Assembly (NCBI GenBank): GCA_016720935.1
Contig: JADKJP010000005.1
Span: 173,216-237,215 of the forward strand
Length of the DNA: 64,000 nt
Source: Bacteroidota bacterium
Lineage (GTDB): Bacteria; Bacteroidota; Bacteroidia; AKYH767-A; 2013-40CM-41-45
Direction: 5' to 3'
Below the pieces are notes generated by a model that was given only the letters and a program-made list of their open reading frames with translations, searched no databases and had not been told where the DNA came from. The translations under genes were made by a program, and so were the position numbers. Shown in pieces: positions 1 to 64,000 of this stretch (the first letter of the stretch is position 1; every line of letters begins with the position of its first letter).

Positions 1-1
1 T

Positions 2-445
2 GACGCCTTGAAACAACGTCAGCATACGCTTTTTGAAACGATGAGGACCATTATGGATTATCAGTATGAATATTTTCTGGAAGGCGACACCCGTAAACTG
101 AAGAAAATGGTTCTTCGTGACATCGCTGAAAAGATCGGAATGGATATTTCTACCGTATCACGTGTTGCCAACAGCAAATATGTGCAAACTCCATTCGGAA
201 CATTTCTTCTGAAAAGCTTTTTCTCCGAGGGATTGCAAACCGACAGCGGTGAAGAAGTTTCGAGTAAGGAAGTAAAACAAATTCTCAGCGATTGCATCGG
301 TGCGGAAGATAAACGTCATCCGCTCACAGACGACGCGCTTACAAAAATACTGAATGAAAAGGGCTACAATATTGCCCGAAGAACTGTCGCGAAATACAGA
401 GAGATGCTCGACATCCCGGTAGCACGTCTCCGCAAAGAATTATGA
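2..445 (+). CDS. rpoN: RNA polymerase sigma-54 factor, C-terminal part (5' end lies outside the window)
   Basis: The translation contains the RpoN-box 'ARRTVAKYRE' and the helix-turn-helix region. The reading frame is open back to position 2, so the gene is truncated at the window edge. Confidence 0.85.
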   Translation, partial: DALKQRQHTLFETMRTIMDYQYEYFLEGDTRKLKKMVLRDIAEKIGMDISTVSRVANSKYVQTPFGTFLLKSFFSEGLQTDSGEEVSSKEVKQILSDCIGAEDKRHPLTDDALTKILNEKGYNIARRTVAKYREMLDIPVARLRKEL

Positions 446-1050
446 ACCGCTCGTTCGCCCGCTTTCTTTCGATAGTGCTTCATCCGGTGCTGATGCCGAC
501 TTATGCCTTGTATTTTTTGTTGCACTACAGCACTTACCTGGCATACACAACACAGGAACATGAAAAGCTGGCGCTTTATTCCATCATCCTCCTCAACACA
601 CTGTTGTTACCACTTCTCATTTCTTATTTTCTCTTGCGTCGCGGATGGATACATTCTTTTGAAATGGAAAAGAAAGAGGAGCGAATTATTCCATTCATCA
701 GCAATGCGATTCTGCTGATGATCGCGTATTACATGATGCGAGAACTTCTGCTTCCGAAAATTTTCGATTTGCTGATTCTTGGAGCTGCCGCTGCTGTTGT
801 GCTCGCGGTGATCATCAATTTGAAATGGAAAATCAGCATCCACATGATTGGTATCGGAGGGATCGTCGGAACATTTTTCGGATTATCCACTTTTATGCTT
901 GTTGATTTGCGGACGCCTATCCTCTTTTGCCTTTTACTTGCAGGCTTATTGGGATCCGCACGATTAACCTTGGGAGCGCATCAGCCACTTCAAATTTATG
1001 CTGGCTTTGCTGTCGGATTCATCTGTGAATTTCTGATCCTGAGTATCTGA
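442..1050 (+). CDS. Polytopic membrane protein, distant PAP2-like phosphatase family
   Basis: Its ATG overlaps the rpoN stop (ATGA). It has about six hydrophobic helices and the motifs 'SIHMIG' and 'SARLTLGAH', which resemble PAP2 motifs B and C. The functional call is tentative. Confidence 0.45.
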   Translation: MNRSFARFLSIVLHPVLMPTYALYFLLHYSTYLAYTTQEHEKLALYSIILLNTLLLPLLISYFLLRRGWIHSFEMEKKEERIIPFISNAILLMIAYYMMRELLLPKIFDLLILGAAAAVVLAVIINLKWKISIHMIGIGGIVGTFFGLSTFMLVDLRTPILFCLLLAGLLGSARLTLGAHQPLQIYAGFAVGFICEFLILSI

Positions 1051-1066
1051 AGAGCACATCTGATAA

Positions 1067-1098
1067 CAAAAACGGAACCCTTGTTGAGGATTCCGTTT
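1067..1098. terminator. Bidirectional rho-independent terminator hairpin between convergent genes
   Basis: Hairpin 'AAACGGAAccc..ttgaggaTTCCGTTT' with T-runs on both sides. Confidence 0.5.
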
Positions 1099-1119
1099 CA
1101 TATTTTATTTCTTAAAAGA

Positions 1120-1815
1120 TCACGGTGTAATTGAAATGCCTACAGAAAAAGGTATCAGTTCGGGGCCTTTATTTTTTTCAAATATTCCGGCAAGGCCATA
1201 GTATCCATTCAATGCCCATTTTCCATAACCGATTCTTGCTGTAAGTCCATATTGGAAATCATTCAGATGATCCAGGTTATACACTTTGGATTTATCTTTT
1301 CCATTTTTAAATTTCATATGGTCCTGAAACAGCCAGCCACCTTTCGCACCGACACTGAACTTAAAACGTTTGTGACTTTCATTTTCATTGGTCCTGAATC
1401 GCAATTCCAAAGCTAAGTCGAGATAGTTAAGTGAAATTTTATTGATATCGTAGTCTATGCTGTCGGGATAAGCATGCAACAAGGTCTTATCAGAATTTGT
1501 ATAATCATCAAAGAAACCATTGCTGCTTACATTCATGGAAGAGATGCCAAGTCCGTAACCCAATCCGATATTTCCTTTCGGAGTCATTTTTTCACCCATC
1601 AGGTAAAATGCAAATCCCCGTGAACTGAGTGGTTTGGTAGTGATGTTTGCCGGGAGCGTAAGCCAGCCGTCAGATGTGAAATTCAGGATTAATCCATCCT
1701 GACGGTGGGTAATCTTCGAAAGGCTGAGGTTTCCGGATGAAGATTCTTCAACAGTTTGTCCGGCTTTTGCCTGAATGATAGAACACAGGAAAAAGAGAAT
1801 GATTATTTTTTTCAT
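1120..1815 (-). CDS. Outer-membrane beta-barrel protein (porin-like), signal peptide
   Basis: Begins 'MKKIIILFFLCSIIQAKA' (signal peptide) and has alternating amphipathic beta-strand patterning with a C-terminal aromatic residue. The start was trimmed to the ATG at 1815. Confidence 0.55.
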   Translation of the reverse strand: MKKIIILFFLCSIIQAKAGQTVEESSSGNLSLSKITHRQDGLILNFTSDGWLTLPANITTKPLSSRGFAFYLMGEKMTPKGNIGLGYGLGISSMNVSSNGFFDDYTNSDKTLLHAYPDSIDYDINKISLNYLDLALELRFRTNENESHKRFKFSVGAKGGWLFQDHMKFKNGKDKSKVYNLDHLNDFQYGLTARIGYGKWALNGYYGLAGIFEKNKGPELIPFSVGISITP

Positions 1816-1982
1816 AGTTTTAATTTTCAAGGAGAATGCTAAAAATGGTGCCAAAGAATCGCTGAAAAGATGATCTGTGATGAGAGAAAAATACTCTGGC
1901 TCAAAGGGTCTTCGCTGACTTTCAGACACTTAAAGCAAGGCGAAACAACTGTTTTCCTGATTTTGAAACAGGAGATAATAAA

Positions 1983-2059
1983 TGGTGGGCCCTGCTGGAA
2001 TCGAACCAGCCACCCACAGATTATGAGTCTGTTGCTCTAACCGAATGAGCTAAGGGCCC
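1983..2059 (-). tRNA. tRNA-Met (anticodon CAT), elongator type, or possibly tRNA-Ile2
   Basis: The reverse complement folds as a cloverleaf with acceptor stem GGGCCCT/AGGGCCC, anticodon loop CTCATAA, T-loop TTCGATT and an encoded CCA. The G1:C72 pair argues against an initiator tRNA. Confidence 0.85.
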
Positions 2060-2197
2060 GGTATTTCAGATGAATGATTTAAATCTTTACATCTGAAAAG
2101 GGAGGCAAATGTATCGGTTGAGCGCAAGAATTACAAGTGTTCCGGCGGGAATGCTTCATGAATCGTTAATTTCAGAACCCGAAATTCGCCGAGCTTT

Positions 2198-3100
2198 ATG
2201 AGTAGACCCTCTCTTTTTTCACCGCTGATCCTTATTTATTTAGCTCTTTTCGCCTGTTCCGGTAAAAAATCCGAATCCTGTCTTCCCTATGATCTCTCCA
2301 AACCTGCTGATGTGATCAAATTGCCCGGTCGTTTGAAGGAAATCAGTGGAATTACATTTTGGAACACAACCAAACTTGCCTGTGTACAGGATGAAAAAGG
2401 TGTGATTTATTTTTACGATGTGAGGAAGGATAAATTGAAAAATGATTTGTCTTTCGGTGAAGACAAAGATTACGAAGGAATCAGTAATGTAAATGACACG
2501 ATTTATGTATTGTGTAGCAATGGAGATATCTTCGAAGTGGATCAGGCAGGAGAGGAAGGGCAAACAACCATCACACACAAAACCTTTCTCAACAAGCGCA
2601 ACAATTGTGAAGGACTGTGTTACGATGCGGCGAACCGGCGATTACTTATCGCATGCAAAGGAAGGCCGGCCAAAGGAACAGCGGCTCGTTATCTTAAAGC
2701 CATTTATTCTTTTCCACTTGCAACAAAAACGCTGGATTCAGTTCCGGTTTATGAAATCGATCCGGATTCTGTAAAAAACTGGTTGCAAATAGATGAGAAG
2801 AAACATTCGGGCTGGACAGATTGGTTTACGTCTTCCGTGGATAAAGAAAAAGAATTTCTGTTTGAACCATCAGAACTTGCCATCAATCCGATCAGTGGAG
2901 ATATCTACCTTTTGTCTTCTGCCGGAAAAAAAATGGTTGTACTGAACACGGCAGGTGATATAAAATGTGTTGAGAAACTCGATCCACATCAATTCAAACA
3001 ACCGGAAGGTATTGCCTTTACTCCTGACGGAGATCTCTATATTTCTGATGAAGGGAAAGAAGGAAAAGCGAATATTCTTCATTTTCATCAATTGCATTGA
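2198..3100 (+). CDS. Lipoprotein, YjiK/SdiA-regulated-like beta-propeller domain protein
   Basis: Lipobox 'LFACSG', repeated strand motifs, and an 'NCEGLCYD' motif reminiscent of the SdiA-regulated family. Family assignment is a weak recollection. Confidence 0.4.
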   Translation: MSRPSLFSPLILIYLALFACSGKKSESCLPYDLSKPADVIKLPGRLKEISGITFWNTTKLACVQDEKGVIYFYDVRKDKLKNDLSFGEDKDYEGISNVNDTIYVLCSNGDIFEVDQAGEEGQTTITHKTFLNKRNNCEGLCYDAANRRLLIACKGRPAKGTAARYLKAIYSFPLATKTLDSVPVYEIDPDSVKNWLQIDEKKHSGWTDWFTSSVDKEKEFLFEPSELAINPISGDIYLLSSAGKKMVVLNTAGDIKCVEKLDPHQFKQPEGIAFTPDGDLYISDEGKEGKANILHFHQLH

Positions 3101-3195
3101 ATTTCATTTCAATTATTTCTCGCTTTATCTAATTGCAATCCTGATGTACCGTTAGCTCTCGCTATGATTTACTTTCTTTGTAAAAAACTAATATC

Positions 3196-3813
3196 ATGAA
3201 GAACATTCAGGCGATCATCTTTGATCTTGGCGGAGTTATTCTGGATATTGATTATCACAGAACCGCGAATGCATTCATTAACCTCGGGGTGGACAATTTT
3301 TCTGAACTTTTCTCCCAACTGAAACAAGACCGCTTATTTGACGATTTCGAAAAAGGGTTTATCGACCCACAGAGTTTTCGCGACAGATTACGTTCCTATG
3401 CAAGACAACACATGAGTGACAAGCAAATCGATCATGCCTGGAACGCGATTCTCATTGGTTTGCCAAAAGAAAATGTAGACTATTTAACGCGTTTGAAAGA
3501 AAATTACAGACTTTTTCTATTGAGCAATACGAATGAGATTCACGAGAAAGCATTTCGAGAGATGATTGAAAACCGTTATGGTGAATATATTTTTGACCGG
3601 ATCTTTGAAAAGGCCTACTTATCACACCGCATCCATCAACGAAAACCCGACCGTTCCATCTATGAATATGTGATCCGGGAAAATGATCTTGATGCATCAA
3701 CGACTTTATTCATCGATGATTCTCCGCAAAACGTGGAGGGAGCAAAACTCGCGGGTTTAAATTCCCTTTGGCTGGAGAAAGAAAAAAAATTGACGGACCT
3801 GCAATTACTCTGA
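3196..3813 (+). CDS. HAD superfamily hydrolase, subfamily IA
   Basis: N-terminal 'IIFDLGGVIL' (DxG motif I), a downstream 'LLSNTN' motif II and 'FIDDSPQNVEGA' motif IV. Confidence 0.8.
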   Translation: MKNIQAIIFDLGGVILDIDYHRTANAFINLGVDNFSELFSQLKQDRLFDDFEKGFIDPQSFRDRLRSYARQHMSDKQIDHAWNAILIGLPKENVDYLTRLKENYRLFLLSNTNEIHEKAFREMIENRYGEYIFDRIFEKAYLSHRIHQRKPDRSIYEYVIRENDLDASTTLFIDDSPQNVEGAKLAGLNSLWLEKEKKLTDLQLL

Positions 3814-3840
3814 AAACAGGGAGATTTATTAATCCGGAAC

Positions 3841-4245
3841 TCAGCGGATTTCCTGGCACAACTCCACCAATACTCCATTGGTGCTTTTGGGATGGAGAAA
3901 GCAAATCAATTTATTATCGGCGCCTTGCTTCGGTTCATCTGAAAGCAATTGAAAGCCCTGGTTCCGCAATTCAGTCATCATTGAATGAATATCGTCCACT
4001 TCAAAAGCAACATGATGAATTCCTTCACCTTTTTTGGCAATGAATTTTGCAATAGGACTTTCGGGATCTGTGGCTTTTAAAAGTTCAACCTTGGATTCAC
4101 CTACTTTAAAAAAGGAAGTACTTACTTTCTCTGATTCTACTGTTTCGGTTTTATAATTTGGAACACCGAGCAAAGCGGAAAAAAGTTTGTTCGCATTTTC
4201 CATGTCGTTTACTGCAATTCCAAGATGTTCGATACGCAATATCAT
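3841..4245 (-). CDS. Methylmalonyl-CoA epimerase (glyoxalase/VOC family)
   Basis: 134-aa VOC fold with 'HLGIAV', 'GIHHVAFEVDD' and 'VLVELCQ', typical of methylmalonyl-CoA epimerase. Confidence 0.7.
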   Translation of the reverse strand: MILRIEHLGIAVNDMENANKLFSALLGVPNYKTETVESEKVSTSFFKVGESKVELLKATDPESPIAKFIAKKGEGIHHVAFEVDDIHSMMTELRNQGFQLLSDEPKQGADNKLICFLHPKSTNGVLVELCQEIR

Positions 4246-4326
4246 GATAATGAGAATTTGATAATCAATGGTTTTAAGTTGAATGTTCGGGATACAATGA
4301 TTCTTTCGAAAAAAAAATATCCGGGC

Positions 4327-6399
4327 TTAGCCTGCTTCTACCAATGCGTTCGGGATGGAAACATAAAAGATGGTCCCCTTACCCTGTTCACTGACGAATC
4401 TGATCTTACCTTTCATTTTGTCCAGGGCATTCTTTACAATGAACAACCCAAGTCCCGAACCGTTTGAATCTGGATGACCGCGATAGAACATTTCGAACAC
4501 CCTGTTTTTTACAGGTTCAGGAATTCCTTTTCCATTATCTGCTACTTCCAGTTCTATTCCTCTTCCGGTCGCTTCCACTTTAACACGAATCCAGGGGCTC
4601 TGCTGATTGCAATAATTAATGGCATTGTGAATCAGGTTTTGGAAAATGGAAAGCAGAAGTACTTTATCGGTAGTGATCTCAACGCCCTGATCGATCTTGA
4701 TCTCAAAGTTGATGCGATCATAGGTGGGCAGGTGTTTTAGCGAATGTAAAATTTCTTCCACCAGGCTTTTCACATTGATCACACTGATTTTGCTTGTGCC
4801 TTTTCGTGTCCGGGCAAGGTCGATCAAATCAAGCAATGTCCGGTCAAGACGGCGGATGCTGGTTTCCACCATGTCGAAGTATTTATCAATGACTTCATCC
4901 TTGTTTTCCAGTCGGGCCAGATTTACGATTCCCATTACACTTGCAAGCGGACCTTTCAGGTCATGTGATGCTTTATAAAAGAATGTGTCCAGCTCCTGGT
5001 TGGTTTCCAGAAGCTCTTTTTCTGTTTTCTTACGATCTGTGATATCGGTTTGAACTCCCCATGTCCGCATCAAATGTCCTTGTTCAACAATTCCGATATT
5101 GTTGTTCAACATAAAACGGACATTCCCATACAAGTCGAGCTCTTTGGATTCGGCATTACTGATTTTATAATTGTTTTTGATAAAGGAAGTGAGCAATTCC
5201 CTGGTCTTCTCTTCATCATAATTGTTTTCGATATAATAGAAATCCCTGATTTTTCTTCCAACGAGATCATTTGAACTCGAATAACCATACATTCTTGCCA
5301 TAAAATCATTGCATTCAGCAATGATCCCTGAATCGAGGAGCAGTTCGACCTGTTCATTGTGAGGAAGTGTAACCGGAATTGGTTGACGGTATTCAGCTCT
5401 CCAGATTCCGACAGCACTCTGATCAATGAATGTTCTGTATCCTTCTTCCCTTTTCTTTAGTAATTCCTGTGCACTCTTCAACGCGTGAATATCGGCAAAG
5501 ACGACCATGGACCCGATTTTTTCACCATGTTCATCGAGATATGGAGTTCCTGACATCTGCACATAGATCACTTCCCCGTTTAACTTCCGCATTATACATT
5601 CACAACGCACGTCTTTGCCATCAGTAAGACTCCGGAAGAATTCAAAAGGTTTGGTATTGAGTTTATCCTGCGGACTCAGCTCCATGATACTGGTTCCGAG
5701 CAAAGCCTCTCTGGAATATCCGGTGATTTCACAAAAGCGATCGTTAACATATACCAGTTTGTATTCATTATCAACATAAACGAGACCATCGTTCATGTTT
5801 TCCATGAGGGACACATAACGATTCTCCTGGGTCTGTATCTCCTCCTGGTATTCTGTTTTCCGTTTTTGGATCTGGTCCGACAGGAACGCTCCTGAATATA
5901 AAGCGACAAGTGTGATGGTGAATTCGGGCTGCCATTGGTTTGACACCAGCATCATGGCCATCATGAATGTAGTAATGATAAAAATGAAGAAAAGGCTTTT
6001 GAAAAATTTGTCAAAGACCAGGGAAAAAATGAAAATCGATATGGATACCGGTAGCAGGAAGTCGATTTCAAAATTTCTGACGTACGCTACATATACAGCC
6101 CAGAAATGCAAAAGAAAAAGGGATGCATAAGTAATGTTGGGAAGATGTTTCCGGTAGAAACTGCTGTAAAAAGATAAAAAGTAATTCGCGGTAAGAATCA
6201 TGGAAACCGAAAGTCCGGTCATGAGAATATACCCGTCATGGTAGGAGAATTCAAAAATGAAGCCCAGTGAGGTTACAATCACAGATGAGAATACATTCAG
6301 CGACCTCAGGTTCCGGAGTTCCTTGTGAATGATTTTATCTTTGAATGTGCTTAACATGATTTCGATCGGGCTCCGCTCAATGGGAACCAAAAATATCAA
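4327..6399 (-). CDS. Membrane-bound sensor histidine kinase (PAS-PAS-HisKA-HATPase)
   Basis: N-terminal transmembrane segments, PAS S-box regions, H-box 'SHDLKGPLASV', and N/G1/G2 boxes ('NAINY', 'DNGKGI', 'GSGLGL'). No receiver domain. The true start could instead be the Met at about 6357. Confidence 0.85.
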   Translation of the reverse strand: MIFLVPIERSPIEIMLSTFKDKIIHKELRNLRSLNVFSSVIVTSLGFIFEFSYHDGYILMTGLSVSMILTANYFLSFYSSFYRKHLPNITYASLFLLHFWAVYVAYVRNFEIDFLLPVSISIFIFSLVFDKFFKSLFFIFIITTFMMAMMLVSNQWQPEFTITLVALYSGAFLSDQIQKRKTEYQEEIQTQENRYVSLMENMNDGLVYVDNEYKLVYVNDRFCEITGYSREALLGTSIMELSPQDKLNTKPFEFFRSLTDGKDVRCECIMRKLNGEVIYVQMSGTPYLDEHGEKIGSMVVFADIHALKSAQELLKKREEGYRTFIDQSAVGIWRAEYRQPIPVTLPHNEQVELLLDSGIIAECNDFMARMYGYSSSNDLVGRKIRDFYYIENNYDEEKTRELLTSFIKNNYKISNAESKELDLYGNVRFMLNNNIGIVEQGHLMRTWGVQTDITDRKKTEKELLETNQELDTFFYKASHDLKGPLASVMGIVNLARLENKDEVIDKYFDMVETSIRRLDRTLLDLIDLARTRKGTSKISVINVKSLVEEILHSLKHLPTYDRINFEIKIDQGVEITTDKVLLLSIFQNLIHNAINYCNQQSPWIRVKVEATGRGIELEVADNGKGIPEPVKNRVFEMFYRGHPDSNGSGLGLFIVKNALDKMKGKIRFVSEQGKGTIFYVSIPNALVEAG

Positions 6400-7130
6400 A
6401 AATACAGGTAGGTTCTCTTCATTCCTGCCGACTAATCCGATTCAATTCAGAATTGATTCGACATTCAGGTAGGATCGGATGATTTGTTCATCCGGAATTG
6501 ATCCGCATGATGATTCCTATACATATATATGTATAGAACATTCCATTCAGTTTGCACAAAACTTCAAAAAACGTCGATTTCAATTCAGAATGAAAACAAT
6601 TTGGATTATTTCATGATTGCATCAACGATTTGAAAGAGTTCGGTGGAATTGAAGACACATTATTGAATGAACCAAGATCAAATGAAGGATTGATTTCGAA
6701 TGAACGATGAAGTGAGAGGGAAAAATGAATTCATATATGTTGATCAAACAAACAATGTTCATGTGATGAGTTCAAAATCTTAAATCCGATCCAAGTTCGG
6801 ACGAATTTTTTTCCATAATCTGATTTTTCCGCGCTTTTTTTTTGACAATCCGGACGAATCTGATCAAAATTTGTTCTGTTGAGGTACTTTCAAAATGTTT
6901 ATAACTTTGAAAACGTGTTTTGCTTTTCTTCACGTTTTAAAATGCGAAAAGTGAAATCAAAAAGTTGATGATGCTCTGAACACCGCATGAATAAAGGCAT
7001 TCAGAAGATCATGAAAATTATTTTTGAGTGCAAAAGATGTACAATACATGCAAAAAATGTGTACTCCGTAATCAACATTTCATTGTTTAAAAAAATATTC
7101 GTCAAATTGGTGTAACCTTTTTTTATTTCA

Positions 7131-7138
7131 TATGTTTG
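7131..7138 (+). promoter_or_regulatory. Candidate Bacteroidota sigma-A -7 element (TAnnTTTG) upstream of the micro-ORF
   Basis: 'TATGTTTG' lies about 30 nt upstream of the ATG at 7169. The -33 TTG element is only marginal ('aaaTTGg' near 7106). Confidence 0.3.
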
Positions 7139-7168
7139 AGTAGTCATAACAATCAAAAACTAATAACT

Positions 7169-7240
7169 ATGGCAAAAGCAAAAAAAGCTGCTAAGAAAGC
7201 TAAGAAAGCTACTAAGAAAGCAGCAAAAAAGAAGAAGTAA
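7169..7240 (+). CDS. 23-aa Lys/Ala-rich basic micro-protein (histone H1-like / Hc1-like low-complexity peptide)
   Basis: Encodes MAKAKKAAKKAKKATKKAAKKKK*. It is followed 37 nt later by a strong terminator. It sits in a 1.1-kb stretch with no other ORF of 60 aa or more. Confidence 0.4.
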   Translation: MAKAKKAAKKAKKATKKAAKKKK

Positions 7241-7276
7241 GCTAAACGCTTCCCGCTCTCGTAGCGGTCTGCAACG

Positions 7277-7309
7277 GTCCCTCGCTCTAAAGAACGAGGG
7301 ACTTTTGTT
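7277..7309 (+). terminator. Rho-independent terminator
   Basis: 'GTCCCTCGctctaaagaaCGAGGGAC' followed by 'TTTTGTTT'. Confidence 0.7.
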
Positions 7310-7533
7310 TATATAGGGTTCATCCAAATTCTGTATTCGCAGACAATCAAATCCTCTCAACTCAAGTTTTTTTCCGGTAATCTGAACTTCTTTTAGAACA
7401 AATCGACACTAATTCCGAAAAAAAAGCCGGATATCGATATGAAAATTCAAATCAGGCTTTGTTTCGTTTGAACATAAGTACTATTTCGTAATACCTGAAT
7501 CCCGATCAATAAATCAAATCTTACCTTCGTTTC

Positions 7534-8535
7534 ATGATCCGCTGGACGATAGAACCGCTTACTCTCGATTTAAAGTACACCTGGAAGATTTCCAGGAATG
7601 CAACTGATCAGAAAACAAATCTGATCGTGCGAATCAGCGATGGCGAATTCACAGGAGCCGGAGAAGCTGCTCCGAATATTCGTTATCAGGAAACACCGGA
7701 ACTTCTGCTCCAACAATTTGAAAGTTTTATTAAAACTGCAGCAGAGACAAGCATCACAGAAGATATACTCCCAAGGCTCTTTGATCAGTGTGCATTGTCG
7801 TACGCGCTTCGCTTCGCCATCGAATCAGCATGGTTTCATTTTGAATCCAGGCGGAAAAAAGTTCCGATTCATACCTTACTTGGAATTCCCACTCCCGGAA
7901 AGATCGAAACATCTTACACCATTCCAATCATGGATCCGGCATTGATGAAAAACTTTTATCTGGAAAATTCATTGGACAGGTTTCCATTTGTAAAATTAAA
8001 GATCAATGCGGAATCCGGTTACGAAATGACAAGATACCTGGCCTCTTTTTGTAATCAAAAATTAATGATTGACGCCAACGAAGCATATTCGGATCCGGAG
8101 GAGTGCATCTATTTTCTTGAAAAAATTAAAAAATTTCCAATTGAATTCATTGAACAACCAATTCCTTCAGGAAAAGATGAAGAAGCACGGTATCTGAAAA
8201 AATATTGCCCCTTTCCTCTTTTCGCTGACGAATCTATCACACATTCCGCTGATTTTGGATTGTTGCGGGAACAATTCGACGGCGTGAATATTAAACTGAT
8301 GAAAGCGGGAGGATACAAAAATGGAATCGCTTTGCTTTCCGAGGCAAAGAAAAAAGGCATGCGTACCATGATTGGATGTATGGTTGAGACAACATTGGGA
8401 ATTTCATCCGGGATGAATCTTTGCGCGCTTGCCGATTATGTGGACCTGGACAGTTTCCTCCTGGTGAAGGAAGAACCATTCCGTTTGGTTTCAGAAAATA
8501 AGGGTGAGCTGCGGTTTAGTAATAACGCACAGTAA
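7534..8535 (+). CDS. Dipeptide epimerase (enolase superfamily, MR/MLE family; L-Ala-D/L-Glu epimerase-like)
   Basis: Capping domain followed by a TIM barrel, with the conserved 'KLKI', 'IEQP' and 'DESI' metal ligands (K-x-K, D, E, D) and 'KLMKAGG'. Confidence 0.8.
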   Translation: MIRWTIEPLTLDLKYTWKISRNATDQKTNLIVRISDGEFTGAGEAAPNIRYQETPELLLQQFESFIKTAAETSITEDILPRLFDQCALSYALRFAIESAWFHFESRRKKVPIHTLLGIPTPGKIETSYTIPIMDPALMKNFYLENSLDRFPFVKLKINAESGYEMTRYLASFCNQKLMIDANEAYSDPEECIYFLEKIKKFPIEFIEQPIPSGKDEEARYLKKYCPFPLFADESITHSADFGLLREQFDGVNIKLMKAGGYKNGIALLSEAKKKGMRTMIGCMVETTLGISSGMNLCALADYVDLDSFLLVKEEPFRLVSENKGELRFSNNAQ

Positions 8536-10849
8536 TATGAATATCCGAATTTCTGCCTTTGTCATCGCTGCAGGATATCTTTATTGCTCCTGATTCAGGA
8601 CTAAAAAAGATTTTCTCATCCGCCTTCGCGCTTTTGTAGAACCGGTCATTCAGGTACCAAAAAACTGTAGAGACATCATTCGCGACTGTACAACCGAGTT
8701 GCAATTCGTTCCCGCTTCCCTTTTCTACCAAATACTCTTTATTATCCGCCAGAGAAGTGATCCGCGGAGGATGCCCGGAAAAAATTCGGCTGCATTCCGG
8801 ATTATGATCCGGAATTTTACGGAAAGCAATGTGTTCAGAAAGATAAAACGACATCAAATCCGGTTCGATATTGGGATAACGTAAGGTTTTGTATCCGGTT
8901 GGAGGTCTGCAGGAAGTACAATAGGATATCTTTTCATCCGGAGACACATCCACATTCTTCTCATGATCACACGTGACTATCGATGAAATGCCCGGGAGAA
9001 AATAATCGATCACGGTATGCTCACAGTCCGGAGCAGGAACTTTTCCGGATTCTGTACATACCAGACGGAAATCAAGAGCTTCCGGTTGAACAAACCAATC
9101 ATTACGCGCATTGTAATCAAGCGTATTGAAAAGTTCAAAGAGCAATGGTGTCGCCATTTCAGCTCCGCTGAGTTCCGGAATTCCTTCCCCACTGAAATTC
9201 CCGATCCATACTCCTATTGTATAGTTTTTATTGTAACCGATACTCCATGCATCTCTTCGTCCGTAGGATGTGCCGGTTTTCCATGCGATGCGTGGAATAT
9301 GCACCGCATTTTCCTGAATGAAAGATGGGAGCTCCGGCCGGTTTACCTGAGAAAGAATTTCCGAGATCATGAAAGCTGCAGATGCGGAAATCAAAGATGC
9401 CGACTGTCGCGAAGTGTCCTCACGAACATATTTTAATGGCGAATACCTGCCTTCATTCGCAAATGAGGAAAAAAGTCCGGTCAGTTCTTCCAGTTTCACA
9501 CCACAGCCCCCAAGAACTAAAGAAAGACCCAGTGTATTTTCTGTTTTACGCGTTTGCTCAAAATTAGCCAGCTTCAATTTGTCGATCATCGCCTGCAAAC
9601 CTATCATGTGTAAAGTTTTGACGGCAGGAACATTCAATGAATTCATCAGCGCGTTTTCGACCGTAACATTTCCATTGAATTTGGAATTGAAATTTTCCGG
9701 AGAATAGCCTCCGAAATTTACAGGCACGTCTGTGATGATCCGTTTTGGTGTAAGCAATCCCTCATCAAATGCCAAAGCATACACCAGCGGTTTTAATGTA
9801 GAGCCGGGTGAACGCACCGCAAGCACTCCATCCACCTGCCCGCCATGATCTGAATCACGGAAGTCAGGTGAGCCGACATAAGCCTCTACCATATGCGTGC
9901 GATTGTTTACAACCAACACTGCCGCGTTGTAAATTCCAAAACTATGGAGCCGCCTGCTGTAATTGGAAGTGAGGCTGAATACTTTTTGTTGCTTTACAGG
10001 ATCCAGAGTCGAATGAATGATGGGAACATTCGGAAATTTATTTTTCAGGCGGAATGCCAGATGCGGAGCAGCCATCGGCGAATTGGATCGAGCCGCATCA
10101 AGTGGCTCTGCAAGCGCGTCATCGATATCTTTCTCCGGAAATAAATGATCCGCCTTCATCCTGAGCAGCCATTTGTTCCGCATGGCAAGCAATGCATCCG
10201 AGTTTCTGCCCAAACGCAATGAACCGGGTCGGTTAGGAATAATCGCGAGAGTGGTTAGCTGACCAAGCGACAATTTATCCGGGAGTCTTCCGTAATACAA
10301 CAAAGCAGCTGCTTTTACTCCTTCAATATTGCCGCCATATGGAACCAGGTTAAAATACATCCTCAGAATTTCTTCTTTGGAGAATTTCATTTCCAGTTGA
10401 AAAGCACGAAAAAGTTCAACGCATTTATTGAGATAGGTTCGTTTACCGGGATAGAGCAAACGAGCGACCTGCATGGTAATCGTAGAAGCTCCTGAAGTAC
10501 GTCGGCCCTCAAAAACATTGTTTACTGCCGCCCGCATCACCGCGATTGGATTCACCCCGGGATGATAATAAAAGTATTTATCCTCCTTGTAGAGAATGGC
10601 TGTTTTCAAACGAGGACTGATCTCTGCAGGCTCTGCCATCATCCTCCATTTCTCATCTTTGGATAAAAAAGCCTGTAAGACAGTTCCGTCTTTGGCAGTG
10701 ACGACTGTGGCATAATCTATAGATGAATTCAGGGGAAAAAGAAAATTCAACAGAAAAAAAAGTATTGCAGGCAAAAAAATGAAAAATGAAATAAATCTCC
10801 CGATTCGGGTGGAAAATAAAAAATGACGGCATTTCCGGAGAAACGACAT
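8516..10849 (-). CDS. pbpC: Penicillin-binding protein 1C (GT51 transglycosylase + transpeptidase)
   Basis: GT51 motifs 'EDKYFYYHPGVN' and 'GASTITMQVAR', a transpeptidase 'STLKP' (SxxK) and 'KTGTS', and the PbpC-specific C-terminal domain. It lies immediately downstream of the alpha-2-macroglobulin gene on the same strand. Confidence 0.85.
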   Translation of the reverse strand: MSFLRKCRHFLFSTRIGRFISFFIFLPAILFFLLNFLFPLNSSIDYATVVTAKDGTVLQAFLSKDEKWRMMAEPAEISPRLKTAILYKEDKYFYYHPGVNPIAVMRAAVNNVFEGRRTSGASTITMQVARLLYPGKRTYLNKCVELFRAFQLEMKFSKEEILRMYFNLVPYGGNIEGVKAAALLYYGRLPDKLSLGQLTTLAIIPNRPGSLRLGRNSDALLAMRNKWLLRMKADHLFPEKDIDDALAEPLDAARSNSPMAAPHLAFRLKNKFPNVPIIHSTLDPVKQQKVFSLTSNYSRRLHSFGIYNAAVLVVNNRTHMVEAYVGSPDFRDSDHGGQVDGVLAVRSPGSTLKPLVYALAFDEGLLTPKRIITDVPVNFGGYSPENFNSKFNGNVTVENALMNSLNVPAVKTLHMIGLQAMIDKLKLANFEQTRKTENTLGLSLVLGGCGVKLEELTGLFSSFANEGRYSPLKYVREDTSRQSASLISASAAFMISEILSQVNRPELPSFIQENAVHIPRIAWKTGTSYGRRDAWSIGYNKNYTIGVWIGNFSGEGIPELSGAEMATPLLFELFNTLDYNARNDWFVQPEALDFRLVCTESGKVPAPDCEHTVIDYFLPGISSIVTCDHEKNVDVSPDEKISYCTSCRPPTGYKTLRYPNIEPDLMSFYLSEHIAFRKIPDHNPECSRIFSGHPPRITSLADNKEYLVEKGSGNELQLGCTVANDVSTVFWYLNDRFYKSAKADEKIFFSPESGAIKISCSDDKGRNSDIHITVRYY

Positions 10850-10964
10850 GGATTTGAAAATTAAAAACGGATGGTAATGGGTTTAGAATTGCAAAACGAT
10901 GTACCCTTCCGGCAGACAGGAACAAAAGATACCTGTCTGCAGGATCGGGATAGCTTAATGAACA

Positions 10965-13900
10965 TCAACGAATATCGACAATACCGGAACCACTGTAAGA
11001 ATGGTATTCGCCATTGTACATCGCGTCAGCGCTGACGGGTCCCATTCTGAAATTACCCGGGGTGACGGCTCTGACGAGGTAGTAAAAATTCCTCTCGTTC
11101 TTGTCCACAGAAGTAAAGAAGTGAATACGATCATCGCGCACATCAAAATAATCCGGGCTGGACTGATCCTTTATCCAACTCATATCACGACTGTCGTTCA
11201 AACGGGGATTCTCAATTTCAAATCCTGCAGGGAGCATGTCGGTAACTACCACATTTTCCACATTTGAACGTTCCAAATTGGTCAGATTCAATTTGACGAC
11301 AATCAGATCGCCTTGTTTGATATTCTTCAACGAAGCAATGGGTTGACCGAATCGTGTCAGGAATGTTTTCCGTACAGAAAGGAATTTATCTTCTTCCTTC
11401 ACCTCACCGGCAGCATTCAGACCTTCCTGTTCCCAGAAATAGTAGAGATGTCCATTGCCTTCGACAGAAACAGTAACACTCTTTCCGGCAATTCCTTTTT
11501 TCAGGACCAACTCGGTACCGGTGAATTTTCCGATTGACTGACCATTCATGGTGACATCCGCATTGGCTTTGATCATCGAAATTTTACGGGTAAATTTCCC
11601 GAGAGCAAGGAATGAGTAAGCAGCTTCCTGGGTATTGATCCATTCATCTTTATTCAGCTGTTGCGACAGGTGACGCACCAGAATCGGTATCTGAGAGTTT
11701 TCCGGATCGGTATCAAGCAACACGTTCAGCACCATCGCTTCATCACGCAAATAGGAATAGAAGCTTCCACCAAATGATCGTTTCGATTGTTCACCCTGGA
11801 AAGCAGCAGGTATCAAAGCTGCAAAACTTTTACGGTCACCCAAAGCGAGATAAGTACAAGCTAACATGTAACGGCTATCCAGGCATAAATCCTGTGCATT
11901 CGATTTGAAATAATTCATCGAAGAGATGTCTGCCTTGCCATACAAAGCCATGAGATAAAGGGAGTAGATATTCTCCTTCGCGAAGATCTTACGGACCTTG
12001 TATCCCCCTCTTTCGTCATAATAACCATAGTCGTCATACATTGAACGTTCTTTCACTTTATTTGCCATGTAAGCAAGTGCACGCTGTATGGTGAGGTCGT
12101 TTACTTCATAACCTGCTTTACGTGATTCACACAAGAAGTGAATCGCATAATTTGTTCCCCACCAGGTTTCATCATTACCTCCCGGCCAATAACTCAATGA
12201 ACCATTATACAATTGCATACCTTGCAGTTTATGGATCGCTTTCTGAACATTTGATGACGGATTCTGATCGCGCATACTTCCATATTTCATGTTTTTCACC
12301 AGATCAGCATAATAAATCTGCGGAAAAGCTGTGGAGGTTGTCTGTTCAATACAACCATATGGATAACTGATAAGGTAAGAAAGTGGTCTTGTAAATTGCA
12401 CCAAAGGATTCTGGCTGATTACAAGCTTCGCGGAAGCAGTTGCCGGAATAAAATTATTTTTCAAATCGATGGTTTGGGTTCCGGTAAGCTCTCCGGAGTC
12501 ACTGATTTTAATTAATGATGTAACCGGCCTGACCGTGATGTCGGTTTTGTCGCTGAACGATTCATTGAACGCGGTAACATCCACTTTTATTCCTGCTTCA
12601 CCAATCGCAGCATCTGCGACAATACGGAAAATGACTCGTTGTTCGGCATTCGCGTTAATGGTCACTTTCTGCTGACTCTCTCCAACAATTTTCAAAGGAC
12701 CGTTCAACTGGATTTTTGCAATCGCTTCGGCTTGTTTTCCCGTTGTATTGGTGATGGTCACAGGCATACGTAAAGTATCTTTTGGAGAAAGGAAGCGTGG
12801 CATTGACGGACTGATAACAATCGGATCAGCGACTTTCATGTGTTTATCCGCGCTTCCGAATGATTTGTCTTTATATACACAAGCCATAATCCGGAGATCA
12901 CCGCTGAACTGAGGAATATCAATAGTATACTGAGCTTCACCTGCAGCATTTGTATGCAAAATCCCACTCCACAAAGCCACCAGTTTCACTCGTTTGTTGT
13001 TTAACGGATTGACACGTTTCGACATGTCAAAATCTCCGGACCCGTCTCCTCCACTACTTGAACGGTTCAATTTCAAATCCGGTAAAAGGTTGGGATAAAC
13101 ATCATAGGCATTGACAAGCAAAGCTTTTTTCTGATAAAAGAATCCATGCGGATCAGGGGTTTTATAATTTTTGAGTGCAAGAATTCCTTCATCCACCACC
13201 GCCAGTGTGACTTCGACATCTTGTTTCGGCAGTGTTTTGACTTTGATGGTTTGCTTTGTTTTGCTTCTTGATTTCTCCTCCGCTACGATCGTCACGGGCA
13301 GTCTGCTTCCTTCTTTTTCAACAAGCAATGGTAAAAATCCATGACCAACTGTTAGTGGAATGGATCCATCATCCAGACTCCGGAATAAAGTAGCGGTGAT
13401 ATACACATTTGGCATATAACTCTCTTTCACAGGAATGTCCAGAACAGCTGCTTTCTTATCAGTCGTCAGGTATCGGTATTCAATCACTTTATCACATTCA
13501 ATTGTCACCAGTAATTTACCATTGAATGGTGCTTTGAAAAGAATATGCGCCTTGTCACCGATGGTGTATTTGCTTTTATCCGCCTGGATATCCACCTGAC
13601 CTTCCGTGTTCACCTGGAAGGAAGTATTAGTAGTATATCCCCATCCAAAAGAATAAAAGTTCACTGCGACATAACGTCCGGAGCCCGGACGGGAAAGGCG
13701 TATTTCATATTCGCCGGATTCATTTGGCGTGTAAACAAAATCATAACCACCCGCCGCGAAATTGACAGTACGTTGGGTCTGGAGTATTTCGCGCTTTTTT
13801 GAAATGTACCGATAGCGACCGCCGTATTCATCTTTTTCGATTACGCTGTACCAGTCGTATTTTACCACCTGAATTTCCACCGGAGCGGCTATTCCCTTTC

Positions 13901-16391
13901 CGTTTTTATCTGTGGCGATCATCGGAACACGCATGGATTCTCCACGTGTTGTATAATAATCACTGAGCTTCATTCCATAAAAAACATCCTGCGTGTAGAT
14001 ATTGAAATTTTTAACCCGATTCACCGGTCTTCCTGTTTCATCAAAGACTGTTGTGAAAACCTTTGTATTCAACAAGCCTTCATCGGTCCATTCTTCGTTT
14101 GCTTTAAAATATTCCGAAGCCAGTCCTTTTTCATCGGTTTTTCCTTCGCGAACGTCATTGGCGGAAAGTGGAACTTTATTTTCGGTATGAATATCAAAAG
14201 CGTACCCGGGAAAATCCTTCGCTACAAATTGTTTACGCTGTACCGTGAATTGCATTTCGTATTTTCTTCCGGCGGCGGGCGGGCCAAACAGGTTCACTGC
14301 CGCGAGATTCACTTTCAGACTATCGCCGGGTTTCAAATCTTCCTTGCTCATATTCACCTTCACATCAATCCTGTCGGGTAGAAATTCTTCTACACTGATG
14401 TATTCGGAAGTAAGCAATACATCATTGGATGTAAATACTTCCACGACATAATTCCCGGTAATTGCTGCTGCGGGCAATTCAAAAGAGGATTCCAGGGCTC
14501 CCTGCTGGTTCAATGTTCCACGGATACTTTTGAGTTCCCTTCCATTTGGCATGAGTACTGTAACACGTACAGGAACTTTGCTCACATTTTCCCATTGCTC
14601 TGTACGTACAATTGTATTCAGATGTATTGTTTCGCCCGGACGATAAATATCACGGTCTCCATACAGGAAAGCCATCATGCCTGTTTCGTCAGCACGACGT
14701 CCGCCAACATCATAGCGCGAGTTGTTTACACGCGAATCCGAGAAAGTGATGTAATTGAAATCATTATCAAATTTGGCGGTAACCATGCTCACTCTGAAAT
14801 CCGCACCTTTGGATTTGATTTTACTAAATGCCGCGACACCATCCGAATTGGTCGTGGCCGTCATCAGGGTTTGGTTGTTGGAGCTGATCAGGGCAATTGT
14901 CGCCCCTGACAAAGGTTCAGTCGTCTTGATTGAGTTGGCGAAAACTAGCATATCATCATCGCTTTGCTTTACAATCATTCCGATATCTGAAATGGACACC
15001 AGCTTGGTCGCATTCTGCCATTGTTTTTCCGATGAAGCAACACGAACAAGATAAATTCCCTTAAATGCTCCCAGATTGTCAAAATTCAGATTGAGCAGCT
15101 GTACACCATTTTGTCTTGCCAGATCCTTGGATTCATAAGTTCGCTGGTAGATTTCATTTCCGAAATAGTCAAGATCATAGGTGTTATACGTGTAGTCTCC
15201 ATTGGAATTGTATTCGCCCTCATCATCATACCAGTAATCCGTATTCCGGCCCTGACGTAAATAGTGGAGGATATTGTTTTCATACACTTTCCAAACCTTC
15301 ACCTCCACTTTAGGAATACTTGAAATTTGCAATGCGACATTCCGTGAACTTTTTGTGGAAAGATAAATTCCCTTTGTATTTACAAACGCGATTGTCGGTT
15401 CCATTTCGCCAAATGGAACCTGGACAGAATAATTTTTTTCCATGGTTCCACCAAGAGAACCTTTTAATTGATTGGAGATATCGAGCTGATAGGAAGTTCC
15501 TCCGGTGAAGACTCCTTTCAGGTAAAAACCATTCTCTGAAACTTCGACAACAAATGGAACTTTCGGATTCAGTTTGATGAACTGATCAATATTTTCCGGA
15601 TCAACTGATTGTGTAGTATAAACATGGATCATTCCCTGTGTTCCTTCGTATTCACTTAAAGCCTGGGTGATTTCCAGTTTCTCAGGTGAAGGAATGAGTG
15701 TCGCAATTTGGGTTTTCTCTTTTGTGAGAAACTCGCTTTCAACGCATTTTAGTCCTTTTTCAATTTCAACACGGAGCTGCACAACTCCAAGAGAATCGCG
15801 GTTGAAGCCATCCACTCTGGCTGTCAATGTAGATGAAACGGCACTGGTTATAATTTCATAAGCGACAGGTTTATTGTCGACAAGCAAGCTCATGAGTTTT
15901 GCTGTACTAGCCGGGTCCACAGGATAATTGAAGTCAAGAGTAAGTTTCAAAGCTGCCTGGCCGGGAATCTTTTCAGAGAGCGCCCAATACCCTTTCACTT
16001 CCTGCAATTTCAGGTAAGGTGTATGAAAAGAAAGAGGCTTACCGTTTTCCAGACGGTATTTCATGCGCGTGTAACGCAAAAGGTGATCCGATAATTCCGC
16101 GGAATAATCTGTCGAAGGACGAAAACCCACAGCAGGAGAAAACACAAGTTCACGAACGGTGTTCCATTTGAATTTTCCTTTCACTGCAGGTGAAAAGTTT
16201 ACATAGGGAATCGTGTCCCAGTTGTTGAGCAATGAATCAGGTACGAGATCTTTATCAAAAGTAAAAATCAGGTTTTGCTGTTGTTCTATTTCATCGCCAA
16301 AGTTGCGGTTTGCAATACGGATTTCATTCCGTGAAAAACAAGAAAACAAAAACAGGCCGAGCAGGCTGAGCAGGAAACGAGTGCGTTTCAT
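10965..16391 (-). CDS. Bacterial alpha-2-macroglobulin family protein (MG domains, thioester region 'GCIEQT')
   Basis: About 1800 aa with a signal/lipoprotein N-terminus ('LFLFSCF'), repeated MG2-like domains, a thioester-like 'YPYGCIEQTTS' and the A2M receptor-binding C-terminus. The start was trimmed to the ATG at 16391 (MKRTRFLL). Confidence 0.85.
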   Translation of the reverse strand: MKRTRFLLSLLGLFLFSCFSRNEIRIANRNFGDEIEQQQNLIFTFDKDLVPDSLLNNWDTIPYVNFSPAVKGKFKWNTVRELVFSPAVGFRPSTDYSAELSDHLLRYTRMKYRLENGKPLSFHTPYLKLQEVKGYWALSEKIPGQAALKLTLDFNYPVDPASTAKLMSLLVDNKPVAYEIITSAVSSTLTARVDGFNRDSLGVVQLRVEIEKGLKCVESEFLTKEKTQIATLIPSPEKLEITQALSEYEGTQGMIHVYTTQSVDPENIDQFIKLNPKVPFVVEVSENGFYLKGVFTGGTSYQLDISNQLKGSLGGTMEKNYSVQVPFGEMEPTIAFVNTKGIYLSTKSSRNVALQISSIPKVEVKVWKVYENNILHYLRQGRNTDYWYDDEGEYNSNGDYTYNTYDLDYFGNEIYQRTYESKDLARQNGVQLLNLNFDNLGAFKGIYLVRVASSEKQWQNATKLVSISDIGMIVKQSDDDMLVFANSIKTTEPLSGATIALISSNNQTLMTATTNSDGVAAFSKIKSKGADFRVSMVTAKFDNDFNYITFSDSRVNNSRYDVGGRRADETGMMAFLYGDRDIYRPGETIHLNTIVRTEQWENVSKVPVRVTVLMPNGRELKSIRGTLNQQGALESSFELPAAAITGNYVVEVFTSNDVLLTSEYISVEEFLPDRIDVKVNMSKEDLKPGDSLKVNLAAVNLFGPPAAGRKYEMQFTVQRKQFVAKDFPGYAFDIHTENKVPLSANDVREGKTDEKGLASEYFKANEEWTDEGLLNTKVFTTVFDETGRPVNRVKNFNIYTQDVFYGMKLSDYYTTRGESMRVPMIATDKNGKGIAAPVEIQVVKYDWYSVIEKDEYGGRYRYISKKREILQTQRTVNFAAGGYDFVYTPNESGEYEIRLSRPGSGRYVAVNFYSFGWGYTTNTSFQVNTEGQVDIQADKSKYTIGDKAHILFKAPFNGKLLVTIECDKVIEYRYLTTDKKAAVLDIPVKESYMPNVYITATLFRSLDDGSIPLTVGHGFLPLLVEKEGSRLPVTIVAEEKSRSKTKQTIKVKTLPKQDVEVTLAVVDEGILALKNYKTPDPHGFFYQKKALLVNAYDVYPNLLPDLKLNRSSSGGDGSGDFDMSKRVNPLNNKRVKLVALWSGILHTNAAGEAQYTIDIPQFSGDLRIMACVYKDKSFGSADKHMKVADPIVISPSMPRFLSPKDTLRMPVTITNTTGKQAEAIAKIQLNGPLKIVGESQQKVTINANAEQRVIFRIVADAAIGEAGIKVDVTAFNESFSDKTDITVRPVTSLIKISDSGELTGTQTIDLKNNFIPATASAKLVISQNPLVQFTRPLSYLISYPYGCIEQTTSTAFPQIYYADLVKNMKYGSMRDQNPSSNVQKAIHKLQGMQLYNGSLSYWPGGNDETWWGTNYAIHFLCESRKAGYEVNDLTIQRALAYMANKVKERSMYDDYGYYDERGGYKVRKIFAKENIYSLYLMALYGKADISSMNYFKSNAQDLCLDSRYMLACTYLALGDRKSFAALIPAAFQGEQSKRSFGGSFYSYLRDEAMVLNVLLDTDPENSQIPILVRHLSQQLNKDEWINTQEAAYSFLALGKFTRKISMIKANADVTMNGQSIGKFTGTELVLKKGIAGKSVTVSVEGNGHLYYFWEQEGLNAAGEVKEEDKFLSVRKTFLTRFGQPIASLKNIKQGDLIVVKLNLTNLERSNVENVVVTDMLPAGFEIENPRLNDSRDMSWIKDQSSPDYFDVRDDRIHFFTSVDKNERNFYYLVRAVTPGNFRMGPVSADAMYNGEYHSYSGSGIVDIR

Positions 16392-16578
16392 AGGTTTGAA
16401 GAAATGAGGATGTGGGATTAAATGTAAGGATAGAATAGAAAATGTAAACAAGAAATTCGCAGAATAACGTGCCTGGTTTTTGGCTATTTTGGAATTCTAA
16501 AAATATTTTTTTCGATCTTCCGAATTGACTTAATGGAACGGGCAGTTCATCTCCGAAGGAGGATAGGAAAAAAAATTC

Positions 16579-16615
16579 CGGAACCGCATTTTAAAGCCGT
16601 TCCGGAATCCGGAGA
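16579..16615 (-). terminator. Hairpin terminator downstream of aspS
   Basis: 9-bp inverted repeat 'TTCCGGAAC...GTTCCGGAA' downstream of the aspS stop. Confidence 0.4.
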
Positions 16616-16629
16616 ATACCTTAAAGATT

Positions 16630-18378
16630 TCAGGATTTCTGCACACTGATCTGAAGTTCCTTCAGCTGCTCCTGTGAAATCGCGGCCGGAGAATCAATCA
16701 TGACATCCCTTCCGGCATTGTTTTTTGGGAACGCGATATAATCACGGATGGAATCAGCGCCACCAAACAGAGAACACAACCTGTCGAAACCGAAGGCGAT
16801 TCCGCCATGAGGAGGAGCGCCAAATTCGAATGCATTCATTAAAAAGCCAAACTGCGCCTGCGCATCTTCCGGAGTGAAGCCCAGAATTGCGAACATTTTC
16901 TGTTGCAATTCTTTATTGAATATCCGAATCGAGCCTCCGCCAACTTCAACACCATTGATCACCATGTCGTAGGCATTCGCCCTGACATTTCCCGGGTCAC
17001 TGCTCAGCAAAGTAATGTCTTCCGGTTTTGGAGATGTAAAGGGATGATGCATCGCGTGCCAGCGGGAAGTTTCCTCGCTCCATTCGAGTAAAGGAAAGTC
17101 CAACACCCAAAGTGCACGGTAATCGTCTTTTTTTCTGAGATCCAAACGGTTTCCCATTTCGAGGCGGAGCTCGCTCATTGCTTTCCTGGTCTTCTGTTCC
17201 TGGCCGGCAAGAATCAAAACAAGATCACCCGCTTCTGCCTGGCATGTTTCCATCCATTGCTTTAAATCTTCGGGAGAATAAAATTTATCTACAGAAGACT
17301 TGATGCTTCCGTCGTTATTGTAACGGGCATAGACTAAACCTGTCGCACCGATCTGCGGGCGTTTCACCCATTCTGTTAGTTCGTCGATTTGCTTACGGGT
17401 ATATTCCGCGCAACCTTTCGCGCAAATGGCGAGTATGGTTTCAGCATCATCGAACACTTTAAAGTTTTTTCCTTTGGTAAGTTTTGTGAAATCGATAAGC
17501 TTCATTCCAAAACGGATATCCGGTTTATCGTTTCCATAATCCCGCATAGCTTCCGCATAAGTGATTCGAGGAAGATCGCCGATGTTGTGGTTTTTTACAG
17601 TATCGAAAAGATGACGTACAAGTCCTTCGAAAGTATTGAGAATATCTTCCTGTTCGATAAAACTCATTTCACAGTCGATCTGAGTGAATTCCGGTTGACG
17701 ATCAGCTCGCAGATCTTCGTCACGGAAACACTTTACTATCTGATAGTATTTATCGATACCCGCAACCATCAGCAGCTGTTTGAATGTTTGCGGTGATTGT
17801 GGCAGGGCATAAAACTCACCTGGGTTCATCCGTGAAGGGACAACAAAATCACGTGCGCCTTCAGGAGTGGATTTGATCAGGACCGGAGTTTCGATTTCTA
17901 CAAAACTTTCTTTGTTCAGATAATTTCTTGTTTCTGCCGCGACTCTTGCACGAAGCAGGAGCGCTTCCTTCACAGGTGAACGACGGATGTCGAGGTAACG
18001 GTATTTCATTCTCAGGTCTTCACCACCATCTGTGTTTTCTTCAATGGTGAAAGGAGGAGTTTTGGCTTCGTTTAAAATTTCGAAGGAGTCGACAAGTATT
18101 TCAATGTCACCTGTCGACATTTTCGCGTTCTTGTTACTGCGTTCTGTTACCGTTCCTTTTACACGAATCACAAATTCCCGTCCCATTTTCCGGGCGGACT
18201 CACACAAAGCGGCATTGGTTTCCATATTGAAAACCAACTGAGTAATACCATAGCGATCGCGCAGGTCGATGAATGTCATTCCTCCCAGATCACGGGAACG
18301 CTGCAGCCAGCCACAGAGAATTACTGATTTTCCGGTGTTTGCAAGCGTTAATTCGCCGCAGGTATGGGTACGTAACAT
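16630..18378 (-). CDS. aspS: Aspartate--tRNA ligase
   Basis: 582 aa. N-terminal OB anticodon-binding domain, the bacterial-type insertion domain, and class II motifs ('[18 protein letters not shown]', 'GGGSIR'). Confidence 0.95.
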
Positions 18379-18423
18379 ATAAAATAATGATTTATAGAGC
18401 GAAGGTAGAAATATTTCGCGGGA

Positions 18424-18462
18424 GGTATAAAAAAACGGGAGGCCCTTGGGAGGCCTCCCGTT
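18424..18462 (-). terminator. Rho-independent terminator of the OMP gene
   Basis: On the minus strand, 'CGGGAGGCCcaaGGGCCTCCCG' is followed by a T7 run. Confidence 0.7.
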
Positions 18463-18482
18463 CTGTTTTTCAGTTATTGAAA

Positions 18483-19247
18483 TCAGAATCCGATTTGAAT
18501 TCCAACATTGAGGCCGATGCTTCCGAATGGAACATAATGTTTCAATCCGGTATTTGGATTAGATGCAACATCGCTGTCATCAAGAGTGATCGCAGGATCA
18601 AGAGTTTGTCCGTCACTGCGCGCTGTATTCTCAGCTTTATCAGGACCGTAAGTTTGGTTGATGGAGATCAACTCAGTGTTCAGTTTAATTTTATCACTCA
18701 GTTCAAAACCAATACCGAAAGCGCCATACCATCCGAAGGAGCTTCCGCCGGAATATTCATATTCGTATGTACCGGAAAATCCTGCTCCAGTGTAGGTGTC
18801 TTTTTCTTTAATTTTTCCGCCAACACCAACAACAAGACCAAATCTTCCATAAGGGCTCATTGATTTATCATCGCCTGCGGAAACTTTAATTCCGGGCATT
18901 ATACGCATCATGCTACCTTTGATTTTCATATCCCCTGTAGAACCTGTGGTAGAATTATCGGTAATGGTAAATTCTTTTCCCATCAAAAATCCAAATCCAA
19001 GATCAGCGCCAACATTTTCACTGAACATGTAATTCAGATTCAATCCGAAATTTAAACCTTGTCCATAAGAACCTTTTACATTTTCGCTGGTGGATGCAGT
19101 TTGATTTACTCCAATAACAGAATTACCTGCTCCGAGTCCATAGCCAACATTTACGCCGACATTAAATCCCTGAGCGGATACATAAATAGTTGTCGCCAAT
19201 CCCATGGCAACAGTTAATGCGATTTTTTTCATGTGTAGTGTTTTCAT
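18483..19247 (-). CDS. Outer-membrane beta-barrel protein (OmpA-like beta-barrel / porin family), signal peptide
   Basis: '[21 protein letters not shown]' signal peptide, Gly/aromatic-rich alternating strands, and a C-terminal '...GIQIGF'. The start is at 19247 or 19232. Confidence 0.6.
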
Positions 19248-19559
19248 TGATTATGTTTTTTAGGTGGTTTGATAATAAAGTCGAAAGAAAACGAGTAAAC
19301 AAAGGTATTCTATGATTTTGTCATGCACAATAATTGCATAGTTTTATTCATTGAAAATTAAAGCAATATAAATATTTTTCCTGATAATTATCATGGACTT
19401 TTTGTTTATTGATCCATATGAAATCCTGAAAATAATGAATAATCAATTCTGCAAAAACGCAATCATCACGCGACTGGGATCTCCCTGACATTCCGACTAC
19501 CGGTCAATGTAGTCAATTATGTTGGGGTACACCTATAATTAATTTGTATTTTCAGCCTC

Positions 19560-19997
19560 ATGGATCCATTGCATCAACAGTTTATGAAAGAAGCTTACAA
19601 GGAAGCTCTTCTTGCATTAAAAATCGACGAAGTCCCGGTGGGGGCTGTGGTGGTTTGTCAAAACCGAATCATTGGCCGTGGTCACAATCTCAGCGAACAG
19701 TTGAATGATTCCACCGCGCATGCGGAGATGCAGGCATTCACAGCTGCTTCAAACTTTCTTGGAGGAAAATATCTTTCTGAATGTACTTTATATGTCACAC
19801 TAGAACCTTGTGTGATGTGCGCAGGAGCAAGTTTCTGGACTCAGATTGGAACAATTGTATACGGTGCTTCTGATCCGAAACGGGGATTTTTAAAAACCTC
19901 CAAAGAAATACTGCATCCAAAAACAAAACTGATTGGCGGAATTATGGAAAACGAATGTGCGGAACTGGTGAAAGAATTTTTCAGGAAGAAACGCTGA
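19560..19997 (+). CDS. tadA: tRNA-specific adenosine deaminase
   Basis: CDA-fold zinc motifs 'HAEMQA' and 'PCVMCAGA', about 145 aa. Confidence 0.9.
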   Translation: MDPLHQQFMKEAYKEALLALKIDEVPVGAVVVCQNRIIGRGHNLSEQLNDSTAHAEMQAFTAASNFLGGKYLSECTLYVTLEPCVMCAGASFWTQIGTIVYGASDPKRGFLKTSKEILHPKTKLIGGIMENECAELVKEFFRKKR

Positions 19998-20415
19998 ATT
20001 TATTGATTCCATTCGCGGCAATTTCATGAAGCGCTTGTTGCGTTAATGGTTTGTCAAGCTGACCGACAACAAAAGAATTTTCAAAAACTTTTTTCAGCTG
20101 TTCCGGTTTATTGAAAACAGAAAGAATAATTATTTTGGATTTGGAACGAATATGATCAGGAAGTGATTTAAACTCTTCGATAAAATCATATCCGCTCATC
20201 ATCGGAAGATGCATGTCAAGAAAAATCCACTCGGGGGTCTGTTCGGTGTTGCTGCATTCTTCTCTTAAATAATGCAATCCTTCTTCACCCGAACTGGTCA
20301 CTGTAACCCGTGACGCAAAGGCAGTAAGTTCCATGAGACGGCGATTGACAAGGACGTCAATTTCACTGTCGTCAACAAGAAGAACATTTTCAAATGAAAA
20401 TTTTTTGTCTGCCAT
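19981..20415 (-). CDS. Stand-alone response-regulator receiver domain protein
   Basis: CheY fold with 'LLVDDSEID', the phospho-acceptor 'FLDMHLPMMSG' and 'KIIILS'. No output domain. The start was trimmed to the ATG at 20415. Confidence 0.75.
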   Translation of the reverse strand: MADKKFSFENVLLVDDSEIDVLVNRRLMELTAFASRVTVTSSGEEGLHYLREECSNTEQTPEWIFLDMHLPMMSGYDFIEEFKSLPDHIRSKSKIIILSVFNKPEQLKKVFENSFVVGQLDKPLTQQALHEIAANGINKFSVSS

Positions 20416-20459
20416 CTGACCGGGAAAGAGAGTCAAATATACTCCGAAAATTTATCCCT

Positions 20460-20861
20460 TCAAACATTGATGGCCTCAAGTACCGCTTTATTTAATGGCT
20501 TATTGAGAAATTTGTAAACGTAACGGCTTTGATTTGCTCTGTTAAGGTCTTTAAAACTCTCGGAAGTTGAAAGCATTACAATTTTTGATTGCTTTTTTAC
20601 AGCATCCGGAAGCTTTCCAAATTCTTCAAGAAAACCAAAACCATCCATTCCCGGCATCATGATATCCAAAAATATTACATGTGGCAATTCAGCAGGAGTC
20701 GCTGATTTCTTTTTCAAATCCTCAAGAGCATTAATAGCGGATTGATGGATCAGAATTGTTGACGCGAAATGTTCGTTCTCCAGGAGCTTTTTATTGATGA
20801 AATTATCCAGTTCGTTATCATCGATTAGCATGATTACAGGATATCTGTTTGCAGAGCTCAT
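20460..20861 (-). CDS. Stand-alone response-regulator receiver domain protein
   Basis: 'IMLIDDNELD', 'FLDIMMPGMDG' and 'KIVMLS'. It is a paralog of the adjacent gene. Confidence 0.75.
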   Translation of the reverse strand: MSSANRYPVIMLIDDNELDNFINKKLLENEHFASTILIHQSAINALEDLKKKSATPAELPHVIFLDIMMPGMDGFGFLEEFGKLPDAVKKQSKIVMLSTSESFKDLNRANQSRYVYKFLNKPLNKAVLEAINV

Positions 20862-21047
20862 AAAAAATAGTATTTGCCTGTAAAAATAGAAATAAAGAAT
20901 AAAAAACCGTCATCCTGAAAAAATGAAAAGAGAAACTTACTCACATTGTTCCTGTGTAAGGCTTGAATTAAAGAAGGGTTTTAACAATAAAAAAAAGCAG
21001 AACATATGTTCTGCTTGTATTGTGAGCGAGTGGGGGCCCGTGGAAAA

Positions 21048-21485
21048 TTATCTTACTAATGTAACAGAGCCTGTTCTGGAATTCTTTCCAAGTCCGGCAG
21101 CGAAAACCTGATACACATATACTCCTTGTTCAACAGGATTTCCGGCATAGTTGCCATCCCATTGTAGTTTTGGATTGGTTGATTCAAAGACTACTTCTCC
21201 CCAACGATTGTAGACATACAAATGATAATTCCTGATTCCTTCTCCTTTCACTCCGAATGCATCGTTTAAACCATCTCCATTGGGAGTAAAGGCATTGGGG
21301 ATATAAATGCTAAGCGGAGGAATTACTTCCGCGTAATTCGACATACTCGTGATGGAGTTGTTTCCGCGTTGAATTGCAGTAACTCTGTAAACTTTGTTAT
21401 CCAGAACATTCTGGGCTTTTAATCCGAAAGATGCCAGCTGGACAAGTGTGGTCAGGATAAAAATACGGGGGATGACTTTCAACAT
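21048..21485 (-). CDS. Small secreted protein consisting essentially of a T9SS type-B C-terminal sorting domain (gliding-motility-associated CTD)
   Basis: Signal peptide followed by 'IPNAFTPNGDGLNDAFGVKG...YVYNRWGEVVF...VYVYQV', the hallmark of the CHU_C / type-B CTD. Only about 50 aa separate the signal peptide from the CTD. Confidence 0.65.
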   Translation of the reverse strand: MLKVIPRIFILTTLVQLASFGLKAQNVLDNKVYRVTAIQRGNNSITSMSNYAEVIPPLSIYIPNAFTPNGDGLNDAFGVKGEGIRNYHLYVYNRWGEVVFESTNPKLQWDGNYAGNPVEQGVYVYQVFAAGLGKNSRTGSVTLVR

Positions 21486-21706
21486 GATGGTTCATTTTCT
21501 CAACATTAGCAAAGTAGCCCCGAAGCGGACGGAGCGTTGCTACAAAGCGGGCCGAATCTGTCAACTGTAAGAAATGCGGCTTTTTCCGGACTGGATTTCT
21601 GTGAAAAACTGTGAAAAAATTGAAAAAAAGGCCTTTAAAAAAAACTGTCCATTTCAGCGTTTTTCATCGTAATTTTGCAATGAATTAACCTTATAAATCA
21701 TTAACA

Positions 21707-22123
21707 ATGCCCTATCCCGAATATATCTGCGCTCCAATGAGACAAGAACTGACTACTGTCGGTTTTGAAGAATTAAAAACACCCGAAAAAGTTGATGAAG
21801 TCATCCCAAACAGCAAGGGAACCTTGTTATTGGTGTTAAATAGCGTTTGTGGTTGTGCAGCAGGTACAGCAAGACCTGGTGTAAAATTGTCACTTACCAG
21901 TCCTAAACACCCGGAAAAACTTGCAACAGTTTTCGCCGGACAAGATATGGAAGCGACTGCACAGGCAAGAAAATACACCCTGCCTTATCCTCCATCATCA
22001 CCCGCAATTGCTCTTTTCAAAGATGGCAAACTGGTTCATTTCCTCGAGCGTCATCATATCGAAGGACGTTCCGCTGAAATGATCGCGGAAAATCTGAAAG
22101 CCGCATTTGAAGAATATTGCTGA
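21707..22123 (+). CDS. Bacilliredoxin family protein (BrxA/BrxB, DUF1094; CGC redox motif)
   Basis: 138 aa with 'VCGCAAG' embedded in a thioredoxin-like context, matching the YphP/YqiW-type bacilliredoxin family. Confidence 0.6.
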   Translation: MPYPEYICAPMRQELTTVGFEELKTPEKVDEVIPNSKGTLLLVLNSVCGCAAGTARPGVKLSLTSPKHPEKLATVFAGQDMEATAQARKYTLPYPPSSPAIALFKDGKLVHFLERHHIEGRSAEMIAENLKAAFEEYC

Positions 22124-22142
22124 TCAATTTTCTTCTAAACAA

Positions 22143-22179
22143 AAAACCCCTTGATGACATCAGGGGGTTTTTTGTTTTT
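22143..22179 (+). terminator. Rho-independent terminator
   Basis: 'AAAAAACCCCttgatgacatcaGGGGGTTTTTTGTTTTT'. Confidence 0.8.
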
Positions 22180-22213
22180 ATAAATCACTACATATTCTAC
22201 TCTATAAAAAGCA

Positions 22214-22999
22214 TCATTTCAGTTTAGGTTTGTTAAACCAACCGGGATATTTCTCCCTCAGCGGAGCATCAATTACTTCGTATACTTTTGCTTTCAGAGT
22301 TTCGATGTCGGCTTCGGTAAGTCCTTTTGTTTCTATTGGTTCATGAATGATTACGCGCGCGATCCCGGGATGGCCCACACGGTTGAAATAATCATCGGGA
22401 AGAAGCACCCAGTTATCCATGAATGTTACCGGAACAATGGGAACTTGTTTTTCAATGGCCAAACGGAAAGGACCATTTTTAAAACGACCCATCACCGGTC
22501 CATTGTGATGAATGGTACCTTCCGGAAAAAGAGTAATGCTGATTTTTTTATCCATATCACTGCAGGCTCTGAGGAATGCCCGATGTGAATCCACCCTGCT
22601 TTTTCTGTTGACCGGGATATTCATTCGGTCAAAGAAGTGACGAAATAAAGGTACCCGTCTCAATTCCGCTTTTCCCATCGTATGGAAATAACAGGGTATA
22701 CTTATATATATAAGCATGATATCGAGGTAGGAAGTATGGTTCGGACAGAACACATACGCCTGATCCTTAAGTAATTCCGATCTTCTTTCGATTTTATAGA
22801 AGATAAAAACAGGCCAAATTATGCAGTGAGCCCATATCTTCTTGATTCTGAAGACTAAACCAAACCATTTCCGGCTCCGGAGTAAAACATAGAAAACAGG
22901 GAAAAAAATGAAAAAAGTGATTACCGCATTGATAAAAAAGAGGGAACGCCAGATCCACTGAAATGGATAAAAAAGGTATTTGCCGGCTTTTTTGAACAC
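22214..22999 (-). CDS. 1-acyl-sn-glycerol-3-phosphate acyltransferase family (lysophospholipid acyltransferase)
   Basis: An N-terminal TM segment, the H(x)4D acyltransferase motif 'CPNHTSYLD', and 'FPEGT'. Confidence 0.75.
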   Translation of the reverse strand: MFKKAGKYLFYPFQWIWRSLFFINAVITFFIFFPVFYVLLRSRKWFGLVFRIKKIWAHCIIWPVFIFYKIERRSELLKDQAYVFCPNHTSYLDIMLIYISIPCYFHTMGKAELRRVPLFRHFFDRMNIPVNRKSRVDSHRAFLRACSDMDKKISITLFPEGTIHHNGPVMGRFKNGPFRLAIEKQVPIVPVTFMDNWVLLPDDYFNRVGHPGIARVIIHEPIETKGLTEADIETLKAKVYEVIDAPLREKYPGWFNKPKLK

Positions 23000-23292
23000 T
23001 TTTAACGATTGTGTTCACGAAGGTAGCAAGACTGGGGCAAAAAAGGGCAATCCTCCTCCATTTGCCCATAAATAATGAGAAAATGGTAACATAGATTGTG
23101 AGTTATAATATTGATTATCAAATATATATTAAAAAAGGCAAGGCTTTAAGGGTTCTGATTATTCCAACAAGTCGGTTAAATGCCCAAATTTCCCATGTAT
23201 TCTGCTGGCAATGAAGATTCAATCATCCTAAATCTTGACCTGAAGGCATTTTTTTTTACCTTTGTCCCCCTTTATTTGCGGAGGATGGATTC

Positions 23293-23826
23293 ATGAGCGG
23301 CTCACGAGAATTTGTGATCAATTTTGGTAGTCTGGGTAAGGGCGAATATGAATTTCAATTTGAAGTAAAGGATTCGTTCTTTCAGGGATTTGAAAATTCT
23401 ATTGTTCAAAAAGGACAGGTGGATGTATTGGTTGTTCTTGAAAAAAAAGAGAACATACTTTTACTCGACTTTACAATTGAAGGAACAGTAACAGTACAAT
23501 GCGATCGTTGTCTGGAAGATCTTGATCTCGACATTCAGTGCTTCAATGAACTGATTGTAAAATTAGGAGAAGAAGCAGGCGAAGAAGCGGAAGATGTGAT
23601 CGTCATTTCAAATCGTGAACATGAGCTGGATATCGCTCAGTTCATTTACGAATACATCAGCGTAATCATTCCGATCCGGAATGTTCACGAAGATGAAAAC
23701 GGAAATCCTGACTGTGATCCGGAAGTATTGAAAGAACTGGAGAAACATCTTCTCCACGAAGATCAGGAGGAGAAACCACCGGTGGATCCGAGATGGGAAG
23801 GATTGAAGGGAATTAATCTGAATTAA
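23293..23826 (+). CDS. yceD: YceD / DUF177 family protein (large-ribosomal-subunit accumulation protein)
   Basis: 'CDRCLEDLDLDI' and an acidic C-terminal tail. It lies upstream of rpmF-plsX, as is typical. Confidence 0.8.
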   Translation: MSGSREFVINFGSLGKGEYEFQFEVKDSFFQGFENSIVQKGQVDVLVVLEKKENILLLDFTIEGTVTVQCDRCLEDLDLDIQCFNELIVKLGEEAGEEAEDVIVISNREHELDIAQFIYEYISVIIPIRNVHEDENGNPDCDPEVLKELEKHLLHEDQEEKPPVDPRWEGLKGINLN

Positions 23827-23829
23827 ATA

Positions 23830-23867
23830 GGGACGAGGGACGGGGGACGGGGGACGGGGGACGAAGG
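23830..23867. repeat. G-tract repeat: 5 tandem GGGACG-like units (GGGACGAGGGACGGGGGACGGGGGACGGGGGACG)
   Basis: Directly visible. The motif family is shared with 41985-42092 and with the 7294 terminator arm. Confidence 0.8.
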
Positions 23868-23927
23868 TGAAATGTAGCAGAAGAAGGACCAGTTAGCCCT
23901 ACAACCAATGCATATGCGATTGAAGAG

Positions 23928-23967
23928 ATCACAATCTAAAATCACCAATCTAAAATCTAAAATCATT
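23928..23967. repeat. Word-stutter repeat 'AATCTAAAATC' x3
   Basis: 'atcacaatctaaaatcaccaatctaaaatctaaaatc'. Confidence 0.7.
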
Positions 23968-23982
23968 TAATACCAACATAAA

Positions 23983-24174
23983 ATGCCAAATCCGAAACAC
24001 CGACACTCGAAATCACGCAGAGATAAGAGAAGAACACATTGGAAAGCCGAAGTGCCGACCGTAGCTACTGATCCGACTACAGGACAGCCGCATTTGTTTC
24101 ACCGCGCTCATTGGTACGAAGGAAAATTGTACTACAAGGGCAAAGTGGTAATGGAAAAAGAGACCAACGCTTAA
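23983..24174 (+). CDS. rpmF: 50S ribosomal protein L32
   Basis: '[22 protein letters not shown]', a canonical L32 N-terminus. Confidence 0.9.
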
Positions 24175-24289
24175 GCGTTCTTCCACTTATTTGACACAAA
24201 GCAGTTGACAAGTTCTTTGAACTGTATGTCAGCTGCTTTTTATTCATTATGTATCTTTCAATAGCTTAACATTTCCCTGGCAAAACAGC

Positions 24290-25243
24290 ATGAGACTTGG
24301 TGTTGATATTATGGGTGGTGATTTTGCACCGGAGCAAACGCTTCTTGGAGCAATCCAGGCCTGGAAAGAACTTCCTTCCGAAGTAAAACTTGTACTCATC
24401 GGCGATCGTTCGGCGATGTTACCGATTTTGGAACGGGAACAGGTTCCTGCCGATGTTTTTGAAATTGTACACACTACGGAAGTCATTTCCATGTCGGATC
24501 ATCCGACCAAAGCTTTTCAGCAAAAACAAAATTCCAGTATTACTGTTGGCTTTCATCTCCTGAAAGAAGGAAAGATTGATTCTTTCGCCTCCGCCGGAAA
24601 TACCGGTGCCATGTTGGTGGGTTCTATGTTCACTGTGAAAGCTATTCCGGGAATTCTTCGTCCGGCTATCGCTTCCCTCCTTCCAAAAGAAAATGGTGGC
24701 TGGGGTCTCATTTTGGATGTCGGTGTAAATGCGGATTGCAAACCGGAAGTGTTACAACAATTTGCTTTACTGGGTTCAATTTATGCTCAGAACATTCTGC
24801 ACATCGCTTCCCCTTCTGTCGGATTGATGAGTATTGGTGAAGAAGAAGAAAAAGGAAATCTCCTGGTGAAAGAAACGCATCAGCTGATTAAAGAAATGAA
24901 AGAAATCCGTTTTGTCGGAAACGTGGAAGGAAGAGATTTGTTCAATAACAAAGCGGACGTTATTGTATGCGACGGCTTCACCGGAAATGTTATTTTGAAA
25001 GAAGCGGAATCATTTTATTCCATGATCAAGAAACGTGGGATTAAAGACGCTTACTTTGATCGTTTTGATTACGAAGATTACGGTGGAACACCTGTTTTGG
25101 GTGTCAATGGCAGTGTGATTATCGCTCACGGAATCAGCAAAGCGAAAGCCATTAAAAACATGATTGTTCTTTCCAGGGATGTGGTGGAAGCGAAATTATC
25201 TTCCAAGATTGCCGCAGCTTTTTCCAAAGAAACCGTTTCCTGA
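24290..25243 (+). CDS. plsX: Phosphate acyltransferase PlsX
   Basis: 'GVDIMGGDFAPE', 'NTGAM' and 'GFTGNVILK' motifs. Confidence 0.9.
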   Translation: MRLGVDIMGGDFAPEQTLLGAIQAWKELPSEVKLVLIGDRSAMLPILEREQVPADVFEIVHTTEVISMSDHPTKAFQQKQNSSITVGFHLLKEGKIDSFASAGNTGAMLVGSMFTVKAIPGILRPAIASLLPKENGGWGLILDVGVNADCKPEVLQQFALLGSIYAQNILHIASPSVGLMSIGEEEEKGNLLVKETHQLIKEMKEIRFVGNVEGRDLFNNKADVIVCDGFTGNVILKEAESFYSMIKKRGIKDAYFDRFDYEDYGGTPVLGVNGSVIIAHGISKAKAIKNMIVLSRDVVEAKLSSKIAAAFSKETVS

Positions 25244-25285
25244 ATATTTATTCAGAATACAATCCAAAAAAACATTTCCGATTAA

Positions 25286-26998
25286 TTACTGTGTTTTTAA
25301 AACACGGAAACTTCTGTTTTTTCCCCGGCTGCTGATTTCAAGCAGATATATTCCTGCAGCCACATCGTCCAGTTCAAAATCGATTGTCCCGGATCCATTC
25401 ACAGTTTTTGTTAATTGAATTCTTCCCAGGTAATCGTAAAGCTTACAGAAAACTTCTCCATCTATCTTCTCCGAATAAGAAATCCGGATTTTCCCTGCTG
25501 TAGGATTTGGAGAAATCACTGCCTGTAAAGGAGCATGTGTCAATTCGATACCGGAAACAAAATATTCATACGCTCCGATATCCGGAGTACTTGGATCCCG
25601 TGGATTTCCATCTATATCCGAAGCAATCCAACTGATAGGTGTACCTTGATTATTTAAAACAGGATTGGTGGGAAGCAAAAACGATGGAGATGTAAACAGA
25701 GGTGCAATCGAAACACTGTTTGCATCCTGTGTACTGGCACTCTGCCAGTCGGCGAGAGTTTGATAGATTGTCGGATTCGTAGTGCCTTTGACCGCTACAT
25801 TCCCGGAAGGAACCCAGAAGTCATTGTAATTGCTTTGAAGCACGGTAGTCACTGTTGAAGTAGCGCCGAGTTTCAATGCCGCACGAGTACCAGTACCGGG
25901 TTTTGTAATGCTGATCAGGTTATTTTTCAAAACACTATTGGTATTCGAAAGTTCCTCACTGATACCGATGAAGTTTCCCGTAGCAGTAGCTGCATCGTCA
26001 CCGGAAATCACATTGAAACAAATTTCAGGAGCGGTCGCTGAAGTGCGGATTTCTATGCCGGTAAAATTTCCGGTAGTCAGCGCGCTTGCAGAAATCTCAT
26101 TATTAAAAACCCGGTGACCGGTTCCATTGAAAAGATAAATACCACGAAGGGTTTGTGTACCGTTGTTTTGCTGAAGGATATGAAATTTATTGTTCTCTAT
26201 GACCGCGTTAATATTCGCGTTTTGCGCGATCTGTATAGCATTCGCAGAAGAAATAATGTTGGCGATCTTTTCCAATAGATTTCCGGTGATATGAACGCCG
26301 TCAGTTTCACGGATATAAATTCCATTGTCAGCGAAATCAGCAATGTAGTTATTGGCTATTTCTATTTGAGTTGCAAGACTCGCCGCGTCGCCATATACTG
26401 AAATACCATAACCTCCGCTCGTAATATTATTTTCGGCAATTAAAATGTTGTCAAAATTTCCCGGGTCCAGAATGCTGGTTGTTGAACCGGAAGCGACAAT
26501 TCCTCCGTGCAAAGTGCTGGTTGAATTCATCAGGATGGTATTGTTCAGAATACTTAAATGACTTCCTGAATTATATATCTGGATTCCGTAAAAACCTCCG
26601 GTCGACGACGGATCATAAATAATACTCATTCCACGAATCGTCATCCAGGAAACATCTTCCAAACGAATAATGTGTCGATCCGTAGTTGTAGTTGCCGCTT
26701 GAAGGGTAGCTAGATTGCCTTCAATAGTAACTGTTGCTGTAGGACCTGCGCCCGGAATAGTATGAAAGGTCACTTGTTCTGTATAAGCAATGGAAGAATT
26801 TACATTGGCTACAACATCACCTGAAACTCCATCTGTACTCAGGCGCGTTGCAAAATCATTGAACGACTGGAAATTTGTTCCGGAAGTTGGAAGAGAACCA
26901 TCGATAGAATAAGCTCCGGATAAGGGTTGTGCCCGGCTAACCGTTGTCAAAATCAGCAGCATTGGAAGCGCTAGAAGAAGATAGAATTTTGTTTTCAT
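25286..26998 (-). CDS. T9SS-sorted secreted right-handed beta-helix protein (pectate-lyase-like fold), type-A CTD
   Basis: Signal peptide 'MKTKFYLLLALPMLLILTTVSRAQ', many 'N-x-I/G-I' parallel beta-helix repeats, and the C-terminal sorting domain '...GIYLLEISSRGKNRSFRVLKTQ'. The start was trimmed to the ATG at 26998. Confidence 0.65.
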   Translation of the reverse strand: MKTKFYLLLALPMLLILTTVSRAQPLSGAYSIDGSLPTSGTNFQSFNDFATRLSTDGVSGDVVANVNSSIAYTEQVTFHTIPGAGPTATVTIEGNLATLQAATTTTDRHIIRLEDVSWMTIRGMSIIYDPSSTGGFYGIQIYNSGSHLSILNNTILMNSTSTLHGGIVASGSTTSILDPGNFDNILIAENNITSGGYGISVYGDAASLATQIEIANNYIADFADNGIYIRETDGVHITGNLLEKIANIISSANAIQIAQNANINAVIENNKFHILQQNNGTQTLRGIYLFNGTGHRVFNNEISASALTTGNFTGIEIRTSATAPEICFNVISGDDAATATGNFIGISEELSNTNSVLKNNLISITKPGTGTRAALKLGATSTVTTVLQSNYNDFWVPSGNVAVKGTTNPTIYQTLADWQSASTQDANSVSIAPLFTSPSFLLPTNPVLNNQGTPISWIASDIDGNPRDPSTPDIGAYEYFVSGIELTHAPLQAVISPNPTAGKIRISYSEKIDGEVFCKLYDYLGRIQLTKTVNGSGTIDFELDDVAAGIYLLEISSRGKNRSFRVLKTQ

Positions 26999-27194
26999 AA
27001 TGGCTAAGATGTATTCCAAAGGTAAAAAATTCATGACTGAAATAATGTTTTGAATTAATCCCTCTCACATCTATTTCCCGGTTCTCTCAGAGAGTTTTCT
27101 CAGATGTTAAAGGCATTATCGGTCCATTTCTTCATATTTCCTGTACTCCTTCACATTCACAAATTATACTAAATTTGCTCCTCAATTTTAAAGT

Positions 27195-28184
27195 ATGTCC
27201 AAAATCACTGCAGCTATTACCGCTATTGGCGGCTACGTTCCGGACTATGTACTCACCAATGCTGAATTGGAAAAGATGGTGGATACTACCGACGAGTGGA
27301 TCACCTCACGCACTGGAATTAAGGAAAGAAGAATATTGAAAGGTGAGGGCCTTGGCACTTCAGACCTTGCTGCTCCGGCCGTTAAAGAAATGCTCCGGAA
27401 AAGAGGAATCGATGCTTCTGAAATTGAATTGTTGATTTGTGCCACTACCACTCCTGATTTCGTTTTCCCTGCTACGGCGAATATTGTTTGCGACAAGATC
27501 GGAGCAAAAAACGCTTTCGGTTATGATATTTCCGCCGCTTGTTCAGGATTCCTGTATGCGCTTGTAACCGGTTCCAAGTTTATTGAATCAGGCCAATACA
27601 AAAAAGTTGTTGTTGTAGGTGCGGACAAGATGTCAAGCATCGTCGACTACACAGATCGCACAACCTGTGTACTTTTTGGTGATGGCGCAGGTGCCGTTTT
27701 ACTTGAACCGAATACGGAAGGATTTGGTATACGGGATTCAATTCTTCGCAGTGACGGATCCGGACGAGTATACCTTCATCAAAAAGCCGGAGGTTCTGTG
27801 AAGCCACCGTCCCATAAAACCATTGACGCAAAAGAACACTACGTTTTCCAGGATGGTCAGCCGGTTTTCAAAGCGGCTGTGACAAGCATGGCTGATGTCT
27901 CCGCAGAAATAATGGAGAAAAATAATCTGAAAGCGGAAGATGTTGCATGGTTGGTTCCGCATCAGGCCAACAAACGTATCATTGATGCGACTGCAAGAAG
28001 AATGGGTGTCGGCCCTGAAAAAGTCATGCTGAATATTGAGAAATACGGAAATACAACCAGCGGTACCATTCCGCTTTGTCTGGTTGATTACGAGAAACAA
28101 TTAAATAAAGGAGACAACCTTATCCTTGCGGCCTTCGGCGGAGGATTTACCTGGGGGAGTGTTTGGGTGAAGTGGGGAGTTTAA
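27195..28184 (+). CDS. fabH: 3-oxoacyl-ACP synthase III
   Basis: Active-site 'AACSGF', 'HQAN' and 'GNTTSGT' (Cys-His-Asn triad). Confidence 0.95.
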
Positions 28185-28380
28185 TTTGGTTTCGGGTTCT
28201 GAGTTCCGGGTTCCGGGTTTGAGGTTTGAGGTTTGAAATTTTTTTTTGGTTCGAAGTTTTTTGGGGTTGAGGTTCAGTTATTTTTTTCTGATTTGATTGG
28301 TTGGAGATAGCAGCGACATATTTCAAATCAAGTCCTGGTACTTGGTACCTGGTACCCAAATCCCAAATCCCAATAAAATC
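28185..28380. repeat. Intergenic word-stutter / G-tract repeat block
   Basis: 'gggttctgagttccgggttccgggtttgaggtttgaggtttg' ... 'ggtacttggtacctggtacccaaatcccaaatccc'. It shares a roughly 22-nt core with 50478-50500. Confidence 0.75.
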
Positions 28381-28692
28381 ATTTCCCTCCATTAATACCA
28401 CCTTTTCGCCTTTTATCTTTTCAATAATCAATCTTTAGTTGTCATTTTACTGATTTATTAATCATTTAACTATCATTATTTTAATAATCTCCTTTAATTT
28501 TCAGCTTAAAATTATCCAGCTTTTTAGTGGTTTTTCGGCAGGTATTTTTGCCTCTTTTTGGAATTTAACGTAGGTTTGAATTCCTTTCCCCGATTCCAAC
28601 CATCGGGAAATGGAATGGGTACTCAACCACCACACATGAAGCAGAAAAAAACTCCGGCTACTAAGCCTCAACCACAACCCAGCGTAGAATCT

Positions 28693-29178
28693 ATGAACCT
28701 CAAAGACATTGAAAGTCTCATCAAATTTGTCCAGAGTAGCGGTGTGAGTGAAGTCAGTCTTGAACAGAAGGATTTCAAAATTACTATCAAGACTACTCAT
28801 GGCGCAGTAATGCATGCCGCTCCGGCTGCACCCGCTCACCATGTTGTTCATGCACCGGTTCATACACCGGCTGCTGCTGCACCGGCTCCTGTCGCGGCAC
28901 CACCTGCTGAAAAAGCAAAAAATGCCGAAGAATCAAATTACATCACCATCAAGTCTCCGATGATCGGTACGTTTTATCGTACACCATCTCCCGACAAACC
29001 GGTATTTGTAAATGTTGGAGATGAAATCAAGCCGGGAAAAGTGCTGTGCATCATTGAAGCGATGAAATTGTTCAATGAAATCGAATCTGAAATCGGCGGA
29101 CGCATCGTAAAGGTTTTGGTCGACAATGCAACTCCTGTAGAATACGATCAGCCATTATTCCTGGTAGATCCTTCCTGA
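28693..29178 (+). CDS. accB: Acetyl-CoA carboxylase biotin carboxyl carrier protein
   Basis: 'MNLKDIESLIKFVQSSGVSEV', an Ala/Pro linker, and the biotinyl-lysine motif 'EAMKLFN'. The start was chosen at 28693, giving 161 aa; alternative upstream ATGs exist at 28636 and 28558. Confidence 0.85.
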   Translation: MNLKDIESLIKFVQSSGVSEVSLEQKDFKITIKTTHGAVMHAAPAAPAHHVVHAPVHTPAAAAPAPVAAPPAEKAKNAEESNYITIKSPMIGTFYRTPSPDKPVFVNVGDEIKPGKVLCIIEAMKLFNEIESEIGGRIVKVLVDNATPVEYDQPLFLVDPS

Positions 29179-29252
29179 GCCGGTTCAATCGATTAGCATC
29201 ATTCATTGCTCCGGACCAGCATTCCGGAAATGTTTTAGAATCCTGATTTACT

Positions 29253-30593
29253 ATGTTTAAAAAGATATTGATCGCCAATCGTGGCGAGATTGCACTCCGC
29301 ATTATCCGTACCTGTAAGGAAATGGGCATCAGTACGGTTGCAGTATACAGTACAGCCGACAGGGAAAGTTTGCATGTTCGTTTCGCGGATGAAGCGGTGT
29401 GCATTGGCCCGCCACCGAGTCGTGATTCTTATCTCAATATCCCGAGAATAATGGCCGCAGCGGAAATTACCAATGCGGATGCCATCCATCCGGGCTATGG
29501 TTTTCTCTCTGAGAATTCCAAGTTCAGCGCGATTTGTGCCGAGCACGGAGTGAAATTTATCGGAGCCACTCCTGATCAGATCGATCAGATGGGAGATAAA
29601 TCAAATGCAAAGGAGACAATGAAAAAAGCCGGTGTCCCTACTATTCCGGGAAGCGACGGACTACTTTCTGATCTCAAAACAGGATTGAAAATCGCCAAAC
29701 AAATCGGTTACCCGATTATCCTGAAAGCTACTGCCGGTGGTGGTGGCCGCGGGATGCGTATCGTTTGGAAACCGGAAGATTTTGAAGCAGCCTGGGAATC
29801 CGCACGCCAGGAAGCCGGTGCCGCATTTGGTAACGACGGAATGTATCTCGAAAAATACATCGAAGAACCACGTCATATCGAAATACAAATTGCAGGTGAC
29901 CAATATGGAAAAGCTTGTCACCTCAGTGAGCGTGACTGTTCAATTCAACGTCGTCACCAAAAACTGATGGAAGAAACTCCTTCACCTTTCATGACTCCTG
30001 AGTTGCGGGAAAAAATGGGTGAAGCCGCTATCGCCGCCGCACTCGCTGTGAAATACGAAGGTGTTGGTACGGTAGAATTCCTCGTCGACAAACACCGCAA
30101 TTTCTATTTCATGGAAATGAATACGCGGATTCAGGTAGAACATCCGATCACGGAAGAAGTCATCAACTACGATCTGATCAAGGAGCAAATAAAAATCGCG
30201 GCGGGAATTCCAATCACCGGAAAAAATTACTTCCCGAATCTCCATGCGATCGAATGCCGCATCAACGCGGAAGATCCATACAATAATTTCCGTCCATCTC
30301 CCGGCAAAATCACCACACTGCACGTTCCAGGCGGACATGGTGTACGTGTTGACTCACACATTTACGCGGGCTATGTGATTCCTTCCAATTACGATTCCAT
30401 GATCGCGAAACTGATCACTGTCGCACAAACGCGCGAAGAAGCGATCAATACCATGGAACGCGCGCTAAGCGAATTTGTCGTTGAAGGCGTAAAAACAACG
30501 ATCCCTTTTCACCAGCAACTGATGCGTAACGAAGATTTCCGCAATGGAAATTATACGACGAAGTTTTTGGAGACGTTTAAACTTGAAGAATAG
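29253..30593 (+). CDS. accC: Acetyl-CoA carboxylase biotin carboxylase subunit
   Basis: '[11 protein letters not shown]', an ATP-grasp domain and '[14 protein letters not shown]'. 446 aa. Confidence 0.95.
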
Positions 30594-30730
30594 GTTCTGG
30601 GCTTCGAGTTTTAGGTATTAGTTTTTTTATTGGGAAAATGGGCATTAAAATGTTAACAGCATTTTATTGAAGCGCCAGCTCCCAAGCACTAACCACTAAA
30701 CACTAACCACCAACCACCAACCACCAACAA
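30594..30730. repeat. Intergenic word-stutter repeat block
   Basis: 'ggttctgggcttcgagttttagg' ... 'ctaaccactaaacactaaccaccaaccaccaaccaccaacaac'. Confidence 0.7.
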
Positions 30731-32584
30731 CTAATACCCCTGATACTCCCTATAAATCTCCTGAATAAAAGCCTGTCCGCGGTGGAGTGATTGTTTCAGG
30801 AGTGTGCTATCGGGATTCGGGCTTTGGAGAATGAGGTCTTTTCGATTGTACGAATACACGAGCCAGTTTTTTTCTTCGATCCAGCCCAGAACATGTTCCA
30901 TCTGGAAATAAGCGAAGTTTGTTGCTTCAGGAGCCATTAAATTTTTACTCCAGTGAAATTCACTTGCATCCAGACCGAGTTGCGGTAAAAGTGTAGCAGG
31001 TAAATCCTGATGTCCTCCCAGTTTGGTGATCTGGATTCCACGATACTCTGGTTTGATGGGTTCACCAAACAAGAGCATCGGAATATGCCGACTATTTGGA
31101 TACAAATCATTCCGGTGTTTCGGTAACAAATGCCCGTGATCGGCAACGAGGACGAAGAGTGTATTCGCGTACCAGGATTCTTTTTTCGCTTTCCTGAAAA
31201 ACTCGCCGATACACGCGTCTGTATATGCAGCGGAGTTTCTGAATTTATTCGCTTCATCATTTCCGGGAAAACGTACCGGTCCGGGTACATCAAAAGGCTC
31301 GTGATTGCTCAGCGTCATGGTCACCGAGAAAAAAGGTTGTTTCACATGGGAGAGATCGCTCAATTGTTTGTTGAACACATGTTCATCAAAGATTCCCCAT
31401 TTTCCTGAAGGAGTAGCTTTGTCAAAATCCTGTTGCTCGAGGATGACATCAAAACCCTGATTGATGCAATAGACATTGAGATTTGAGAAATTACTTTCTC
31501 CTCCGTAATAAAATGAAGTTGTATAACCGTTCTTTTCGAAAACTTTTGGCAGCGAAGGAAGTCTGACCGATTTCTCAGATGAACGCATGATCGAATGATA
31601 CGGAGTTGCCGGCCATCCGTTCAATACTGATACAATACCCTGATCCGTTCGCGCTCCGCTGGAATAAATATTGGAAAAGGAAACACCTTCGCTCATCAGT
31701 TGTTCGATCACCGGAGAAATTCCAGATTCTCCACCCAAAGAAGCGACAACATCAGCAGTATGACTTTCGAGAATGAAAATGACAATATTGGGATGTTCGA
31801 CAGAAAGTATTTTTGGAAATGAATCTGCATTTGAACGATACAAATTTTTAAGAATTTCCTCCGCTTCTTTTTCGGGCATTGTTTCGAAAGGATTTTCATC
31901 CGTGAGTCCGGCTGCACGAACATCATATGCGAGATGCCAGACCGGATTGATCGCGACCTGGTTGAGGAATTGTTTTTTGGAATAATACACAAGGCTTTCA
32001 TTCATCGGCAACATTTGCCATCCTCCACGGATACCGAGGATAAGCAATCCCGCCATCCCGACGAGAAATATCGCCTTTTTTGCCGGCAGATTTTTGACCT
32101 GTCCTTCAAGATCCACATTGTTTAATTTCCGGAGAATGAAAATTTGCAATCCCAACAAAAGCGCGATTGTAAGTAGCACCAGGACCAATTGCAATGTGCT
32201 TAGTGATACAAATATTTCTTTGGGATCGGAGAGATAAGTCAACGCTCTGTAATTAATCAGGCTACCCCAAAAATGAAAAAGCAAGATGTTGCCGATACAA
32301 ATTAAAGTCAGCAGCACAGCGATGATTAGATGATATACAAAGCTGATCTTTTTGAAAACTGTATTTCGAAAAGGAAAGAGACAAAACAAAACCGGAAGAA
32401 CCAGCAGATATGAAAGTACTGAGAGGTCCATCCTGGCTCCGTGAAGGAATCCCGGAAGAATTTCCGTTAGCGCCAATTCACCCTGGTTTCTTTGATTGAA
32501 AATAAAAAAGCAAAATCTCCAGAATGCAAAAAGGATCACATAATAACATGTGATCCTTAGAATATATTGAAGTTGTTTATTCAC
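30731..32584 (-). CDS. LTA-synthase family membrane protein (alkaline-phosphatase/sulfatase superfamily; phosphoglycerol- or phosphoethanolamine-transferase-like)
   Basis: Five N-terminal TM helices, then a sulfatase-type domain ('ILESHTADV', 'LVADHG'). Confidence 0.7.
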   Translation of the reverse strand: MNKQLQYILRITCYYVILFAFWRFCFFIFNQRNQGELALTEILPGFLHGARMDLSVLSYLLVLPVLFCLFPFRNTVFKKISFVYHLIIAVLLTLICIGNILLFHFWGSLINYRALTYLSDPKEIFVSLSTLQLVLVLLTIALLLGLQIFILRKLNNVDLEGQVKNLPAKKAIFLVGMAGLLILGIRGGWQMLPMNESLVYYSKKQFLNQVAINPVWHLAYDVRAAGLTDENPFETMPEKEAEEILKNLYRSNADSFPKILSVEHPNIVIFILESHTADVVASLGGESGISPVIEQLMSEGVSFSNIYSSGARTDQGIVSVLNGWPATPYHSIMRSSEKSVRLPSLPKVFEKNGYTTSFYYGGESNFSNLNVYCINQGFDVILEQQDFDKATPSGKWGIFDEHVFNKQLSDLSHVKQPFFSVTMTLSNHEPFDVPGPVRFPGNDEANKFRNSAAYTDACIGEFFRKAKKESWYANTLFVLVADHGHLLPKHRNDLYPNSRHIPMLLFGEPIKPEYRGIQITKLGGHQDLPATLLPQLGLDASEFHWSKNLMAPEATNFAYFQMEHVLGWIEEKNWLVYSYNRKDLILQSPNPDSTLLKQSLHRGQAFIQEIYREYQGY

Positions 32585-32612
32585 GAGCCGGGAGAATTTA
32601 TCCGGCCTGAAT

Positions 32613-34973
32613 TTATTCTTTGACTAATCGAGTCTTTTGAATTTCCAAACCGTTCTCCAAAGTTACGAAATAGACTCCTTTGATAAAGGAATCCAGGCTA
32701 ATTGGAAGACGATTTACTCCTTCGTGGAGATCAACCTTCTTTGACAATACAACCTGCCCCTGTGAATTAAAAATCTGCACTACGGCTGTGCCTTCAGTTT
32801 CAGTACTGAATACAACATCCATATTGTCCTTCGCAGGATTGGGTTGAACAATGAAGATATTTGATTTGGATTCAAAGCGAACCGGAACAATTTCAGAATA
32901 ACTGAATTTTCCGTCATAATCTGTTTGTTTCAATCGGTAATAGGACAACCCTTTTGAAGGTTCACCATCAATCGTTGAATAAACTTTTGTTTGGGTACTA
33001 TTACCGGCTCCATCTACCATTCCGATGGCCTGGAAATCGATTCCATTTTTGCTGCGCTCAATAGTGAAATAGTCATTGTTTGTTTCTGTCGCGGTTGTCC
33101 AGCTGAGTTTCACCATGCTGTTATCCGGTTTCGCGCTGAAGCTCAACAATTCTATTGGCAATGGTGTTACAGAACAATCGAGTGAAGCGCCATTGGTGAG
33201 GAGCCAGTTCAAGGAGAAACCGCTACCACCGGGACTCCATTTACTTACTACGAGTTGATAGGTTTCCCCTGTAGTCACTCCCAGTTCATTTGTCCAGCCA
33301 TTACCACAGGCATCTTCGCTATTATCGGATCCGCTGTTGTTCACTCCGCAGGCATTTGTATTTGTACTCAAATTAGACGCAGAGTTCATCCCGGTATTTG
33401 GAAAGGCTGCCCAATTGCCGGCATAGGAACAACGAATCGGGGATCCAAGTGAACCACAAGTTGGGTTTGGTCCAAAGAGCGCGAAGTCATAATCATCAGC
33501 AGTGGTATTCGGTGCGATTGTGAATCCTAATTTACCTCCGGATTGAATTTTGATGGTATACCAGTTGGTATAATTTTCTGTTGGTACACATGCACCGGAG
33601 AGGTCTGATGACAAACCAGGACCGGTACTTGCATCCGTAATTGCCTGGTTACTACAAATACCTGTTGAATTGGCGCAGTCACTATTGTCTGTACCATTCG
33701 GTCCTGCTGCATATGGAACACAATCGAAAGTTGCGACCCATCCTGCACGATTCGTGCTTGAATTGGAATTAAAACGAACTGTGATACATCCGCTTTGATC
33801 AGTAGAAATATACGGACCGAGACCAACAGACATACAAGCCTGGTAAGTGTTCACCGGTCCGCCAAACCATGCCGACCCCCCGTTAAATTGAGGGCTATTT
33901 TGAGTTGCACCGTTTAGAATTTCCAGATAATCATTCGGAATGCCAAAGGTGGTAGTGTTATCAGTATAAAAAGACCAGAACTGCATGCGCAATGCTGTGC
34001 CGGGTTGATCCGGACAGAAGGTACGATAGATTCCATTTACATTGTTCGAATAGTTTCCGCCGGTTCCGCCATCATCGGTAAATGTACCGGAACAAGTATT
34101 AACCATATTGGAACCAACATACGTTCCCAACATTCCCGTTGTTGGCGCAGTATAGGTTGCCACACCTGCCGGTGCTGTCGGACATGGAACACAGGAAATA
34201 ATCGCGCTCCAACCTGCTCGCGTAGTACTGGCATCTGATTTAAAACGAAAGGTAAGACAACCGGTGGTAGAAATAATTGTCGGAGGCAATGTTGTTCCAC
34301 TGTACACTCCGATTCGTGTAGCAGCTGTAGATGCTCCATCAAAAATTGTCAGCGAATCTCTGCCTGCTTGAGTATTGAATGACGTAAATACAAACATGAG
34401 ACAGTTTCCTGAGTTTGAACAGAACGTTTCTACTAAAGTCTGGTTATTTGCATAAGTTCCACCGGAACCTCCCGAATCAAAAAAGAGGCCGGAACAAGTA
34501 TTCACCGTGAGACCATTGGTCATGTTGTAATTCCCACTGCAGGAAACACAGGAAAGTGTTACAGCCCATCCGCTGCGTGTATTACTTCCATTGGAAACAA
34601 ATTTGAATGTGAGACAACCACTGGAAGAAGTCAGAGCCGGCGGCAGCGTACTTCCTGAAAAAGTTCCCAATACTGGATAAGTATTATTAGGTCCGTCGTA
34701 AACGGTAAGGATATCATTTCCGCCTTGTGTTCTGAAGGCTGTGAAAGTCGCTACTATGCATGTAGATGCATTGGAACAAAAGCTTATGGTGTAATTCTCG
34801 TTGTTCGCATAATTACCTCCGGAACCTCCGGAATCATAAAACGTACCTCCGCAGGTGCTCACAGTAGTATTGTTGGATGCCGCGTTTAGAAGATAGGTCT
34901 GAGCATTTGTTGTTCCGGTGAACACCAATAACAATACAGAACAGATCAATAAATTGTAAAATAACTTTTTCAT
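32613..34973 (-). CDS. T9SS-sorted secreted protein with about 4 tandem CUB-like domains and a type-A CTD
   Basis: Signal peptide. Repeated roughly 110-aa units 'TCSGxFxDsGGsGGxYaNN...fCSN...CL...F.sF.Tq.G.D.LtiyDG.......G.ysGt..PP...SssGCLTF.F.SD.S..r.GW.A.isC' with CUB-like spacing. C-terminal '...KGVYFVTLENGLEIQKTRLVKE'. Confidence 0.6.
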   Translation of the reverse strand: MKKLFYNLLICSVLLLVFTGTTNAQTYLLNAASNNTTVSTCGGTFYDSGGSGGNYANNENYTISFCSNASTCIVATFTAFRTQGGNDILTVYDGPNNTYPVLGTFSGSTLPPALTSSSGCLTFKFVSNGSNTRSGWAVTLSCVSCSGNYNMTNGLTVNTCSGLFFDSGGSGGTYANNQTLVETFCSNSGNCLMFVFTSFNTQAGRDSLTIFDGASTAATRIGVYSGTTLPPTIISTTGCLTFRFKSDASTTRAGWSAIISCVPCPTAPAGVATYTAPTTGMLGTYVGSNMVNTCSGTFTDDGGTGGNYSNNVNGIYRTFCPDQPGTALRMQFWSFYTDNTTTFGIPNDYLEILNGATQNSPQFNGGSAWFGGPVNTYQACMSVGLGPYISTDQSGCITVRFNSNSSTNRAGWVATFDCVPYAAGPNGTDNSDCANSTGICSNQAITDASTGPGLSSDLSGACVPTENYTNWYTIKIQSGGKLGFTIAPNTTADDYDFALFGPNPTCGSLGSPIRCSYAGNWAAFPNTGMNSASNLSTNTNACGVNNSGSDNSEDACGNGWTNELGVTTGETYQLVVSKWSPGGSGFSLNWLLTNGASLDCSVTPLPIELLSFSAKPDNSMVKLSWTTATETNNDYFTIERSKNGIDFQAIGMVDGAGNSTQTKVYSTIDGEPSKGLSYYRLKQTDYDGKFSYSEIVPVRFESKSNIFIVQPNPAKDNMDVVFSTETEGTAVVQIFNSQGQVVLSKKVDLHEGVNRLPISLDSFIKGVYFVTLENGLEIQKTRLVKE

Positions 34974-35355
34974 TGGCCTTCAATCTTTAGAATAAACACA
35001 GATCTCTTTTGGGGCATGAAGAGAGTTCTTTGCTTATTCTTTTTTAGTTAAAAGGCTTGAATTAGTTGAGATGAAATGAAGCAAAATCCTACATCAGTGA
35101 CTAGGATTCTATCTTGTCAATTTCTTGAAAAACATCTCATTTTTCACAAACAGATGGTACAAAGATGGAAATGAATGGACAAAAACGATGGATTCTCTTC
35201 ATTTTTGTGTTTCTGTTTTTATACCGCTCATCCTTCATTTTTCGAAATTGGTTAAGCGGCATAACCAATTCTAATGCAGGTTATTCGTCTATTATTTTCG
35301 GAAACCTGAATAAGATTGGTATACAAGTCTTTTAACTGGTAGAGTTTACACATTT

Positions 35356-35514
35356 AAAATCCCGAAGGGATGAAATTATTATAGAACATACAGTTTCGCG
35401 TCATTCCAAAAGCCCGAAGGGCTGACATGTTCACCGAAGTCATGTCAGCCCTTCGGGCTTTTGGATTCAAGGAGTTTGCTTTTTTCTATAATAATTTCAT
35501 CCCTTCGGGATTTT
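35356..35514. mobile_element. MITE-like structured element: perfect 29-bp terminal inverted repeats enclosing a perfect 24-bp-stem hairpin
   Basis: Terminal inverted repeats 'AAAATCCCGAAGGGATGAAATTATTATAG' at 35356-35384 and its exact reverse complement at 35486-35514. Internal hairpin 'CCAAAAGCCCGAAGGGCTGACATG' at 35406-35429 and its exact complement at 35441-35464, with an 11-nt loop. Confidence 0.6.
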
Positions 35515-35884
35515 CGAAAAATGGAAATCCGGATGATTCAGTCCTTTTTGCCTTATTAGTAAAAAGGCCTTTCAACATGAGGACTCCTATGTGAACGGGA
35601 GGTTTTTTTGAATTTTGAATCGATCATTTTTTTTCACCAATCAACAACAAAATCAATGCACGTTTTGAATAAGAAAAAATATTTAGTAGCGAAAAAATTA
35701 GCAATCTAACCCCGGGCGTAGCGAGGTTACGAGCGAAGCACGGGAAAGGCGGAATTGAAGTGTAAAAAAATATCGTTCCAAAAAACCTTATCATTCTTTG
35801 CTTCAACAGCGCTAAATATTTTTCTCAAACTGCGTGATGTTTTAAATCTCTCCATGCATCACACATCCAAGAGTACCATCAATC

Positions 35885-38218
35885 TCAGTGATGCACCAAC
35901 CTAGAAACACGATGGCTCTGATTGTCATCCAATATAACTATGTATACTCCCTTTGGTAAACCGGAAATATCAATCTGTGTTTTGTTCATTCCCGGATTGG
36001 CGATGACTGTTTCTTTGAGACAAGAAATTCCTTCAGTACTTAGAATCTGCAGATTGTAATTGGTCCGTTCACCGGAACTAAAGATCAATGACACTTCATT
36101 ACCGGCAGGGTTTGGTTGCAAATAAAAAATGTCATTCTTCTCGCTGAAGTCAACCGGGACTTTTTCGGAGTACGAGAATTTACCGTCAAAATCAGTTTGC
36201 TTCAATCGATAATATGAGATGCCCTGGAATGGTTTTTCATCCACCGTTTCGTAGTTCTTCACCACAGTAGTTGTTCCGGCACCATCTACCATTTGAACTG
36301 GTTCAAAATCTGTTCCGTCAGCGCTTCTTTCGGTGGTAAAATACTGGTTGTTGATTTCTGAAGCAGTAGTCCAGTTCAGCCTGACAATTTTTGATTCGGC
36401 ATTCGCCTGGAAAGAAATCAATTCGACAGGAAGCACACTGCAATTCAGTGATGCGCCTCCGGTGAGTGTCCAGTCGAGTGTAAACCCGCTACCTCCCGGA
36501 GACCATTTGTTCACGAGCAAATAAAAATTCTGGCCGACACTTACTGCCATTTCGTTCACCCAGCCATTTCCGCAAACATCTTCCGATACATCCGAGCCGT
36601 TGTTTGGTAGTCCGCAAATAGCGGTATTTGTTGCCAAATTGTTCGCGTTATTCATTCCGGTATTTCCGGTGTTGGAAGCATAAGAACAACGAACAGGAGC
36701 TCCGAGTGCTCCGCAGCTGTTGCTTTGATACATCGCGAAATCATAATCATCTGCACCGACATTCGGTACAATTGTCAACCCAAGATTTCCTCCTGTACTC
36801 ACAGTAATTTTATACCAGTTGCTGAAATTTTCACTGAGGACACATCCGTTTCCTCCATCGGAAATAATTCCCGGTCCTGTACTTGCATCGGAAAAACTCT
36901 GATCCGTACAAACCGGAGATCCAATCAGGCAATCACTGTTGTCTGTACCATTCGGACCATTCGCGCAGGGAACACAATCAAACGTGGTGACCCAACCCGA
37001 ACTGACCACACTAGCATCAGAGAAGAATTCAAATGTCAGACAGCCACTTTGATCCGTAGAGGTGTAAGGTCCGATTCCTGCACCCATACAGGCTGAGTAT
37101 GTTGTGAGTGGTCCGCCCCACCAGGCTCCAAGAATTGGACTTCCCTGAGTCGGGCCATTTCTGATGGCGAGGTAATCGATTCCGAGTTCAGTTCCAAAAG
37201 AATAAAATTGCGCACGCAAACATTTGCCTGCCTGATTCGGACAAAATGTTCGGTAATAACCCTGGTCACTGAACAAACTACTTGTTCCAATATTGTTGGA
37301 ATAATTTCCGGCAATACCACCATTGTCGGTATAAGTTCCGCCACAGGTGTTCACCATATTATTTCCAACATAGGTATTTTGCAAACCAACTGTCGGGTGA
37401 GTATAGGTTGCTGTACCTGCAGGCGCGCTCGGACAAATTTCACAGGTGATAATCGCCTGCCAGCCGGCATCGACAAGATTTGCATTGGATGTAAAGTTCA
37501 CAGTCAGACAACCTGAGGACGACAACATGGTGGGAGGCAAAGTTGTTCCTGAATAAGTTCCAATCAGTGGTGATGCGACACTGTTACCATTGTATACTGT
37601 GAGGTTATCACCGGTACGTAATGCAAAAGACGTAAACTGAATTTGCAAGCAAGATCCCGGTGTGGAAGAGCAAAATGTTTTTGTGAAATTCTGGTTGTTC
37701 GCGTAATTGGCTGCGCTTCCACCGCCATCGAAAAACAATCCTCCGCAGGTATTCACTGCAGTATTGTTATTCATCAGGTAGCTGGTACCACATGCACCAC
37801 AGGAAATAGTCGCGGCCCAACCGGAGCGAACGGTGCTTCCGTTTGAAACAAAATTAAATGTCAGACAACCGCTTGAAGCGGTGATCGAACCGGGAGATGT
37901 TGTTCCTGAAAAAACACCTATCACCGGCGATGCCGTAGTTGGTCCGTCGTAAATCGTGAGCAAATCATTTCCTCCCTGAGTACGGAATGCGGTGAAATTT
38001 ACCGTCAAACAGTTTCCGGCATTGGAGCAAAACGATTGTGTGATATTGGTATTGTTGGCATAATTTCCTGCTGCACCACCCGGATCATAAAATGTCCCGC
38101 TACATGTATTAATGGTACCATTCGCCATGTTGTATGTCTGAGCATACAAATGGGAATCAGCGAAGATTGCCAGTAATATAAAGATCAACACGACCTTTAG
38201 AGTATGAGGGTAACTCAT
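35885..38218 (-). CDS. T9SS-sorted secreted protein with tandem CUB-like domains (paralog of 32613-34973)
   Basis: Same architecture and repeat consensus as the neighbouring gene. C-terminal CTD '...KGVYIVILDDNQSHRVSRLVHH'. Confidence 0.6.
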   Translation of the reverse strand: MSYPHTLKVVLIFILLAIFADSHLYAQTYNMANGTINTCSGTFYDPGGAAGNYANNTNITQSFCSNAGNCLTVNFTAFRTQGGNDLLTIYDGPTTASPVIGVFSGTTSPGSITASSGCLTFNFVSNGSTVRSGWAATISCGACGTSYLMNNNTAVNTCGGLFFDGGGSAANYANNQNFTKTFCSSTPGSCLQIQFTSFALRTGDNLTVYNGNSVASPLIGTYSGTTLPPTMLSSSGCLTVNFTSNANLVDAGWQAIITCEICPSAPAGTATYTHPTVGLQNTYVGNNMVNTCGGTYTDNGGIAGNYSNNIGTSSLFSDQGYYRTFCPNQAGKCLRAQFYSFGTELGIDYLAIRNGPTQGSPILGAWWGGPLTTYSACMGAGIGPYTSTDQSGCLTFEFFSDASVVSSGWVTTFDCVPCANGPNGTDNSDCLIGSPVCTDQSFSDASTGPGIISDGGNGCVLSENFSNWYKITVSTGGNLGLTIVPNVGADDYDFAMYQSNSCGALGAPVRCSYASNTGNTGMNNANNLATNTAICGLPNNGSDVSEDVCGNGWVNEMAVSVGQNFYLLVNKWSPGGSGFTLDWTLTGGASLNCSVLPVELISFQANAESKIVRLNWTTASEINNQYFTTERSADGTDFEPVQMVDGAGTTTVVKNYETVDEKPFQGISYYRLKQTDFDGKFSYSEKVPVDFSEKNDIFYLQPNPAGNEVSLIFSSGERTNYNLQILSTEGISCLKETVIANPGMNKTQIDISGLPKGVYIVILDDNQSHRVSRLVHH

Positions 38219-38391
38219 TGGGTCTCCTTTCTTCTTTAAAATTTCTCAGAATAAAAGCTGAATACTTCTATCTATTTGGATAATAAAATTAGTTTAATCC
38301 TAGGGTAAGGTAAATTTTAAATTGTTAAGAAAATCGTTTGTTTGGTAAACGGCGGAAAAGATGGGGTGAAAATCAGCGACGGATGCGGCTT

Positions 38392-40311
38392 TCAGACCAA
38401 TACCGATTCGCCTACCTGCTGGCGTACAGCATTTTTTATTGCCGTAACATCGAAATGGCATTCGGCATACAATTCCTTTTGTTCTCCGTGATCAATGAAC
38501 TGATCCGGTATTCCGAGACGTGTGATAGCGGATGAATAGCCGTGGTCAAGCATAAACTCAGCGATCGCAGTACCGAATCCTCCCATGATACATCCGTCTT
38601 CAACAGTGATAATTTTTTTGAATCTTGAAAAAACGTCGTGCAACAATTCCGCATCAAGCGGTTTCACATAACGCATGTCGAAGTGAGCCGGGAAAAATCC
38701 TTCTTTGGAAAGTTCATCGCATGCTTTCACCGCAAAATTTCCGGGATGGCCAATTGTTAAAATCGCTACTTCTTCACCATCACGTACCATGCGTCCTTTT
38801 CCAATTGGAATTTCCTGGAAAGGTTTTCTCCAGTCGACCATGACGCCATTGCCTCTCGGGTAGCGTATAGAAAAAGGCGCCGCGGTTTTTTCGAGTTGCG
38901 CGGTATACATGAGATTCCGCAACTCTTCTTCATTCATCGGTGCGGAAACGATCATGTTCGGGATGCAACGGAAAAACGCGAGATCAAATGCCCCGTGATG
39001 TGTAGGGCCATCCGCTCCTGCAAGTCCACCACGATCCAGACAAAATACAACGTGCAGATTTTGCAAAGCGACATCGTGTACCACCTGGTCATAGCCGCGT
39101 TGCATGAAAGAAGAATAAATATTGCAGAATGGAATTAATCCCTGTGTAGCCAGACCCGCGGAAAAAGTCACCGCGTGTTGTTCCGCTATACCCACGTCGA
39201 ACGCGCGATCCGGCATGGCTTTCATCATGATGTTTAAAGAACATCCGGAAGGCATTGCGGGAGTGATCCCGACAATCTTTGGATTTTTTTCCGCCAACTC
39301 TACGATAGAGTGCCCGAAAACATCCTGGTATTTCGGAGGTTGCGGAGCATCTACCTGCGGCTTATATATTTCACCAGAAATTTTATCAAACAATCCGGGA
39401 GAGTGCCATTTGGTTTGATCTTTCTCAGCGAGTTCGTATCCTTTTCCCTTAACGGTAAGACAATGCAAAATTTTCGGACCCGGAATGTCTTTCAGATCGT
39501 TCATGATTTTCACCAGACGATTCACATCGTGACCATCCACCGGACCGAAATAGCGGAAACGCAATGACTCGAACAAATTACTTTGTTTGAGCAATGTTGT
39601 TTTGACCGCGTTCTCAACTTTGGAAGCTATCTCCTGTGCATTCGGACCGAACTTGCTGATCTTTCCGAGTAATCGCCACACTTCATCCTTCATTTTATTG
39701 TAGGTATGCGATGTGGTAATATCGGTGAGGTATTCTTTCAAAGCACCGACATTCGGATCGATGCTCATGCAATTGTCGTTGAGTACAACAAGCAGATTTG
39801 AATTTTCGACACCGGCATGATTGAGAGCTTCGAAGGCAAGACCGGCGGTCATTGCTCCGTCTCCAATCACCGCGATATGCTGACGGTCGTGTTCTCCTTT
39901 GAGGCGGGAAGCAACTGCCATCCCCAAAGTAGCCGAAATAGAAGTTGAGGAATGTCCTACACCAAAGGTGTCGTATTCACTTTCATTTCTTTTTGGGAAG
40001 CCACTGATTCCTTTATAGACACGGTTGGTATGAAAAATTTCGCGGCGACCGGTCAGGATTTTATGTCCATAAGCCTGGTGCCCGACATCCCAAACCAGCT
40101 GATCATAAGGTGTATTGAACACATAATGAAGGGCTACCGTAAGTTCAACAACTCCCAAAGAAGCACCAAAATGACCACCATTGACAGAAACGATGTCAAT
40201 GATAAAATCCCGGAGATCCTTGCACACCTGCGGGAGTTCATTTTCCTGCATTTTGCGCAAATCTTCGGGATAATTGATCTTTTTCAGGAGATTACCCGGC
40301 TTTATTTCCAT
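38392..40311 (-). CDS. dxs: 1-deoxy-D-xylulose-5-phosphate synthase
   Basis: Thiamine-diphosphate motif 'GDGAMTAGLAFEALNHAG', 'GHSSTSISA', and transketolase-like C-terminal domains. 639 aa. Confidence 0.95.
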   Translation of the reverse strand: MEIKPGNLLKKINYPEDLRKMQENELPQVCKDLRDFIIDIVSVNGGHFGASLGVVELTVALHYVFNTPYDQLVWDVGHQAYGHKILTGRREIFHTNRVYKGISGFPKRNESEYDTFGVGHSSTSISATLGMAVASRLKGEHDRQHIAVIGDGAMTAGLAFEALNHAGVENSNLLVVLNDNCMSIDPNVGALKEYLTDITTSHTYNKMKDEVWRLLGKISKFGPNAQEIASKVENAVKTTLLKQSNLFESLRFRYFGPVDGHDVNRLVKIMNDLKDIPGPKILHCLTVKGKGYELAEKDQTKWHSPGLFDKISGEIYKPQVDAPQPPKYQDVFGHSIVELAEKNPKIVGITPAMPSGCSLNIMMKAMPDRAFDVGIAEQHAVTFSAGLATQGLIPFCNIYSSFMQRGYDQVVHDVALQNLHVVFCLDRGGLAGADGPTHHGAFDLAFFRCIPNMIVSAPMNEEELRNLMYTAQLEKTAAPFSIRYPRGNGVMVDWRKPFQEIPIGKGRMVRDGEEVAILTIGHPGNFAVKACDELSKEGFFPAHFDMRYVKPLDAELLHDVFSRFKKIITVEDGCIMGGFGTAIAEFMLDHGYSSAITRLGIPDQFIDHGEQKELYAECHFDVTAIKNAVRQQVGESVLV

Positions 40312-40595
40312 CTTTTAATGTGGTGATACAAATATACGAAGAAATAGGGAGATATCAGGACTGCAGCGGATTAGAGCTGTAAATGGAGATCCCGGAAGCT
40401 TCATTGTTCTCTCTTTTCCATATAAATAACAACTCAAAGCCTGTTTGGTTTTATAATACCGTTTAATCTTCGTTTTTTTGCGAACGGAATCAGGGGTCGG
40501 ATATTGAATTTTACTCCATTTATCCTGTTCTCCCTGGTATTTTCCCATCCATAATTTGTCAGAGGGAAAGCAATTTGTTTTAATTCAGGAAAAAA

Positions 40596-41978
40596 ATGAA
40601 ACCAATTCGGGTAATTGATCTGCTTCGTTCAAAAGAAACCGGGAAACCGACGGAAGTAAAAGGCTGGGTGCGCACCAAACGTGGCAACAAGCAAATCGCC
40701 TTCATCGCGGTGAATGATGGCTCTGTTATCCATTCAATCCAGGTGGTTGCTGAGTTGGCTAAGTTCGACGAAGAACTGATGAAGCAAATCACTACAGGAG
40801 CATGTGTTCATGTAAAAGGAACACTTGTCGCTTCTCAGGGAAGTGGTCAGGCTGTAGAAATTCAGGCTACTGAAATTATTTTGCTGGGTGGAGCGGATGA
40901 AACTTTTCCGTTGCAAAAGAAAGGTCATTCGATGGAGTTCCTTCGCGAGATCGCGCATTTGCGTCCACGTACAAATACGTTCGGTGCCGTCCTGCGCATG
41001 CGTCATCACATGGCTTTCGCGATCCATAAGTATTTTAACGATCGAGGATTTTTCTATTTGCATTCACCTGTGATTACCGGTTCAGATGCAGAAGGTGCAG
41101 GAGAAATGTTTCAGGTCACAACATTGGATCTGAACAATCCTCCACGCACAGAAGACGGATCAATTAATTTCAAAGAAGATTTTTTTGGTAAGGCAACCAA
41201 TCTCACTGTATCCGGACAACTCGAAGGAGAACTGGCGGCGATGGCATTGGGTAATGTGTACACCTTTGGTCCTACTTTCCGTGCGGAAAATTCAAACACA
41301 CCACGACATCTCGCGGAGTTCTGGATGATAGAACCTGAAATGGCTTTCTACGATATCCAGGATAACATGGATCTCGCTGAAGATTTTCTGAAATACCTCA
41401 TCCAATATGCTTTGGATAATTGCAAAGACGATCTGGAATTCCTCAACAATATGTACGATAAGGAACTTGTTGGTCGTTTGCAATTTGTTGTTTCGAATCC
41501 TTTCGAAAGATTGACTTATACAAAAGCGGTTGAGATCCTGATGAATTCCGGAAAAAAATTCGAGTTCCCGGTGAACTGGGGAACGGATTTACAAAAGGAA
41601 CATGAAAATTTTCTCGTTGAACATTTCAAGAGGCCGGTGATTCTTACGGATTATCCAAAAGAAATCAAGGCATTCTACATGAAGCAAAACGACGATGGTA
41701 AAACAGTTCGCGCGATGGATGTATTGTTTCCGTGGATTGGTGAAATCATCGGAGGTTCGCAACGTGAGGAGAATTATGAAAAGCTCATGTCACGCATTAC
41801 TGAAATGCACATTCCTGAAAAAGATTTGTGGTGGTATCTCGATACGCGTAAATACGGCGCATGTGAGCATTCCGGTTTTGGATTAGGCTTCGAACGCCTG
41901 ATGCTTTTTGTGACCGGGATGACAAATATTCGGGATGTGATTCCGTTTCCGCGGACACCGAAGAACGCGGAATTTTGA
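40596..41978 (+). CDS. asnS: Asparagine--tRNA ligase
   Basis: 460 aa with an N-terminal OB fold. Class IIb motifs '[21 protein letters not shown]' and 'GGSQREE'. It lacks the AspS insertion domain. Confidence 0.9.
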
Positions 41979-41984
41979 TTACAG

Positions 41985-42092
41985 AGGGACGGGGGACGAG
42001 GGCTCCTCTTCCCTTTTCCTAAAAGCTGAATTTTAATTGGAGGGACGAGAGGCGGGGGACGTCACTCGTCCCTCGCCCCTCGTCCCTTTTCC
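41985..42092. repeat. G-tract repeat / duplicated terminator module (GGGACG family) serving as a bidirectional terminator
   Basis: 'gggacgggggacgagggctcctcttcccttttcctaaaa...' and then a second copy 'ggagggacgagaggcgggggacgtcactcgtccctcgcccctcgtcccttttcctaaaa'. The second copy is a near-perfect roughly 20-bp palindrome followed by TTTT. Confidence 0.7.
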
Positions 42093-42604
42093 TAAAATTT
42101 GAATCGGACAGTCAATCCCATATCCAGCCATTCCGGGCCGGGGTTTAACAATCCATAGTATGGATTTACATCTATGCCTACCGTTACAGGTACGCGGCGG
42201 GAATTGTATTCGAGTCCGAATTGCGCGTCAATGCCGGCATTGAGAGCATTGTGATCGTAGTATTCTGGTTCACCGTCAACGATGTGGTAATAATTTTCTT
42301 TGAACAATCCGAAGTGTCCGCCAACACCAAATACCATATCCACAGGAATCTGAAGTTTGGAATTGAAAATCGGCACTTGTTTCACAAAGAATGCTTTTCC
42401 CATATAACCGGTATTGGCTTCACGGGTAATTGTTCCCCATATTTCAAAGCCGACATTTCCGCGTGCGTCAAAGAAATGTTTAAGGCTCGCACCGGTCGCG
42501 AATTTTCCAACTCTTGCACCGAAGCTCGTCGTGTAATCCGCTTTCGCGTTGGGTACTGAGTAAATAGTAATTACCAAAAAAAGAATCGAAAAGATCTTTT
42601 TCAT
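42092..42604 (-). CDS. Small outer-membrane beta-barrel protein, signal peptide
   Basis: 'MKKIFSILFLVITIYSVPNAKA', about eight predicted strands, and a C-terminal 'LTVRFKF'. Confidence 0.5.
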   Translation of the reverse strand: MKKIFSILFLVITIYSVPNAKADYTTSFGARVGKFATGASLKHFFDARGNVGFEIWGTITREANTGYMGKAFFVKQVPIFNSKLQIPVDMVFGVGGHFGLFKENYYHIVDGEPEYYDHNALNAGIDAQFGLEYNSRRVPVTVGIDVNPYYGLLNPGPEWLDMGLTVRFKF

Positions 42605-42884
42605 AATTCAGGGGTTTTAAGTACTCCTTCTTTACGGAAAAGATCGTGTTTGGGTAACGTTTGATTCAGACGAAATAAGCAGAGATCTTACAGTTTTGTT
42701 ATTATTTCAAGAAAAGAAATTACAATTTATCCTGTCCTGATAAAAAATATGATTCTACTTCACTGCGAAAGAAATGAAGTAGAATCATATAAAAATTGAT
42801 GCCCTCAAGCCGGGAATGAATTCCTCGAATCGAATAAGTAAGTATTGATTAACGGACTCAACATGAAATAAACAAACCCTTTTT

Positions 42885-44696
42885 TCAATGTTGAACAACA
42901 AAACGTATTACTTTCTTTCCATCCTCATTCATGATGTTTAGAAAATATATTCCGTCCGGTAAATCCTGCGTTGACAAAATGCAACTATAGGTATTTTGGT
43001 GTACTGTTTGTTCGAGAAGAGTCCTTCCACTAATATCAAGAAGGATAATATGTAACTTCTCCATGGAAGCTTGAGAATTCAATTGTATAAATTCATTCGC
43101 AGGAGAAGGGTAGATACTGAATAAGGGAGAACGATCGTTTTCATCAACACCAACACCTACAATAAAAAGTGTATCCGTATCCGTACAGATTCCATAATGG
43201 GCCGTCAATACAACAGTATAATTTAATCCTGTAGAAAAAACGTGAACAGGATCCGGCAGATTACTGAATGTCCCATCACCAAAATCCCAATTTACAGAAT
43301 CAGTATTTGAAGACAAATTCGTGAATGTATATGCATTGCCATTGATGATATAACTGAAATCCGCAATGGGAGAAATACTGTTTTGCATTGTAAAACGTCC
43401 CCAATAAGAAGGTGTAATAATGGTTCCCACTGTAGGTGTATTCAAACAATCCCAAGCTGTGTTAATTGCCGGTGATCCTGCAATCCAGAAATCACCTGAA
43501 GAATGTACATCCAATCCAAAAACGGACCCACTGTTTGCTCCACTGCTGTTGAATTTTACAAAATTGATTGCTCCAGAAGGAGCATATTCACCCACATAGG
43601 AACCCGAGGCCTGCGACGAACTTGTATACGTGCCTATTTGAACAACACCATCCATATTTCCTATTACAAAAACATTTCCGGAAACGTCTGATTTTATATT
43701 GGTACAATTCACATGTCCGCTTGTTTGAATGTGTCCGGCCCAAACCGGGTTTCCATTCGGATCAAATTTTAATACTCCGGCCACAGTGTTTCCTCCATTC
43801 AAATGAAGGGTATCACTGCCATGTACAAAGTCCTGGTCACAACTTGCTGCCAGGTATACATTGCCCTGAACATCCGTACAAGCCCCACCGGTAAATTCGT
43901 TAGACACATTGTTTCCATCGGTCACTCTGGCCCAATAAGCCGCTCCATTAGTATCCATGAGTACTACACAACTCTGGTCCATATTTGCTCCGGTGAATGG
44001 AATTGCAACTGTATCAACAATCACCGGTCCGGCACTTGAAAAAAATTCGTTCGCGGAAAAAGCCAGATAGTGACCGAAACTCGATATTTTATTTCTTGAT
44101 GTGCCGATAGAAAATCCAAGGGTATTTAATGGAAAACTTTTTGACCAATTCTGATTAAACGCTGAATCCAATTTAAAGACCGCGGAAGCATTGGCGGCAA
44201 AAACATCTGTTCCATTACATGTAATTATCGTCAAATCACTTGTGGCATATGAACGGATAAATTGTCCGTCTGAACCCAGTTTAATTATCTGATGTAAAGT
44301 TGAATTTGAATAGGTGGTATCATCCATGATTGTGCTTTGTCCTTCCAAAAAAGCTGAGATGTAAATATTTCCATCACTATCCGTACAAATGTCTTCAGGA
44401 GTATCATTCCCATTAGTACCAATGACTTTTGACCAGATATGATTACCTGCCGAATCGGTTTTTATAATCGAAAGATCAATTGCACCAACAGCATATTGTG
44501 TATCGGTTGCGACAATAAATCCATCCGAAAATTCCCTGAATGTATAGGCACTTTTATCGTTGTCTGCTGCGATAAGTGATCTGGTAGAATAACCGCTTCC
44601 ACCTGGAGATATTGTAGATACGTTTAACCATTCCGCACGCTGAGCATTCAGCGTAAGTGCGTGTATTAATACCAATAATGTAAATAGTTTCTTCAT
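42885..44696 (-). CDS. T9SS-sorted secreted protein: SBBP-type beta-propeller repeats + PKD domain + type-A CTD
   Basis: 'DSDGNIYI', 'NGNPVWAG' and 'GNVYLAAS' propeller repeats. PKD domain 'WDFGDGTFS...VVLTAHYGICTDTD'. C-terminal '...GIYFLNIMNEDGKKVIRFVVQH'. Confidence 0.65.
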   Translation of the reverse strand: MKKLFTLLVLIHALTLNAQRAEWLNVSTISPGGSGYSTRSLIAADNDKSAYTFREFSDGFIVATDTQYAVGAIDLSIIKTDSAGNHIWSKVIGTNGNDTPEDICTDSDGNIYISAFLEGQSTIMDDTTYSNSTLHQIIKLGSDGQFIRSYATSDLTIITCNGTDVFAANASAVFKLDSAFNQNWSKSFPLNTLGFSIGTSRNKISSFGHYLAFSANEFFSSAGPVIVDTVAIPFTGANMDQSCVVLMDTNGAAYWARVTDGNNVSNEFTGGACTDVQGNVYLAASCDQDFVHGSDTLHLNGGNTVAGVLKFDPNGNPVWAGHIQTSGHVNCTNIKSDVSGNVFVIGNMDGVVQIGTYTSSSQASGSYVGEYAPSGAINFVKFNSSGANSGSVFGLDVHSSGDFWIAGSPAINTAWDCLNTPTVGTIITPSYWGRFTMQNSISPIADFSYIINGNAYTFTNLSSNTDSVNWDFGDGTFSNLPDPVHVFSTGLNYTVVLTAHYGICTDTDTLFIVGVGVDENDRSPLFSIYPSPANEFIQLNSQASMEKLHIILLDISGRTLLEQTVHQNTYSCILSTQDLPDGIYFLNIMNEDGKKVIRFVVQH

Positions 44697-45029
44697 GTTA
44701 CAGAGGATTTAGATTTGAAACAATGTGGGATGATGAGAAAGATTAACTTAAACAGAAAACTCTACTTTATTAAAAACTAATTAAAACAGGAATTCCGGCA
44801 CAATCAAAGGACATCAACATAAGCCGGAATGACAAAATAATGAAAAAAATGAAAATAAAAACGTTTTTAAAAAACTTTCCATGATTTAGAACGAATTGCT
44901 CTTCACTTGTACTGCAAAAGCTTCTGATTTTATTGAATTTTAGGCTATAAAACTGCAGAAATGCTGATGCCCTAAGTCATTTTAATAAAAAATAAATAGA
45001 AGGAACTTTGAGTAGCTAAATCTGAATCT

Positions 45030-46664
45030 ATGAAAAAGTCAAAATCATTTTTTGCACTCATAGTCCTTTTGTTTCTGAACATATATACCAAAGCGCAGAT
45101 TGATACAGCCTGGATCAGAACCTGGGACAGTCAGCAATGGGACCAGACAGAAGCAATTACTACTGATGAAGCGAATAATATTTATGTGGCCGGATGGTCG
45201 TATGAATGGAACACCAATGAAGATTTTATTTTCGCGAAATACGATCCGAACGGAAACCTGGTTTGGAGTCGGATCAGAAATTACACCAGTGGCGATCAGG
45301 CAACGAAAATTTTGTACGATCATCAGGGACATATTTATATCGCGGGTTTTGTCAATGGAAGTTACAGTACGACAGGTGGGGCATTATGTCTGATGAAATA
45401 TTCAACAGATGGAGATTCGCTTTGGGAATTTGTGGATTTTAATACATCTGTCGCACAGGTAAGCGCGATGGAAATGGATCATGACGGGAATATTGTTCTG
45501 GCAGGATTCGATGGTGGAACGCTCGGTTCGGCGGTCTTTGTTACAATCAAGATCGATCCTCAGGGAAATGAATTGTGGTATCAAACTTTTAACAACAATG
45601 GGCCGAATGAATCCAATCGCATTTACGGAATGTGTATTGATGCTGCGAATAATATTTATGTAACAGGAGTATGTGATGAATGGACTAATTTCGCGACAGA
45701 TATTTTCACCATCAAATATGCCCCGAATGGAGATACTGTTTGGGTTCGCCAGTTCAACAGTCCTGCCAATAATTATGATTCCGGTTGGAAAATTATCCTT
45801 GATCAGGATAACCATCTGATTGTTGGAGGTCAGGTCGCCACATCCGGGCCGGCACAAACAGATTATGTTCTTCTGAAATATGATACTTCCGGAACTTTGC
45901 TTTATTCAAAATATTTCAATTATCCGGGTCCTCAATCCTTTGATAATTTCAAAGATCTTATGATTGATGACTCAGGGAATATTTACCTGCTTGGCAACAG
46001 TTCCACCAACAACGCTCAAAACACCGTTCGCATGGAATTGATCAAGTTCAATGCCGATGGAGATACTCTGTGGACAGCCCGTTGGGGAAACGCTTCCAGT
46101 TATGAGCCCAGACAAATGGTGAAGGATGCACAAAACAATATCTACATCACCGGATTTTATTATGATTCAAATACAAATACAGGTTACAATGGATTTACCA
46201 TCAGCTACGATGTGAATGGTCATGAACGTTGGGAACATATCTACACAGACACAAGTAATAGCGAACAAGAATTGTATGCACTTGCATTGGATGCAAATAA
46301 TGATCTTGTTGTTACTGGTCGGACACATTCGTCAAGCTTCTTTGATTTTCTCACTATCAAATACACGAATTCAACCAGCGGAATTCCTGTTTTACCGGAG
46401 ATTCAAGCCGACTTAAGCCTGCGTTGCGATCCGAATCCTGTATCTTCAATTTCTGTGATACATTTTTCGTTGAATAATGATGCTGAGACATTTTTCCGTG
46501 TACTTGATTTGAATGGAAGAGAAATCCGCAGGATGCTGACAGGAATTCATCGGGCTGGAACCTATTCTTTTCCCTTTAATTCAAACGGATTATCACAAGG
46601 TGTTTATTTCATTCAAATGATCTCCGGAAATCAAACAATTCAAAAAAAGATTATCGTAGAATGA
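45030..46664 (+). CDS. T9SS-sorted secreted SBBP-repeat beta-propeller protein
   Basis: Repeated 'D..GNIYV.G', 'G.T.W' and 'NG..LWS' motifs. C-terminal '...QGVYFIQMISGNQTIQKKIIVE'. It is divergent from the previous gene. Confidence 0.65.
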   Translation: MKKSKSFFALIVLLFLNIYTKAQIDTAWIRTWDSQQWDQTEAITTDEANNIYVAGWSYEWNTNEDFIFAKYDPNGNLVWSRIRNYTSGDQATKILYDHQGHIYIAGFVNGSYSTTGGALCLMKYSTDGDSLWEFVDFNTSVAQVSAMEMDHDGNIVLAGFDGGTLGSAVFVTIKIDPQGNELWYQTFNNNGPNESNRIYGMCIDAANNIYVTGVCDEWTNFATDIFTIKYAPNGDTVWVRQFNSPANNYDSGWKIILDQDNHLIVGGQVATSGPAQTDYVLLKYDTSGTLLYSKYFNYPGPQSFDNFKDLMIDDSGNIYLLGNSSTNNAQNTVRMELIKFNADGDTLWTARWGNASSYEPRQMVKDAQNNIYITGFYYDSNTNTGYNGFTISYDVNGHERWEHIYTDTSNSEQELYALALDANNDLVVTGRTHSSSFFDFLTIKYTNSTSGIPVLPEIQADLSLRCDPNPVSSISVIHFSLNNDAETFFRVLDLNGREIRRMLTGIHRAGTYSFPFNSNGLSQGVYFIQMISGNQTIQKKIIVE

Positions 46665-46713
46665 TTGTTTGATTTGAGGGCAATGCAACAATTTAAACCT
46701 TGAACATCGAACA

Positions 46714-47748
46714 TCAAACACCTCTACCTTCCGAAAAAATCACCTCCAGCAATGTTTGTCCCACGGCTTTCAGAGTGTTGCGATCAATGATATCCATATT
46801 ATCACGATGCGTATGCCAGTGCGAACCGAAACCACTGCGTGTTGAAGGATTGGAATGAATGATGTCGATGGAAGGAATGTTGATTCGGTTTACGTAAACG
46901 TGATCATCGGTTACATAACCGGATTCCTGGTACAGGAAATAATCGCTGTAACCGAGTCGGGAAGCTGTCTTCCACACTTTATCAATTACAAATTGCGCAT
47001 GTTGTTTTGAAAATCCTTCCATGCGGAATTGCGCGCCTTTGGCACCAACCATGTCGAGGAGGATTCCATAATCGGCCATGTAACCAGGAATGTGCGGAGA
47101 GTTAGCCCAGAATTGTGTACCCAAAGCATAGGAATCTTCGCTCTCTTCTCCTCCGTCTTTTTTACCCCAGTCTTCCGCGTCAAAACAAATGAGATCAATT
47201 CCAATTGCAGGCGCTTGCGTTGAAAGCTGTCGTGCTATTTCCAACAAGACTCCTACTCCACTGCCTCCATCGTCTGCGCCAATGATGGGTTCGTTGGTTC
47301 GCGCAGTATCCTGATCAGCCCATGGACGCGTGTCCCAATGGGCAAAAATTAATACACGTGATTTGCTCTGTGGATTAAAAGAGGCGATGATGTTTTTGAT
47401 ATTCAGTTTTACTCCATCGAATGTGGTGACGACTCCGGTTTGAACGGTGACACTTGAAGTATAGGTTTTAAATTTTTTCTCAAGAAATTCAGCACAGGCC
47501 GCATGAGCTTTGGTGCCGGGAACACGCGGACCAAAATCGCATTGGGCTTTTACGAAAGCGTAAGCGGAGTCGGCATTAAAGGTTGGTGCGATGACAGATG
47601 GTTGAGTTACAGTTGTTGTAGTTGGCTGTGGTTTCTTTTGATCATTACAAGATAAAATAATCCCCAGCACTGAGATAAGGAAAATTATTTCGCGCAAAGG
47701 GCGCAAAGGTTTTCGCAAAGGACGCAAAGAGCGTTTGGTCATTTTCAT
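46714..47748 (-). CDS. M28 family zinc peptidase (aminopeptidase), signal/lipoprotein N-terminus
   Basis: 'FAHWDTRPW', 'ADDGGSGVGVLLEIAR' and 'DAEDWG' (His/Asp/Glu zinc ligands). The start was trimmed to 47748 because the longer ORF would overlap cysS in-strand. Confidence 0.75.
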   Translation of the reverse strand: MKMTKRSLRPLRKPLRPLREIIFLISVLGIILSCNDQKKPQPTTTTVTQPSVIAPTFNADSAYAFVKAQCDFGPRVPGTKAHAACAEFLEKKFKTYTSSVTVQTGVVTTFDGVKLNIKNIIASFNPQSKSRVLIFAHWDTRPWADQDTARTNEPIIGADDGGSGVGVLLEIARQLSTQAPAIGIDLICFDAEDWGKKDGGEESEDSYALGTQFWANSPHIPGYMADYGILLDMVGAKGAQFRMEGFSKQHAQFVIDKVWKTASRLGYSDYFLYQESGYVTDDHVYVNRINIPSIDIIHSNPSTRSGFGSHWHTHRDNMDIIDRNTLKAVGQTLLEVIFSEGRGV

Positions 47749-47761
47749 GAATGCAGTGCTT

Positions 47762-49249
47762 TTAATCTTTGGTCCAGGAGGTGGTGCCGTCTTTTTCGTC
47801 TTTGATTTTGAAACCAAGCGTTGCGAGTTCGTCACGGATTTTATCGGAAGTTGCAAAATCCTTTTTAGTTTTTGCTTCCGCACGTACACGCAATACCATT
47901 TGCATGACACCGTCAAGATCTCCTTTGTCTTGTTGTTGCTCGGCTTTCAGTCCGAGAATTTTGAAGACAAAATCATCATAGGTTTGTTTCAGCAAATCAA
48001 GATCTTCCGCTGAAATAGTTTCCGTTCCTGCATTTACAGAATTGATGATGCGGACTGCTTCAAACAATTGAGCAATCGTGATCGCGGTATTGAAATCATC
48101 CAGCATCGCGTCGTAGCATGCCTGACGAAGAGCTTTGATATCACTTGTGGAAGATGGTCCCGATTTTATTTTATGAAGTACTTCGTGAGCGTTAAGCAAA
48201 CGGATCAATCCTTTTTCCGCGCCTTTCAATCCTTCGTTTGAAAAATCCAATGTACTGCGGTAATGCGCCTGAAGGACGAAGAAACGAATTGTCATCGCGG
48301 AATACGACTGCTCAAGCAGTTTGTGAGACCCGTTGAAAAACTCTTCGAGATTGATAAAGTTCCCCAGCGATTTTCCCATCTTCTGTCCGTTGATGGTAAT
48401 CATGTTGTTGTGCATCCAATAACGGACAGGTGCTTTCCCGCAAGCACCTTTACTCTGAGCAATTTCACTTTCGTGGTGAGGGAACAGGAGATCCATTCCT
48501 CCTCCGTGAATATCAAATGTTTCACCAAGATATTTTGTACTCATCGCGGAACATTCAATATGCCAGCCCGGAAAACCATCGCTCCAGGGTGAAGGCCAGC
48601 GCATGATGTGTTCAGGCGAAGCTTTTTTCCACAATGCAAAATCAGCCGGATTGCGTTTTTCTTCCTGTCCTTCGAGTTCGCGACGTTCGTTGCCGGCGCC
48701 CGCGATCAGGTCTTCGATAATTCTTCCGCTCAGCTTTCCGTAATCGTGGGTCTTGCTGTATTTCAATACATCAAAATAGACAGAGCCATTGGATTCATAA
48801 GCCCAGCCATTTTTGATGATCTCTTCGATCATTGTAATTTGCTCGATGATATGTCCGGATGCACGCGGTTCGATACTGACATTTCTATTGTTCAGCGCGC
48901 GCATCGCTTCGTGGAATTTTTCTGTATAGAGCTCCACGATTTCCATCGGCTCCAGTTTTTCTATTCTTGCTTTCTTCGCGATTTTATCTTCTCCTTCATC
49001 AGCATCGTTCTCGAGGTGACCGACATCAGTGATGTTGCGCACATAACGAACTTTATAACCGAGGTGTTCGAAAAAACGATTCACAACATCAAAGGTGATG
49101 TAGGGACGAGCGTGTCCTAAATGAGGTTGTCCGTATACTGTTGGTCCGCAAACATACATTCCCACAAAGCCCGGAACCATTGGGGCGAATTCTTCTTTTT
49201 TTCGAGAAAGGGAGTTGTAGATGTATAACTGAGCGGAGTTCATAGGCAA
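47762..49249 (-). CDS. cysS: Cysteine--tRNA ligase
   Basis: 'HLGHAR' (HIGH), 'KMGKS' (KMSKS) and 'CGPTVYG'. 495 aa. Confidence 0.95.
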
Positions 49250-49480
49250 ATTGATTCGGTGGAACTTTGAATTATGAATTATGAATTTGTGTCTAAGAGT
49301 GAAAGGGGAAGTCTTTAATAATATTTCAAAGGGAGCTGAAATCGTGATCGAATATACAGCTCAAAATATTCTTGACAGTACGCTCATTCACAATTCTAAA
49401 TTCTTAATTCTTAATTGAAATGTAGCTGCTCAATTAGCACTTACAATACGCTCATTCATAATTCTCAATTCTCAATGAAA
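49250..49480. repeat. Intergenic word-stutter repeat block
   Basis: 'gaattatgaattatgaatt', 'aattcttaattcttaatt' and 'aattctcaattctcaat'. Confidence 0.65.
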
Positions 49481-49482
49481 GT

Positions 49483-50433
49483 TCAGTGAACCAACATATG
49501 CTGAATGTGCTCGAGCATATCCTTCGTCATTTTGGCGAGATCGTATTCATGCTGCCAACCCCAGTCGGCACGTGCGACTGAATCGTCGATGCTTTGTGGC
49601 CAGGAGTCGGCGTACTGTTGACGAACATCCGGCTTATAAGTGATTTTAAATTCAGGAATGTGTTTACAAATTTCATCCGCGAGCTGTTTCGGTGTAAAGC
49701 TCATGGAAGCGATATTGTAGCTGCTCCGTACTTTCACGCGTGATGCATCGGCATCCATGAGTCCTATCGTCGCGTTCAAGGCATCGTGCATGTACATCAT
49801 CGGCAATGCCGTATTCTCGGAAAGAAAACTTTCGTAGGTTTTGGTTTTGAGTGCTTCGTGGAAAATATGAACAGCATAGTCAGTGGTTCCACCACCCGGC
49901 TCCGTTTTGTATCCGATCAAACCCGGATATCGAATGCTGCGTACATCCACTCCGAATTTCTGGAAATAATATTCGCACCAACGTTCGCCAGCAAGTTTGC
50001 TGATTCCATACACTGTACTCGGTTCCGTGATTGTGAATTGTGGTGTATTCACTTTTGGTGTGGAAGGACCGAAAACCGCGATAGAGCTGGGCCAAAAGAG
50101 TTTGAACTTTTCTTCACGGGCCATTTCGAGAGTGCCCAGCAATCCTTCCATGTTCAGTTTCCAGGCCGACTTAATCTTTTGTTCAGCTGTTGCTGACAAG
50201 AGCGCGGCAAGAAGATATACTTGTTTGACATTATTCTTTCTCACCACTTCCTGTACTTTTGGAAAATCGAGTACATCAAGTTGTACAAAAGGTCCGCCAT
50301 CACGTAATTCCGGGCTTGGTTCCTTGATATCCGTCGCGATCACCTGCGAGGAGCCGTTGATTCTTCGCAATTCTTCAACTAATTCCGAACCTATCTGGCC
50401 CTTGGCGCCGATGACGAGAATGCTTTCTTTCAT
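49483..50433 (-). CDS. NAD-dependent epimerase/dehydratase family protein (extended SDR; L-threonine 3-dehydrogenase-like)
   Basis: Rossmann 'VIGAKGQIGSEL', catalytic 'YGISK', and a UDP-Gal-4-epimerase-like C-terminal region. The start was trimmed to 50433. Confidence 0.7.
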   Translation of the reverse strand: MKESILVIGAKGQIGSELVEELRRINGSSQVIATDIKEPSPELRDGGPFVQLDVLDFPKVQEVVRKNNVKQVYLLAALLSATAEQKIKSAWKLNMEGLLGTLEMAREEKFKLFWPSSIAVFGPSTPKVNTPQFTITEPSTVYGISKLAGERWCEYYFQKFGVDVRSIRYPGLIGYKTEPGGGTTDYAVHIFHEALKTKTYESFLSENTALPMMYMHDALNATIGLMDADASRVKVRSSYNIASMSFTPKQLADEICKHIPEFKITYKPDVRQQYADSWPQSIDDSVARADWGWQHEYDLAKMTKDMLEHIQHMLVH

Positions 50434-50457
50434 GGGAAATGTGAGTGAATAGAACAA

Positions 50458-50640
50458 AAGTAAGGAATTCTTGTCAATTTGAGTTCCGGGTTCTGAGTTC
50501 CGGGTTCCGAGTTTTGATGGTTGCTGGAAAGAATGAGCTAATCAATAATACTTCTATAGCATCCTTATACCTTATACCTAATACCTGATACCAAAATGGG
50601 TGTGAGTGCGGGTGTGAGTGTGCCATTGAAAAAAATTCAG
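50458..50640. repeat. Intergenic word-stutter / G-tract repeat block
   Basis: 'gagttccgggttctgagttccgggttccgagttttg' ... 'ccttataccttatacctaatacctgatacc' ... 'gggtgtgagtgcgggtgtgagtgtg'. Confidence 0.75.
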
Positions 50641-50717
50641 GAAACGAAATTCTTGTGTATCAAACGACTGTGTCCTATCCTTGTGCTGGAAAACGGGAAG
50701 ACAGAGAATATACTTGT

Positions 50718-52175
50718 ATGCGCAAATTTGTACCATTATTACTCTTAATTCCATTGTTGTTGATCAATGTTCCCAATGCGCATGATTGGGGTGATGATTT
50801 TGCTCAATACCTGATTCAGGCTCGCAATATGTTGGAAGCTAAGGCCCAGACCGACAATGGCCTTGTTTTCGACACCTCCTCGGGACAATTTGCTGTTCAA
50901 GCATATCCCGTTGGTTTTCCGTTAGTTCTGGCTCCGGTCTTCGCTTTTGCCGGTTATGAAATACGTCCTTTTTTGATCCTGGAATCGCTGTTTTTGATCG
51001 GACTCGGATTGTTACTCGTGCGTTATTACAAACGGTTCTTTTCTGAATTCGCATCCATTCTTCTGGTTTTGATTTTAGTTTACAACCCTTTTTTGTTAGA
51101 ACAAAAAGGACAAATCCTTTCTGAATTTCCTTTTACATTTTGGCTTGTACTGCTAATACTACTACTTGACCAAAACAAAACATCTATCAAACATTTTTTG
51201 ATCCTTGGTCTTGTTGTTTGTCTGATGATTTCCACACGGATCATTGGTGTTGTGGCCTTGCCTGCACTCTTGCTCCATTATTTTTTTCTGAAGAAAAATG
51301 ACGTGGATTCAAAATTGAAATTCCGGTTGAAATCATCACTGATCGTAATTGGCTTTTCAATTTTATTCTTCTTATTTCTGAACAGTCTTTTATTTCCGGT
51401 TCCGCTGGGAAATTTCTTTGGCTTCTACAAAGGAGCGGGAGAATCACATCCGTTTATGATTCAGGAGGCTTTTCTTTTGTATCTGAAACAATTGAATTTG
51501 CTTTTCATGTTTCCTGAGTCAAGAGCGATGTTACTGAACGATCTCCTCGGAATATTCATACTCATTGGCTGGTTCAGAGCACTCATAAAACAAAAAAACT
51601 TTTCCGAATGGTTTTTTCTCTTTTACATCGTTGTGCTGTTATTGTATCCTTATCTCAATGGAGGATACAGAATGCTCATTCCGGTTGTTCCCCTTATGGC
51701 CCGGTATATTTTTGAAACATTACAAGCTTTGCTTTCACTTACAAAAATCAAACAATACAGAATTGCATTAATACTTTTCCTGGGCATGTTTTTATACCAG
51801 CCATTCACCATGCTTTACGCTACAGTAAAAACAGGAACAATTATTCCGGAAGGTCCGCAGACTCCTGAAGCAAAGGAAATGATCCAATTTGTTCGTGAAA
51901 AGACTCCTGAGAATGCGGTGATAGTGTTTCTGAAAGCACGTGCCATGTCATTTTACACGCAACGCCATACTACTTACCGCCTTGAATTACTTAGTGAACA
52001 AGCCAATGATTCGATGTTTCAACGGATCCACGTAACACATCTTGTGAAGTGTATTGATCCAAATAATTCCGAACTGAATAACTCATCTTTTGAATCCTAT
52101 TACATGGCAAATGCTGATCGTTACACTGAAATCTGGCGAAACAGGGTTTTTGCCGTTTATGAACGCAAACATTAA
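50718..52175 (+). CDS. Polytopic membrane protein, putative GT-C-fold glycosyltransferase (ArnT/PMT-like)
   Basis: About 11 TM helices, an extracytoplasmic loop after TM1 with an acidic motif, and a soluble C-terminal domain. The functional call is by architecture only. An alternative start exists at 50655. Confidence 0.4.
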   Translation: MRKFVPLLLLIPLLLINVPNAHDWGDDFAQYLIQARNMLEAKAQTDNGLVFDTSSGQFAVQAYPVGFPLVLAPVFAFAGYEIRPFLILESLFLIGLGLLLVRYYKRFFSEFASILLVLILVYNPFLLEQKGQILSEFPFTFWLVLLILLLDQNKTSIKHFLILGLVVCLMISTRIIGVVALPALLLHYFFLKKNDVDSKLKFRLKSSLIVIGFSILFFLFLNSLLFPVPLGNFFGFYKGAGESHPFMIQEAFLLYLKQLNLLFMFPESRAMLLNDLLGIFILIGWFRALIKQKNFSEWFFLFYIVVLLLYPYLNGGYRMLIPVVPLMARYIFETLQALLSLTKIKQYRIALILFLGMFLYQPFTMLYATVKTGTIIPEGPQTPEAKEMIQFVREKTPENAVIVFLKARAMSFYTQRHTTYRLELLSEQANDSMFQRIHVTHLVKCIDPNNSELNNSSFESYYMANADRYTEIWRNRVFAVYERKH

Positions 52176-52288
52176 TGCACGGATATCCACAGCGGATGTA
52201 TGAAAACCGACGGAAAGGATACCCTGACACGTACTGGAATTTCCTATTTTTATCCGCTTAAGTAAACGTTCCTCTCCGGACAATTCCC

Positions 52289-55200
52289 ATGAATCTGAAA
52301 AAGACAATTAAATCTTTGTTTGACGATAGCAGCAGGCTCCATGAGATTGTCTTTCTGCCATTATTTTTCGCTTTGGGAATTACGTATATACTTTTTCACA
52401 AAAGCACATTCTGGCTGGAACAATTTCAGGGACGGCCTATTTCATTGGCGACATCCGAAAGTCTGGATATTGTAAAGCGTGTCTCCACATATTATCGTGG
52501 AATCACAACCTTTTTTTTATTGAGCATCGGACTTATAATTAGCACGGTTGGTCAGATAAAAAAAATCAGTCGGAGTGACCTTCGAATTCTGAATCTGTGT
52601 GGTGTTGCCGGCTTTTCGTTAATGTTCTTTCTCCTATTAGGCGGCCAGGTGCAATCTTCCATGCATTTGATACTCGCTATATTGTTCGCAGCATTCGCCG
52701 GTATTCTTGGCAAAAATATAATGAGTTGGGAAGAAAAGGAAGATGGTGAATACATGCTGTTGTTTGGATGGACAACGATGATTTCCACAATCTTGTTTTT
52801 TCTTCAATGGCATATACTGAATTTGTTTTCCAAATTCGCTTTTCATTCCATCCCTGATTTTATCGGAATTACGACGGCAGTTTTACTCTTTGTCTATTTC
52901 TTTTTAAGTAAAAAATTCAATTTTACATTTCAATCCATAAGCAAGGGAATTCGGGTAACCACACCGCTTGTGCTGATCCCTGCCCTTTCATTACTCTCAT
53001 TTGAAGGCAGCATGATTCTGGGCCAACGAGGAATGCTCCTTGGCCCTACTCCACTTTATGTCTCCGGATTGCTCATCCTTCTTTTCGCAGTTTTTCGTCG
53101 TTACAAAAAATCTCAGCCTTTATTTACGGATGCAAAACACAAATTAAATACGGTGTGGGTTCCATTCTTACTCGTTGGCATCATTGGTTTGGTGATGTAC
53201 AAACCGGTTGTGAGTCCTGATATTGACTGGTTTGAAGATGGCAACAGGATCTTGCCCTTGCAACAATGGTTTGATTTCGGAAAAATTCCGTTTCTCGATA
53301 CGTTCAGTTCGCATGCAATGTCAGACTGGGTCTGGGGAGCTCTGTATTCCTTATTCAACGGACCTGATCCGATGGGTGTATTTGTCTATGGATTTTTACT
53401 GGGAGTCGTTGTGACACTTCTGATTTATGCATTGGTATTACGTCTGAGTGACAATGCGTTTCTTTCCGTTTTTGTTGCGCTCTTTTATCCATACACCGAC
53501 TTACTTCTCCCAACCTATTATCACATCGTACCGCTAACGGTATTACTACTGCTGAACATTCTGCAAAAACAATCGGTAAAAAATTATTTTCTATTCTTTT
53601 TTCTCATGTTGTTTACGATGGTCTGGAGAATCGATCTTGGAATTTCAAATTTCATGGCAGGCATTGGCGGATTGGCTTTGTTATGGTTTGTTCATCCTGA
53701 TTTCAATCCTGACCGTAAATCCGCTTTACGTGGTTTTGGAATTTTCGCAGTAACTTCTTTGTTTTTGTTTCTGATTGCTATTCTTATCCAGGGTCCGGCT
53801 TTGCTGTTCGACCGATTGGGTGAGATGGCAGGTTATTTGTCATCGCTGCAGGCCTACGGATTAATCAATCTCTCGGGAGCGACTGACATGAAATACTATT
53901 CCCTCTATTTCATCATGCCGGTGGCTGTTGCTTTGGTAGCCGGTTTTGCATTTGTAAAATTGATTCGTAACAATGAAGCAGCTTCAAGAGCATCAATCGT
54001 CTCGGTCGTCATTATTTTTCTAAGTATCTTTTATTTCAGCAATCTGCAACGTGGTTTGGTACGACATACACTTGCCGAGCAATGGGATACAGCCTTCACT
54101 TCCTATGGATTCTTTATTCTGGTTTGTCCTGTTTTTTATTCACGTAAAAAAAGCATTACTCCGGCAATTCAATTTTTCAGCTTCTTTATTCTTGCAACGG
54201 TAATTACTGTCAATTATAAATTAAACACTCCTGAACTTGATCGTAGCAATGTTTACAATGAGGTCATGAAATTTGTGCAGGGAGAATTGCCGGTGAAAAC
54301 CGCAATGAAGACCGATCGTACTCCCGAACGAACGGAGTATCGCAGTGATTTTTATGGCGACCTTGATTTTTGGATGAAAAAAAATATCAGCGACTCTTCT
54401 TCATTTCTTGATTTCAGTAATTCGCCAATGTTGTATTACTATCTTGGAAGAAAGACACCAAATTACCTTTGCCAGATTCCGCATACGGCACACAACGATG
54501 AGATGCAGGATCGTTTATTGAACGGGTTGAAAAATTACGATCTCCCGGTTGCTTTATTTTCTAATTATCCTGTCAGCTATTGGGATCAGCTCGACGGGAT
54601 TCCAAATTGCATGCGTCATTACAAGATCAGTGAATATATTTATAAGAATTATTCTCCTTACGCCCTGATTAATCACCACACCGTTTGGGCAAAAAAGAAC
54701 TTCACTGTTCCCCCGCTGAATGTAAAAACACTGGTTCATTATGCTGATCTGAAAAACATTGCTGTAAGCGGTGCTGTGCTGACCGACAGCATTTCTCTTC
54801 GCCCTGCAGGTTCACCGCAATTTGATAATATGCTGCACTCTCCAATTGCATTGGAGGCCGGTAAAAAATACTATGTATTGTTAAGCGCCTGGTTTGAAGG
54901 TCAGGGTACTATTACATTCGTTCCGAATTTTAATAATAAAGGTTACGATGATAATCGTCGTCGGGATGCCCGTGTTTACAGCGGGCCATCGAAGGCGTTT
55001 TTTCTGATTGAACCACAAGCGGGAGAGAATGAATTGAGCGGAATAAAAATTCTGCTGTCAAAGGATGGAGCAATGAGTTTGTCTTACCTTCAACTCAATT
55101 CCTGTGATGTCATTCCGGATTTGGTATCAGAATTACCGGTTGAATACGCTCTAAACGACATTCCTTACATCTGGGGTCGTTACGATGAAAGCTGGAAAGC

Positions 55201-55558
55201 AAGAAAAATTAATTCGCCTATTGCATTGATTAAAGAAACCAAGACATTGAATAATGGTCAGGGTGTTTCATTATCCATTCCTGAGCATTCCGATGATTCA
55301 GCATATATCTACATCCGGCTTTCTGCAAGAGCGAAGACGGACCAGACTGTTGACATGATTCTTCGTTTTGGAAAAGATCATGAAACACGAGGAAGCTATA
55401 TTTTCCGCATTCATCCTTCACCAATGATGGAAGATTATGTCATTCGCATGAGTTCGCTTTATCTCTGGCATAAAAAAGATAAAAACTGGGTTACGCTTTA
55501 TGCAATGCATGGAGATGCAGAAATAGAGAGTGTAGAAATGAGGAGAGAAGAACCATGA
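52289..55558 (+). CDS. Large (1089 aa) polytopic membrane protein with C-terminal soluble domain; uncharacterised, possibly a GT-C-type envelope glycosyltransferase
   Basis: More than 12 hydrophobic helices across the first roughly 650 aa, then about 430 aa that are hydrophilic. Its stop overlaps the start of the downstream GT9 gene (ATGA). Confidence 0.45.
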   Translation: MNLKKTIKSLFDDSSRLHEIVFLPLFFALGITYILFHKSTFWLEQFQGRPISLATSESLDIVKRVSTYYRGITTFFLLSIGLIISTVGQIKKISRSDLRILNLCGVAGFSLMFFLLLGGQVQSSMHLILAILFAAFAGILGKNIMSWEEKEDGEYMLLFGWTTMISTILFFLQWHILNLFSKFAFHSIPDFIGITTAVLLFVYFFLSKKFNFTFQSISKGIRVTTPLVLIPALSLLSFEGSMILGQRGMLLGPTPLYVSGLLILLFAVFRRYKKSQPLFTDAKHKLNTVWVPFLLVGIIGLVMYKPVVSPDIDWFEDGNRILPLQQWFDFGKIPFLDTFSSHAMSDWVWGALYSLFNGPDPMGVFVYGFLLGVVVTLLIYALVLRLSDNAFLSVFVALFYPYTDLLLPTYYHIVPLTVLLLLNILQKQSVKNYFLFFFLMLFTMVWRIDLGISNFMAGIGGLALLWFVHPDFNPDRKSALRGFGIFAVTSLFLFLIAILIQGPALLFDRLGEMAGYLSSLQAYGLINLSGATDMKYYSLYFIMPVAVALVAGFAFVKLIRNNEAASRASIVSVVIIFLSIFYFSNLQRGLVRHTLAEQWDTAFTSYGFFILVCPVFYSRKKSITPAIQFFSFFILATVITVNYKLNTPELDRSNVYNEVMKFVQGELPVKTAMKTDRTPERTEYRSDFYGDLDFWMKKNISDSSSFLDFSNSPMLYYYLGRKTPNYLCQIPHTAHNDEMQDRLLNGLKNYDLPVALFSNYPVSYWDQLDGIPNCMRHYKISEYIYKNYSPYALINHHTVWAKKNFTVPPLNVKTLVHYADLKNIAVSGAVLTDSISLRPAGSPQFDNMLHSPIALEAGKKYYVLLSAWFEGQGTITFVPNFNNKGYDDNRRRDARVYSGPSKAFFLIEPQAGENELSGIKILLSKDGAMSLSYLQLNSCDVIPDLVSELPVEYALNDIPYIWGRYDESWKARKINSPIALIKETKTLNNGQGVSLSIPEHSDDSAYIYIRLSARAKTDQTVDMILRFGKDHETRGSYIFRIHPSPMMEDYVIRMSSLYLWHKKDKNWVTLYAMHGDAEIESVEMRREEP

Positions 55559-56826
55559 GTATGCAAACCCGGACAAAAGTAATTCTTGATGCATGGATCG
55601 GGCGCACGGCTGTTTTTGGCCTCAATCTCGCGGCACGTGTATTGGGTAAATTCATGGGTATTGATCATTCTCTCGATAAAATTCCGGGAAAGATTGTCGT
55701 CTGCAAATTTCTTGGAATGGGGAGTATCATCCAGGCCACGCCTTTGTTGCAGACACTTCGCAAAAGTTTTCCGAATTCGAAAATTTATTTTGTCACAGCA
55801 AAAGCAAATGCAACCTTATTGACATCCATTGACGCTGTTGATGAAACATGGACGGTCGATGACCATGGATTAGTATCTCTTTTCAAAAGCAGCTGGAGTT
55901 TATTACGAAAGTTGTGGAACGCAAAACCTGATCTGTACATCGACCTGGAAACGTATTCCTATTATAGTACCGCGATAGCAACGATGAGTTGCGCGCGAAA
56001 CCGTTTTGGATTTTATCGTGCGGAAAGAAACATACGCATGGGTGTGTATACACACATGATGTTTTTTAATGCCCGTGCTCCGATAGCTCAATCCTATTTG
56101 CAAATGGCGAGATTGATCGGGTGCAGGGAAATTGTGAATGACTTATTCCCCTTTTCAGTCAAAGATTCAGAAAAAACAAGCTTCCGGAAAAAACTGGAAA
56201 CTCAAACCGGAAAGTCGCTTTCAACTTATATCGTGATCAACCCGAATGCCTCTGACTTGAGAATTGAACGTCGTTGGCCCGGAGAAAATGTGATTTCCCT
56301 CATCTCAGGTATCCGAAAACGTTTTCCGGAATTTTCAATCATCCTTATTGGTGCCAAAAATGAAAAACCATGGGTCGATTCGATTTATACTTCTTTGTCA
56401 CCGGATGTAAAAGAAAATGTATACAACACAGCCGGAGAATTTACACTTCCTGAATTGTTTGCGTTATTGAATGAAGCCCGGCTGATCATCACCAACGATA
56501 CCGGCCCGATGCATATTTCTTTTTCTCTTCGCAAGCCAACAATTTGTCTTTTTGGTCCGGCATCGCCTACACAATATGGACAAAATCCAAATGCCTATGG
56601 CATCTACAAAAACCTTTATTGCAGTCCCTGCGTGCATGATTTTTTGACACCGCCCTGTAAAGGTGATAATCAGTGCATGAAGCTAATTACAGTGAAAGAG
56701 GTTGCAGAGTTGTGCGAAAAAGTCTTGGGCAATGAATCCATTGTTCCGGATTCGCTTGAAAATTCCGGGATGCATTTCACCAAAGGAAATGAATACACTT
56801 CCCTCGGGATTGTTCAACGGGTCTGA
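55555..56826 (+). CDS. Glycosyltransferase family 9 (heptosyltransferase-like)
   Basis: GT-B fold with 'KIVVCKFLGMGSIIQATP' and the donor-binding 'NDTGPMHISFSLRKPTICLFGP' motif typical of RfaF/RfaC-type GT9 enzymes. Confidence 0.7.
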   Translation: MSMQTRTKVILDAWIGRTAVFGLNLAARVLGKFMGIDHSLDKIPGKIVVCKFLGMGSIIQATPLLQTLRKSFPNSKIYFVTAKANATLLTSIDAVDETWTVDDHGLVSLFKSSWSLLRKLWNAKPDLYIDLETYSYYSTAIATMSCARNRFGFYRAERNIRMGVYTHMMFFNARAPIAQSYLQMARLIGCREIVNDLFPFSVKDSEKTSFRKKLETQTGKSLSTYIVINPNASDLRIERRWPGENVISLISGIRKRFPEFSIILIGAKNEKPWVDSIYTSLSPDVKENVYNTAGEFTLPELFALLNEARLIITNDTGPMHISFSLRKPTICLFGPASPTQYGQNPNAYGIYKNLYCSPCVHDFLTPPCKGDNQCMKLITVKEVAELCEKVLGNESIVPDSLENSGMHFTKGNEYTSLGIVQRV

Positions 56827-56964
56827 TCCGGAAAATTCTTCAGATTCTTTATCAAAAACAGCCTCTTTTTCAAGAGCCGAATAATTCGTAATTTTGGGCT
56901 AAAGCTGTTTTTTGGGACAATAAACTGCAGCCAGAGACGTTACCTATTTTCCTCCCGAACATCT

Positions 56965-59340
56965 ATGAAAAGACCATACGCTTCCGTTTTCTCCTGCCTT
57001 TTTCTCCTTTTATCAGGAATTCCGTTTTTCCTGTCGGCACAAAGCAACCCGCCTGTTGCAATTGGTGAATGGCGAGAACACATTCCCTACAACCGTGCGA
57101 TCGGGCTGGCGGATAGTCCGGATAAAATTTATTGTGCCAGCGGTTTTGGATTGTACAGCTATTCAAAATCTACAGGAGAACTTAATTTGTATTCAAGATT
57201 GAATGGATTGTCCGATTTTGAAATTGCCAGAATACGCTATAACTCGGAAAAAAATATTCTCTTCATTGGCTATCAGTCATCGAACATAGATCTGCTGATG
57301 CCAGATAATACTATTGTGAACCTGAATGACATTAAGCGAAAAAATATTATTGGAGGAAAAAAAATAAACGACATCCTTTTTCTTGGAAACAAAGCGATGG
57401 TTTGTTGTGAATTCGGAATTGTAGTTGTGGACCTGGACAGACTGGAAGTGCAAGACACTTATTACATCGGCTTTAACAGCAAAGCGGTAAATGTGCAGGG
57501 CTTGTCGACAGACGGGACTTATTTCATGGCCGTCTGCGACAGTGGAATTTACAAAGCCCGCATTTCTGATCCGAACATTTTCAATTTTACCTCCTGGATT
57601 AAAGATAGTGTGATTAATGAACCGAATGGAAATTACACGTCTACAACATCACTTCAGGGAAAGTTTTATGTGGTGAGAACTAACGATGCCTGGGACAAAG
57701 ACTCCTTATTCGTTTATGACAACAATTCCTGGCAACCATTTCACGCGGATGGTTTTGAAGGAGCAAAAATTGATTCGTATCACGATCTCTTGTTGTATCG
57801 CACCAATTCGAAAGTCACTGCTTATGATGCTTCCGGAAACGTTGTGAAAAATGTGACAAATTATTTTTACAACAATGCACAGATCATGAGTGGGTTTTAT
57901 GATCCCGACAAAACGGAATTCTGGATTGCGGATTATAACAATGGAATGGTGAGGGTTACATTTTCTCCCAACAATGGTGAATTCATTGTTCCTAATGGCC
58001 CTTTATCAGAAGCTAACTGGGCTATGGATAGTAAAAATGGAGATCTGTGGGTTGCATCCGGCTCTTTGAACGGAGATGCTCCGAGTTACAATCAAAAAAA
58101 TGGAACCTATTTATTCTCCGATAATCGTTGGAAGACGTTTAACAAAATGACGGATTCGTTGTACGATGCTTATCTGGCCTGCGGTTCTCCCTCTCTGGTT
58201 ACCGTCGCTGTGGATCCTTCGGACTCAAAACATGCTTTCATTGGCGGATGGGGTGGCGGGGTGATGGAATACCGCAGTGATGGAGGAGTACAGATTTACA
58301 ATCAAACCAACAGTGAAATTCATGAATATACCGGGAGACCCGGATATATCATTACAGGCGGACTCGCATTCGACAAAGACAATAATTTGTGGGTCGCTTC
58401 CGGAGGAAGTCCAAGGCCACTTGCCGTGAGAAGATCTGATGGCAGCTGGGAATCATTTTTAATTCCATCGGCAGAGTTTACTTCCTTTGGTTTGTACCAG
58501 GTAATTGTGGATGACTACAATCAGAAATGGATCATTGCTCGTGAGGGAGCAAGTACAGGTCAGGGAATCGGTGTTTTTAATGAGAATGATGCATCCAATC
58601 CTAACGACAACAGTTTCAAAAGAATTTATTCCGATGTTGGAAAAGGTGGTTTGCCTGATATGTTGGTTCGGGCAATGGCAAAAGATAAAGATGGTGCGAT
58701 CTGGGTGGGTACGAATAAAGGTGTTGCAGTTTTTTACAATCCCGGAAATGTATTTTCAGGAAGTAATTTCGATGCGCAAAAAATAATAATACAACAGGAC
58801 GGTTACAATCAGTATCTTTTAGAAACCGAAATCGTCACAGCAGTAGTTGTAGATGGAGCAAACCGGAAATGGTTTGGCACTTACAACGGCGGGGCGTTTC
58901 TGATGTCCGCTGACGGCACAAAACAACTTTTGCATTTTACAAGTGAAAATTCTCCGTTACCATCCAATATAATTAATGCGATCGCTGTCGATGACAGAAC
59001 CGGCGAAGTATTCTTTGGTACTGACAAAGGCATCATTTCTTATCGTGGTGATGCCACTGTGGGTAAAGATTATTGTTCGGATTATTATGCTTACCCGAAT
59101 CCCGTGAAGCACGAATATCATGGTCCTATCGCCATCCGCGGACTGATCGACAATTCGGATGTTAAAATCGCGGATGTAAGCGGTAATGTCGTTTACCATA
59201 CCAAATCCAATGGCGGGCAAGCGATCTGGTACGGTACCAATTTCAGCGGGGAGCGTGTTCACACAGGTGTATATACTGTATTCATCACAAATGATGACGG
59301 TACTGAAACCTGTACTACCAAAGTTTTGATCGCGAATTAA
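56965..59340 (+). CDS. T9SS-sorted two-beta-propeller protein (two-component-regulator-propeller / PorZ-like), type-A CTD
   Basis: 791 aa with a signal peptide. Repeated 'IW.GT..G' and 'LWVAS' propeller blades. C-terminal '...GVYTVFITNDDGTETCTTKVLIAN'. The size and architecture match PorZ, but orthology is not proven. Confidence 0.5.
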   Translation: MKRPYASVFSCLFLLLSGIPFFLSAQSNPPVAIGEWREHIPYNRAIGLADSPDKIYCASGFGLYSYSKSTGELNLYSRLNGLSDFEIARIRYNSEKNILFIGYQSSNIDLLMPDNTIVNLNDIKRKNIIGGKKINDILFLGNKAMVCCEFGIVVVDLDRLEVQDTYYIGFNSKAVNVQGLSTDGTYFMAVCDSGIYKARISDPNIFNFTSWIKDSVINEPNGNYTSTTSLQGKFYVVRTNDAWDKDSLFVYDNNSWQPFHADGFEGAKIDSYHDLLLYRTNSKVTAYDASGNVVKNVTNYFYNNAQIMSGFYDPDKTEFWIADYNNGMVRVTFSPNNGEFIVPNGPLSEANWAMDSKNGDLWVASGSLNGDAPSYNQKNGTYLFSDNRWKTFNKMTDSLYDAYLACGSPSLVTVAVDPSDSKHAFIGGWGGGVMEYRSDGGVQIYNQTNSEIHEYTGRPGYIITGGLAFDKDNNLWVASGGSPRPLAVRRSDGSWESFLIPSAEFTSFGLYQVIVDDYNQKWIIAREGASTGQGIGVFNENDASNPNDNSFKRIYSDVGKGGLPDMLVRAMAKDKDGAIWVGTNKGVAVFYNPGNVFSGSNFDAQKIIIQQDGYNQYLLETEIVTAVVVDGANRKWFGTYNGGAFLMSADGTKQLLHFTSENSPLPSNIINAIAVDDRTGEVFFGTDKGIISYRGDATVGKDYCSDYYAYPNPVKHEYHGPIAIRGLIDNSDVKIADVSGNVVYHTKSNGGQAIWYGTNFSGERVHTGVYTVFITNDDGTETCTTKVLIAN

Positions 59341-59391
59341 GTTCACATTTTTTCATGGCAGATTTTTTTGCCGGAATTATTTTTCTGAGGA

Positions 59392-60111
59392 ATGCTTCAC
59401 AAGACCAGAGGTATTGTCATTCACACCACCGATTACTCCGAAACGAGTATTGTGGCCAAGATCTATACCGAACTTTTCGGCCTTCAGTCGTATATCGTGA
59501 ACAGTGTTCGGAAGAAAAACGCGAAAATAAAATCCAATGTATTCCAGCCGCTCACTCTGGTTGATTTAGTGGTTTATCATAAAGAGCGCGGTGGCTTACA
59601 AAGAGTCGCGGAAGTAAAACCGATGCCCGCCTTACGGAACATCCCTTTCGATATCCGAAAGAGTTCAATGGCATTGTTTCTTGACGAAGTATTGTACAAA
59701 TCTGTTCGGGAAGAAGAATGCAATCCGTCTTTGTTTGAATTCATCTTCAATGCAGTACAGATGCTGGATCTTCAGCATCCTATCAATCCGGATTTTCACT
59801 TGTTATTTTTATTACAGTACTCCAAATACCTGGGTTTCTTTCCTTCGAATGATTACGATGAAACACATTGTGTTTTCAATTTACAAGAAGGACATTTTCA
59901 AGCGGATGTACCCTCACATCCTTTTTATATTCCGGCAGATGTAAGTGCGTATTTCCATCAGTTGCTCGAAGTATTACCGGACTTTAACTCCAGGCTGTCG
60001 ATTCCGGTGGATATCAAAAGACAATTGATTGAACACATCCTGGAATATTTTGAATTGCATCTGACAGGATTTTCAGGCATCAAATCACACAGAGTGCTGG
60101 AACAGATTTTT

Positions 60112-60112
<1 letters not shown>
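59392..60112 (+). CDS. recO: DNA repair protein RecO; the 3' end and stop are lost in the G/C homopolymer block
   Basis: N-terminal OB fold 'KTRGIVIHTTDYSETSIVAKIYTELFGLQSYIV', then a helical domain. About 240 aa of normal-looking sequence precede the anomaly; the extreme C-terminus cannot be read. Confidence 0.75.
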
Positions 60113-62408
<2,296 letters not shown>

Positions 62409-62411
62409 GCC

Positions 62412-63500
62412 TTATAATTCACTCACAATTTCTTTTGCCTCCGTTTTAGAAAATCTGGAGCGAATCCAGCGAGGTAAAATGATAGCGCCAATGAACAGGT
62501 AAGGATAGTAACTCACAAGTCTCCACAACAAACCGAGAGAGGCTGATAATCCTTTTGGTATAAATTCTCCGAGAAAATCTGAAAACATGAATTCAGCCAG
62601 ACCACTTCCGCCGGGTGTAGGGCTGAAGAGAATAATAATTCCCATCACTACCTGACGCGCGAATACAATAAAATTTTCTACCGGTACATTGTGAAAAGCA
62701 AGAATGAGACAATTCACAATGGTATATCGGGCTGTCCAGGAAGCGAACGTTCCCGCGAAAGAGTTGAACCAGAATTTACGGCTTTTGTTTTTTAAGCCTT
62801 TAGAAGCAATCACCAGCTGGTTGCCTGTTTCCAGGGCGCTGTGCTTCCATCTTCTCAGAACCGGCAATGAAAACATTTTGATGAGAAGCCATTTCACAAA
62901 ACGTGGGTTCACAAACAATGCATAAGCGACAAAGACCTTGTAAGCAAGAATAATGAAATAGACAATCCAGAACGAATAGAAGAATCCCGATCCGATTTTA
63001 TCTGTATTTAATGTTTCAAGATTTAATGTAGAAAAAAGTCTTTCTTTTCCGATAATGAAATATACCAACGGAGCCATGATAGCCAGGAACACACCATCCT
63101 GAAACGAAGAAAGCATTACAGCAGTAATGCTTTTCCCCATGTTCACTTTTTCCCTGTTGAGAATAAAAATCGCGAAGAAGAATCCTCCACCCAGCATACC
63201 GGGAGCGAGAGCGGATGAAAACTCCCACAACATGATTACATTAAAAGAATTTCTCCAGGAGATCTGATCATCGGTTAGCGCGCGAATCCGGATCATATAG
63301 GCACCATCGCGCACCACCATCATCATCAACGCCATCAAAATCCAGAAGGAAGAACTCCAGCCCCAGGAAATATGAGAAAAAGCCTCACTGTCAAAATTCT
63401 TTAGCAGCAAATAAGTAGCTGCTCCCAGACCCAAAGCGATTGGCAGGAAGATTCGTGATGGACGAAACGTCTTGAGGAGCTGCCTGCTATCGGGTTGCAT
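62412..63500 (-). CDS. Flippase-like / lysylphosphatidylglycerol-synthase-TM-domain family membrane protein (UPF0104)
   Basis: About 8 TM helices, a 'MQPDSRQLLKTF..RIFLPIALGLG' N-terminus and a 'PTPGGSGLAEF' motif. Confidence 0.5.
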   Translation of the reverse strand: MQPDSRQLLKTFRPSRIFLPIALGLGAATYLLLKNFDSEAFSHISWGWSSSFWILMALMMMVVRDGAYMIRIRALTDDQISWRNSFNVIMLWEFSSALAPGMLGGGFFFAIFILNREKVNMGKSITAVMLSSFQDGVFLAIMAPLVYFIIGKERLFSTLNLETLNTDKIGSGFFYSFWIVYFIILAYKVFVAYALFVNPRFVKWLLIKMFSLPVLRRWKHSALETGNQLVIASKGLKNKSRKFWFNSFAGTFASWTARYTIVNCLILAFHNVPVENFIVFARQVVMGIIILFSPTPGGSGLAEFMFSDFLGEFIPKGLSASLGLLWRLVSYYPYLFIGAIILPRWIRSRFSKTEAKEIVSEL

Positions 63501-63515
63501 AGGCGTGTTGGGTGC

Positions 63516-64000
63516 TTAGAGCATCTCGCCGTTGCTTTCGCTGAGCCAGAAATTATTGAAACCCATTCCCAGGGTGATGCGGAGAATTTGTTCCTGGAGC
63601 AGTTCAAGAATCCCCAGGAAAGTAAAGATCGCCTGCACTTTATTATGACAGGCAAGAATTACTTCAGTAAAAGGTAATTTTTCTTTACCTGCGATCATCT
63701 GTCGTACCATCACCTTTTGTTCAGAGATGGTATATGGATACTGGACAATTTTGTGATGTACTTTGTGTTTCTCATCTTCAAAACGCTTGATGACCTTATT
63801 AAAGGTATTGAGCAATTGGTAAAGATTGAGATTCATCAATTCCTCCGCATGGGAATTCTGCAAAGCGATGGTCGCAAGTTCACGCTGAATATTTCCACGC
63901 TCAGTTTTCATCGCACGGTCATCTTCCAAAACACGAAGATCTTCACATGCGGCCTTGTATTGTTTGTACAACAAAAGTCTTTGTACCAAATCCTGACGAG
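63516..64000 (-). CDS. scpA: Segregation and condensation protein A (kleisin), 5' end outside the window
   Basis: 'LLLYKQYKAACEDL...' central region and a winged-helix C-terminus 'FTFLGILELLQEQILRI'. The frame is open to the window edge. Confidence 0.7.
   Translation of the reverse strand, partial: RQDLVQRLLLYKQYKAACEDLRVLEDDRAMKTERGNIQRELATIALQNSHAEELMNLNLYQLLNTFNKVIKRFEDEKHKVHHKIVQYPYTISEQKVMVRQMIAGKEKLPFTEVILACHNKVQAIFTFLGILELLQEQILRITLGMGFNNFWLSESNGEML

Follow-up and report, generated by a model that had tools for sequence, protein, structure and literature searches.

Polycationic repeat proteins of bacteria are among the closest described systems to the small gene reported here. AlgP and PhaF (Pseudomonas), the chlamydial Hc2 (HctB) and the C-terminal tail of HupB (MDP1) from mycobacteria consist of short Lys/Ala tandem repeats of very high pI, are expected to be disordered, and vary in repeat number between lineages. 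They are 100-350 aa long or form tails on folded domains; Hc2 ranges from 165 to 237 aa (PMC2848022). Linker histone H1 combines its tail with a winged-helix globular domain (Pfam Linker_histone) and S/TPKK motifs, and sperm protamines are Arg-rich polycations. The tiny ribosomal proteins bS22, bL37 (mycobacteria), bL38 (Bacteroidia), bTHX and eL41 are 20-50 aa long, mostly basic, fixed in length, specific in sequence and equipped with strong-expression signals. All five were overlooked by annotation until they were physically found.

A sequence-only reading of the 64,000 nucleotides of Bacteroidota DNA analysed here (the window) had pointed to a Lys/Ala-rich micro-ORF of 23 aa between genes for a sensor kinase and a dipeptide epimerase, hereafter the epimerase. 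The first of these neighbours is a PAS histidine kinase, and the second encodes a member of the enolase superfamily. The ORF was found exactly where it had been placed, on the plus strand. The features discussed below are as follows.

6895-6909, unstranded: conserved distal island TGTTTATAACTTTG (TTGTTAATAACGTTGA in relatives)
6976-7004, unstranded: inverted repeat CTGAAC-N18-TTCAG, at -193 to -196 from the micro-ORF ATG
7070-7086, plus strand: palindrome AATCAACAtttcATTGT and A-tract, kept in all 32 distinct upstream sequences of the family
7111-7117, plus strand: TGTAACC of the -33 region, invariant alignment columns, followed by a T-rich spacer at 7118-7130
7131-7138, plus strand: -7 element TATGTTTG, its TA and GTTTG invariant in 32 family sequences
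7143-7168, plus strand: predicted A-rich 5′ leader of 26 nt, unpaired in the predicted fold
7169-7240, plus strand: micro-ORF of 23 codons plus TAA, product MAKAKKAAKKAKKATKKAAKKKK
7253-7267, plus strand: 3′-UTR hairpin 1 (CCGCT, loop CTCGT, AGCGG), 12 nt past the stop codon
7277-7310, plus strand: intrinsic terminator with an 8-bp GC-rich stem, a 10-nt loop and a U-tract

The ORF runs from the ATG at 7169 to the TAA at 7238-7240, and its product contains 13 Lys (57% of all residues), 8 Ala and 1 Thr. Without the initiator Met, the computed mass is 2354 Da, the pI about 11 (11.1) and the charge about +13. The peptide is very hydrophilic (mean hydrophobicity -0.61), has a helical hydrophobic moment of 0.44, carries no signal or leader peptide, and contains Ala as its sole kind of hydrophobic residue. 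Low-complexity Lys/Ala tandem repeats such as AKK, ATKKK and VAKK recur in the family. Thus, the peptide has the hallmarks of the bacterial H1-like repeat proteins, namely Lys/Ala tandem repeats, a pI above 10 and variation in repeat number, and the electrostatic binding of DNA, RNA or polyphosphate outlined for AlgP, PhaF, Hc2 and HupB would be its expected mode of action. Unlike these proteins, it consists of the repeat alone (18-40 aa) and lacks proline, whereas AlgP and PhaF use KPAA and HupB uses PAKK; none of their family models matches it in Pfam or NCBIfam at E values up to 10. Its AKKA and KKAAKK strings are identical to strings of the linker histone H1 tail (PMC7261198). However, it has neither the globular domain nor the S/TPKK motifs of H1, and it is Lys-rich where the protamines are Arg-rich. 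We propose that it shares with H1 tails and protamines the role of a polycationic counter-ion, which implies no common ancestry. The earlier description of the peptide as histone H1/Hc1-like holds for its Lys/Ala composition but not for family membership, as it matches none of the family models searched, those for Hc1 and H1 included.

Searches of Pfam, NCBIfam (E up to 10) and PDB sequences with the peptide gave zero matches, among them no match to the ribosomal proteins bL38, bS22, bL37, bTHX or bL36. The HMMER composition filter removes all matches for this Lys/Ala peptide, and homology to a characterised protein could not be demonstrated. A 40-aa family member compared with a large protein collection yielded 3,204 word-sharing candidates, none of which scored, and exact look-up of 20 peptide variants and of a TTG-extended form of 34 aa showed all of them to be absent from a collection of 15 billion proteins. 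The micro-gene was not recorded by any gene caller, and our literature search found no description of this peptide. A phage origin was rejected, as a viral scan returned only unrelated proteins sharing the same ten residues.

A scan of metagenomes also revealed longer Lys/Ala/Pro-rich small ORFs beginning with MAKAKKAAKK, as well as SWIB-domain proteins with N-terminal tails of this kind. These AAPKK-type ORFs (35-68 aa) have their own terminator-like hairpins, in some cases TAnnTTTG-like boxes upstream, and are likewise missing from the collection of 15 billion proteins. They differ from the micro-gene in their 5′ and 3′ untranslated sequences and in the presence of proline, and the first ten residues that they share with it were imposed by the search pattern and are not evidence of common ancestry.

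To be more than A-richness, the ORF would have to be conserved as a coding sequence, and this is what we observed. In every one of the 26 related genome loci whose upstream DNA was usable (25 syntenic loci plus L008, with epimerases 54-97% identical), the micro-gene unit sits between kinase and epimerase; it is also present on 12 metagenome contigs, giving 38 loci in total. Across these loci the peptide is 18-40 aa long and almost always begins with MAKAKKA; 11 length classes of constant composition were found, with zero frameshifts or nonsense changes. In the family ORF alignment, variable columns fall on codon positions 1, 2 and 3 in the ratio 3/6/27, and 24 of the 30 variable codons are synonymous (p = 3.8e-7). 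The peptide sequence itself, beyond its codon content, is kept from the N-terminus on, and all members share the ATG, the stop codon and an initiation context that is optimal. Codon choice is also distinctive. Of the Ala codons, 93% in the family and all eight in the window's micro-ORF are GCT or GCA; in other genes of the window this share reaches 80% at most, with a median of 56%. AAG accounts for 43-46% of micro-ORF Lys codons versus 22% elsewhere, thereby holding runs of A to at most 7.

The micro-gene unit is the best-conserved DNA of the locus: identity to relatives from -100 to +30 is 78-97%, compared with 62-72% in the coding DNA of the epimerase and about 50-65% in other spacer DNA. 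The micro-ORF DNA is 100% identical in the window and in four relatives (L001, L002, L003 and L012), even though their epimerases differ by about 25%, which indicates that selection also acts on the nucleotide sequence. Besides codon selection, a role at the RNA level could lie behind this. The micro-gene is confined to one family-level clade of Bacteroidota, whose uncultured members come from wastewater, lakes, rivers and permafrost, so that no findings can be transferred from a model organism. Danish activated-sludge plants are the source of GCA_016721635.1 and of the loci L011, L012 and L019. Conservation together with the codon pattern excludes a chance ORF. A TTG at 7136 was rejected as the true start since it sits in the -7 box and the differences in leader length do not preserve the reading frame. 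An antisense ORF of 66 aa with a TTG start (7160-7360, minus strand) was also rejected; it mirrors the Lys/Ala frame, and third-position changes in the sense frame are its first positions. The claim that the spacer lacks any ORF of at least 60 aa thus stands for ATG starts but not for TTG starts. From these data we conclude that the Lys/Ala ORF represents a genuine gene, strongly conserved but so far never annotated, that evolves as coding sequence and has its own conserved promoter, leader and terminator.

The sequence-only reading had drawn attention to a promoter-like TATGTTTG about 30 nt upstream of the ORF that fits TAnnTTTG. There are 30 nt between its last G and the ATG. The motif alone is not above chance, as TAHHTTTG occurs 35 times in the window versus 36.7 expected; what lies far above chance is the conservation of the whole unit in related genomes. 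The combination of TGTAAC with TAnnTTTG occurs only once in the 64 kb, at this promoter. A Bacteroidota sigma-A type promoter is expected to have a TAnnTTTG -7 element preceded by AT-rich turns, and to give a leader of roughly 20-40 nt; the micro-gene has the TAnnTTTG element, a T-rich upstream tract and a predicted leader of 26 nt, and deviates in the invariant G at the fourth position of the -7 box, where promoters of F. johnsoniae hardly ever carry this base (PMC6847099). In F. johnsoniae, 4-5 nt separate the -7 element from the transcription start (PMC6847099), and on this spacing transcription of the micro-gene is predicted to start at 7143-7144. The AATCAACAtttcATTGT site is centred about -64 from this predicted start and occurs once in the window, matches with two mismatches elsewhere being at chance level. 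This palindrome with its A-tract may serve the micro-gene promoter as an activator site or as an UP-like element.

There is no Shine-Dalgarno sequence in the 7143-7168 leader. A residues occupy positions -3, -6, -12 and -13 in 19, 18, 19 and 19 of 19 distinct family leaders, respectively, and A at each of these positions is a positive determinant of initiation and high ribosome density in F. johnsoniae, whose leaders average 33 nt compared with the 26 nt predicted here (PMC6847099). The distance from the -7 box to the ATG is 30, 32, 33 or 35 nt across the family; since this variation is out of frame, the leader is not coding.

The proposed hairpin and T-run terminator at 7277-7309 was borne out by our analysis, with its end at 7310. 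Its stem arms are GTCCCTCG (7277-7284) and CGAGGGAC (7295-7302), followed by TTTTGTTT (7303-7310). A simple terminator scan with a loop limit of 8 nt missed this structure, whose loop is 10 nt. The fold has z-scores of -2.6 and -2.9. Within the alignment, 99% of stem cells are paired, whereas controls with slid partners reached 40-55%; compensatory changes occur at five of the eight pairs, and 0 of 500 shuffles matched the observed values. RNAalifold on 26 sequences recovered the terminator helix, extended by A:U pairs, and the U-tract of most relatives has its pairing partner in an upstream A-tract. Hairpin 1, which RNAalifold predicts independently, is almost invariant in 26 distinct 3′ regions, with 94.6% of cells paired and one compensatory pair.

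Farther upstream, the kinase most likely starts at the ATG at 6357 rather than at 6399, so that the gene-free gap extends from 6358 to 7533, the epimerase ATG being at 7534 on the plus strand. The region 6400-7130 had been suggested to hold an sRNA or a regulatory region for the kinase, a suggestion that received little support. No Rfam family explains the region: with permissive E-values the best match in 6300-7600 was a mammalian lncRNA model without structure (E = 0.63), and at gathering thresholds only the tRNA at 1986-2059 passed in the whole window. Sequences across 6885-7095 fold no better than shuffles (z = -0.8), and a structured RNA there was rejected; small ORFs in 6400-7130, such as one of 42 aa at 6987-7115, are not conserved. 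Two small palindromes noted earlier, CTATACATATATATGTATAG at 6517-6536 and the inverted repeat AAAACGTG/CACGTTTT at 6910-6917 and 6931-6938, are both present, although one of the two is not conserved. The upstream DNA does contain three short conserved islands, whose spacing is fixed from the micro-gene promoter and not from the kinase. The CTGAAC-N18-TTCAG repeat at 6976-7004 is unique in the window, occurs at the same offset in most family loci and is possibly part of the micro-gene control region. The TGTTTATAACTTTG island, about 89 bp upstream of the centre of this repeat, overlaps a promoter-like TTG-N20-TAACTTTG at 6879-6909 in the window; a promoter role is doubtful because the -33 part is not conserved in a second group of relatives.

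On these grounds we think it fairly probable that the locus is a stand-alone micro-gene for a cytoplasmic polycation that binds polyanions, chiefly DNA or RNA. According to this model, a housekeeping-type Bacteroidota promoter (TGTAACC at -33, the T-rich spacer and TATGTTTG, with the palindrome and A-tract upstream) would start the transcript near 7143. The unstructured A-rich leader with its four favourable adenines would allow efficient Shine-Dalgarno-independent initiation at the ATG, the 23 codons would be translated, and hairpin 1 and the terminator would stop transcription near 7310, yielding a monocistronic mRNA of about 165 nt. Expression is predicted to be high. Removal of Met is likely and would leave a product of 22 residues with 13 Lys and 8 Ala. 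As it lacks a hydrophobic core and a signal peptide, this product should be a disordered polycation of the cytoplasm. Its binding to polyanions would be electrostatic and independent of sequence, with DNA or RNA as the chief partners and polyphosphate as a possible one, and the abundant peptide would serve as a counter-ion that condenses or shields nucleic acid. We infer nucleic-acid binding, whether in the nucleoid, at the ribosome or to RNA; variation in repeat number at constant composition fits a non-specific electrostatic binder such as Hc2. Some residual transcription may pass the terminator and supply the epimerase gene. In most relatives the epimerase starts 30-50 nt past the terminator, leaving no room for a canonical promoter of its own, and hence the unit is not clearly independent of the epimerase. 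The proposal of an independently transcribed micro-gene for a polycationic peptide is supported by the syntenic, synonymously evolving ORF, by the conserved promoter and covarying terminator, and by the lack of an Rfam family that would explain the region.

Other explanations account for part of these observations. The peptide could be a clade-specific small basic ribosomal or ribosome-associated protein, comparable to bS22/bL37, bL38 or eL41, that fills a groove in rRNA rather than coating DNA, which would agree with the match of its size and charge to known tiny ribosomal proteins, with a promoter, leader and codon bias resembling those of a highly expressed gene, and with the recent discovery of new small ribosomal proteins in Bacteroidia (PMC7797042, PMC11851116). 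However, ribosomal proteins keep fixed contacts, whereas this peptide varies twofold in length by repeat number; no ribosomal protein in NCBIfam, Pfam or PDB matches it; and the adjoining genes encode a kinase and an enolase-family enzyme rather than ribosomal proteins. We therefore regard this explanation as unlikely. Identity with bL38 in particular is excluded, as bL38 is a different protein of 5.6 kDa encoded after bL28/bL33. That the transcript of about 165 nt, with its A/G-rich single-stranded region, acts as a non-coding sRNA with an incidental ORF is very unlikely: the changes between distant groups are synonymous and concentrated at third codon positions, the ATG, stop codon and initiation context do not vary, and Rfam gave no match. 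In favour of an sRNA, two 3′ hairpins often follow a 5′ half without structure in such RNAs, the five closest genomes show no change at synonymous sites, and hairpin 1 is kept by sequence rather than by covariation. We give hardly any credence to a secreted or membrane-active antimicrobial peptide. Although the product is short and strongly cationic, its helical hydrophobic moment is 0.44, and similar Lys/Ala strings appear in papers on designed antimicrobial peptides, its hydrophilicity, its lack of an export signal and its restriction to Ala as a hydrophobic residue argue against this role, as does the absence of transporter, immunity or modification genes nearby.

The micro-ORF shares its strand with the epimerase, immediately precedes it at all loci and has an intrinsic terminator behind it. 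This arrangement also raises the question of a leader-peptide attenuator, in which the supply of Lys/Ala tRNA or stalling on Lys runs sets termination and controls the epimerase. The preponderance of one amino acid in the ORF, the stop codon lying within reach of hairpin 1 for a terminating ribosome, the absence of a TAnnTTTG box in the 30-50 nt between U-tract and epimerase ATG at about 20 loci, and a locus (L020) at which the kinase is absent while micro-gene and epimerase remain together are all consistent with this mechanism. In contrast, RNAalifold on 26 sequences found hairpin 1 and the terminator alone, with no conserved antiterminator; the conserved N-terminus points to selection on the peptide and not just on its codons; and the ORF is missing from more distant epimerase genes. 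Moreover, 225 nt separate terminator and epimerase in the window's genus, where a conserved TAccTTCG-N4-ATG block suggests a separate promoter, and the conservation of the micro-gene promoter far exceeds what one would expect if it served a minor metabolic enzyme. Attenuation is accordingly quite unlikely in our view, and we are more doubtful still of its specific form in which ribosome speed on Lys codons is the sensor that sets termination at 7277-7310 and gates the epimerase. The enzyme belongs to the dipeptide-epimerase/N-acyl-amino-acid racemase group, with all model matches below cut-off, and this group has no clear link to Lys supply.

Were the Lys-codon sensor nonetheless true, no ribosome-mediated transcription attenuator would have been described before it in the Bacteroidota, which are blind to Shine-Dalgarno sequences, and it would gate an epimerase of murein-peptide or N-acyl-amino-acid metabolism. 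For the stand-alone polycation that we favour, the implications are different. Gene callers systematically miss this class of low-complexity micro-genes, the longer AAPKK-type ones included, and the unusually conserved promoter architecture is a strong-promoter candidate for a poorly tractable phylum. Provided that the peptide is made, few nucleic-acid-binding proteins known from bacteria would be as small or as extreme; it would approximate a free H1 tail of 22 residues and would provide an easily synthesised candidate for the neutralisation of DNA or RNA charge in bacteria without many classical nucleoid proteins.

The micro-ORF that the sequence-only reading had reported in the gap between the minus-strand sensor kinase and plus-strand epimerase genes was present, and the main features of this region were as follows.

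Features of the kinase-epimerase gap
6388-6395 and 6397-6404, minus strand: two overlapping TATTTTTG boxes in block GGGAWYCAAAAATATYAAAAATAC, conserved in relatives
6517-6536: perfect 20-nt palindrome CTATACATATATATGTATAG, conservation limited to the five closest genomes
6567-6600: block AAAAACGTCGATTTCAATTCAGAATGAAAACAAT, conservation limited to the five closest genomes
6895-6909: island TGTTTATAACTTTG, at a fixed distance from the micro-gene ATG in the whole clade
6976-7004: island, CTGAAC-N18-TTCAG inverted repeat, at a fixed distance from this ATG in the whole clade
7070-7086: island, palindrome AATCAACA-N4-ATTGT, at a fixed distance from this ATG in the whole clade
7070-7095, plus strand: the same palindrome with its A-tract, conserved in 32 distinct upstream sequences
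7111-7117, plus strand: TGTAACC, invariant among the 32 distinct upstream sequences aligned, followed by a T-rich spacer and the -7 box
7131-7138, plus strand: -7 promoter element TATGTTTG, with TA-GTTTG invariant in the 32-sequence alignment
7169-7240, plus strand: micro-ORF encoding MAKAKKAAKKAKKATKKAAKKKK
7253-7267, plus strand: small hairpin CCGCT/AGCGG (hairpin 1), conserved in 26 distinct 3' regions
7277-7284 with 7295-7302, plus strand: terminator stem GTCCCTCG/CGAGGGAC, then TTTTGTTT at 7303-7310
7518-7536: TTACCTTCGTTTCATG, immediately preceding the epimerase ATG, conserved among the closest genomes

The gap had been described as lacking any ORF of 60 aa or more, which holds with one exception, a 66-aa TTG-started minus-strand frame (7160-7360) that reads the Lys/Ala frame in reverse complement. 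Without its Met, the micro-ORF product has a computed mass of 2354 Da, a pI of 11.1, a charge of about +13 and a mean hydrophobicity of -0.61, and it contains neither a signal peptide nor core-forming residues.

With the epimerase as anchor, 42 loci were fetched from species-representative genomes, all of them MAGs of uncultured Bacteroidota that came from wastewater, lakes, rivers and permafrost. The gene order of the window (glyoxalase, minus-strand kinase, plus-strand epimerase) was matched in 25 loci, the kinase being absent in L020. In all 25, and in the truncated locus L008, a Lys/Ala micro-ORF preceded the epimerase by 100-300 nt on the same strand. Epimerases of these loci were 54-97% identical to that of the window. 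The micro-ORF was not found in the fetched DNA of 15 more distant loci (epimerases 42-50% identical), and one locus, L009, was uninformative as its upstream DNA was absent. Scanning metagenomes for DNA that encodes MAKAKKAAKK identified 12 additional members in the same context, and the viral scan identified no family member. Family peptides are 18-40 aa long, begin with MAKAKKA in all but two cases (those of L008 and L014 begin with MATKKKA) and past the first Met consist of K, A, T and V only, plus occasional R. From -100 to +30 the DNA was 78-97% identical to that of relatives, compared with 62-72% for their epimerase coding DNA and about 50-65% for other spacer. The ORF, leader and promoter were identical in the window and loci L001, L002, L003 and L012, whose epimerases were 74-97% identical; synonymous sites of the micro-ORF were also frozen among these sequences.

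Alignment within equal-length groups gave 3, 6 and 27 variable columns at codon positions 1, 2 and 3 (binomial p = 3.8e-7 versus an even spread), and change was purely synonymous in 24 of the 30 variable codons. Despite eleven length classes, no frameshift or premature stop occurred in the 21 distinct ORFs of the family, L078 excepted. Because members differ in the spacing between -7 box and ATG (30, 32, 33 or 35 nt), the reading frame begins at the ATG, and a TTG inside the promoter was ruled out as the start. GCT and GCA made up 93% of Ala codons in the family and 8/8 in the window micro-ORF; among the 36 other ORFs of the window, their share had a median of 56% and peaked at 80%. AAG accounted for 43-46% of micro-ORF Lys codons versus 22% elsewhere, such that A-runs are limited to 7. 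The next most similar codon bias in the window was that of the ORF for biotin carboxyl carrier protein, an abundant protein. The bias fits selection for expression, short of proof.

Further sequences were also observed. In L078 (475-828), a 1.2-kb metagenome contig, the family promoter and first ~24 codons are followed in frame by an unrelated 117-aa coiled-coil-like ORF, with phage-like sequence also lying beyond the Lys/Ala repeat; this could reflect either chimeric assembly across the low-complexity repeat or a genuine fusion. In many other small ORFs of 35-68 aa (including L048, L051, L056, L064, L066, L067, L075, L077 and L115), an initial MAKAKKAAKK is followed by AAPKK-type repeats and then by terminator-like hairpins. 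TAnnTTTG-like boxes precede some of them, SWIB-domain proteins have the same N-terminal tail, and 0 of 10 looked up were present in a 15-billion-protein collection.

The proposed promoter motif was found at 7131-7138 and does fit the -7 consensus, but the consensus alone is uninformative (35 TAHHTTTG matches in the window versus 36.7 expected). The family box is always TA(T/A)GTTTG, and its invariant fourth-position G distinguishes it from promoters of F. johnsoniae, from which G at this position is virtually absent (PMC6847099). In that organism transcription starts 4-5 nt past the -7 element and the mean leader length is 33 nt (PMC6847099); applying this spacing, the predicted start lies at about 7143, giving a 26-nt leader. 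The leader, conserved as AGTAGTCATAAC...AAAAACTAAAAAC in the 32 distinct upstream sequences, is unpaired in the predicted fold. Adenines at -3, -6, -12 and -13, which increase translation in F. johnsoniae (PMC6847099), occurred in 19/19, 18/19, 19/19 and 19/19 distinct family leaders.

The GC hairpin and T-run terminator was likewise confirmed: hairpin 7277-7302 with TTTTGTTT folded better than shuffled sequence and was conserved in the 26 distinct 3' regions. Across hairpin 1 and the terminator (7277-7310), 97% of cells were paired, with compensatory changes in six pairs; 0 of 500 shuffles reached these values and slid controls fell to 40-55% paired. RNAalifold independently recovered both helices, the terminator being lengthened by A-tract:U-tract pairs, and found no competing helix in the family 3' regions.

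The upstream part of the gap (6400-7130) had been suggested to hold an sRNA or a regulatory region for the kinase. An Rfam scan found no known RNA there, folding was unexceptional, and the family alignment contained no conserved small ORF. Of two palindromes pointed out earlier, that at 6517-6536 is perfect and kept only in the closest genomes, and that at 6910-6938 is not conserved. AAATCAAC occurs in both outer islands (6895-6909 and 7070-7086), in opposite orientations, and either island lies ~89-90 bp away from the midpoint of the central repeat, so that the architecture is symmetric. The 13-nt loop GCATGAATAAAGG of this repeat (6982-6998) reads as its reverse complement CCTTTATTCATGC in loci L004, L006 and L025, a small in-place inversion of the hairpin with unchanged flanks. 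The three islands look like a candidate protein-binding control region of the micro-gene rather than of the kinase. The latter, a PAS histidine kinase, most likely starts at ATG 6357 and not TTG 6399, judging from alignments and public gene calls, and the overlapping TATTTTTG boxes are likely its promoter.

The plus-strand neighbour (7534-8535, ATG at 7534) is an enolase-superfamily protein for which 'dipeptide epimerase' is an approximate label. Its best NCBIfam scores were 198 bits for N-acetyl-D-Glu racemase DgcA (cut-off 400) and 118 bits for L-Ala-D/L-Glu epimerase (cut-off 343), and Pfam gave MR_MLE_C only.

In four public contigs whose sequence is the same as that of the window, NCBI GCA_016721635.1 among them, the space between kinase and epimerase carries no gene call. 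Exact look-up in a 15-billion-sequence collection returned neither any of 20 peptide variants nor the TTG-extended form, and sequence searches of Rfam, Pfam, NCBIfam and PDB gave no match. With a 40-aa family member as query, HMMER assigned a score to none of the 3,204 candidates, the outcome to be expected of a purely low-complexity sequence. bL38, a recently found Bacteroidia ribosomal protein, is different (5.6 kDa, encoded after bL28/bL33).

Synteny, the codon pattern and the conserved promoter, leader and terminator support the independently transcribed polycationic micro-gene that had been proposed. Judged from sequence, this evidence shows a conserved, translated micro-gene with signals of its own, and we consider it very probable that the gene is real and translated. 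The peptide would be a free polycationic tail that may bind DNA, RNA or polyphosphate electrostatically, like the Lys/Ala-rich tails of H1, AlgP, PhaF, Hc2 and HupB; literature searches turned up analogues only (AlgP, PhaF, Hc2, the tail of HupB and the C-terminal domain of H1). Polyanion binding is the weaker link, and the full statement, a real translated micro-gene making a polyanion-binding polycation, is somewhat favoured. Since repeat number varies twofold, a non-specific binder is preferred to a ribosomal protein, whose contacts would be fixed; a ribosome-bound micro-protein is unlikely given the variable length, the genomic context and the absence of model matches.

In favour of a leader-peptide attenuator of the epimerase, the U-tract and the epimerase ATG are just 30-50 nt apart in ~20 relatives and no -7 box lies between them, which means that epimerase expression there may rely on read-through. 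However, RNAalifold predicted no antiterminator, the peptide sequence itself is conserved, and the micro-ORF is absent beside more distant epimerases. Moreover, terminator and epimerase are 225 nt apart in the window's genus, and this spacer is conserved among the closest genomes only in the TAccTTCG-N4-ATG block, which would fit a -7-like box for a leaderless epimerase mRNA. We therefore regard attenuation as quite improbable. A pure sRNA is contradicted by the codon pattern and is very unlikely, and an antimicrobial peptide, at odds with both composition and neighbouring genes, is hardly credible. The polycationic micro-gene is unannotated and confined to one uncultured clade, and its product is a new form of the bacterial H1-like Lys/Ala polycations, of predicted function, extreme and stand-alone in comparison with them.

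Follow-up and report, generated by a model that had tools for sequence, protein, structure and literature searches.

The spacer downstream of fabH in an uncultured Bacteroidota genome is built of short tandem repeats with a unit of seven nucleotides, and such arrays recur between the genes around it. The window analysed is a stretch of 64,000 nucleotides (GCA_016720935.1, JADKJP010000005.1:173216-237215), and all positions are counted from its first letter. We have found that the arrays originate, become homogenised, expand and contract in place by one 7-nt unit per step, that they are tolerated almost solely in intergenic DNA, and that they persist at given gene ends while their unit sequence turns over among close relatives. 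They also have a fixed polarity, as arrays abutting stop codons are G-rich and C-poor, and arrays near start codons C-rich and G-poor, on the mRNA-sense strand. The arrays are a further member of a known repeat class, that of the STRR and GGGNATC repeats, and are not REP-like mobile elements. We consider it probable that they are heptanucleotide simple-sequence repeats which change by slippage, are for the most part near-neutral, pass a polarity filter acting at the level of the transcript, and have in some cases been co-opted.

Tandem Repeats Finder (TRF) detected about 16 short arrays in seven spacers between 23.8 and 50.7 kb, with lengths of 17-48 nt and copy numbers of 2.4-6.9. The "stuttering" blocks described in the original prediction are therefore real period-7 arrays, and the strings quoted there were found, except that GGGttccGGGttccGGG is not literally present and the actual sequence is GGGTTCTGAGTTCCGGGTTCCGGGTTTG. 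The 7-nt period that unites the blocks was absent from that description, and two sites (41984-42087 and 46702-46720) are additional to the blocks it named. The spacer 3' of fabH (stop codon 28182-28184) reads GGGTTCT GAGTTCC GGGTTCC GGGTTTG AGGTTTG AGGTTTG followed by a T9 run, and about 100 nt beyond this run it reads CCTGGTA CTTGGTA CCTGGTA CC CAAATCC CAAATCC C. On the plus strand this is resolved into GGGTTCY/GAGTTCC x4.6 (28188-28219; TRF unit GGTTCCG), which lies 3-11 nt past the fabH stop and holds a 22-nt core at 28194-28215, GGTTTGA x3 (28216-28236), with the T9 run directly after it, CCTGGTA x3.3 (28334-28356), in which GGTACC recurs, and CCCAAAT x2.7 (28355-28373), which opens a long G-poor leader before accB. 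In a close relative, contig L127, CCTGGTA is kept as four units and CCCAAAT is present as a single copy. Directly 3' of the accC stop a degenerate remnant (GGTTCTG GGCTTCG AGTTTT, +) was found as predicted, at 30593-30612 and not at 30597-30618. The same spacer region carries an array that reads CACTAAC/CACCAAC x6.9 on the plus strand (30687-30734) and belongs to the minus strand, where its sense is the G/T-rich GGTTGGT/GTTAGTG and it abuts the stop of a sulfatase gene.

Upstream of these, GGGACGN x5.1 (23829-23864, +; TRF unit AGGGACG) begins 2 nt past the stop of a YceD-family gene, is G-rich in sense and contains the sole canonical G4 motif in the window, and AATCTAA x4.6 (23933-23964, +), which has no G, ends 19 nt 5' of the rpmF start codon. 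A unit of the GGGACGN family recurs as GAGGGAC x2.7 (41984-42002, +), 5 nt past the stop of a class-II aminoacyl-tRNA synthetase gene (40596-41978), where it pairs with a pyrimidine run 3' of it in a small hairpin. Next to it, inverted GGGACGN and NCGTCCC arrays (42040-42087; TRF 42060-42087), with no strand assigned, form a hairpin of about 22 bp followed by TTTT between convergent genes. On the minus strand, GAACATC x2.7 (46702-46720, sense GATGTTC) overlaps the stop codon of gene 46714-47748, and TGAATTA x2.9 (49268-49287, sense AATTCAT, G-poor) lies 24 nt upstream of the start of gene 47762-49243. AATTCTT x3.6 (49392-49416, -) falls within one copy of a 34-nt duplication (49375-49408 and 49443-49476), and AATTCTC x2.4 (49460-49476, -; sense GAGAATT, no C) lies 6 nt past the stop of gene 49483-50433, also on the minus strand. 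The divergent promoter region that follows holds GAGTTCC/GGGTTCY x4.7 (50481-50513, +), with a second exact copy of the 22-nt core at 50488-50509; this array is 47 nt upstream of a minus-strand gene start and is C-rich on the sense strand of that gene. The G-poor CCTTATA/CCTAATA x4.3 (50563-50592, +) lies upstream of a plus-strand gene, and the CCTTATA family also occurs upstream of accB in another relative, contig L130. The sole block with a period of 12 instead of 7 is GGGTGTGAGTGC x1.9 (50598-50620, +).

It is the 7-nt register that unites the arrays. In a scan with uniform scoring, period 7 yielded 12 arrays, against 0.23 per shuffle in second-order Markov shuffles, and each other period from 4 to 15 yielded none or one, the one being of period 9. 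The same peak was seen in 843 kb of unrelated genomes around the genome matches, where 256 arrays had period 7 and no period other than the multiples of 7 had more than 22. The original prediction had stressed G-tracts, which some blocks do carry, but about half of the units lack them (AATCTAA, AATTCTT, CCTTATA, CACTAAC), so that the G-tract cannot be the shared feature. More than ten unrelated unit sequences are found inside 27 kb. Two unit families, GGGTTCY/GAGTTCC and GGGACGN, recur at separate loci, the GGGACGN blocks at four sites, in agreement with the earlier view of a dispersed class tied to gene ends instead of random low complexity.

Array bases account for 326 of 8,464 intergenic nucleotides and 13 of 51,636 coding nucleotides in the 60 kb scanned, which makes them about 150 times denser between genes than within them. 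Moreover, about 9-10 of 15 arrays are located no more than 20 nt from a gene boundary, where random placement in the same spacers would give about five. The arrays thus show what defines the heptanucleotide SSR or STRR-like class: the units are 7 nt long and joined head to tail, the arrays are many, dispersed and concentrated in non-coding DNA across these 60 kb, and unit number varies at the same locus between strains and relatives. A search of positions 1-60150 against Rfam 15 at the gathering score matched no spacer, its sole match being tRNA-Met at 1986-2059.

The FabH protein of the window is encoded identically on JADKHU010000005.1 (MAG GCA_016721635.1) and on several metagenome contigs from wastewater; the MAG locus matches the window at 99.84% identity along 21 kb. 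Among named sequences, the closest FabH homologue (91%) is that of Candidatus Pollutiaquabacter (Bacteroidia, Ca. Pollutiaquabacterales), and genes nearby encode CHU_C domains and type-IX-secretion tails. The arrays thus belong to an uncultured Bacteroidia lineage, the Candidatus Pollutiaquabacterales, from activated sludge; its genome had been called AT-rich, and the GC content is 42%. As the arrays are found in independent assemblies, they are not assembly artefacts.

Comparison with these relatives revealed how the arrays change. Strain L002, which shares 98.6% identity with the window over 4.7 kb, is short of precisely one 7-nt unit in the GGGACGN array after the YceD-family gene. Between the convergent genes for a 170-aa protein and the aminoacyl-tRNA synthetase, most strains have one inverted-GGGACGN hairpin in a 64-nt spacer; the hairpin is duplicated in the window and in contig L193, and those two differ from one another by a 7-nt indel in the array at 42060 and by a 17-nt indel. 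Downstream of accC, GGGTTYC is repeated four to five times in L189 and L127, and the remnant in the window is about 20 nt, or about three units, shorter. Downstream of fabH, L127 (97% FabH identity) has GGGTTCC x2 and GGTTAGA x6 where the window has GGGTTCY x4 and GGTTTGA x3. Each GGTTTGA unit of the window corresponds to GGTTAGA in L127, a sign of concerted change. In L130 (89% FabH identity) the same position is occupied by GGGACGN x4. The variation in place by 7-nt steps, together with the different units at the same gene ends in close relatives, points to slippage and not to transposition. Six further contigs of the species showed no variation in the length of the fabH spacer, and the arrays are therefore not hypermutable on short time scales. 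In the more distant relatives L133 and L134 the spacers are compact, and 21 kb of each held no array of period 7. Array-poor relatives include GCA_046052345.1 and GCA_003389315.1. Relative to these two contigs, the window has a type-IX-secretion-tail gene (25286-27034, -) inserted between plsX and fabH.

A different kind of repeat was encountered in Ca. Pollutiaquabacter sp. GCA_016713765.1 (contig L129), in which clusters of true palindromes with arms of about 38 nt, and not heptamer arrays, lie directly 3' of fabH. Their units are 82-94 nt long, with arms CACTGCTCACTCACACTGTTTCTTAGTCT... and ...AGAAACAGTGTGAGTGAGCAGTG inverted, and they occupy three spacers (11006-11390, 12480-12945 and 14934-15177 of that contig). 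These clusters are a genuine REP/BIME-like family. The palindrome arm has no match in the window, and a link between this family and the period-12 block at 50598 was considered and is unsupported, as the arm pattern is unmatched in the window at up to three mismatches.

The orientation of the arrays relative to genes was also found to be regular. Arrays after stop codons start 0-11 nt beyond the stop. G exceeded C in nine of nine stop-flanking 40-mers from array-bearing spacers (G 125, C 50), against 10 of 23 from spacers without arrays, which have no skew (G 164, C 186); the hypergeometric p is about 0.003, with the reservation that some stop-adjacent arrays are orthologous and hence not independent, the independent gene ends in the window numbering eight. 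Arrays near starts had C above G on the sense strand in eight of eight cases, and so did 23 of the 30 array-free leaders. Since G-poor leaders are the norm in this lineage, only the post-stop half of the polarity is specific to the arrays. In other phyla and in viruses, 40 arrays within 35 nt after a stop were G-rich in sense and eight C-rich, in a test that drew on six independent locus sets and four different G-rich units, relied on crude ORF calls, and set aside many arrays inside long ORFs of GC-rich genomes. This is the polarity of the repeats described by Rehm et al. in 2015, which are G-rich in sense after stops and antisense before starts (PMC4692102), and its recurrence with unrelated units and, crudely, across phyla indicates that the rule is a property of the repeat class as a whole, not of a single motif.

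Much less regularity was seen in structure. G-quadruplexes had been proposed as a shared property of the repeats, and the prediction that was run bears this out for one array only: 23830-23864 fits G3+N1-7 x4 with a G4Hunter score of 1.62, and the focal arrays at 28188-28236 score below 1.2. A G4Hunter signal at 28150-28196 comes mostly from the coding end of fabH. The last 40 nt or so of that coding sequence (28143-28184, CTGGGGGAGTGTTTGGGTGAAGTGGGGAG) are G-rich with a score of 1.6, which means that the G-rich stretch starts inside the gene, ahead of the array. A G4 would be expected for (GGGACGG)4-5 only, and not for GGGTTCTGAGTTCCGGGTTCCGGGTTTGAGG or for a C-free A/T-rich array. RNA folding energies, expressed as z scores against shuffles, ranged from -0.04 to -1.3 across the arrays, with a value of +2.45 after accC (post-fabH -0.92, GGGACGN -0.04, sulfatase side +0.31), so that the arrays fold no better than shuffled sequence. 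The L127 array after accC, in which UCCGGG junctions between GGGTTCC units can self-pair, reached -2.1. Pairing between the left and right arrays of a spacer was rejected, as the units of the two do not complement each other and they fold just as shuffles do. The exception is 41976-42100, with -67.3 kcal/mol over 125 nt and z scores of -6.5 (+) and -6.0 (-). The inverted-GGGACGN hairpin within it is kept in all strains examined, and by its modelled fold 42040-42087 looks like a bidirectional terminator-like structure between the convergent genes.

The repeats had further been said to sit where terminators are expected. Eight arrays do lie directly after stops; others lie upstream of starts, and 42040-42087 is the only one that resembles a terminator. 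No hairpin followed by a U-run was found in the focal region 28185-28380, and a consensus scan for terminators and promoters made no call at the focal arrays and gave totals that did not exceed those of shuffles. Some 40 nt 5' of accB there is a small hairpin with a T-run (28537-28552, GGCAGGTATTTTTGCC TCTTTTT) followed by TAGGTTTG (to 28577), which we take to be a match to the Bacteroidota -7 promoter motif TAnnTTTG. Both the hairpin and TAGGTTTG are conserved in L127 and L130. This hairpin and promoter box would place the heptamer arrays in a 3' UTR of about 350 nt or in an untranscribed gap after fabH, and the hairpin may be the real fabH terminator.

Taken as simple-sequence repeats, the arrays would most likely owe their origin to replication or repair, in which strands slip and mispair in a 7-nt register, a slippage directly visible in the 7-nt indels. 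Their polarity would reflect a filter at the transcript level, of which the pre-start half mirrors the G-poor leaders of the lineage and the post-stop half is particular to the arrays. Most arrays would then probably be near-neutral by-products, and co-option may have occurred where arrays of the same unit came to lie head to head between convergent genes and could form a bidirectional terminator stem, of which 42040-42087 is a clear case. This explanation has its difficulties. Slippage alone accounts neither for the sharp 7-nt peak nor for the close association with stop codons, and the strict G-rich sense after stops, which is absent from the background composition, hints at a function or at a mechanism coupled to transcription.

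That hint is taken up by a reading which we regard as possible yet on balance unlikely, namely that the G-rich arrays after stops are dedicated 3'-UTR elements which cause pausing or termination without a hairpin, or which block 3'-5' exonucleases or Rho loading with an action like that of REP elements in E. coli. The candidate means of pausing or termination would be G4s, R-loops, or G·U helices with downstream U-runs, formed on the RNA or on the non-template DNA. The orientation of the post-stop arrays, uniform in the window against an unskewed background and prevalent across phyla, is what such elements should show, as is their start within a few nucleotides of the stop. Some array has been kept after fabH and accC in three diverged genomes despite sequence change, T-runs follow several arrays (28237-28249; 4778-4800 in L127), the UCCGGG junctions of L127 can self-pair, and in L129 the position after fabH is held by true palindromic elements. 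Set against this, most arrays fold like shuffles, one array alone is G4-competent by standard criteria, a simple terminator scan is silent at the arrays, and the conserved hairpin and T-run 350 nt further on (28537-28577) may itself terminate fabH. In addition, L133 and L134 do without arrays, and the accC array of the window has decayed with no visible replacement. About as unlikely is the broader proposal that post-stop G-rich arrays form a widespread class of functional 3'-end elements independent of exact sequence. If it were true, position and polarity would be what is selected while the unit sequence drifts, in the Bacteroidota, Xanthomonas, cyanobacteria, Planctomycetota, Acidobacteriota and phages, and the roles would be pausing or termination without a hairpin, a shield from exonucleases or Rho, or a supply of raw material for bidirectional terminators.

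The 22-nt core on which the original prediction was centred proved to be neither special nor genome-specific. Its two exact copies (28194-28215 and 50488-50509, both +; none in 100 shuffles) do confirm that it recurs, about 10 nt downstream of the location given before (50478-50500), and the similarity extends to 30 of 32 nt (28189-28220 and 50483-50514). That the same order of three units, 22-32 nt in all, is reused at two loci 22 kb apart points to some transfer between arrays and to growth that was not fully independent; together with the GGGACGN blocks at four sites, this suggests some exchange within the genome or a lineage-specific vocabulary of units. The claim of genome specificity does not survive the finding of the exact 22-mer in 51 metagenome contigs that range in GC content from 0.44 to 0.70, have unrelated flanks and in several cases carry inverted partner arrays. 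Arrays of GRGTTCY x3 were found at more than 120 genome loci among the matches listed, in the Planctomycetota, Acidobacteriota, Gemmatimonadota, Verrucomicrobiota, Bacteroidota, Cyanobacteria and others. The explanation that the core is an element conserved across phyla was rejected, because in viral contigs the real unit was found at 47 loci and permuted heptamers of the same composition at 57 and 49 (GGGACGN x3 at 55). Heptamer arrays of any sequence are thus common in bacteria, and the identity across phyla is convergence. A literature search by unit sequence found nothing relevant.

In another organism (Ga0070739 / Ga0209810, GC about 0.52-0.56) the core is embedded in a dispersed element that is longer and conserved, ...TTCTTTGACATTTGAATCGGATGCGCGCCAAC-GGTTCC-core-GGTTGGGGATTTTGCTATCCTCTATCCTC, with a second heptamer array (CTATCCT) downstream. 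More than 12 copies were seen, on contigs L138, L139, L144, L150, L151, L155, L160, L161, L165, L168, L179 and L183-L185.

The result with permuted heptamers, which are as common as the real ones, as a mutational process predicts, also bears on the suggestion, made by analogy, that the arrays serve in post-transcriptional control as platforms for a single-strand nucleic-acid-binding protein, for instance an OB-fold protein of the cold-shock or S1 type, each monomer of which would occupy about 7 nt. A period that holds regardless of unit sequence, arrays that are unstructured and hence accessible as single strands, and a location near start and stop codons would all suit such a protein, and the heptamer binding register of CspB has been discussed in this context (PMC4679880). 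A sequence-specific reader is nevertheless difficult to reconcile with more than ten unit sequences in 27 kb that are swapped at orthologous sites, and we consider a binding platform improbable. The original interpretation, a genome-specific REP/BIME-like or miniature mobile family spreading by transposition, could draw on the 30 of 32 nt common to two loci, on GGGACGN at four sites and on the longer dispersed element of the Ga0070739 organism, but it is hardly tenable for head-to-tail direct repeats that lack palindromes, terminal inverted repeats and flank similarity past the array, that vary in place in 7-nt steps, that share their core with organisms of widely differing GC content in unrelated flanks and no more often than control heptamers, and that look quite different from the real REP-like palindromes of L129.

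REP and BIME elements of the Enterobacteria and Pseudomonas are imperfect palindromes of about 35 nt that are mobilised by RAYT transposases. The arrays resemble them in being short, dispersed, extragenic and often located just 3' of stops, and the hairpin formed by the 42040-42087 pair could act in transcription termination or in mRNA stabilisation. Unlike REP elements, they are direct 7-nt tandem repeats that change by unit slippage, and the focal arrays form no palindrome of about 35 nt with a stable stem-loop (z -0.92, no inverted partner); it is because of this missing palindrome that the REP/BIME reading fails its defining test. The SSRs of contingency loci in Haemophilus and Neisseria usually have units of 1-5 nt, sometimes 7, and lie in the ORFs or promoter spacers of surface-structure genes. 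They share with the arrays a unit number that changes between strains by slippage, but the arrays flank housekeeping genes (fabH, accC, rpmF, aminoacyl-tRNA synthetase) and the fabH spacer is invariant in the six further contigs of the species.

The simple-sequence repeat reading is in better accord with the heptamer repeats known from other bacteria. Rehm et al. described G-rich heptamers, GGGAATC and GGGGA(C/T)T, in Xanthomonas and Nostoc, and reported that the position of these GGGNATC repeats is conserved while their length and sequence vary (PMC4692102). The arrays of the window have the same 7-nt unit, strong intergenic bias and polarity, as well as occasional inverted pairs capable of forming a stem-loop. 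They differ in having many unit families, half of them without G-tracts, and a Bacteroidota host; the four or more G3+ tracts and the preference for four units that mark the Rehm repeats were not found, as one of about 16 arrays is G4-competent and copy numbers range from 2.4 to 6.9. As far as they are described in PMC4679880 and PMC4692102, the STRR of heterocystous cyanobacteria and the heptanucleotide "long SSR" class of Mrazek et al. (2007) likewise consist of several heptamer families dispersed in non-coding DNA, with period 7 dominant among units of 5-11 nt and polymerase slippage as the proposed origin; compared with the STRR of these accounts, the arrays belong to a different lineage, have other unit sequences and are short (17-48 nt). 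In 2015 MacGregor reported TAACTGA direct repeats in marine Beggiatoaceae, cyanobacteria and five Bacteroidetes, and proposed a role in post-transcriptional control for those of the Beggiatoaceae (PMC4679880). Like our arrays, these are intergenic, with 2-6 units located a few to tens of nucleotides before starts in forward orientation, and they are as G-poor as the pre-start arrays described here; in Gramella and Aequorivita other heptamer repeats share spacers with them (PMC4679880). One unit dominates per genome there and many are found here, TAACTGA is absent from the arrays of the window, and a post-stop G-rich class is prominent in our case.

To the organisms rich in heptamer repeats, a class known for 35 years, the present arrays add the Ca. 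Pollutiaquabacterales, uncultured and abundant in the environment, whose co-occurring strains show continuing variation in 7-nt steps. For the purpose of annotation, the blocks are best labelled simple repeats, and not mobile elements, G4 regulators or terminators.

Other features of the window were noted in passing. At 60105-62405, between the 3' end of recO and an LPG_synthase_TM gene, about 2.3 kb consist almost wholly of homopolymer runs of G and of C (GC 0.91), one of them a C-run of about 1 kb. In four other assemblies of the strain, GCA_016721635.1 among them, the two genes are adjacent and the block is missing, which has the look of an artefact of sequencing or assembly, or of an insertion that only this copy carries. 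A 911-nt spacer (34974-35884) holds a palindromic element of about 159 nt (35356-35514) with nested perfect inverted repeats and CCCGAAGGG motifs, in which the outer arms (31 nt) and inner arms (25 nt) are each 100% identical and enclose a loop of 11 nt. The genes on either side of this spacer (32613-34973 and 35885-38218) are CUB/Por_Secre_tail paralogues with common internal repeats at a spacing of 357 nt.

Follow-up and report, generated by a model that had tools for sequence, protein, structure and literature searches.

The nested palindrome of 159 bp at 35356-35514 of the window (the whole stretch of DNA that was analysed, 64 kb in length) is most probably a gene-less, REPIN/BIME-like cluster of four REP-like units, cognate to a family of ~153-aa IS200-like HUH-Y1 transposases. 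In terms of type, it is a non-autonomous element of the REP/REPIN kind. It is not a miniature inverted-repeat transposable element (MITE) with terminal inverted repeats (TIRs) and a target-site duplication (TSD), it is not an sRNA, and it is not linked to the duplication of the two paralogs that lie around it. The basis for this assignment is a conserved hairpin unit, the extragenic dispersal of that unit, its inverted layout around a Y1 gene, the recurrence of gene-less forms, and the presence or absence of the element in relatives.

Structure of the element

An inverted-repeat search of the window confirmed that the palindrome is real. It is located between two minus-strand genes with CUB and Por_Secre_tail domains, paralogs that are 56% identical to each other, in a spacer of 911 nt that agrees with the ~900 bp first reported. 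Four copies of one ~30-nt unit make up the element, in the order A', B', an 11-nt loop, B and A (Table 1). The original prediction had described perfect outer inverted repeats of 29 bp, and a perfect inner hairpin of 24 bp closed by an 11-nt loop. Both were recovered at a slightly greater length, with outer arms of 31 nt and inner arms of 25 nt, all of them 100% complementary. A and B are 52 nt apart and have an identity of 83-86% in a direct-repeat search, and the spacers on the two sides are equal in length.

Table 1. Coordinates of the element, of its parts and of the features around it, counted from the first base of the window.
Feature	Coordinates	Strand	Remarks
Outer left arm A'	35356-35386	-	One full repeat unit, TTCTATAATAATTTCATCCCTTCGGGATTTT when read on the minus strand; complementary to 35484-35514 over all 31 nt; nhmmer unit match, E 7e-8
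Left spacer, 18 nt	35387-35404		Without complementarity to the right spacer; without conservation in the family
Inner left arm B'	35405-35429	-	Unit without CTATAAT box; hairpin GCCC-TTC-GGGC when read on the minus strand; complementary to 35441-35465 over all 25 nt; nhmmer match
Central loop, 11 nt	35430-35440		Site held by a Y1 transposase gene of ~460 nt in gene-bearing relatives
Inner right arm B	35441-35465	+	CATGTCAGCCCTTCGGGCTTTTGGA; nhmmer match
Right spacer, 18 nt	35466-35483		TTCAAGGAGTTTGCTTTT; partly common to the half-element of the 87% relative
Outer right arm A	35484-35514	+	Full unit: CTATAAT box, 5-bp hairpin, TTC loop, T-run
240-nt block that includes the element	35345-35584 (approximate)		Absent from the orthologous spacer of relative L213
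Downstream flanking gene	32613-34973	-	CUB + T9SS sorting domain, 786 aa; context only
Upstream flanking gene	35885-38218	-	CUB + T9SS sorting-domain paralog, 777 aa; context only

Once a G/C artefact block is set aside, the arms of the element are the two longest perfect inverted repeats of the 64-kb window, and neither of them was matched elsewhere in the window at up to 3 mismatches. The sequence CCCGAAGGG is found 4 times in the window, always inside the element, against 0.48 copies expected. Either strand folds at about -101 kcal/mol, which corresponds to a z of about -15 when compared with shuffles.

The claim that such inverted repeats are beyond chance is borne out by dinucleotide shuffling, with no match to either arm in 100 shuffles. 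Four ENA metagenome assemblies carry the element without any difference, and the NCBI MAG GCA_016721635.1 has the spacer with 2 substitutions; the element is therefore not an assembly error, a doubt that had been raised at the outset. Altogether the palindrome is present in six independent assemblies, and members of its family are found in hundreds of loci. The probability of a chance palindrome or of an assembly artefact is negligible, and nothing speaks for it beyond one clear artefact elsewhere in the window (60112-62411).

As for further copies, nhmmer and tblastn found neither a unit outside the element nor a Y1 gene in the window together with 10 kb past each of its ends, ~84 kb in all. 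Likewise, no Y1 coding remnant was found in the window (tblastn, E > 0.2).

A reading of the element as a sigma-70 promoter was dropped. The matches of the scan were at the level of consensus noise, and the TATAAT-like box is part of the repeat.

A dispersed family of hairpin units

The unit has the form tCTAyAAT-nAT-nTCA-[nCCC-TTC-GGGn]-TT(TT). We used its common core, ATNTCANCCCTTCGGGNTTTT, as a pattern to scan reference genomes, with one genome per species. At least 120 loci were matched, compared with ~17 expected by chance, the latter being our own estimate from 18 specified bases and 596 Gb on both strands. Nearly all listed loci are from Chitinophagaceae, Saprospiraceae, Bacteroidales, Cytophagales, Flavobacteriales, Ignavibacteria or Brocadiaceae. 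Among the matches listed, several MAGs of other organisms were hit on 2-3 separate contigs, and isolates are represented by Dyadobacter bucti, Dyadobacter sp. 3J3, Niabella hibiscisoli and Pedobacter changchengzhani. The flanks of the matches extend the consensus to ttCTAyAATaATnTCAnCCCTTCGGGnTTTT, which the outer arm of the window fits, and no conserved sequence was seen in them past the ends of the unit.

In the pattern-scan loci, the N positions beside CCC and GGG are paired in 142 of 147 cases, and all four Watson-Crick types are present. The pairing was counted again with 147 units taken from loci that had been picked independently of the DNA pattern. Here the 5-bp stem (A-n-CCC / GGG-n-T, with a TTC loop) has 98.4% of its cells paired; shifting the partner column by one position lowers the value to 57-73%. 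The variable pair 16-26 covaries (CG 85, UA 47, GC 9, AU 2, UG 1, other 3), in counts that come from related copies and hence are not independent events. Four pair types at one position nevertheless argue for selection on the hairpin.

With an nhmmer profile of the unit, 395 units were found in the 120 listed loci. They are arranged as singlets (66), as direct pairs and arrays with a period of ~51-53 nt and up to 10-14 copies, or as inverted groups. The gene-less layout of the window, with two reverse units followed by two forward units ('--++'), was found by the same profile in 7 other genomes of the listed loci, where it is 142-188 nt long. Taking the eight '--++' elements together, the gaps between outer and inner units, as delimited by nhmmer, are 22-29 nt and are non-complementary, and the inner unit hits are -3 to 35 nt apart. 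The exact 31-mer of the outer arm of the window is also present in locus L090 and, at 6436, in locus L119, where the identical unit lies ~35 nt upstream of a Y1 ORF that starts at 6500.

The units are extragenic, with only 24 of 386 located within ORFs of at least 120 aa, though such ORFs span 79% of the loci. With respect to the gene that ends just upstream, 72 units are sense and 82 are antisense, so there is no bias in orientation.

These counts bear on a primary role at the RNA level, in which the element would be a structured cis-regulator, an sRNA or a (bidirectional) intrinsic terminator between the CUB genes. The extremely stable fold of both strands would suit such a role, as would the GC hairpin and T-run with which each unit ends, one of them caught by a terminator scan of the window. 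Enterobacterial REPs, moreover, have known effects on mRNA stability and termination. We still regard an RNA-level role as very unlikely. The random orientation of the units is against it; the hairpin and U-run of an intrinsic terminator are there, but not its orientation with the upstream gene. No Rfam family was found at or above its gathering score in the window spacer, where the best matches are generic long-hairpin miRNA models of plants and animals that stay far below that score (e.g. 48 vs 211 bits), and six array-bearing loci had no Rfam match at E <= 0.1. A CTAyAAT box 5' of the hairpin, together with a tight linkage to a DNA transposase, is unexpected for a terminator, and close relatives do without the element. 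The suggestion of a regulatory element or sRNA, made in the original prediction, thus finds no support in either Rfam or the orientation of the units. The hairpin family has no Rfam model, and we found no prior description of it in the searchable literature, the coverage of which is limited.

Long head-to-tail arrays of 5-14 units were observed in five loci (L106 38-512, L112 1474-2117, L037 1668-2006, L051 1362-1704 and L111 1-225). Their period is mostly ~51-53 nt; in L112 the hairpins are ~28 nt apart and lie beside a Y1 gene. Since the DNA between the units repeats as well, the arrays do not resemble CRISPRs.

In MAGs of Brocadiaceae and Jettenia (L017, L041, L074 and L076; anammox Planctomycetota), ~40 nt of flank on both sides of the unit are conserved across genera, in the form ctacggggttgaata...tttctctataatc UNIT cctgtctg(t/c)ccgttttccctattgg. 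The shared flanks suggest that, outside Bacteroidota, the unit is part of a larger composite repeat or has spread horizontally.

A Y1 transposase gene between inverted units

Clustering of the ORFs of the 120 listed loci gave one family that stands out, a 153-aa protein found in 18 loci. It matches Pfam Y1_Tnp ("Transposase IS200 like") with E values of 1e-22 to 1e-24 and the NCBIfam IS200/IS605 transposase with 59 bits. A profile of the protein finds the TnpA of ISDra2 and of IS608 as the nearest solved structures, and did not find the structure of E. coli TnpA_REP at E <= 0.01. The 14 aligned members all share D54, H57, Q96, Y115, Q119, H122 and H123, while H55 and W95 are almost invariant. 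The resulting motifs are DH[IV]H, WQ and Y..I.NQ..HH (Y-x-Y-I-x-N-Q-E-x-H-H), followed by a conserved C-terminal tail. The family is very large, with at least 8000 protein clusters at E <= 1e-10. It is named "IS200/IS605 family transposase" by NCBI and carries the generic name "REP element-mobilizing transposase RayT" at JGI.

Among the matches listed, Y1_Tnp is the only recurrent neighbour gene family that resembles a transposase. Judged by eye, the ORF clusters of the 120 listed loci include no TnpB or DDE family, and the other recurrent ones look like housekeeping genes (ABC transporter, sigma-54 regulator, TonB receptor and similar).

In the 18 loci, reverse units precede the gene and forward units follow it, usually two per side, and the inner unit is without the CTAyAAT box that the outer unit has. 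An independent test was made with 80 metagenome loci picked by protein similarity only and then scanned for units. Units are present in 67 of the 80. Within 300 nt of the gene, an upstream unit was found in 53 of 74 cases, a downstream unit in 51 of 74, and units on both sides in 44. Upstream units are mostly reverse (95 '-' vs 34 '+') and downstream units mostly forward (88 '+' vs 36 '-'), typically at -50 and -5 on the upstream side of the gene and at +5 and +50 on the downstream side. The 13 loci without units mostly hold homologs whose identity is about 61% or less, and their units may have diverged.

The gene-bearing loci have a REPtron-like layout, with the Y1 gene exactly at the position of the loop in the window. 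From the order '- - gene + +' it follows that the element of the window has the anatomy of a cassette in which the gene of ~460 nt is replaced by an 11-nt loop.

Another route to the same anatomy would be a relic formed in situ, i.e. a Y1 cassette (A', B', gene, B, A) that once stood here, lost its gene by deletion and left its ends, without ever having moved as a miniature. The order and spacing of the units, exactly as in the gene-bearing cassettes, would fit this, and so would the fact that the element is the sole unit cluster in ~84 kb of the source genome. We consider it unlikely, since in gene-bearing cassettes the likeness of left to right arm is just 0.73, against 100% in the window, and that of arms taken from different loci is 0.70. 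Cassette arms are therefore no more alike than random ones, and simple gene loss does not explain the 31/31 and 25/25 symmetry of the window. The missing trace of Y1 coding sequence, the same gene-less form in seven other genomes, and a relative with a 97% identical CUB protein that has neither gene nor ends at the site also stand against a relic. The perfect arms with their unrelated spacers could instead mean that both halves are recent copies of near-consensus master units; another possibility is that pairing is maintained in the hairpin state.

The linked gene also bears on the description of the element as MITE-like. A classical MITE would be a deletion derivative of an IS with a DDE transposase, recognised through double-stranded TIRs and inserted with a TSD. 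The perfect 31-bp TIRs, the small size and the intergenic position agree with this, but we regard it as highly improbable. A check for a TSD was negative: the ends are bordered by TTTA and CGAA, which form no direct repeat, and the flanks printed for the other '--++' elements show no evident duplication either. The supposed TIR is a repeat unit, found also as a singlet, in tandem arrays and in both orientations, and the only gene recurrently linked to it among the matches listed is of the Y1 HUH type. What stands of the MITE-like description is its broad sense, a miniature non-autonomous mobile element, supported by the transposase encoded in the gene-bearing form of the dispersed family and by close relatives that are without the element; what does not stand is a classical TIR/TSD MITE.

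One Bacteroidia MAG (L046) has two diverged Y1 genes 2.2 kb apart, at 264-725 and 2924-3388. Both genes are preceded by an array of reverse units and followed by forward units, separate for each gene. Many of the Y1-bearing contigs are 1-3 kb long, which would fit metagenome assemblies that break at the flanking units.

Comparison with close relatives

The closest of the relatives compared here, L213, has a downstream CUB protein 97% identical to that of the window. Its spacer aligns on both sides of the element, with ~86% identity over a short left block and ~88% on the right, and a block of 240 nt that includes the element is absent (Table 1). This indel, which may be either an insertion or a deletion, is larger than the 159-nt element and has no clean boundaries. 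Its extra flanks showed no repeats among all fetched loci.

A terminator-like hairpin, CTCCTATGTGAACGGGAG then GTTTTTTT, lies at 35584-35601 (+), antisense to both CUB genes, and coincides with the right boundary of the 240-nt block. A second indel in the spacer, 102 nt at 35216-35317, is also absent from L213. It has inner inverted repeats, e.g. AATTGGTTAAGC / GCATAACCAATT, and was matched neither by the unit profile nor by any of the loci fetched.

A relative at 87% (L127/L128) has a spacer of 378 nt between the paralogs, without the element. It has, in another intergenic region, upstream of the first CUB paralog, a decayed B-spacer-A copy with both hairpins broken (L127 2802-2885, also L128 about 118-192). 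This copy is 84 nt long with 85% identity, is homologous to arm B, the right spacer and arm A of the window, and extends into 11 nt of flank. Because the spacer is common to the L127 copy and the window, the comparison suggests that the B-spacer-A half was copied as one piece; the right spacer, partly common to the half-element of this relative, appears to have been copied together with B and A.

The gene order of the 87% relative is unlike that of the window, as SprB-domain genes are found there in place of dxs. A GC-rich motif at ~35700-35750 resembled L127 at about 3030-3075 when compared by eye; the likeness was not recovered by BLAST, and the motif was rejected.

In relatives at 66%, both paralogs are present, 246 nt apart, and no units are found. 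Since relatives without the element have the tandem paralogs, the tandem CUB duplication is, by this comparison of sequences, older than the element and independent of it. The original prediction had proposed that the element may be related to the duplication of the paralogs; their identity of only 56% and the tandem arrangement in relatives that are without the element do not bear this out.

Known systems and a candidate mechanism

The REP/RAYT systems are best characterised in Proteobacteria, and provide the main case of a replicator, long-lived and inherited vertically, that is combined with a domesticated transposase. The family described here is similar in several respects to REP/BIME/REPIN elements with their RAYT (TnpA_REP) transposase, the REPtron of E. 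coli, Pseudomonas and Stenotrophomonas. The units are short extragenic hairpins found as singlets, inverted doublets and arrays; they flank, in inverted orientation, a Y1 HUH transposase gene of low copy number; pairs of opposite orientation fold into long hairpins; the target site is not duplicated; and compensatory changes keep the pairing. Inverted pairs of the REPIN kind are found in the window, where the inner pair is 25 bp and the outer pair 31 bp, and in seven further '--++' elements.

There are also clear differences. The units have no GT[AG]G at the 5' foot of the hairpin, where AT-n-TC is found instead, and the CTAyAAT box is placed ~6 nt before the foot. With 5 bp the stem is very short, and the TTC loop that closes it is conserved. 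An end of a cassette typically has two units, the inner without and the outer with a box, ~45-52 nt apart. The protein has the class-1 signature Y..I.NQ..HH, and not the class-2 RAYT signature Y...NP.

In the case of IS200/IS605 and their PATEs, the catalytic family (Pfam Y1_Tnp, NCBIfam IS200) and the subterminal hairpins are shared, and gene-less derivatives likewise consist of the two ends. In IS200/IS605, however, both end hairpins are on the same strand, the copies are multiple as whole ISs, and tnpB is often carried, whereas here the ends are inverted copies of one unit, the units far outnumber the genes, and no tnpB was found nearby. A PATE would be expected 3' of a fixed tetra- or pentanucleotide target, with its end hairpins on one strand. 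Here the end units are inverted and not direct, no conserved sequence was seen beyond the unit ends, and the junctions of the indel seen against L213 are not clean.

Finally, MITEs of the Correia, ERIC and RUP types are also ~100-160 bp long and intergenic, have long TIRs and may fold in transcripts. They have target duplications (TA for Correia) and no Y1 partner, while the element of the window is without a duplication and is built of REP-like sub-units.

For the TnpA of IS608 and ISDra2, a single-strand mechanism is established. By analogy with these enzymes and with TnpA_REP of E. coli and Stenotrophomonas, the Y1 enzyme would bind the small hairpins on single-stranded DNA, e.g. on the lagging-strand template. 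It would then cut at a fixed, conserved site nearby and religate. As a speculation, the candidate cut lies in the CTAyAAT box, at an apparently invariant C|T that precedes the hairpin by ~12 nt on its 5' side. Units, or B-spacer-A halves, may in this way be excised or copied in trans, as in the analogous systems, and no target-site duplication would arise. The flanks TTTA and CGAA, which show no duplication, are consistent with movement of this kind. In vitro, TnpA_REP cleaves single-stranded DNA at C|T beside a hairpin, and the choice of site is directed by a tetranucleotide on the 5' side of the stem (PMC8266576). Any effect on the two CUB genes, either as a barrier to transcription or as a stabiliser of mRNA 3' ends, would be a possible by-product only.

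Relation to subclass 1.2 of the Y1 transposases

Judged by published motif signatures, as distinct from the HMMs of their authors, the 153-aa family matches the "subclass 1.2" TnpA_Y1. It agrees with this subclass in its motifs (DH[IV]H, WQ and Y...Q..HH), in a length close to the reported ~148 aa (~150 aa), in the conserved C-tail and in its occurrence in Bacteroidetes, the subclass being known from Bacteroidetes or Cyanobacteria. Subclass 1.2 was published as having no REPs and no IS features (Quentin, Siguier, Chandler & Fichant 2018, PMC6006769), whereas in our data units flank the majority of the members that are within about 60% identity of the query. The automatic REP search of that study required a GT[AG]G foot at the hairpin (PMC6006769), and would thus miss the units described here. 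This was the one paper that our literature search found on the clade, and a later description was not found.

On balance, we lean towards the view that the subclass 1.2 Y1 proteins are the transposases of a distinct and very large class of REPtrons, spread over Bacteroidota, Ignavibacteriota, Brocadiaceae and others (the protein clusters counted above), with the element of the window as a REPIN-like miniature. Such a class would have a grammar of its own, with two-hairpin ends, CTAyAAT in place of GTAG, a TTC loop closing a stem of 5 bp, and units spaced ~51 nt apart. If this is true, REP-type domestication arose at least twice, once inside the IS200 clade.

The element of the window is one ordinary member of the family. 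An IS200-clade Y1 protein with a hairpin family of its own, in Bacteroidota and allies, would fill the "no REP" gap of subclass 1.2. The units offer a concrete DNA substrate for the biochemistry of an uncharacterised enzyme clade, and would explain common intergenic hairpins, and probably contig breaks, in MAGs of these phyla. As for the palindrome of the window, it would be selfish or structural DNA, with no evidence for a regulatory RNA or for a route to the duplication of the CUB paralogs.

An unrelated block in the window

The block of 2,300 nt at 60112-62411 has ~91% G+C and long runs of poly-G and poly-C. In three independent assemblies of the locus (L218-L220) the bases on its two sides are direct neighbours, within a gene annotated there as recO. 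The block has the look of an artefact or of inserted junk, not of a biological feature. In the window it creates a spurious ORF of 1036 aa, at 59392-62502.
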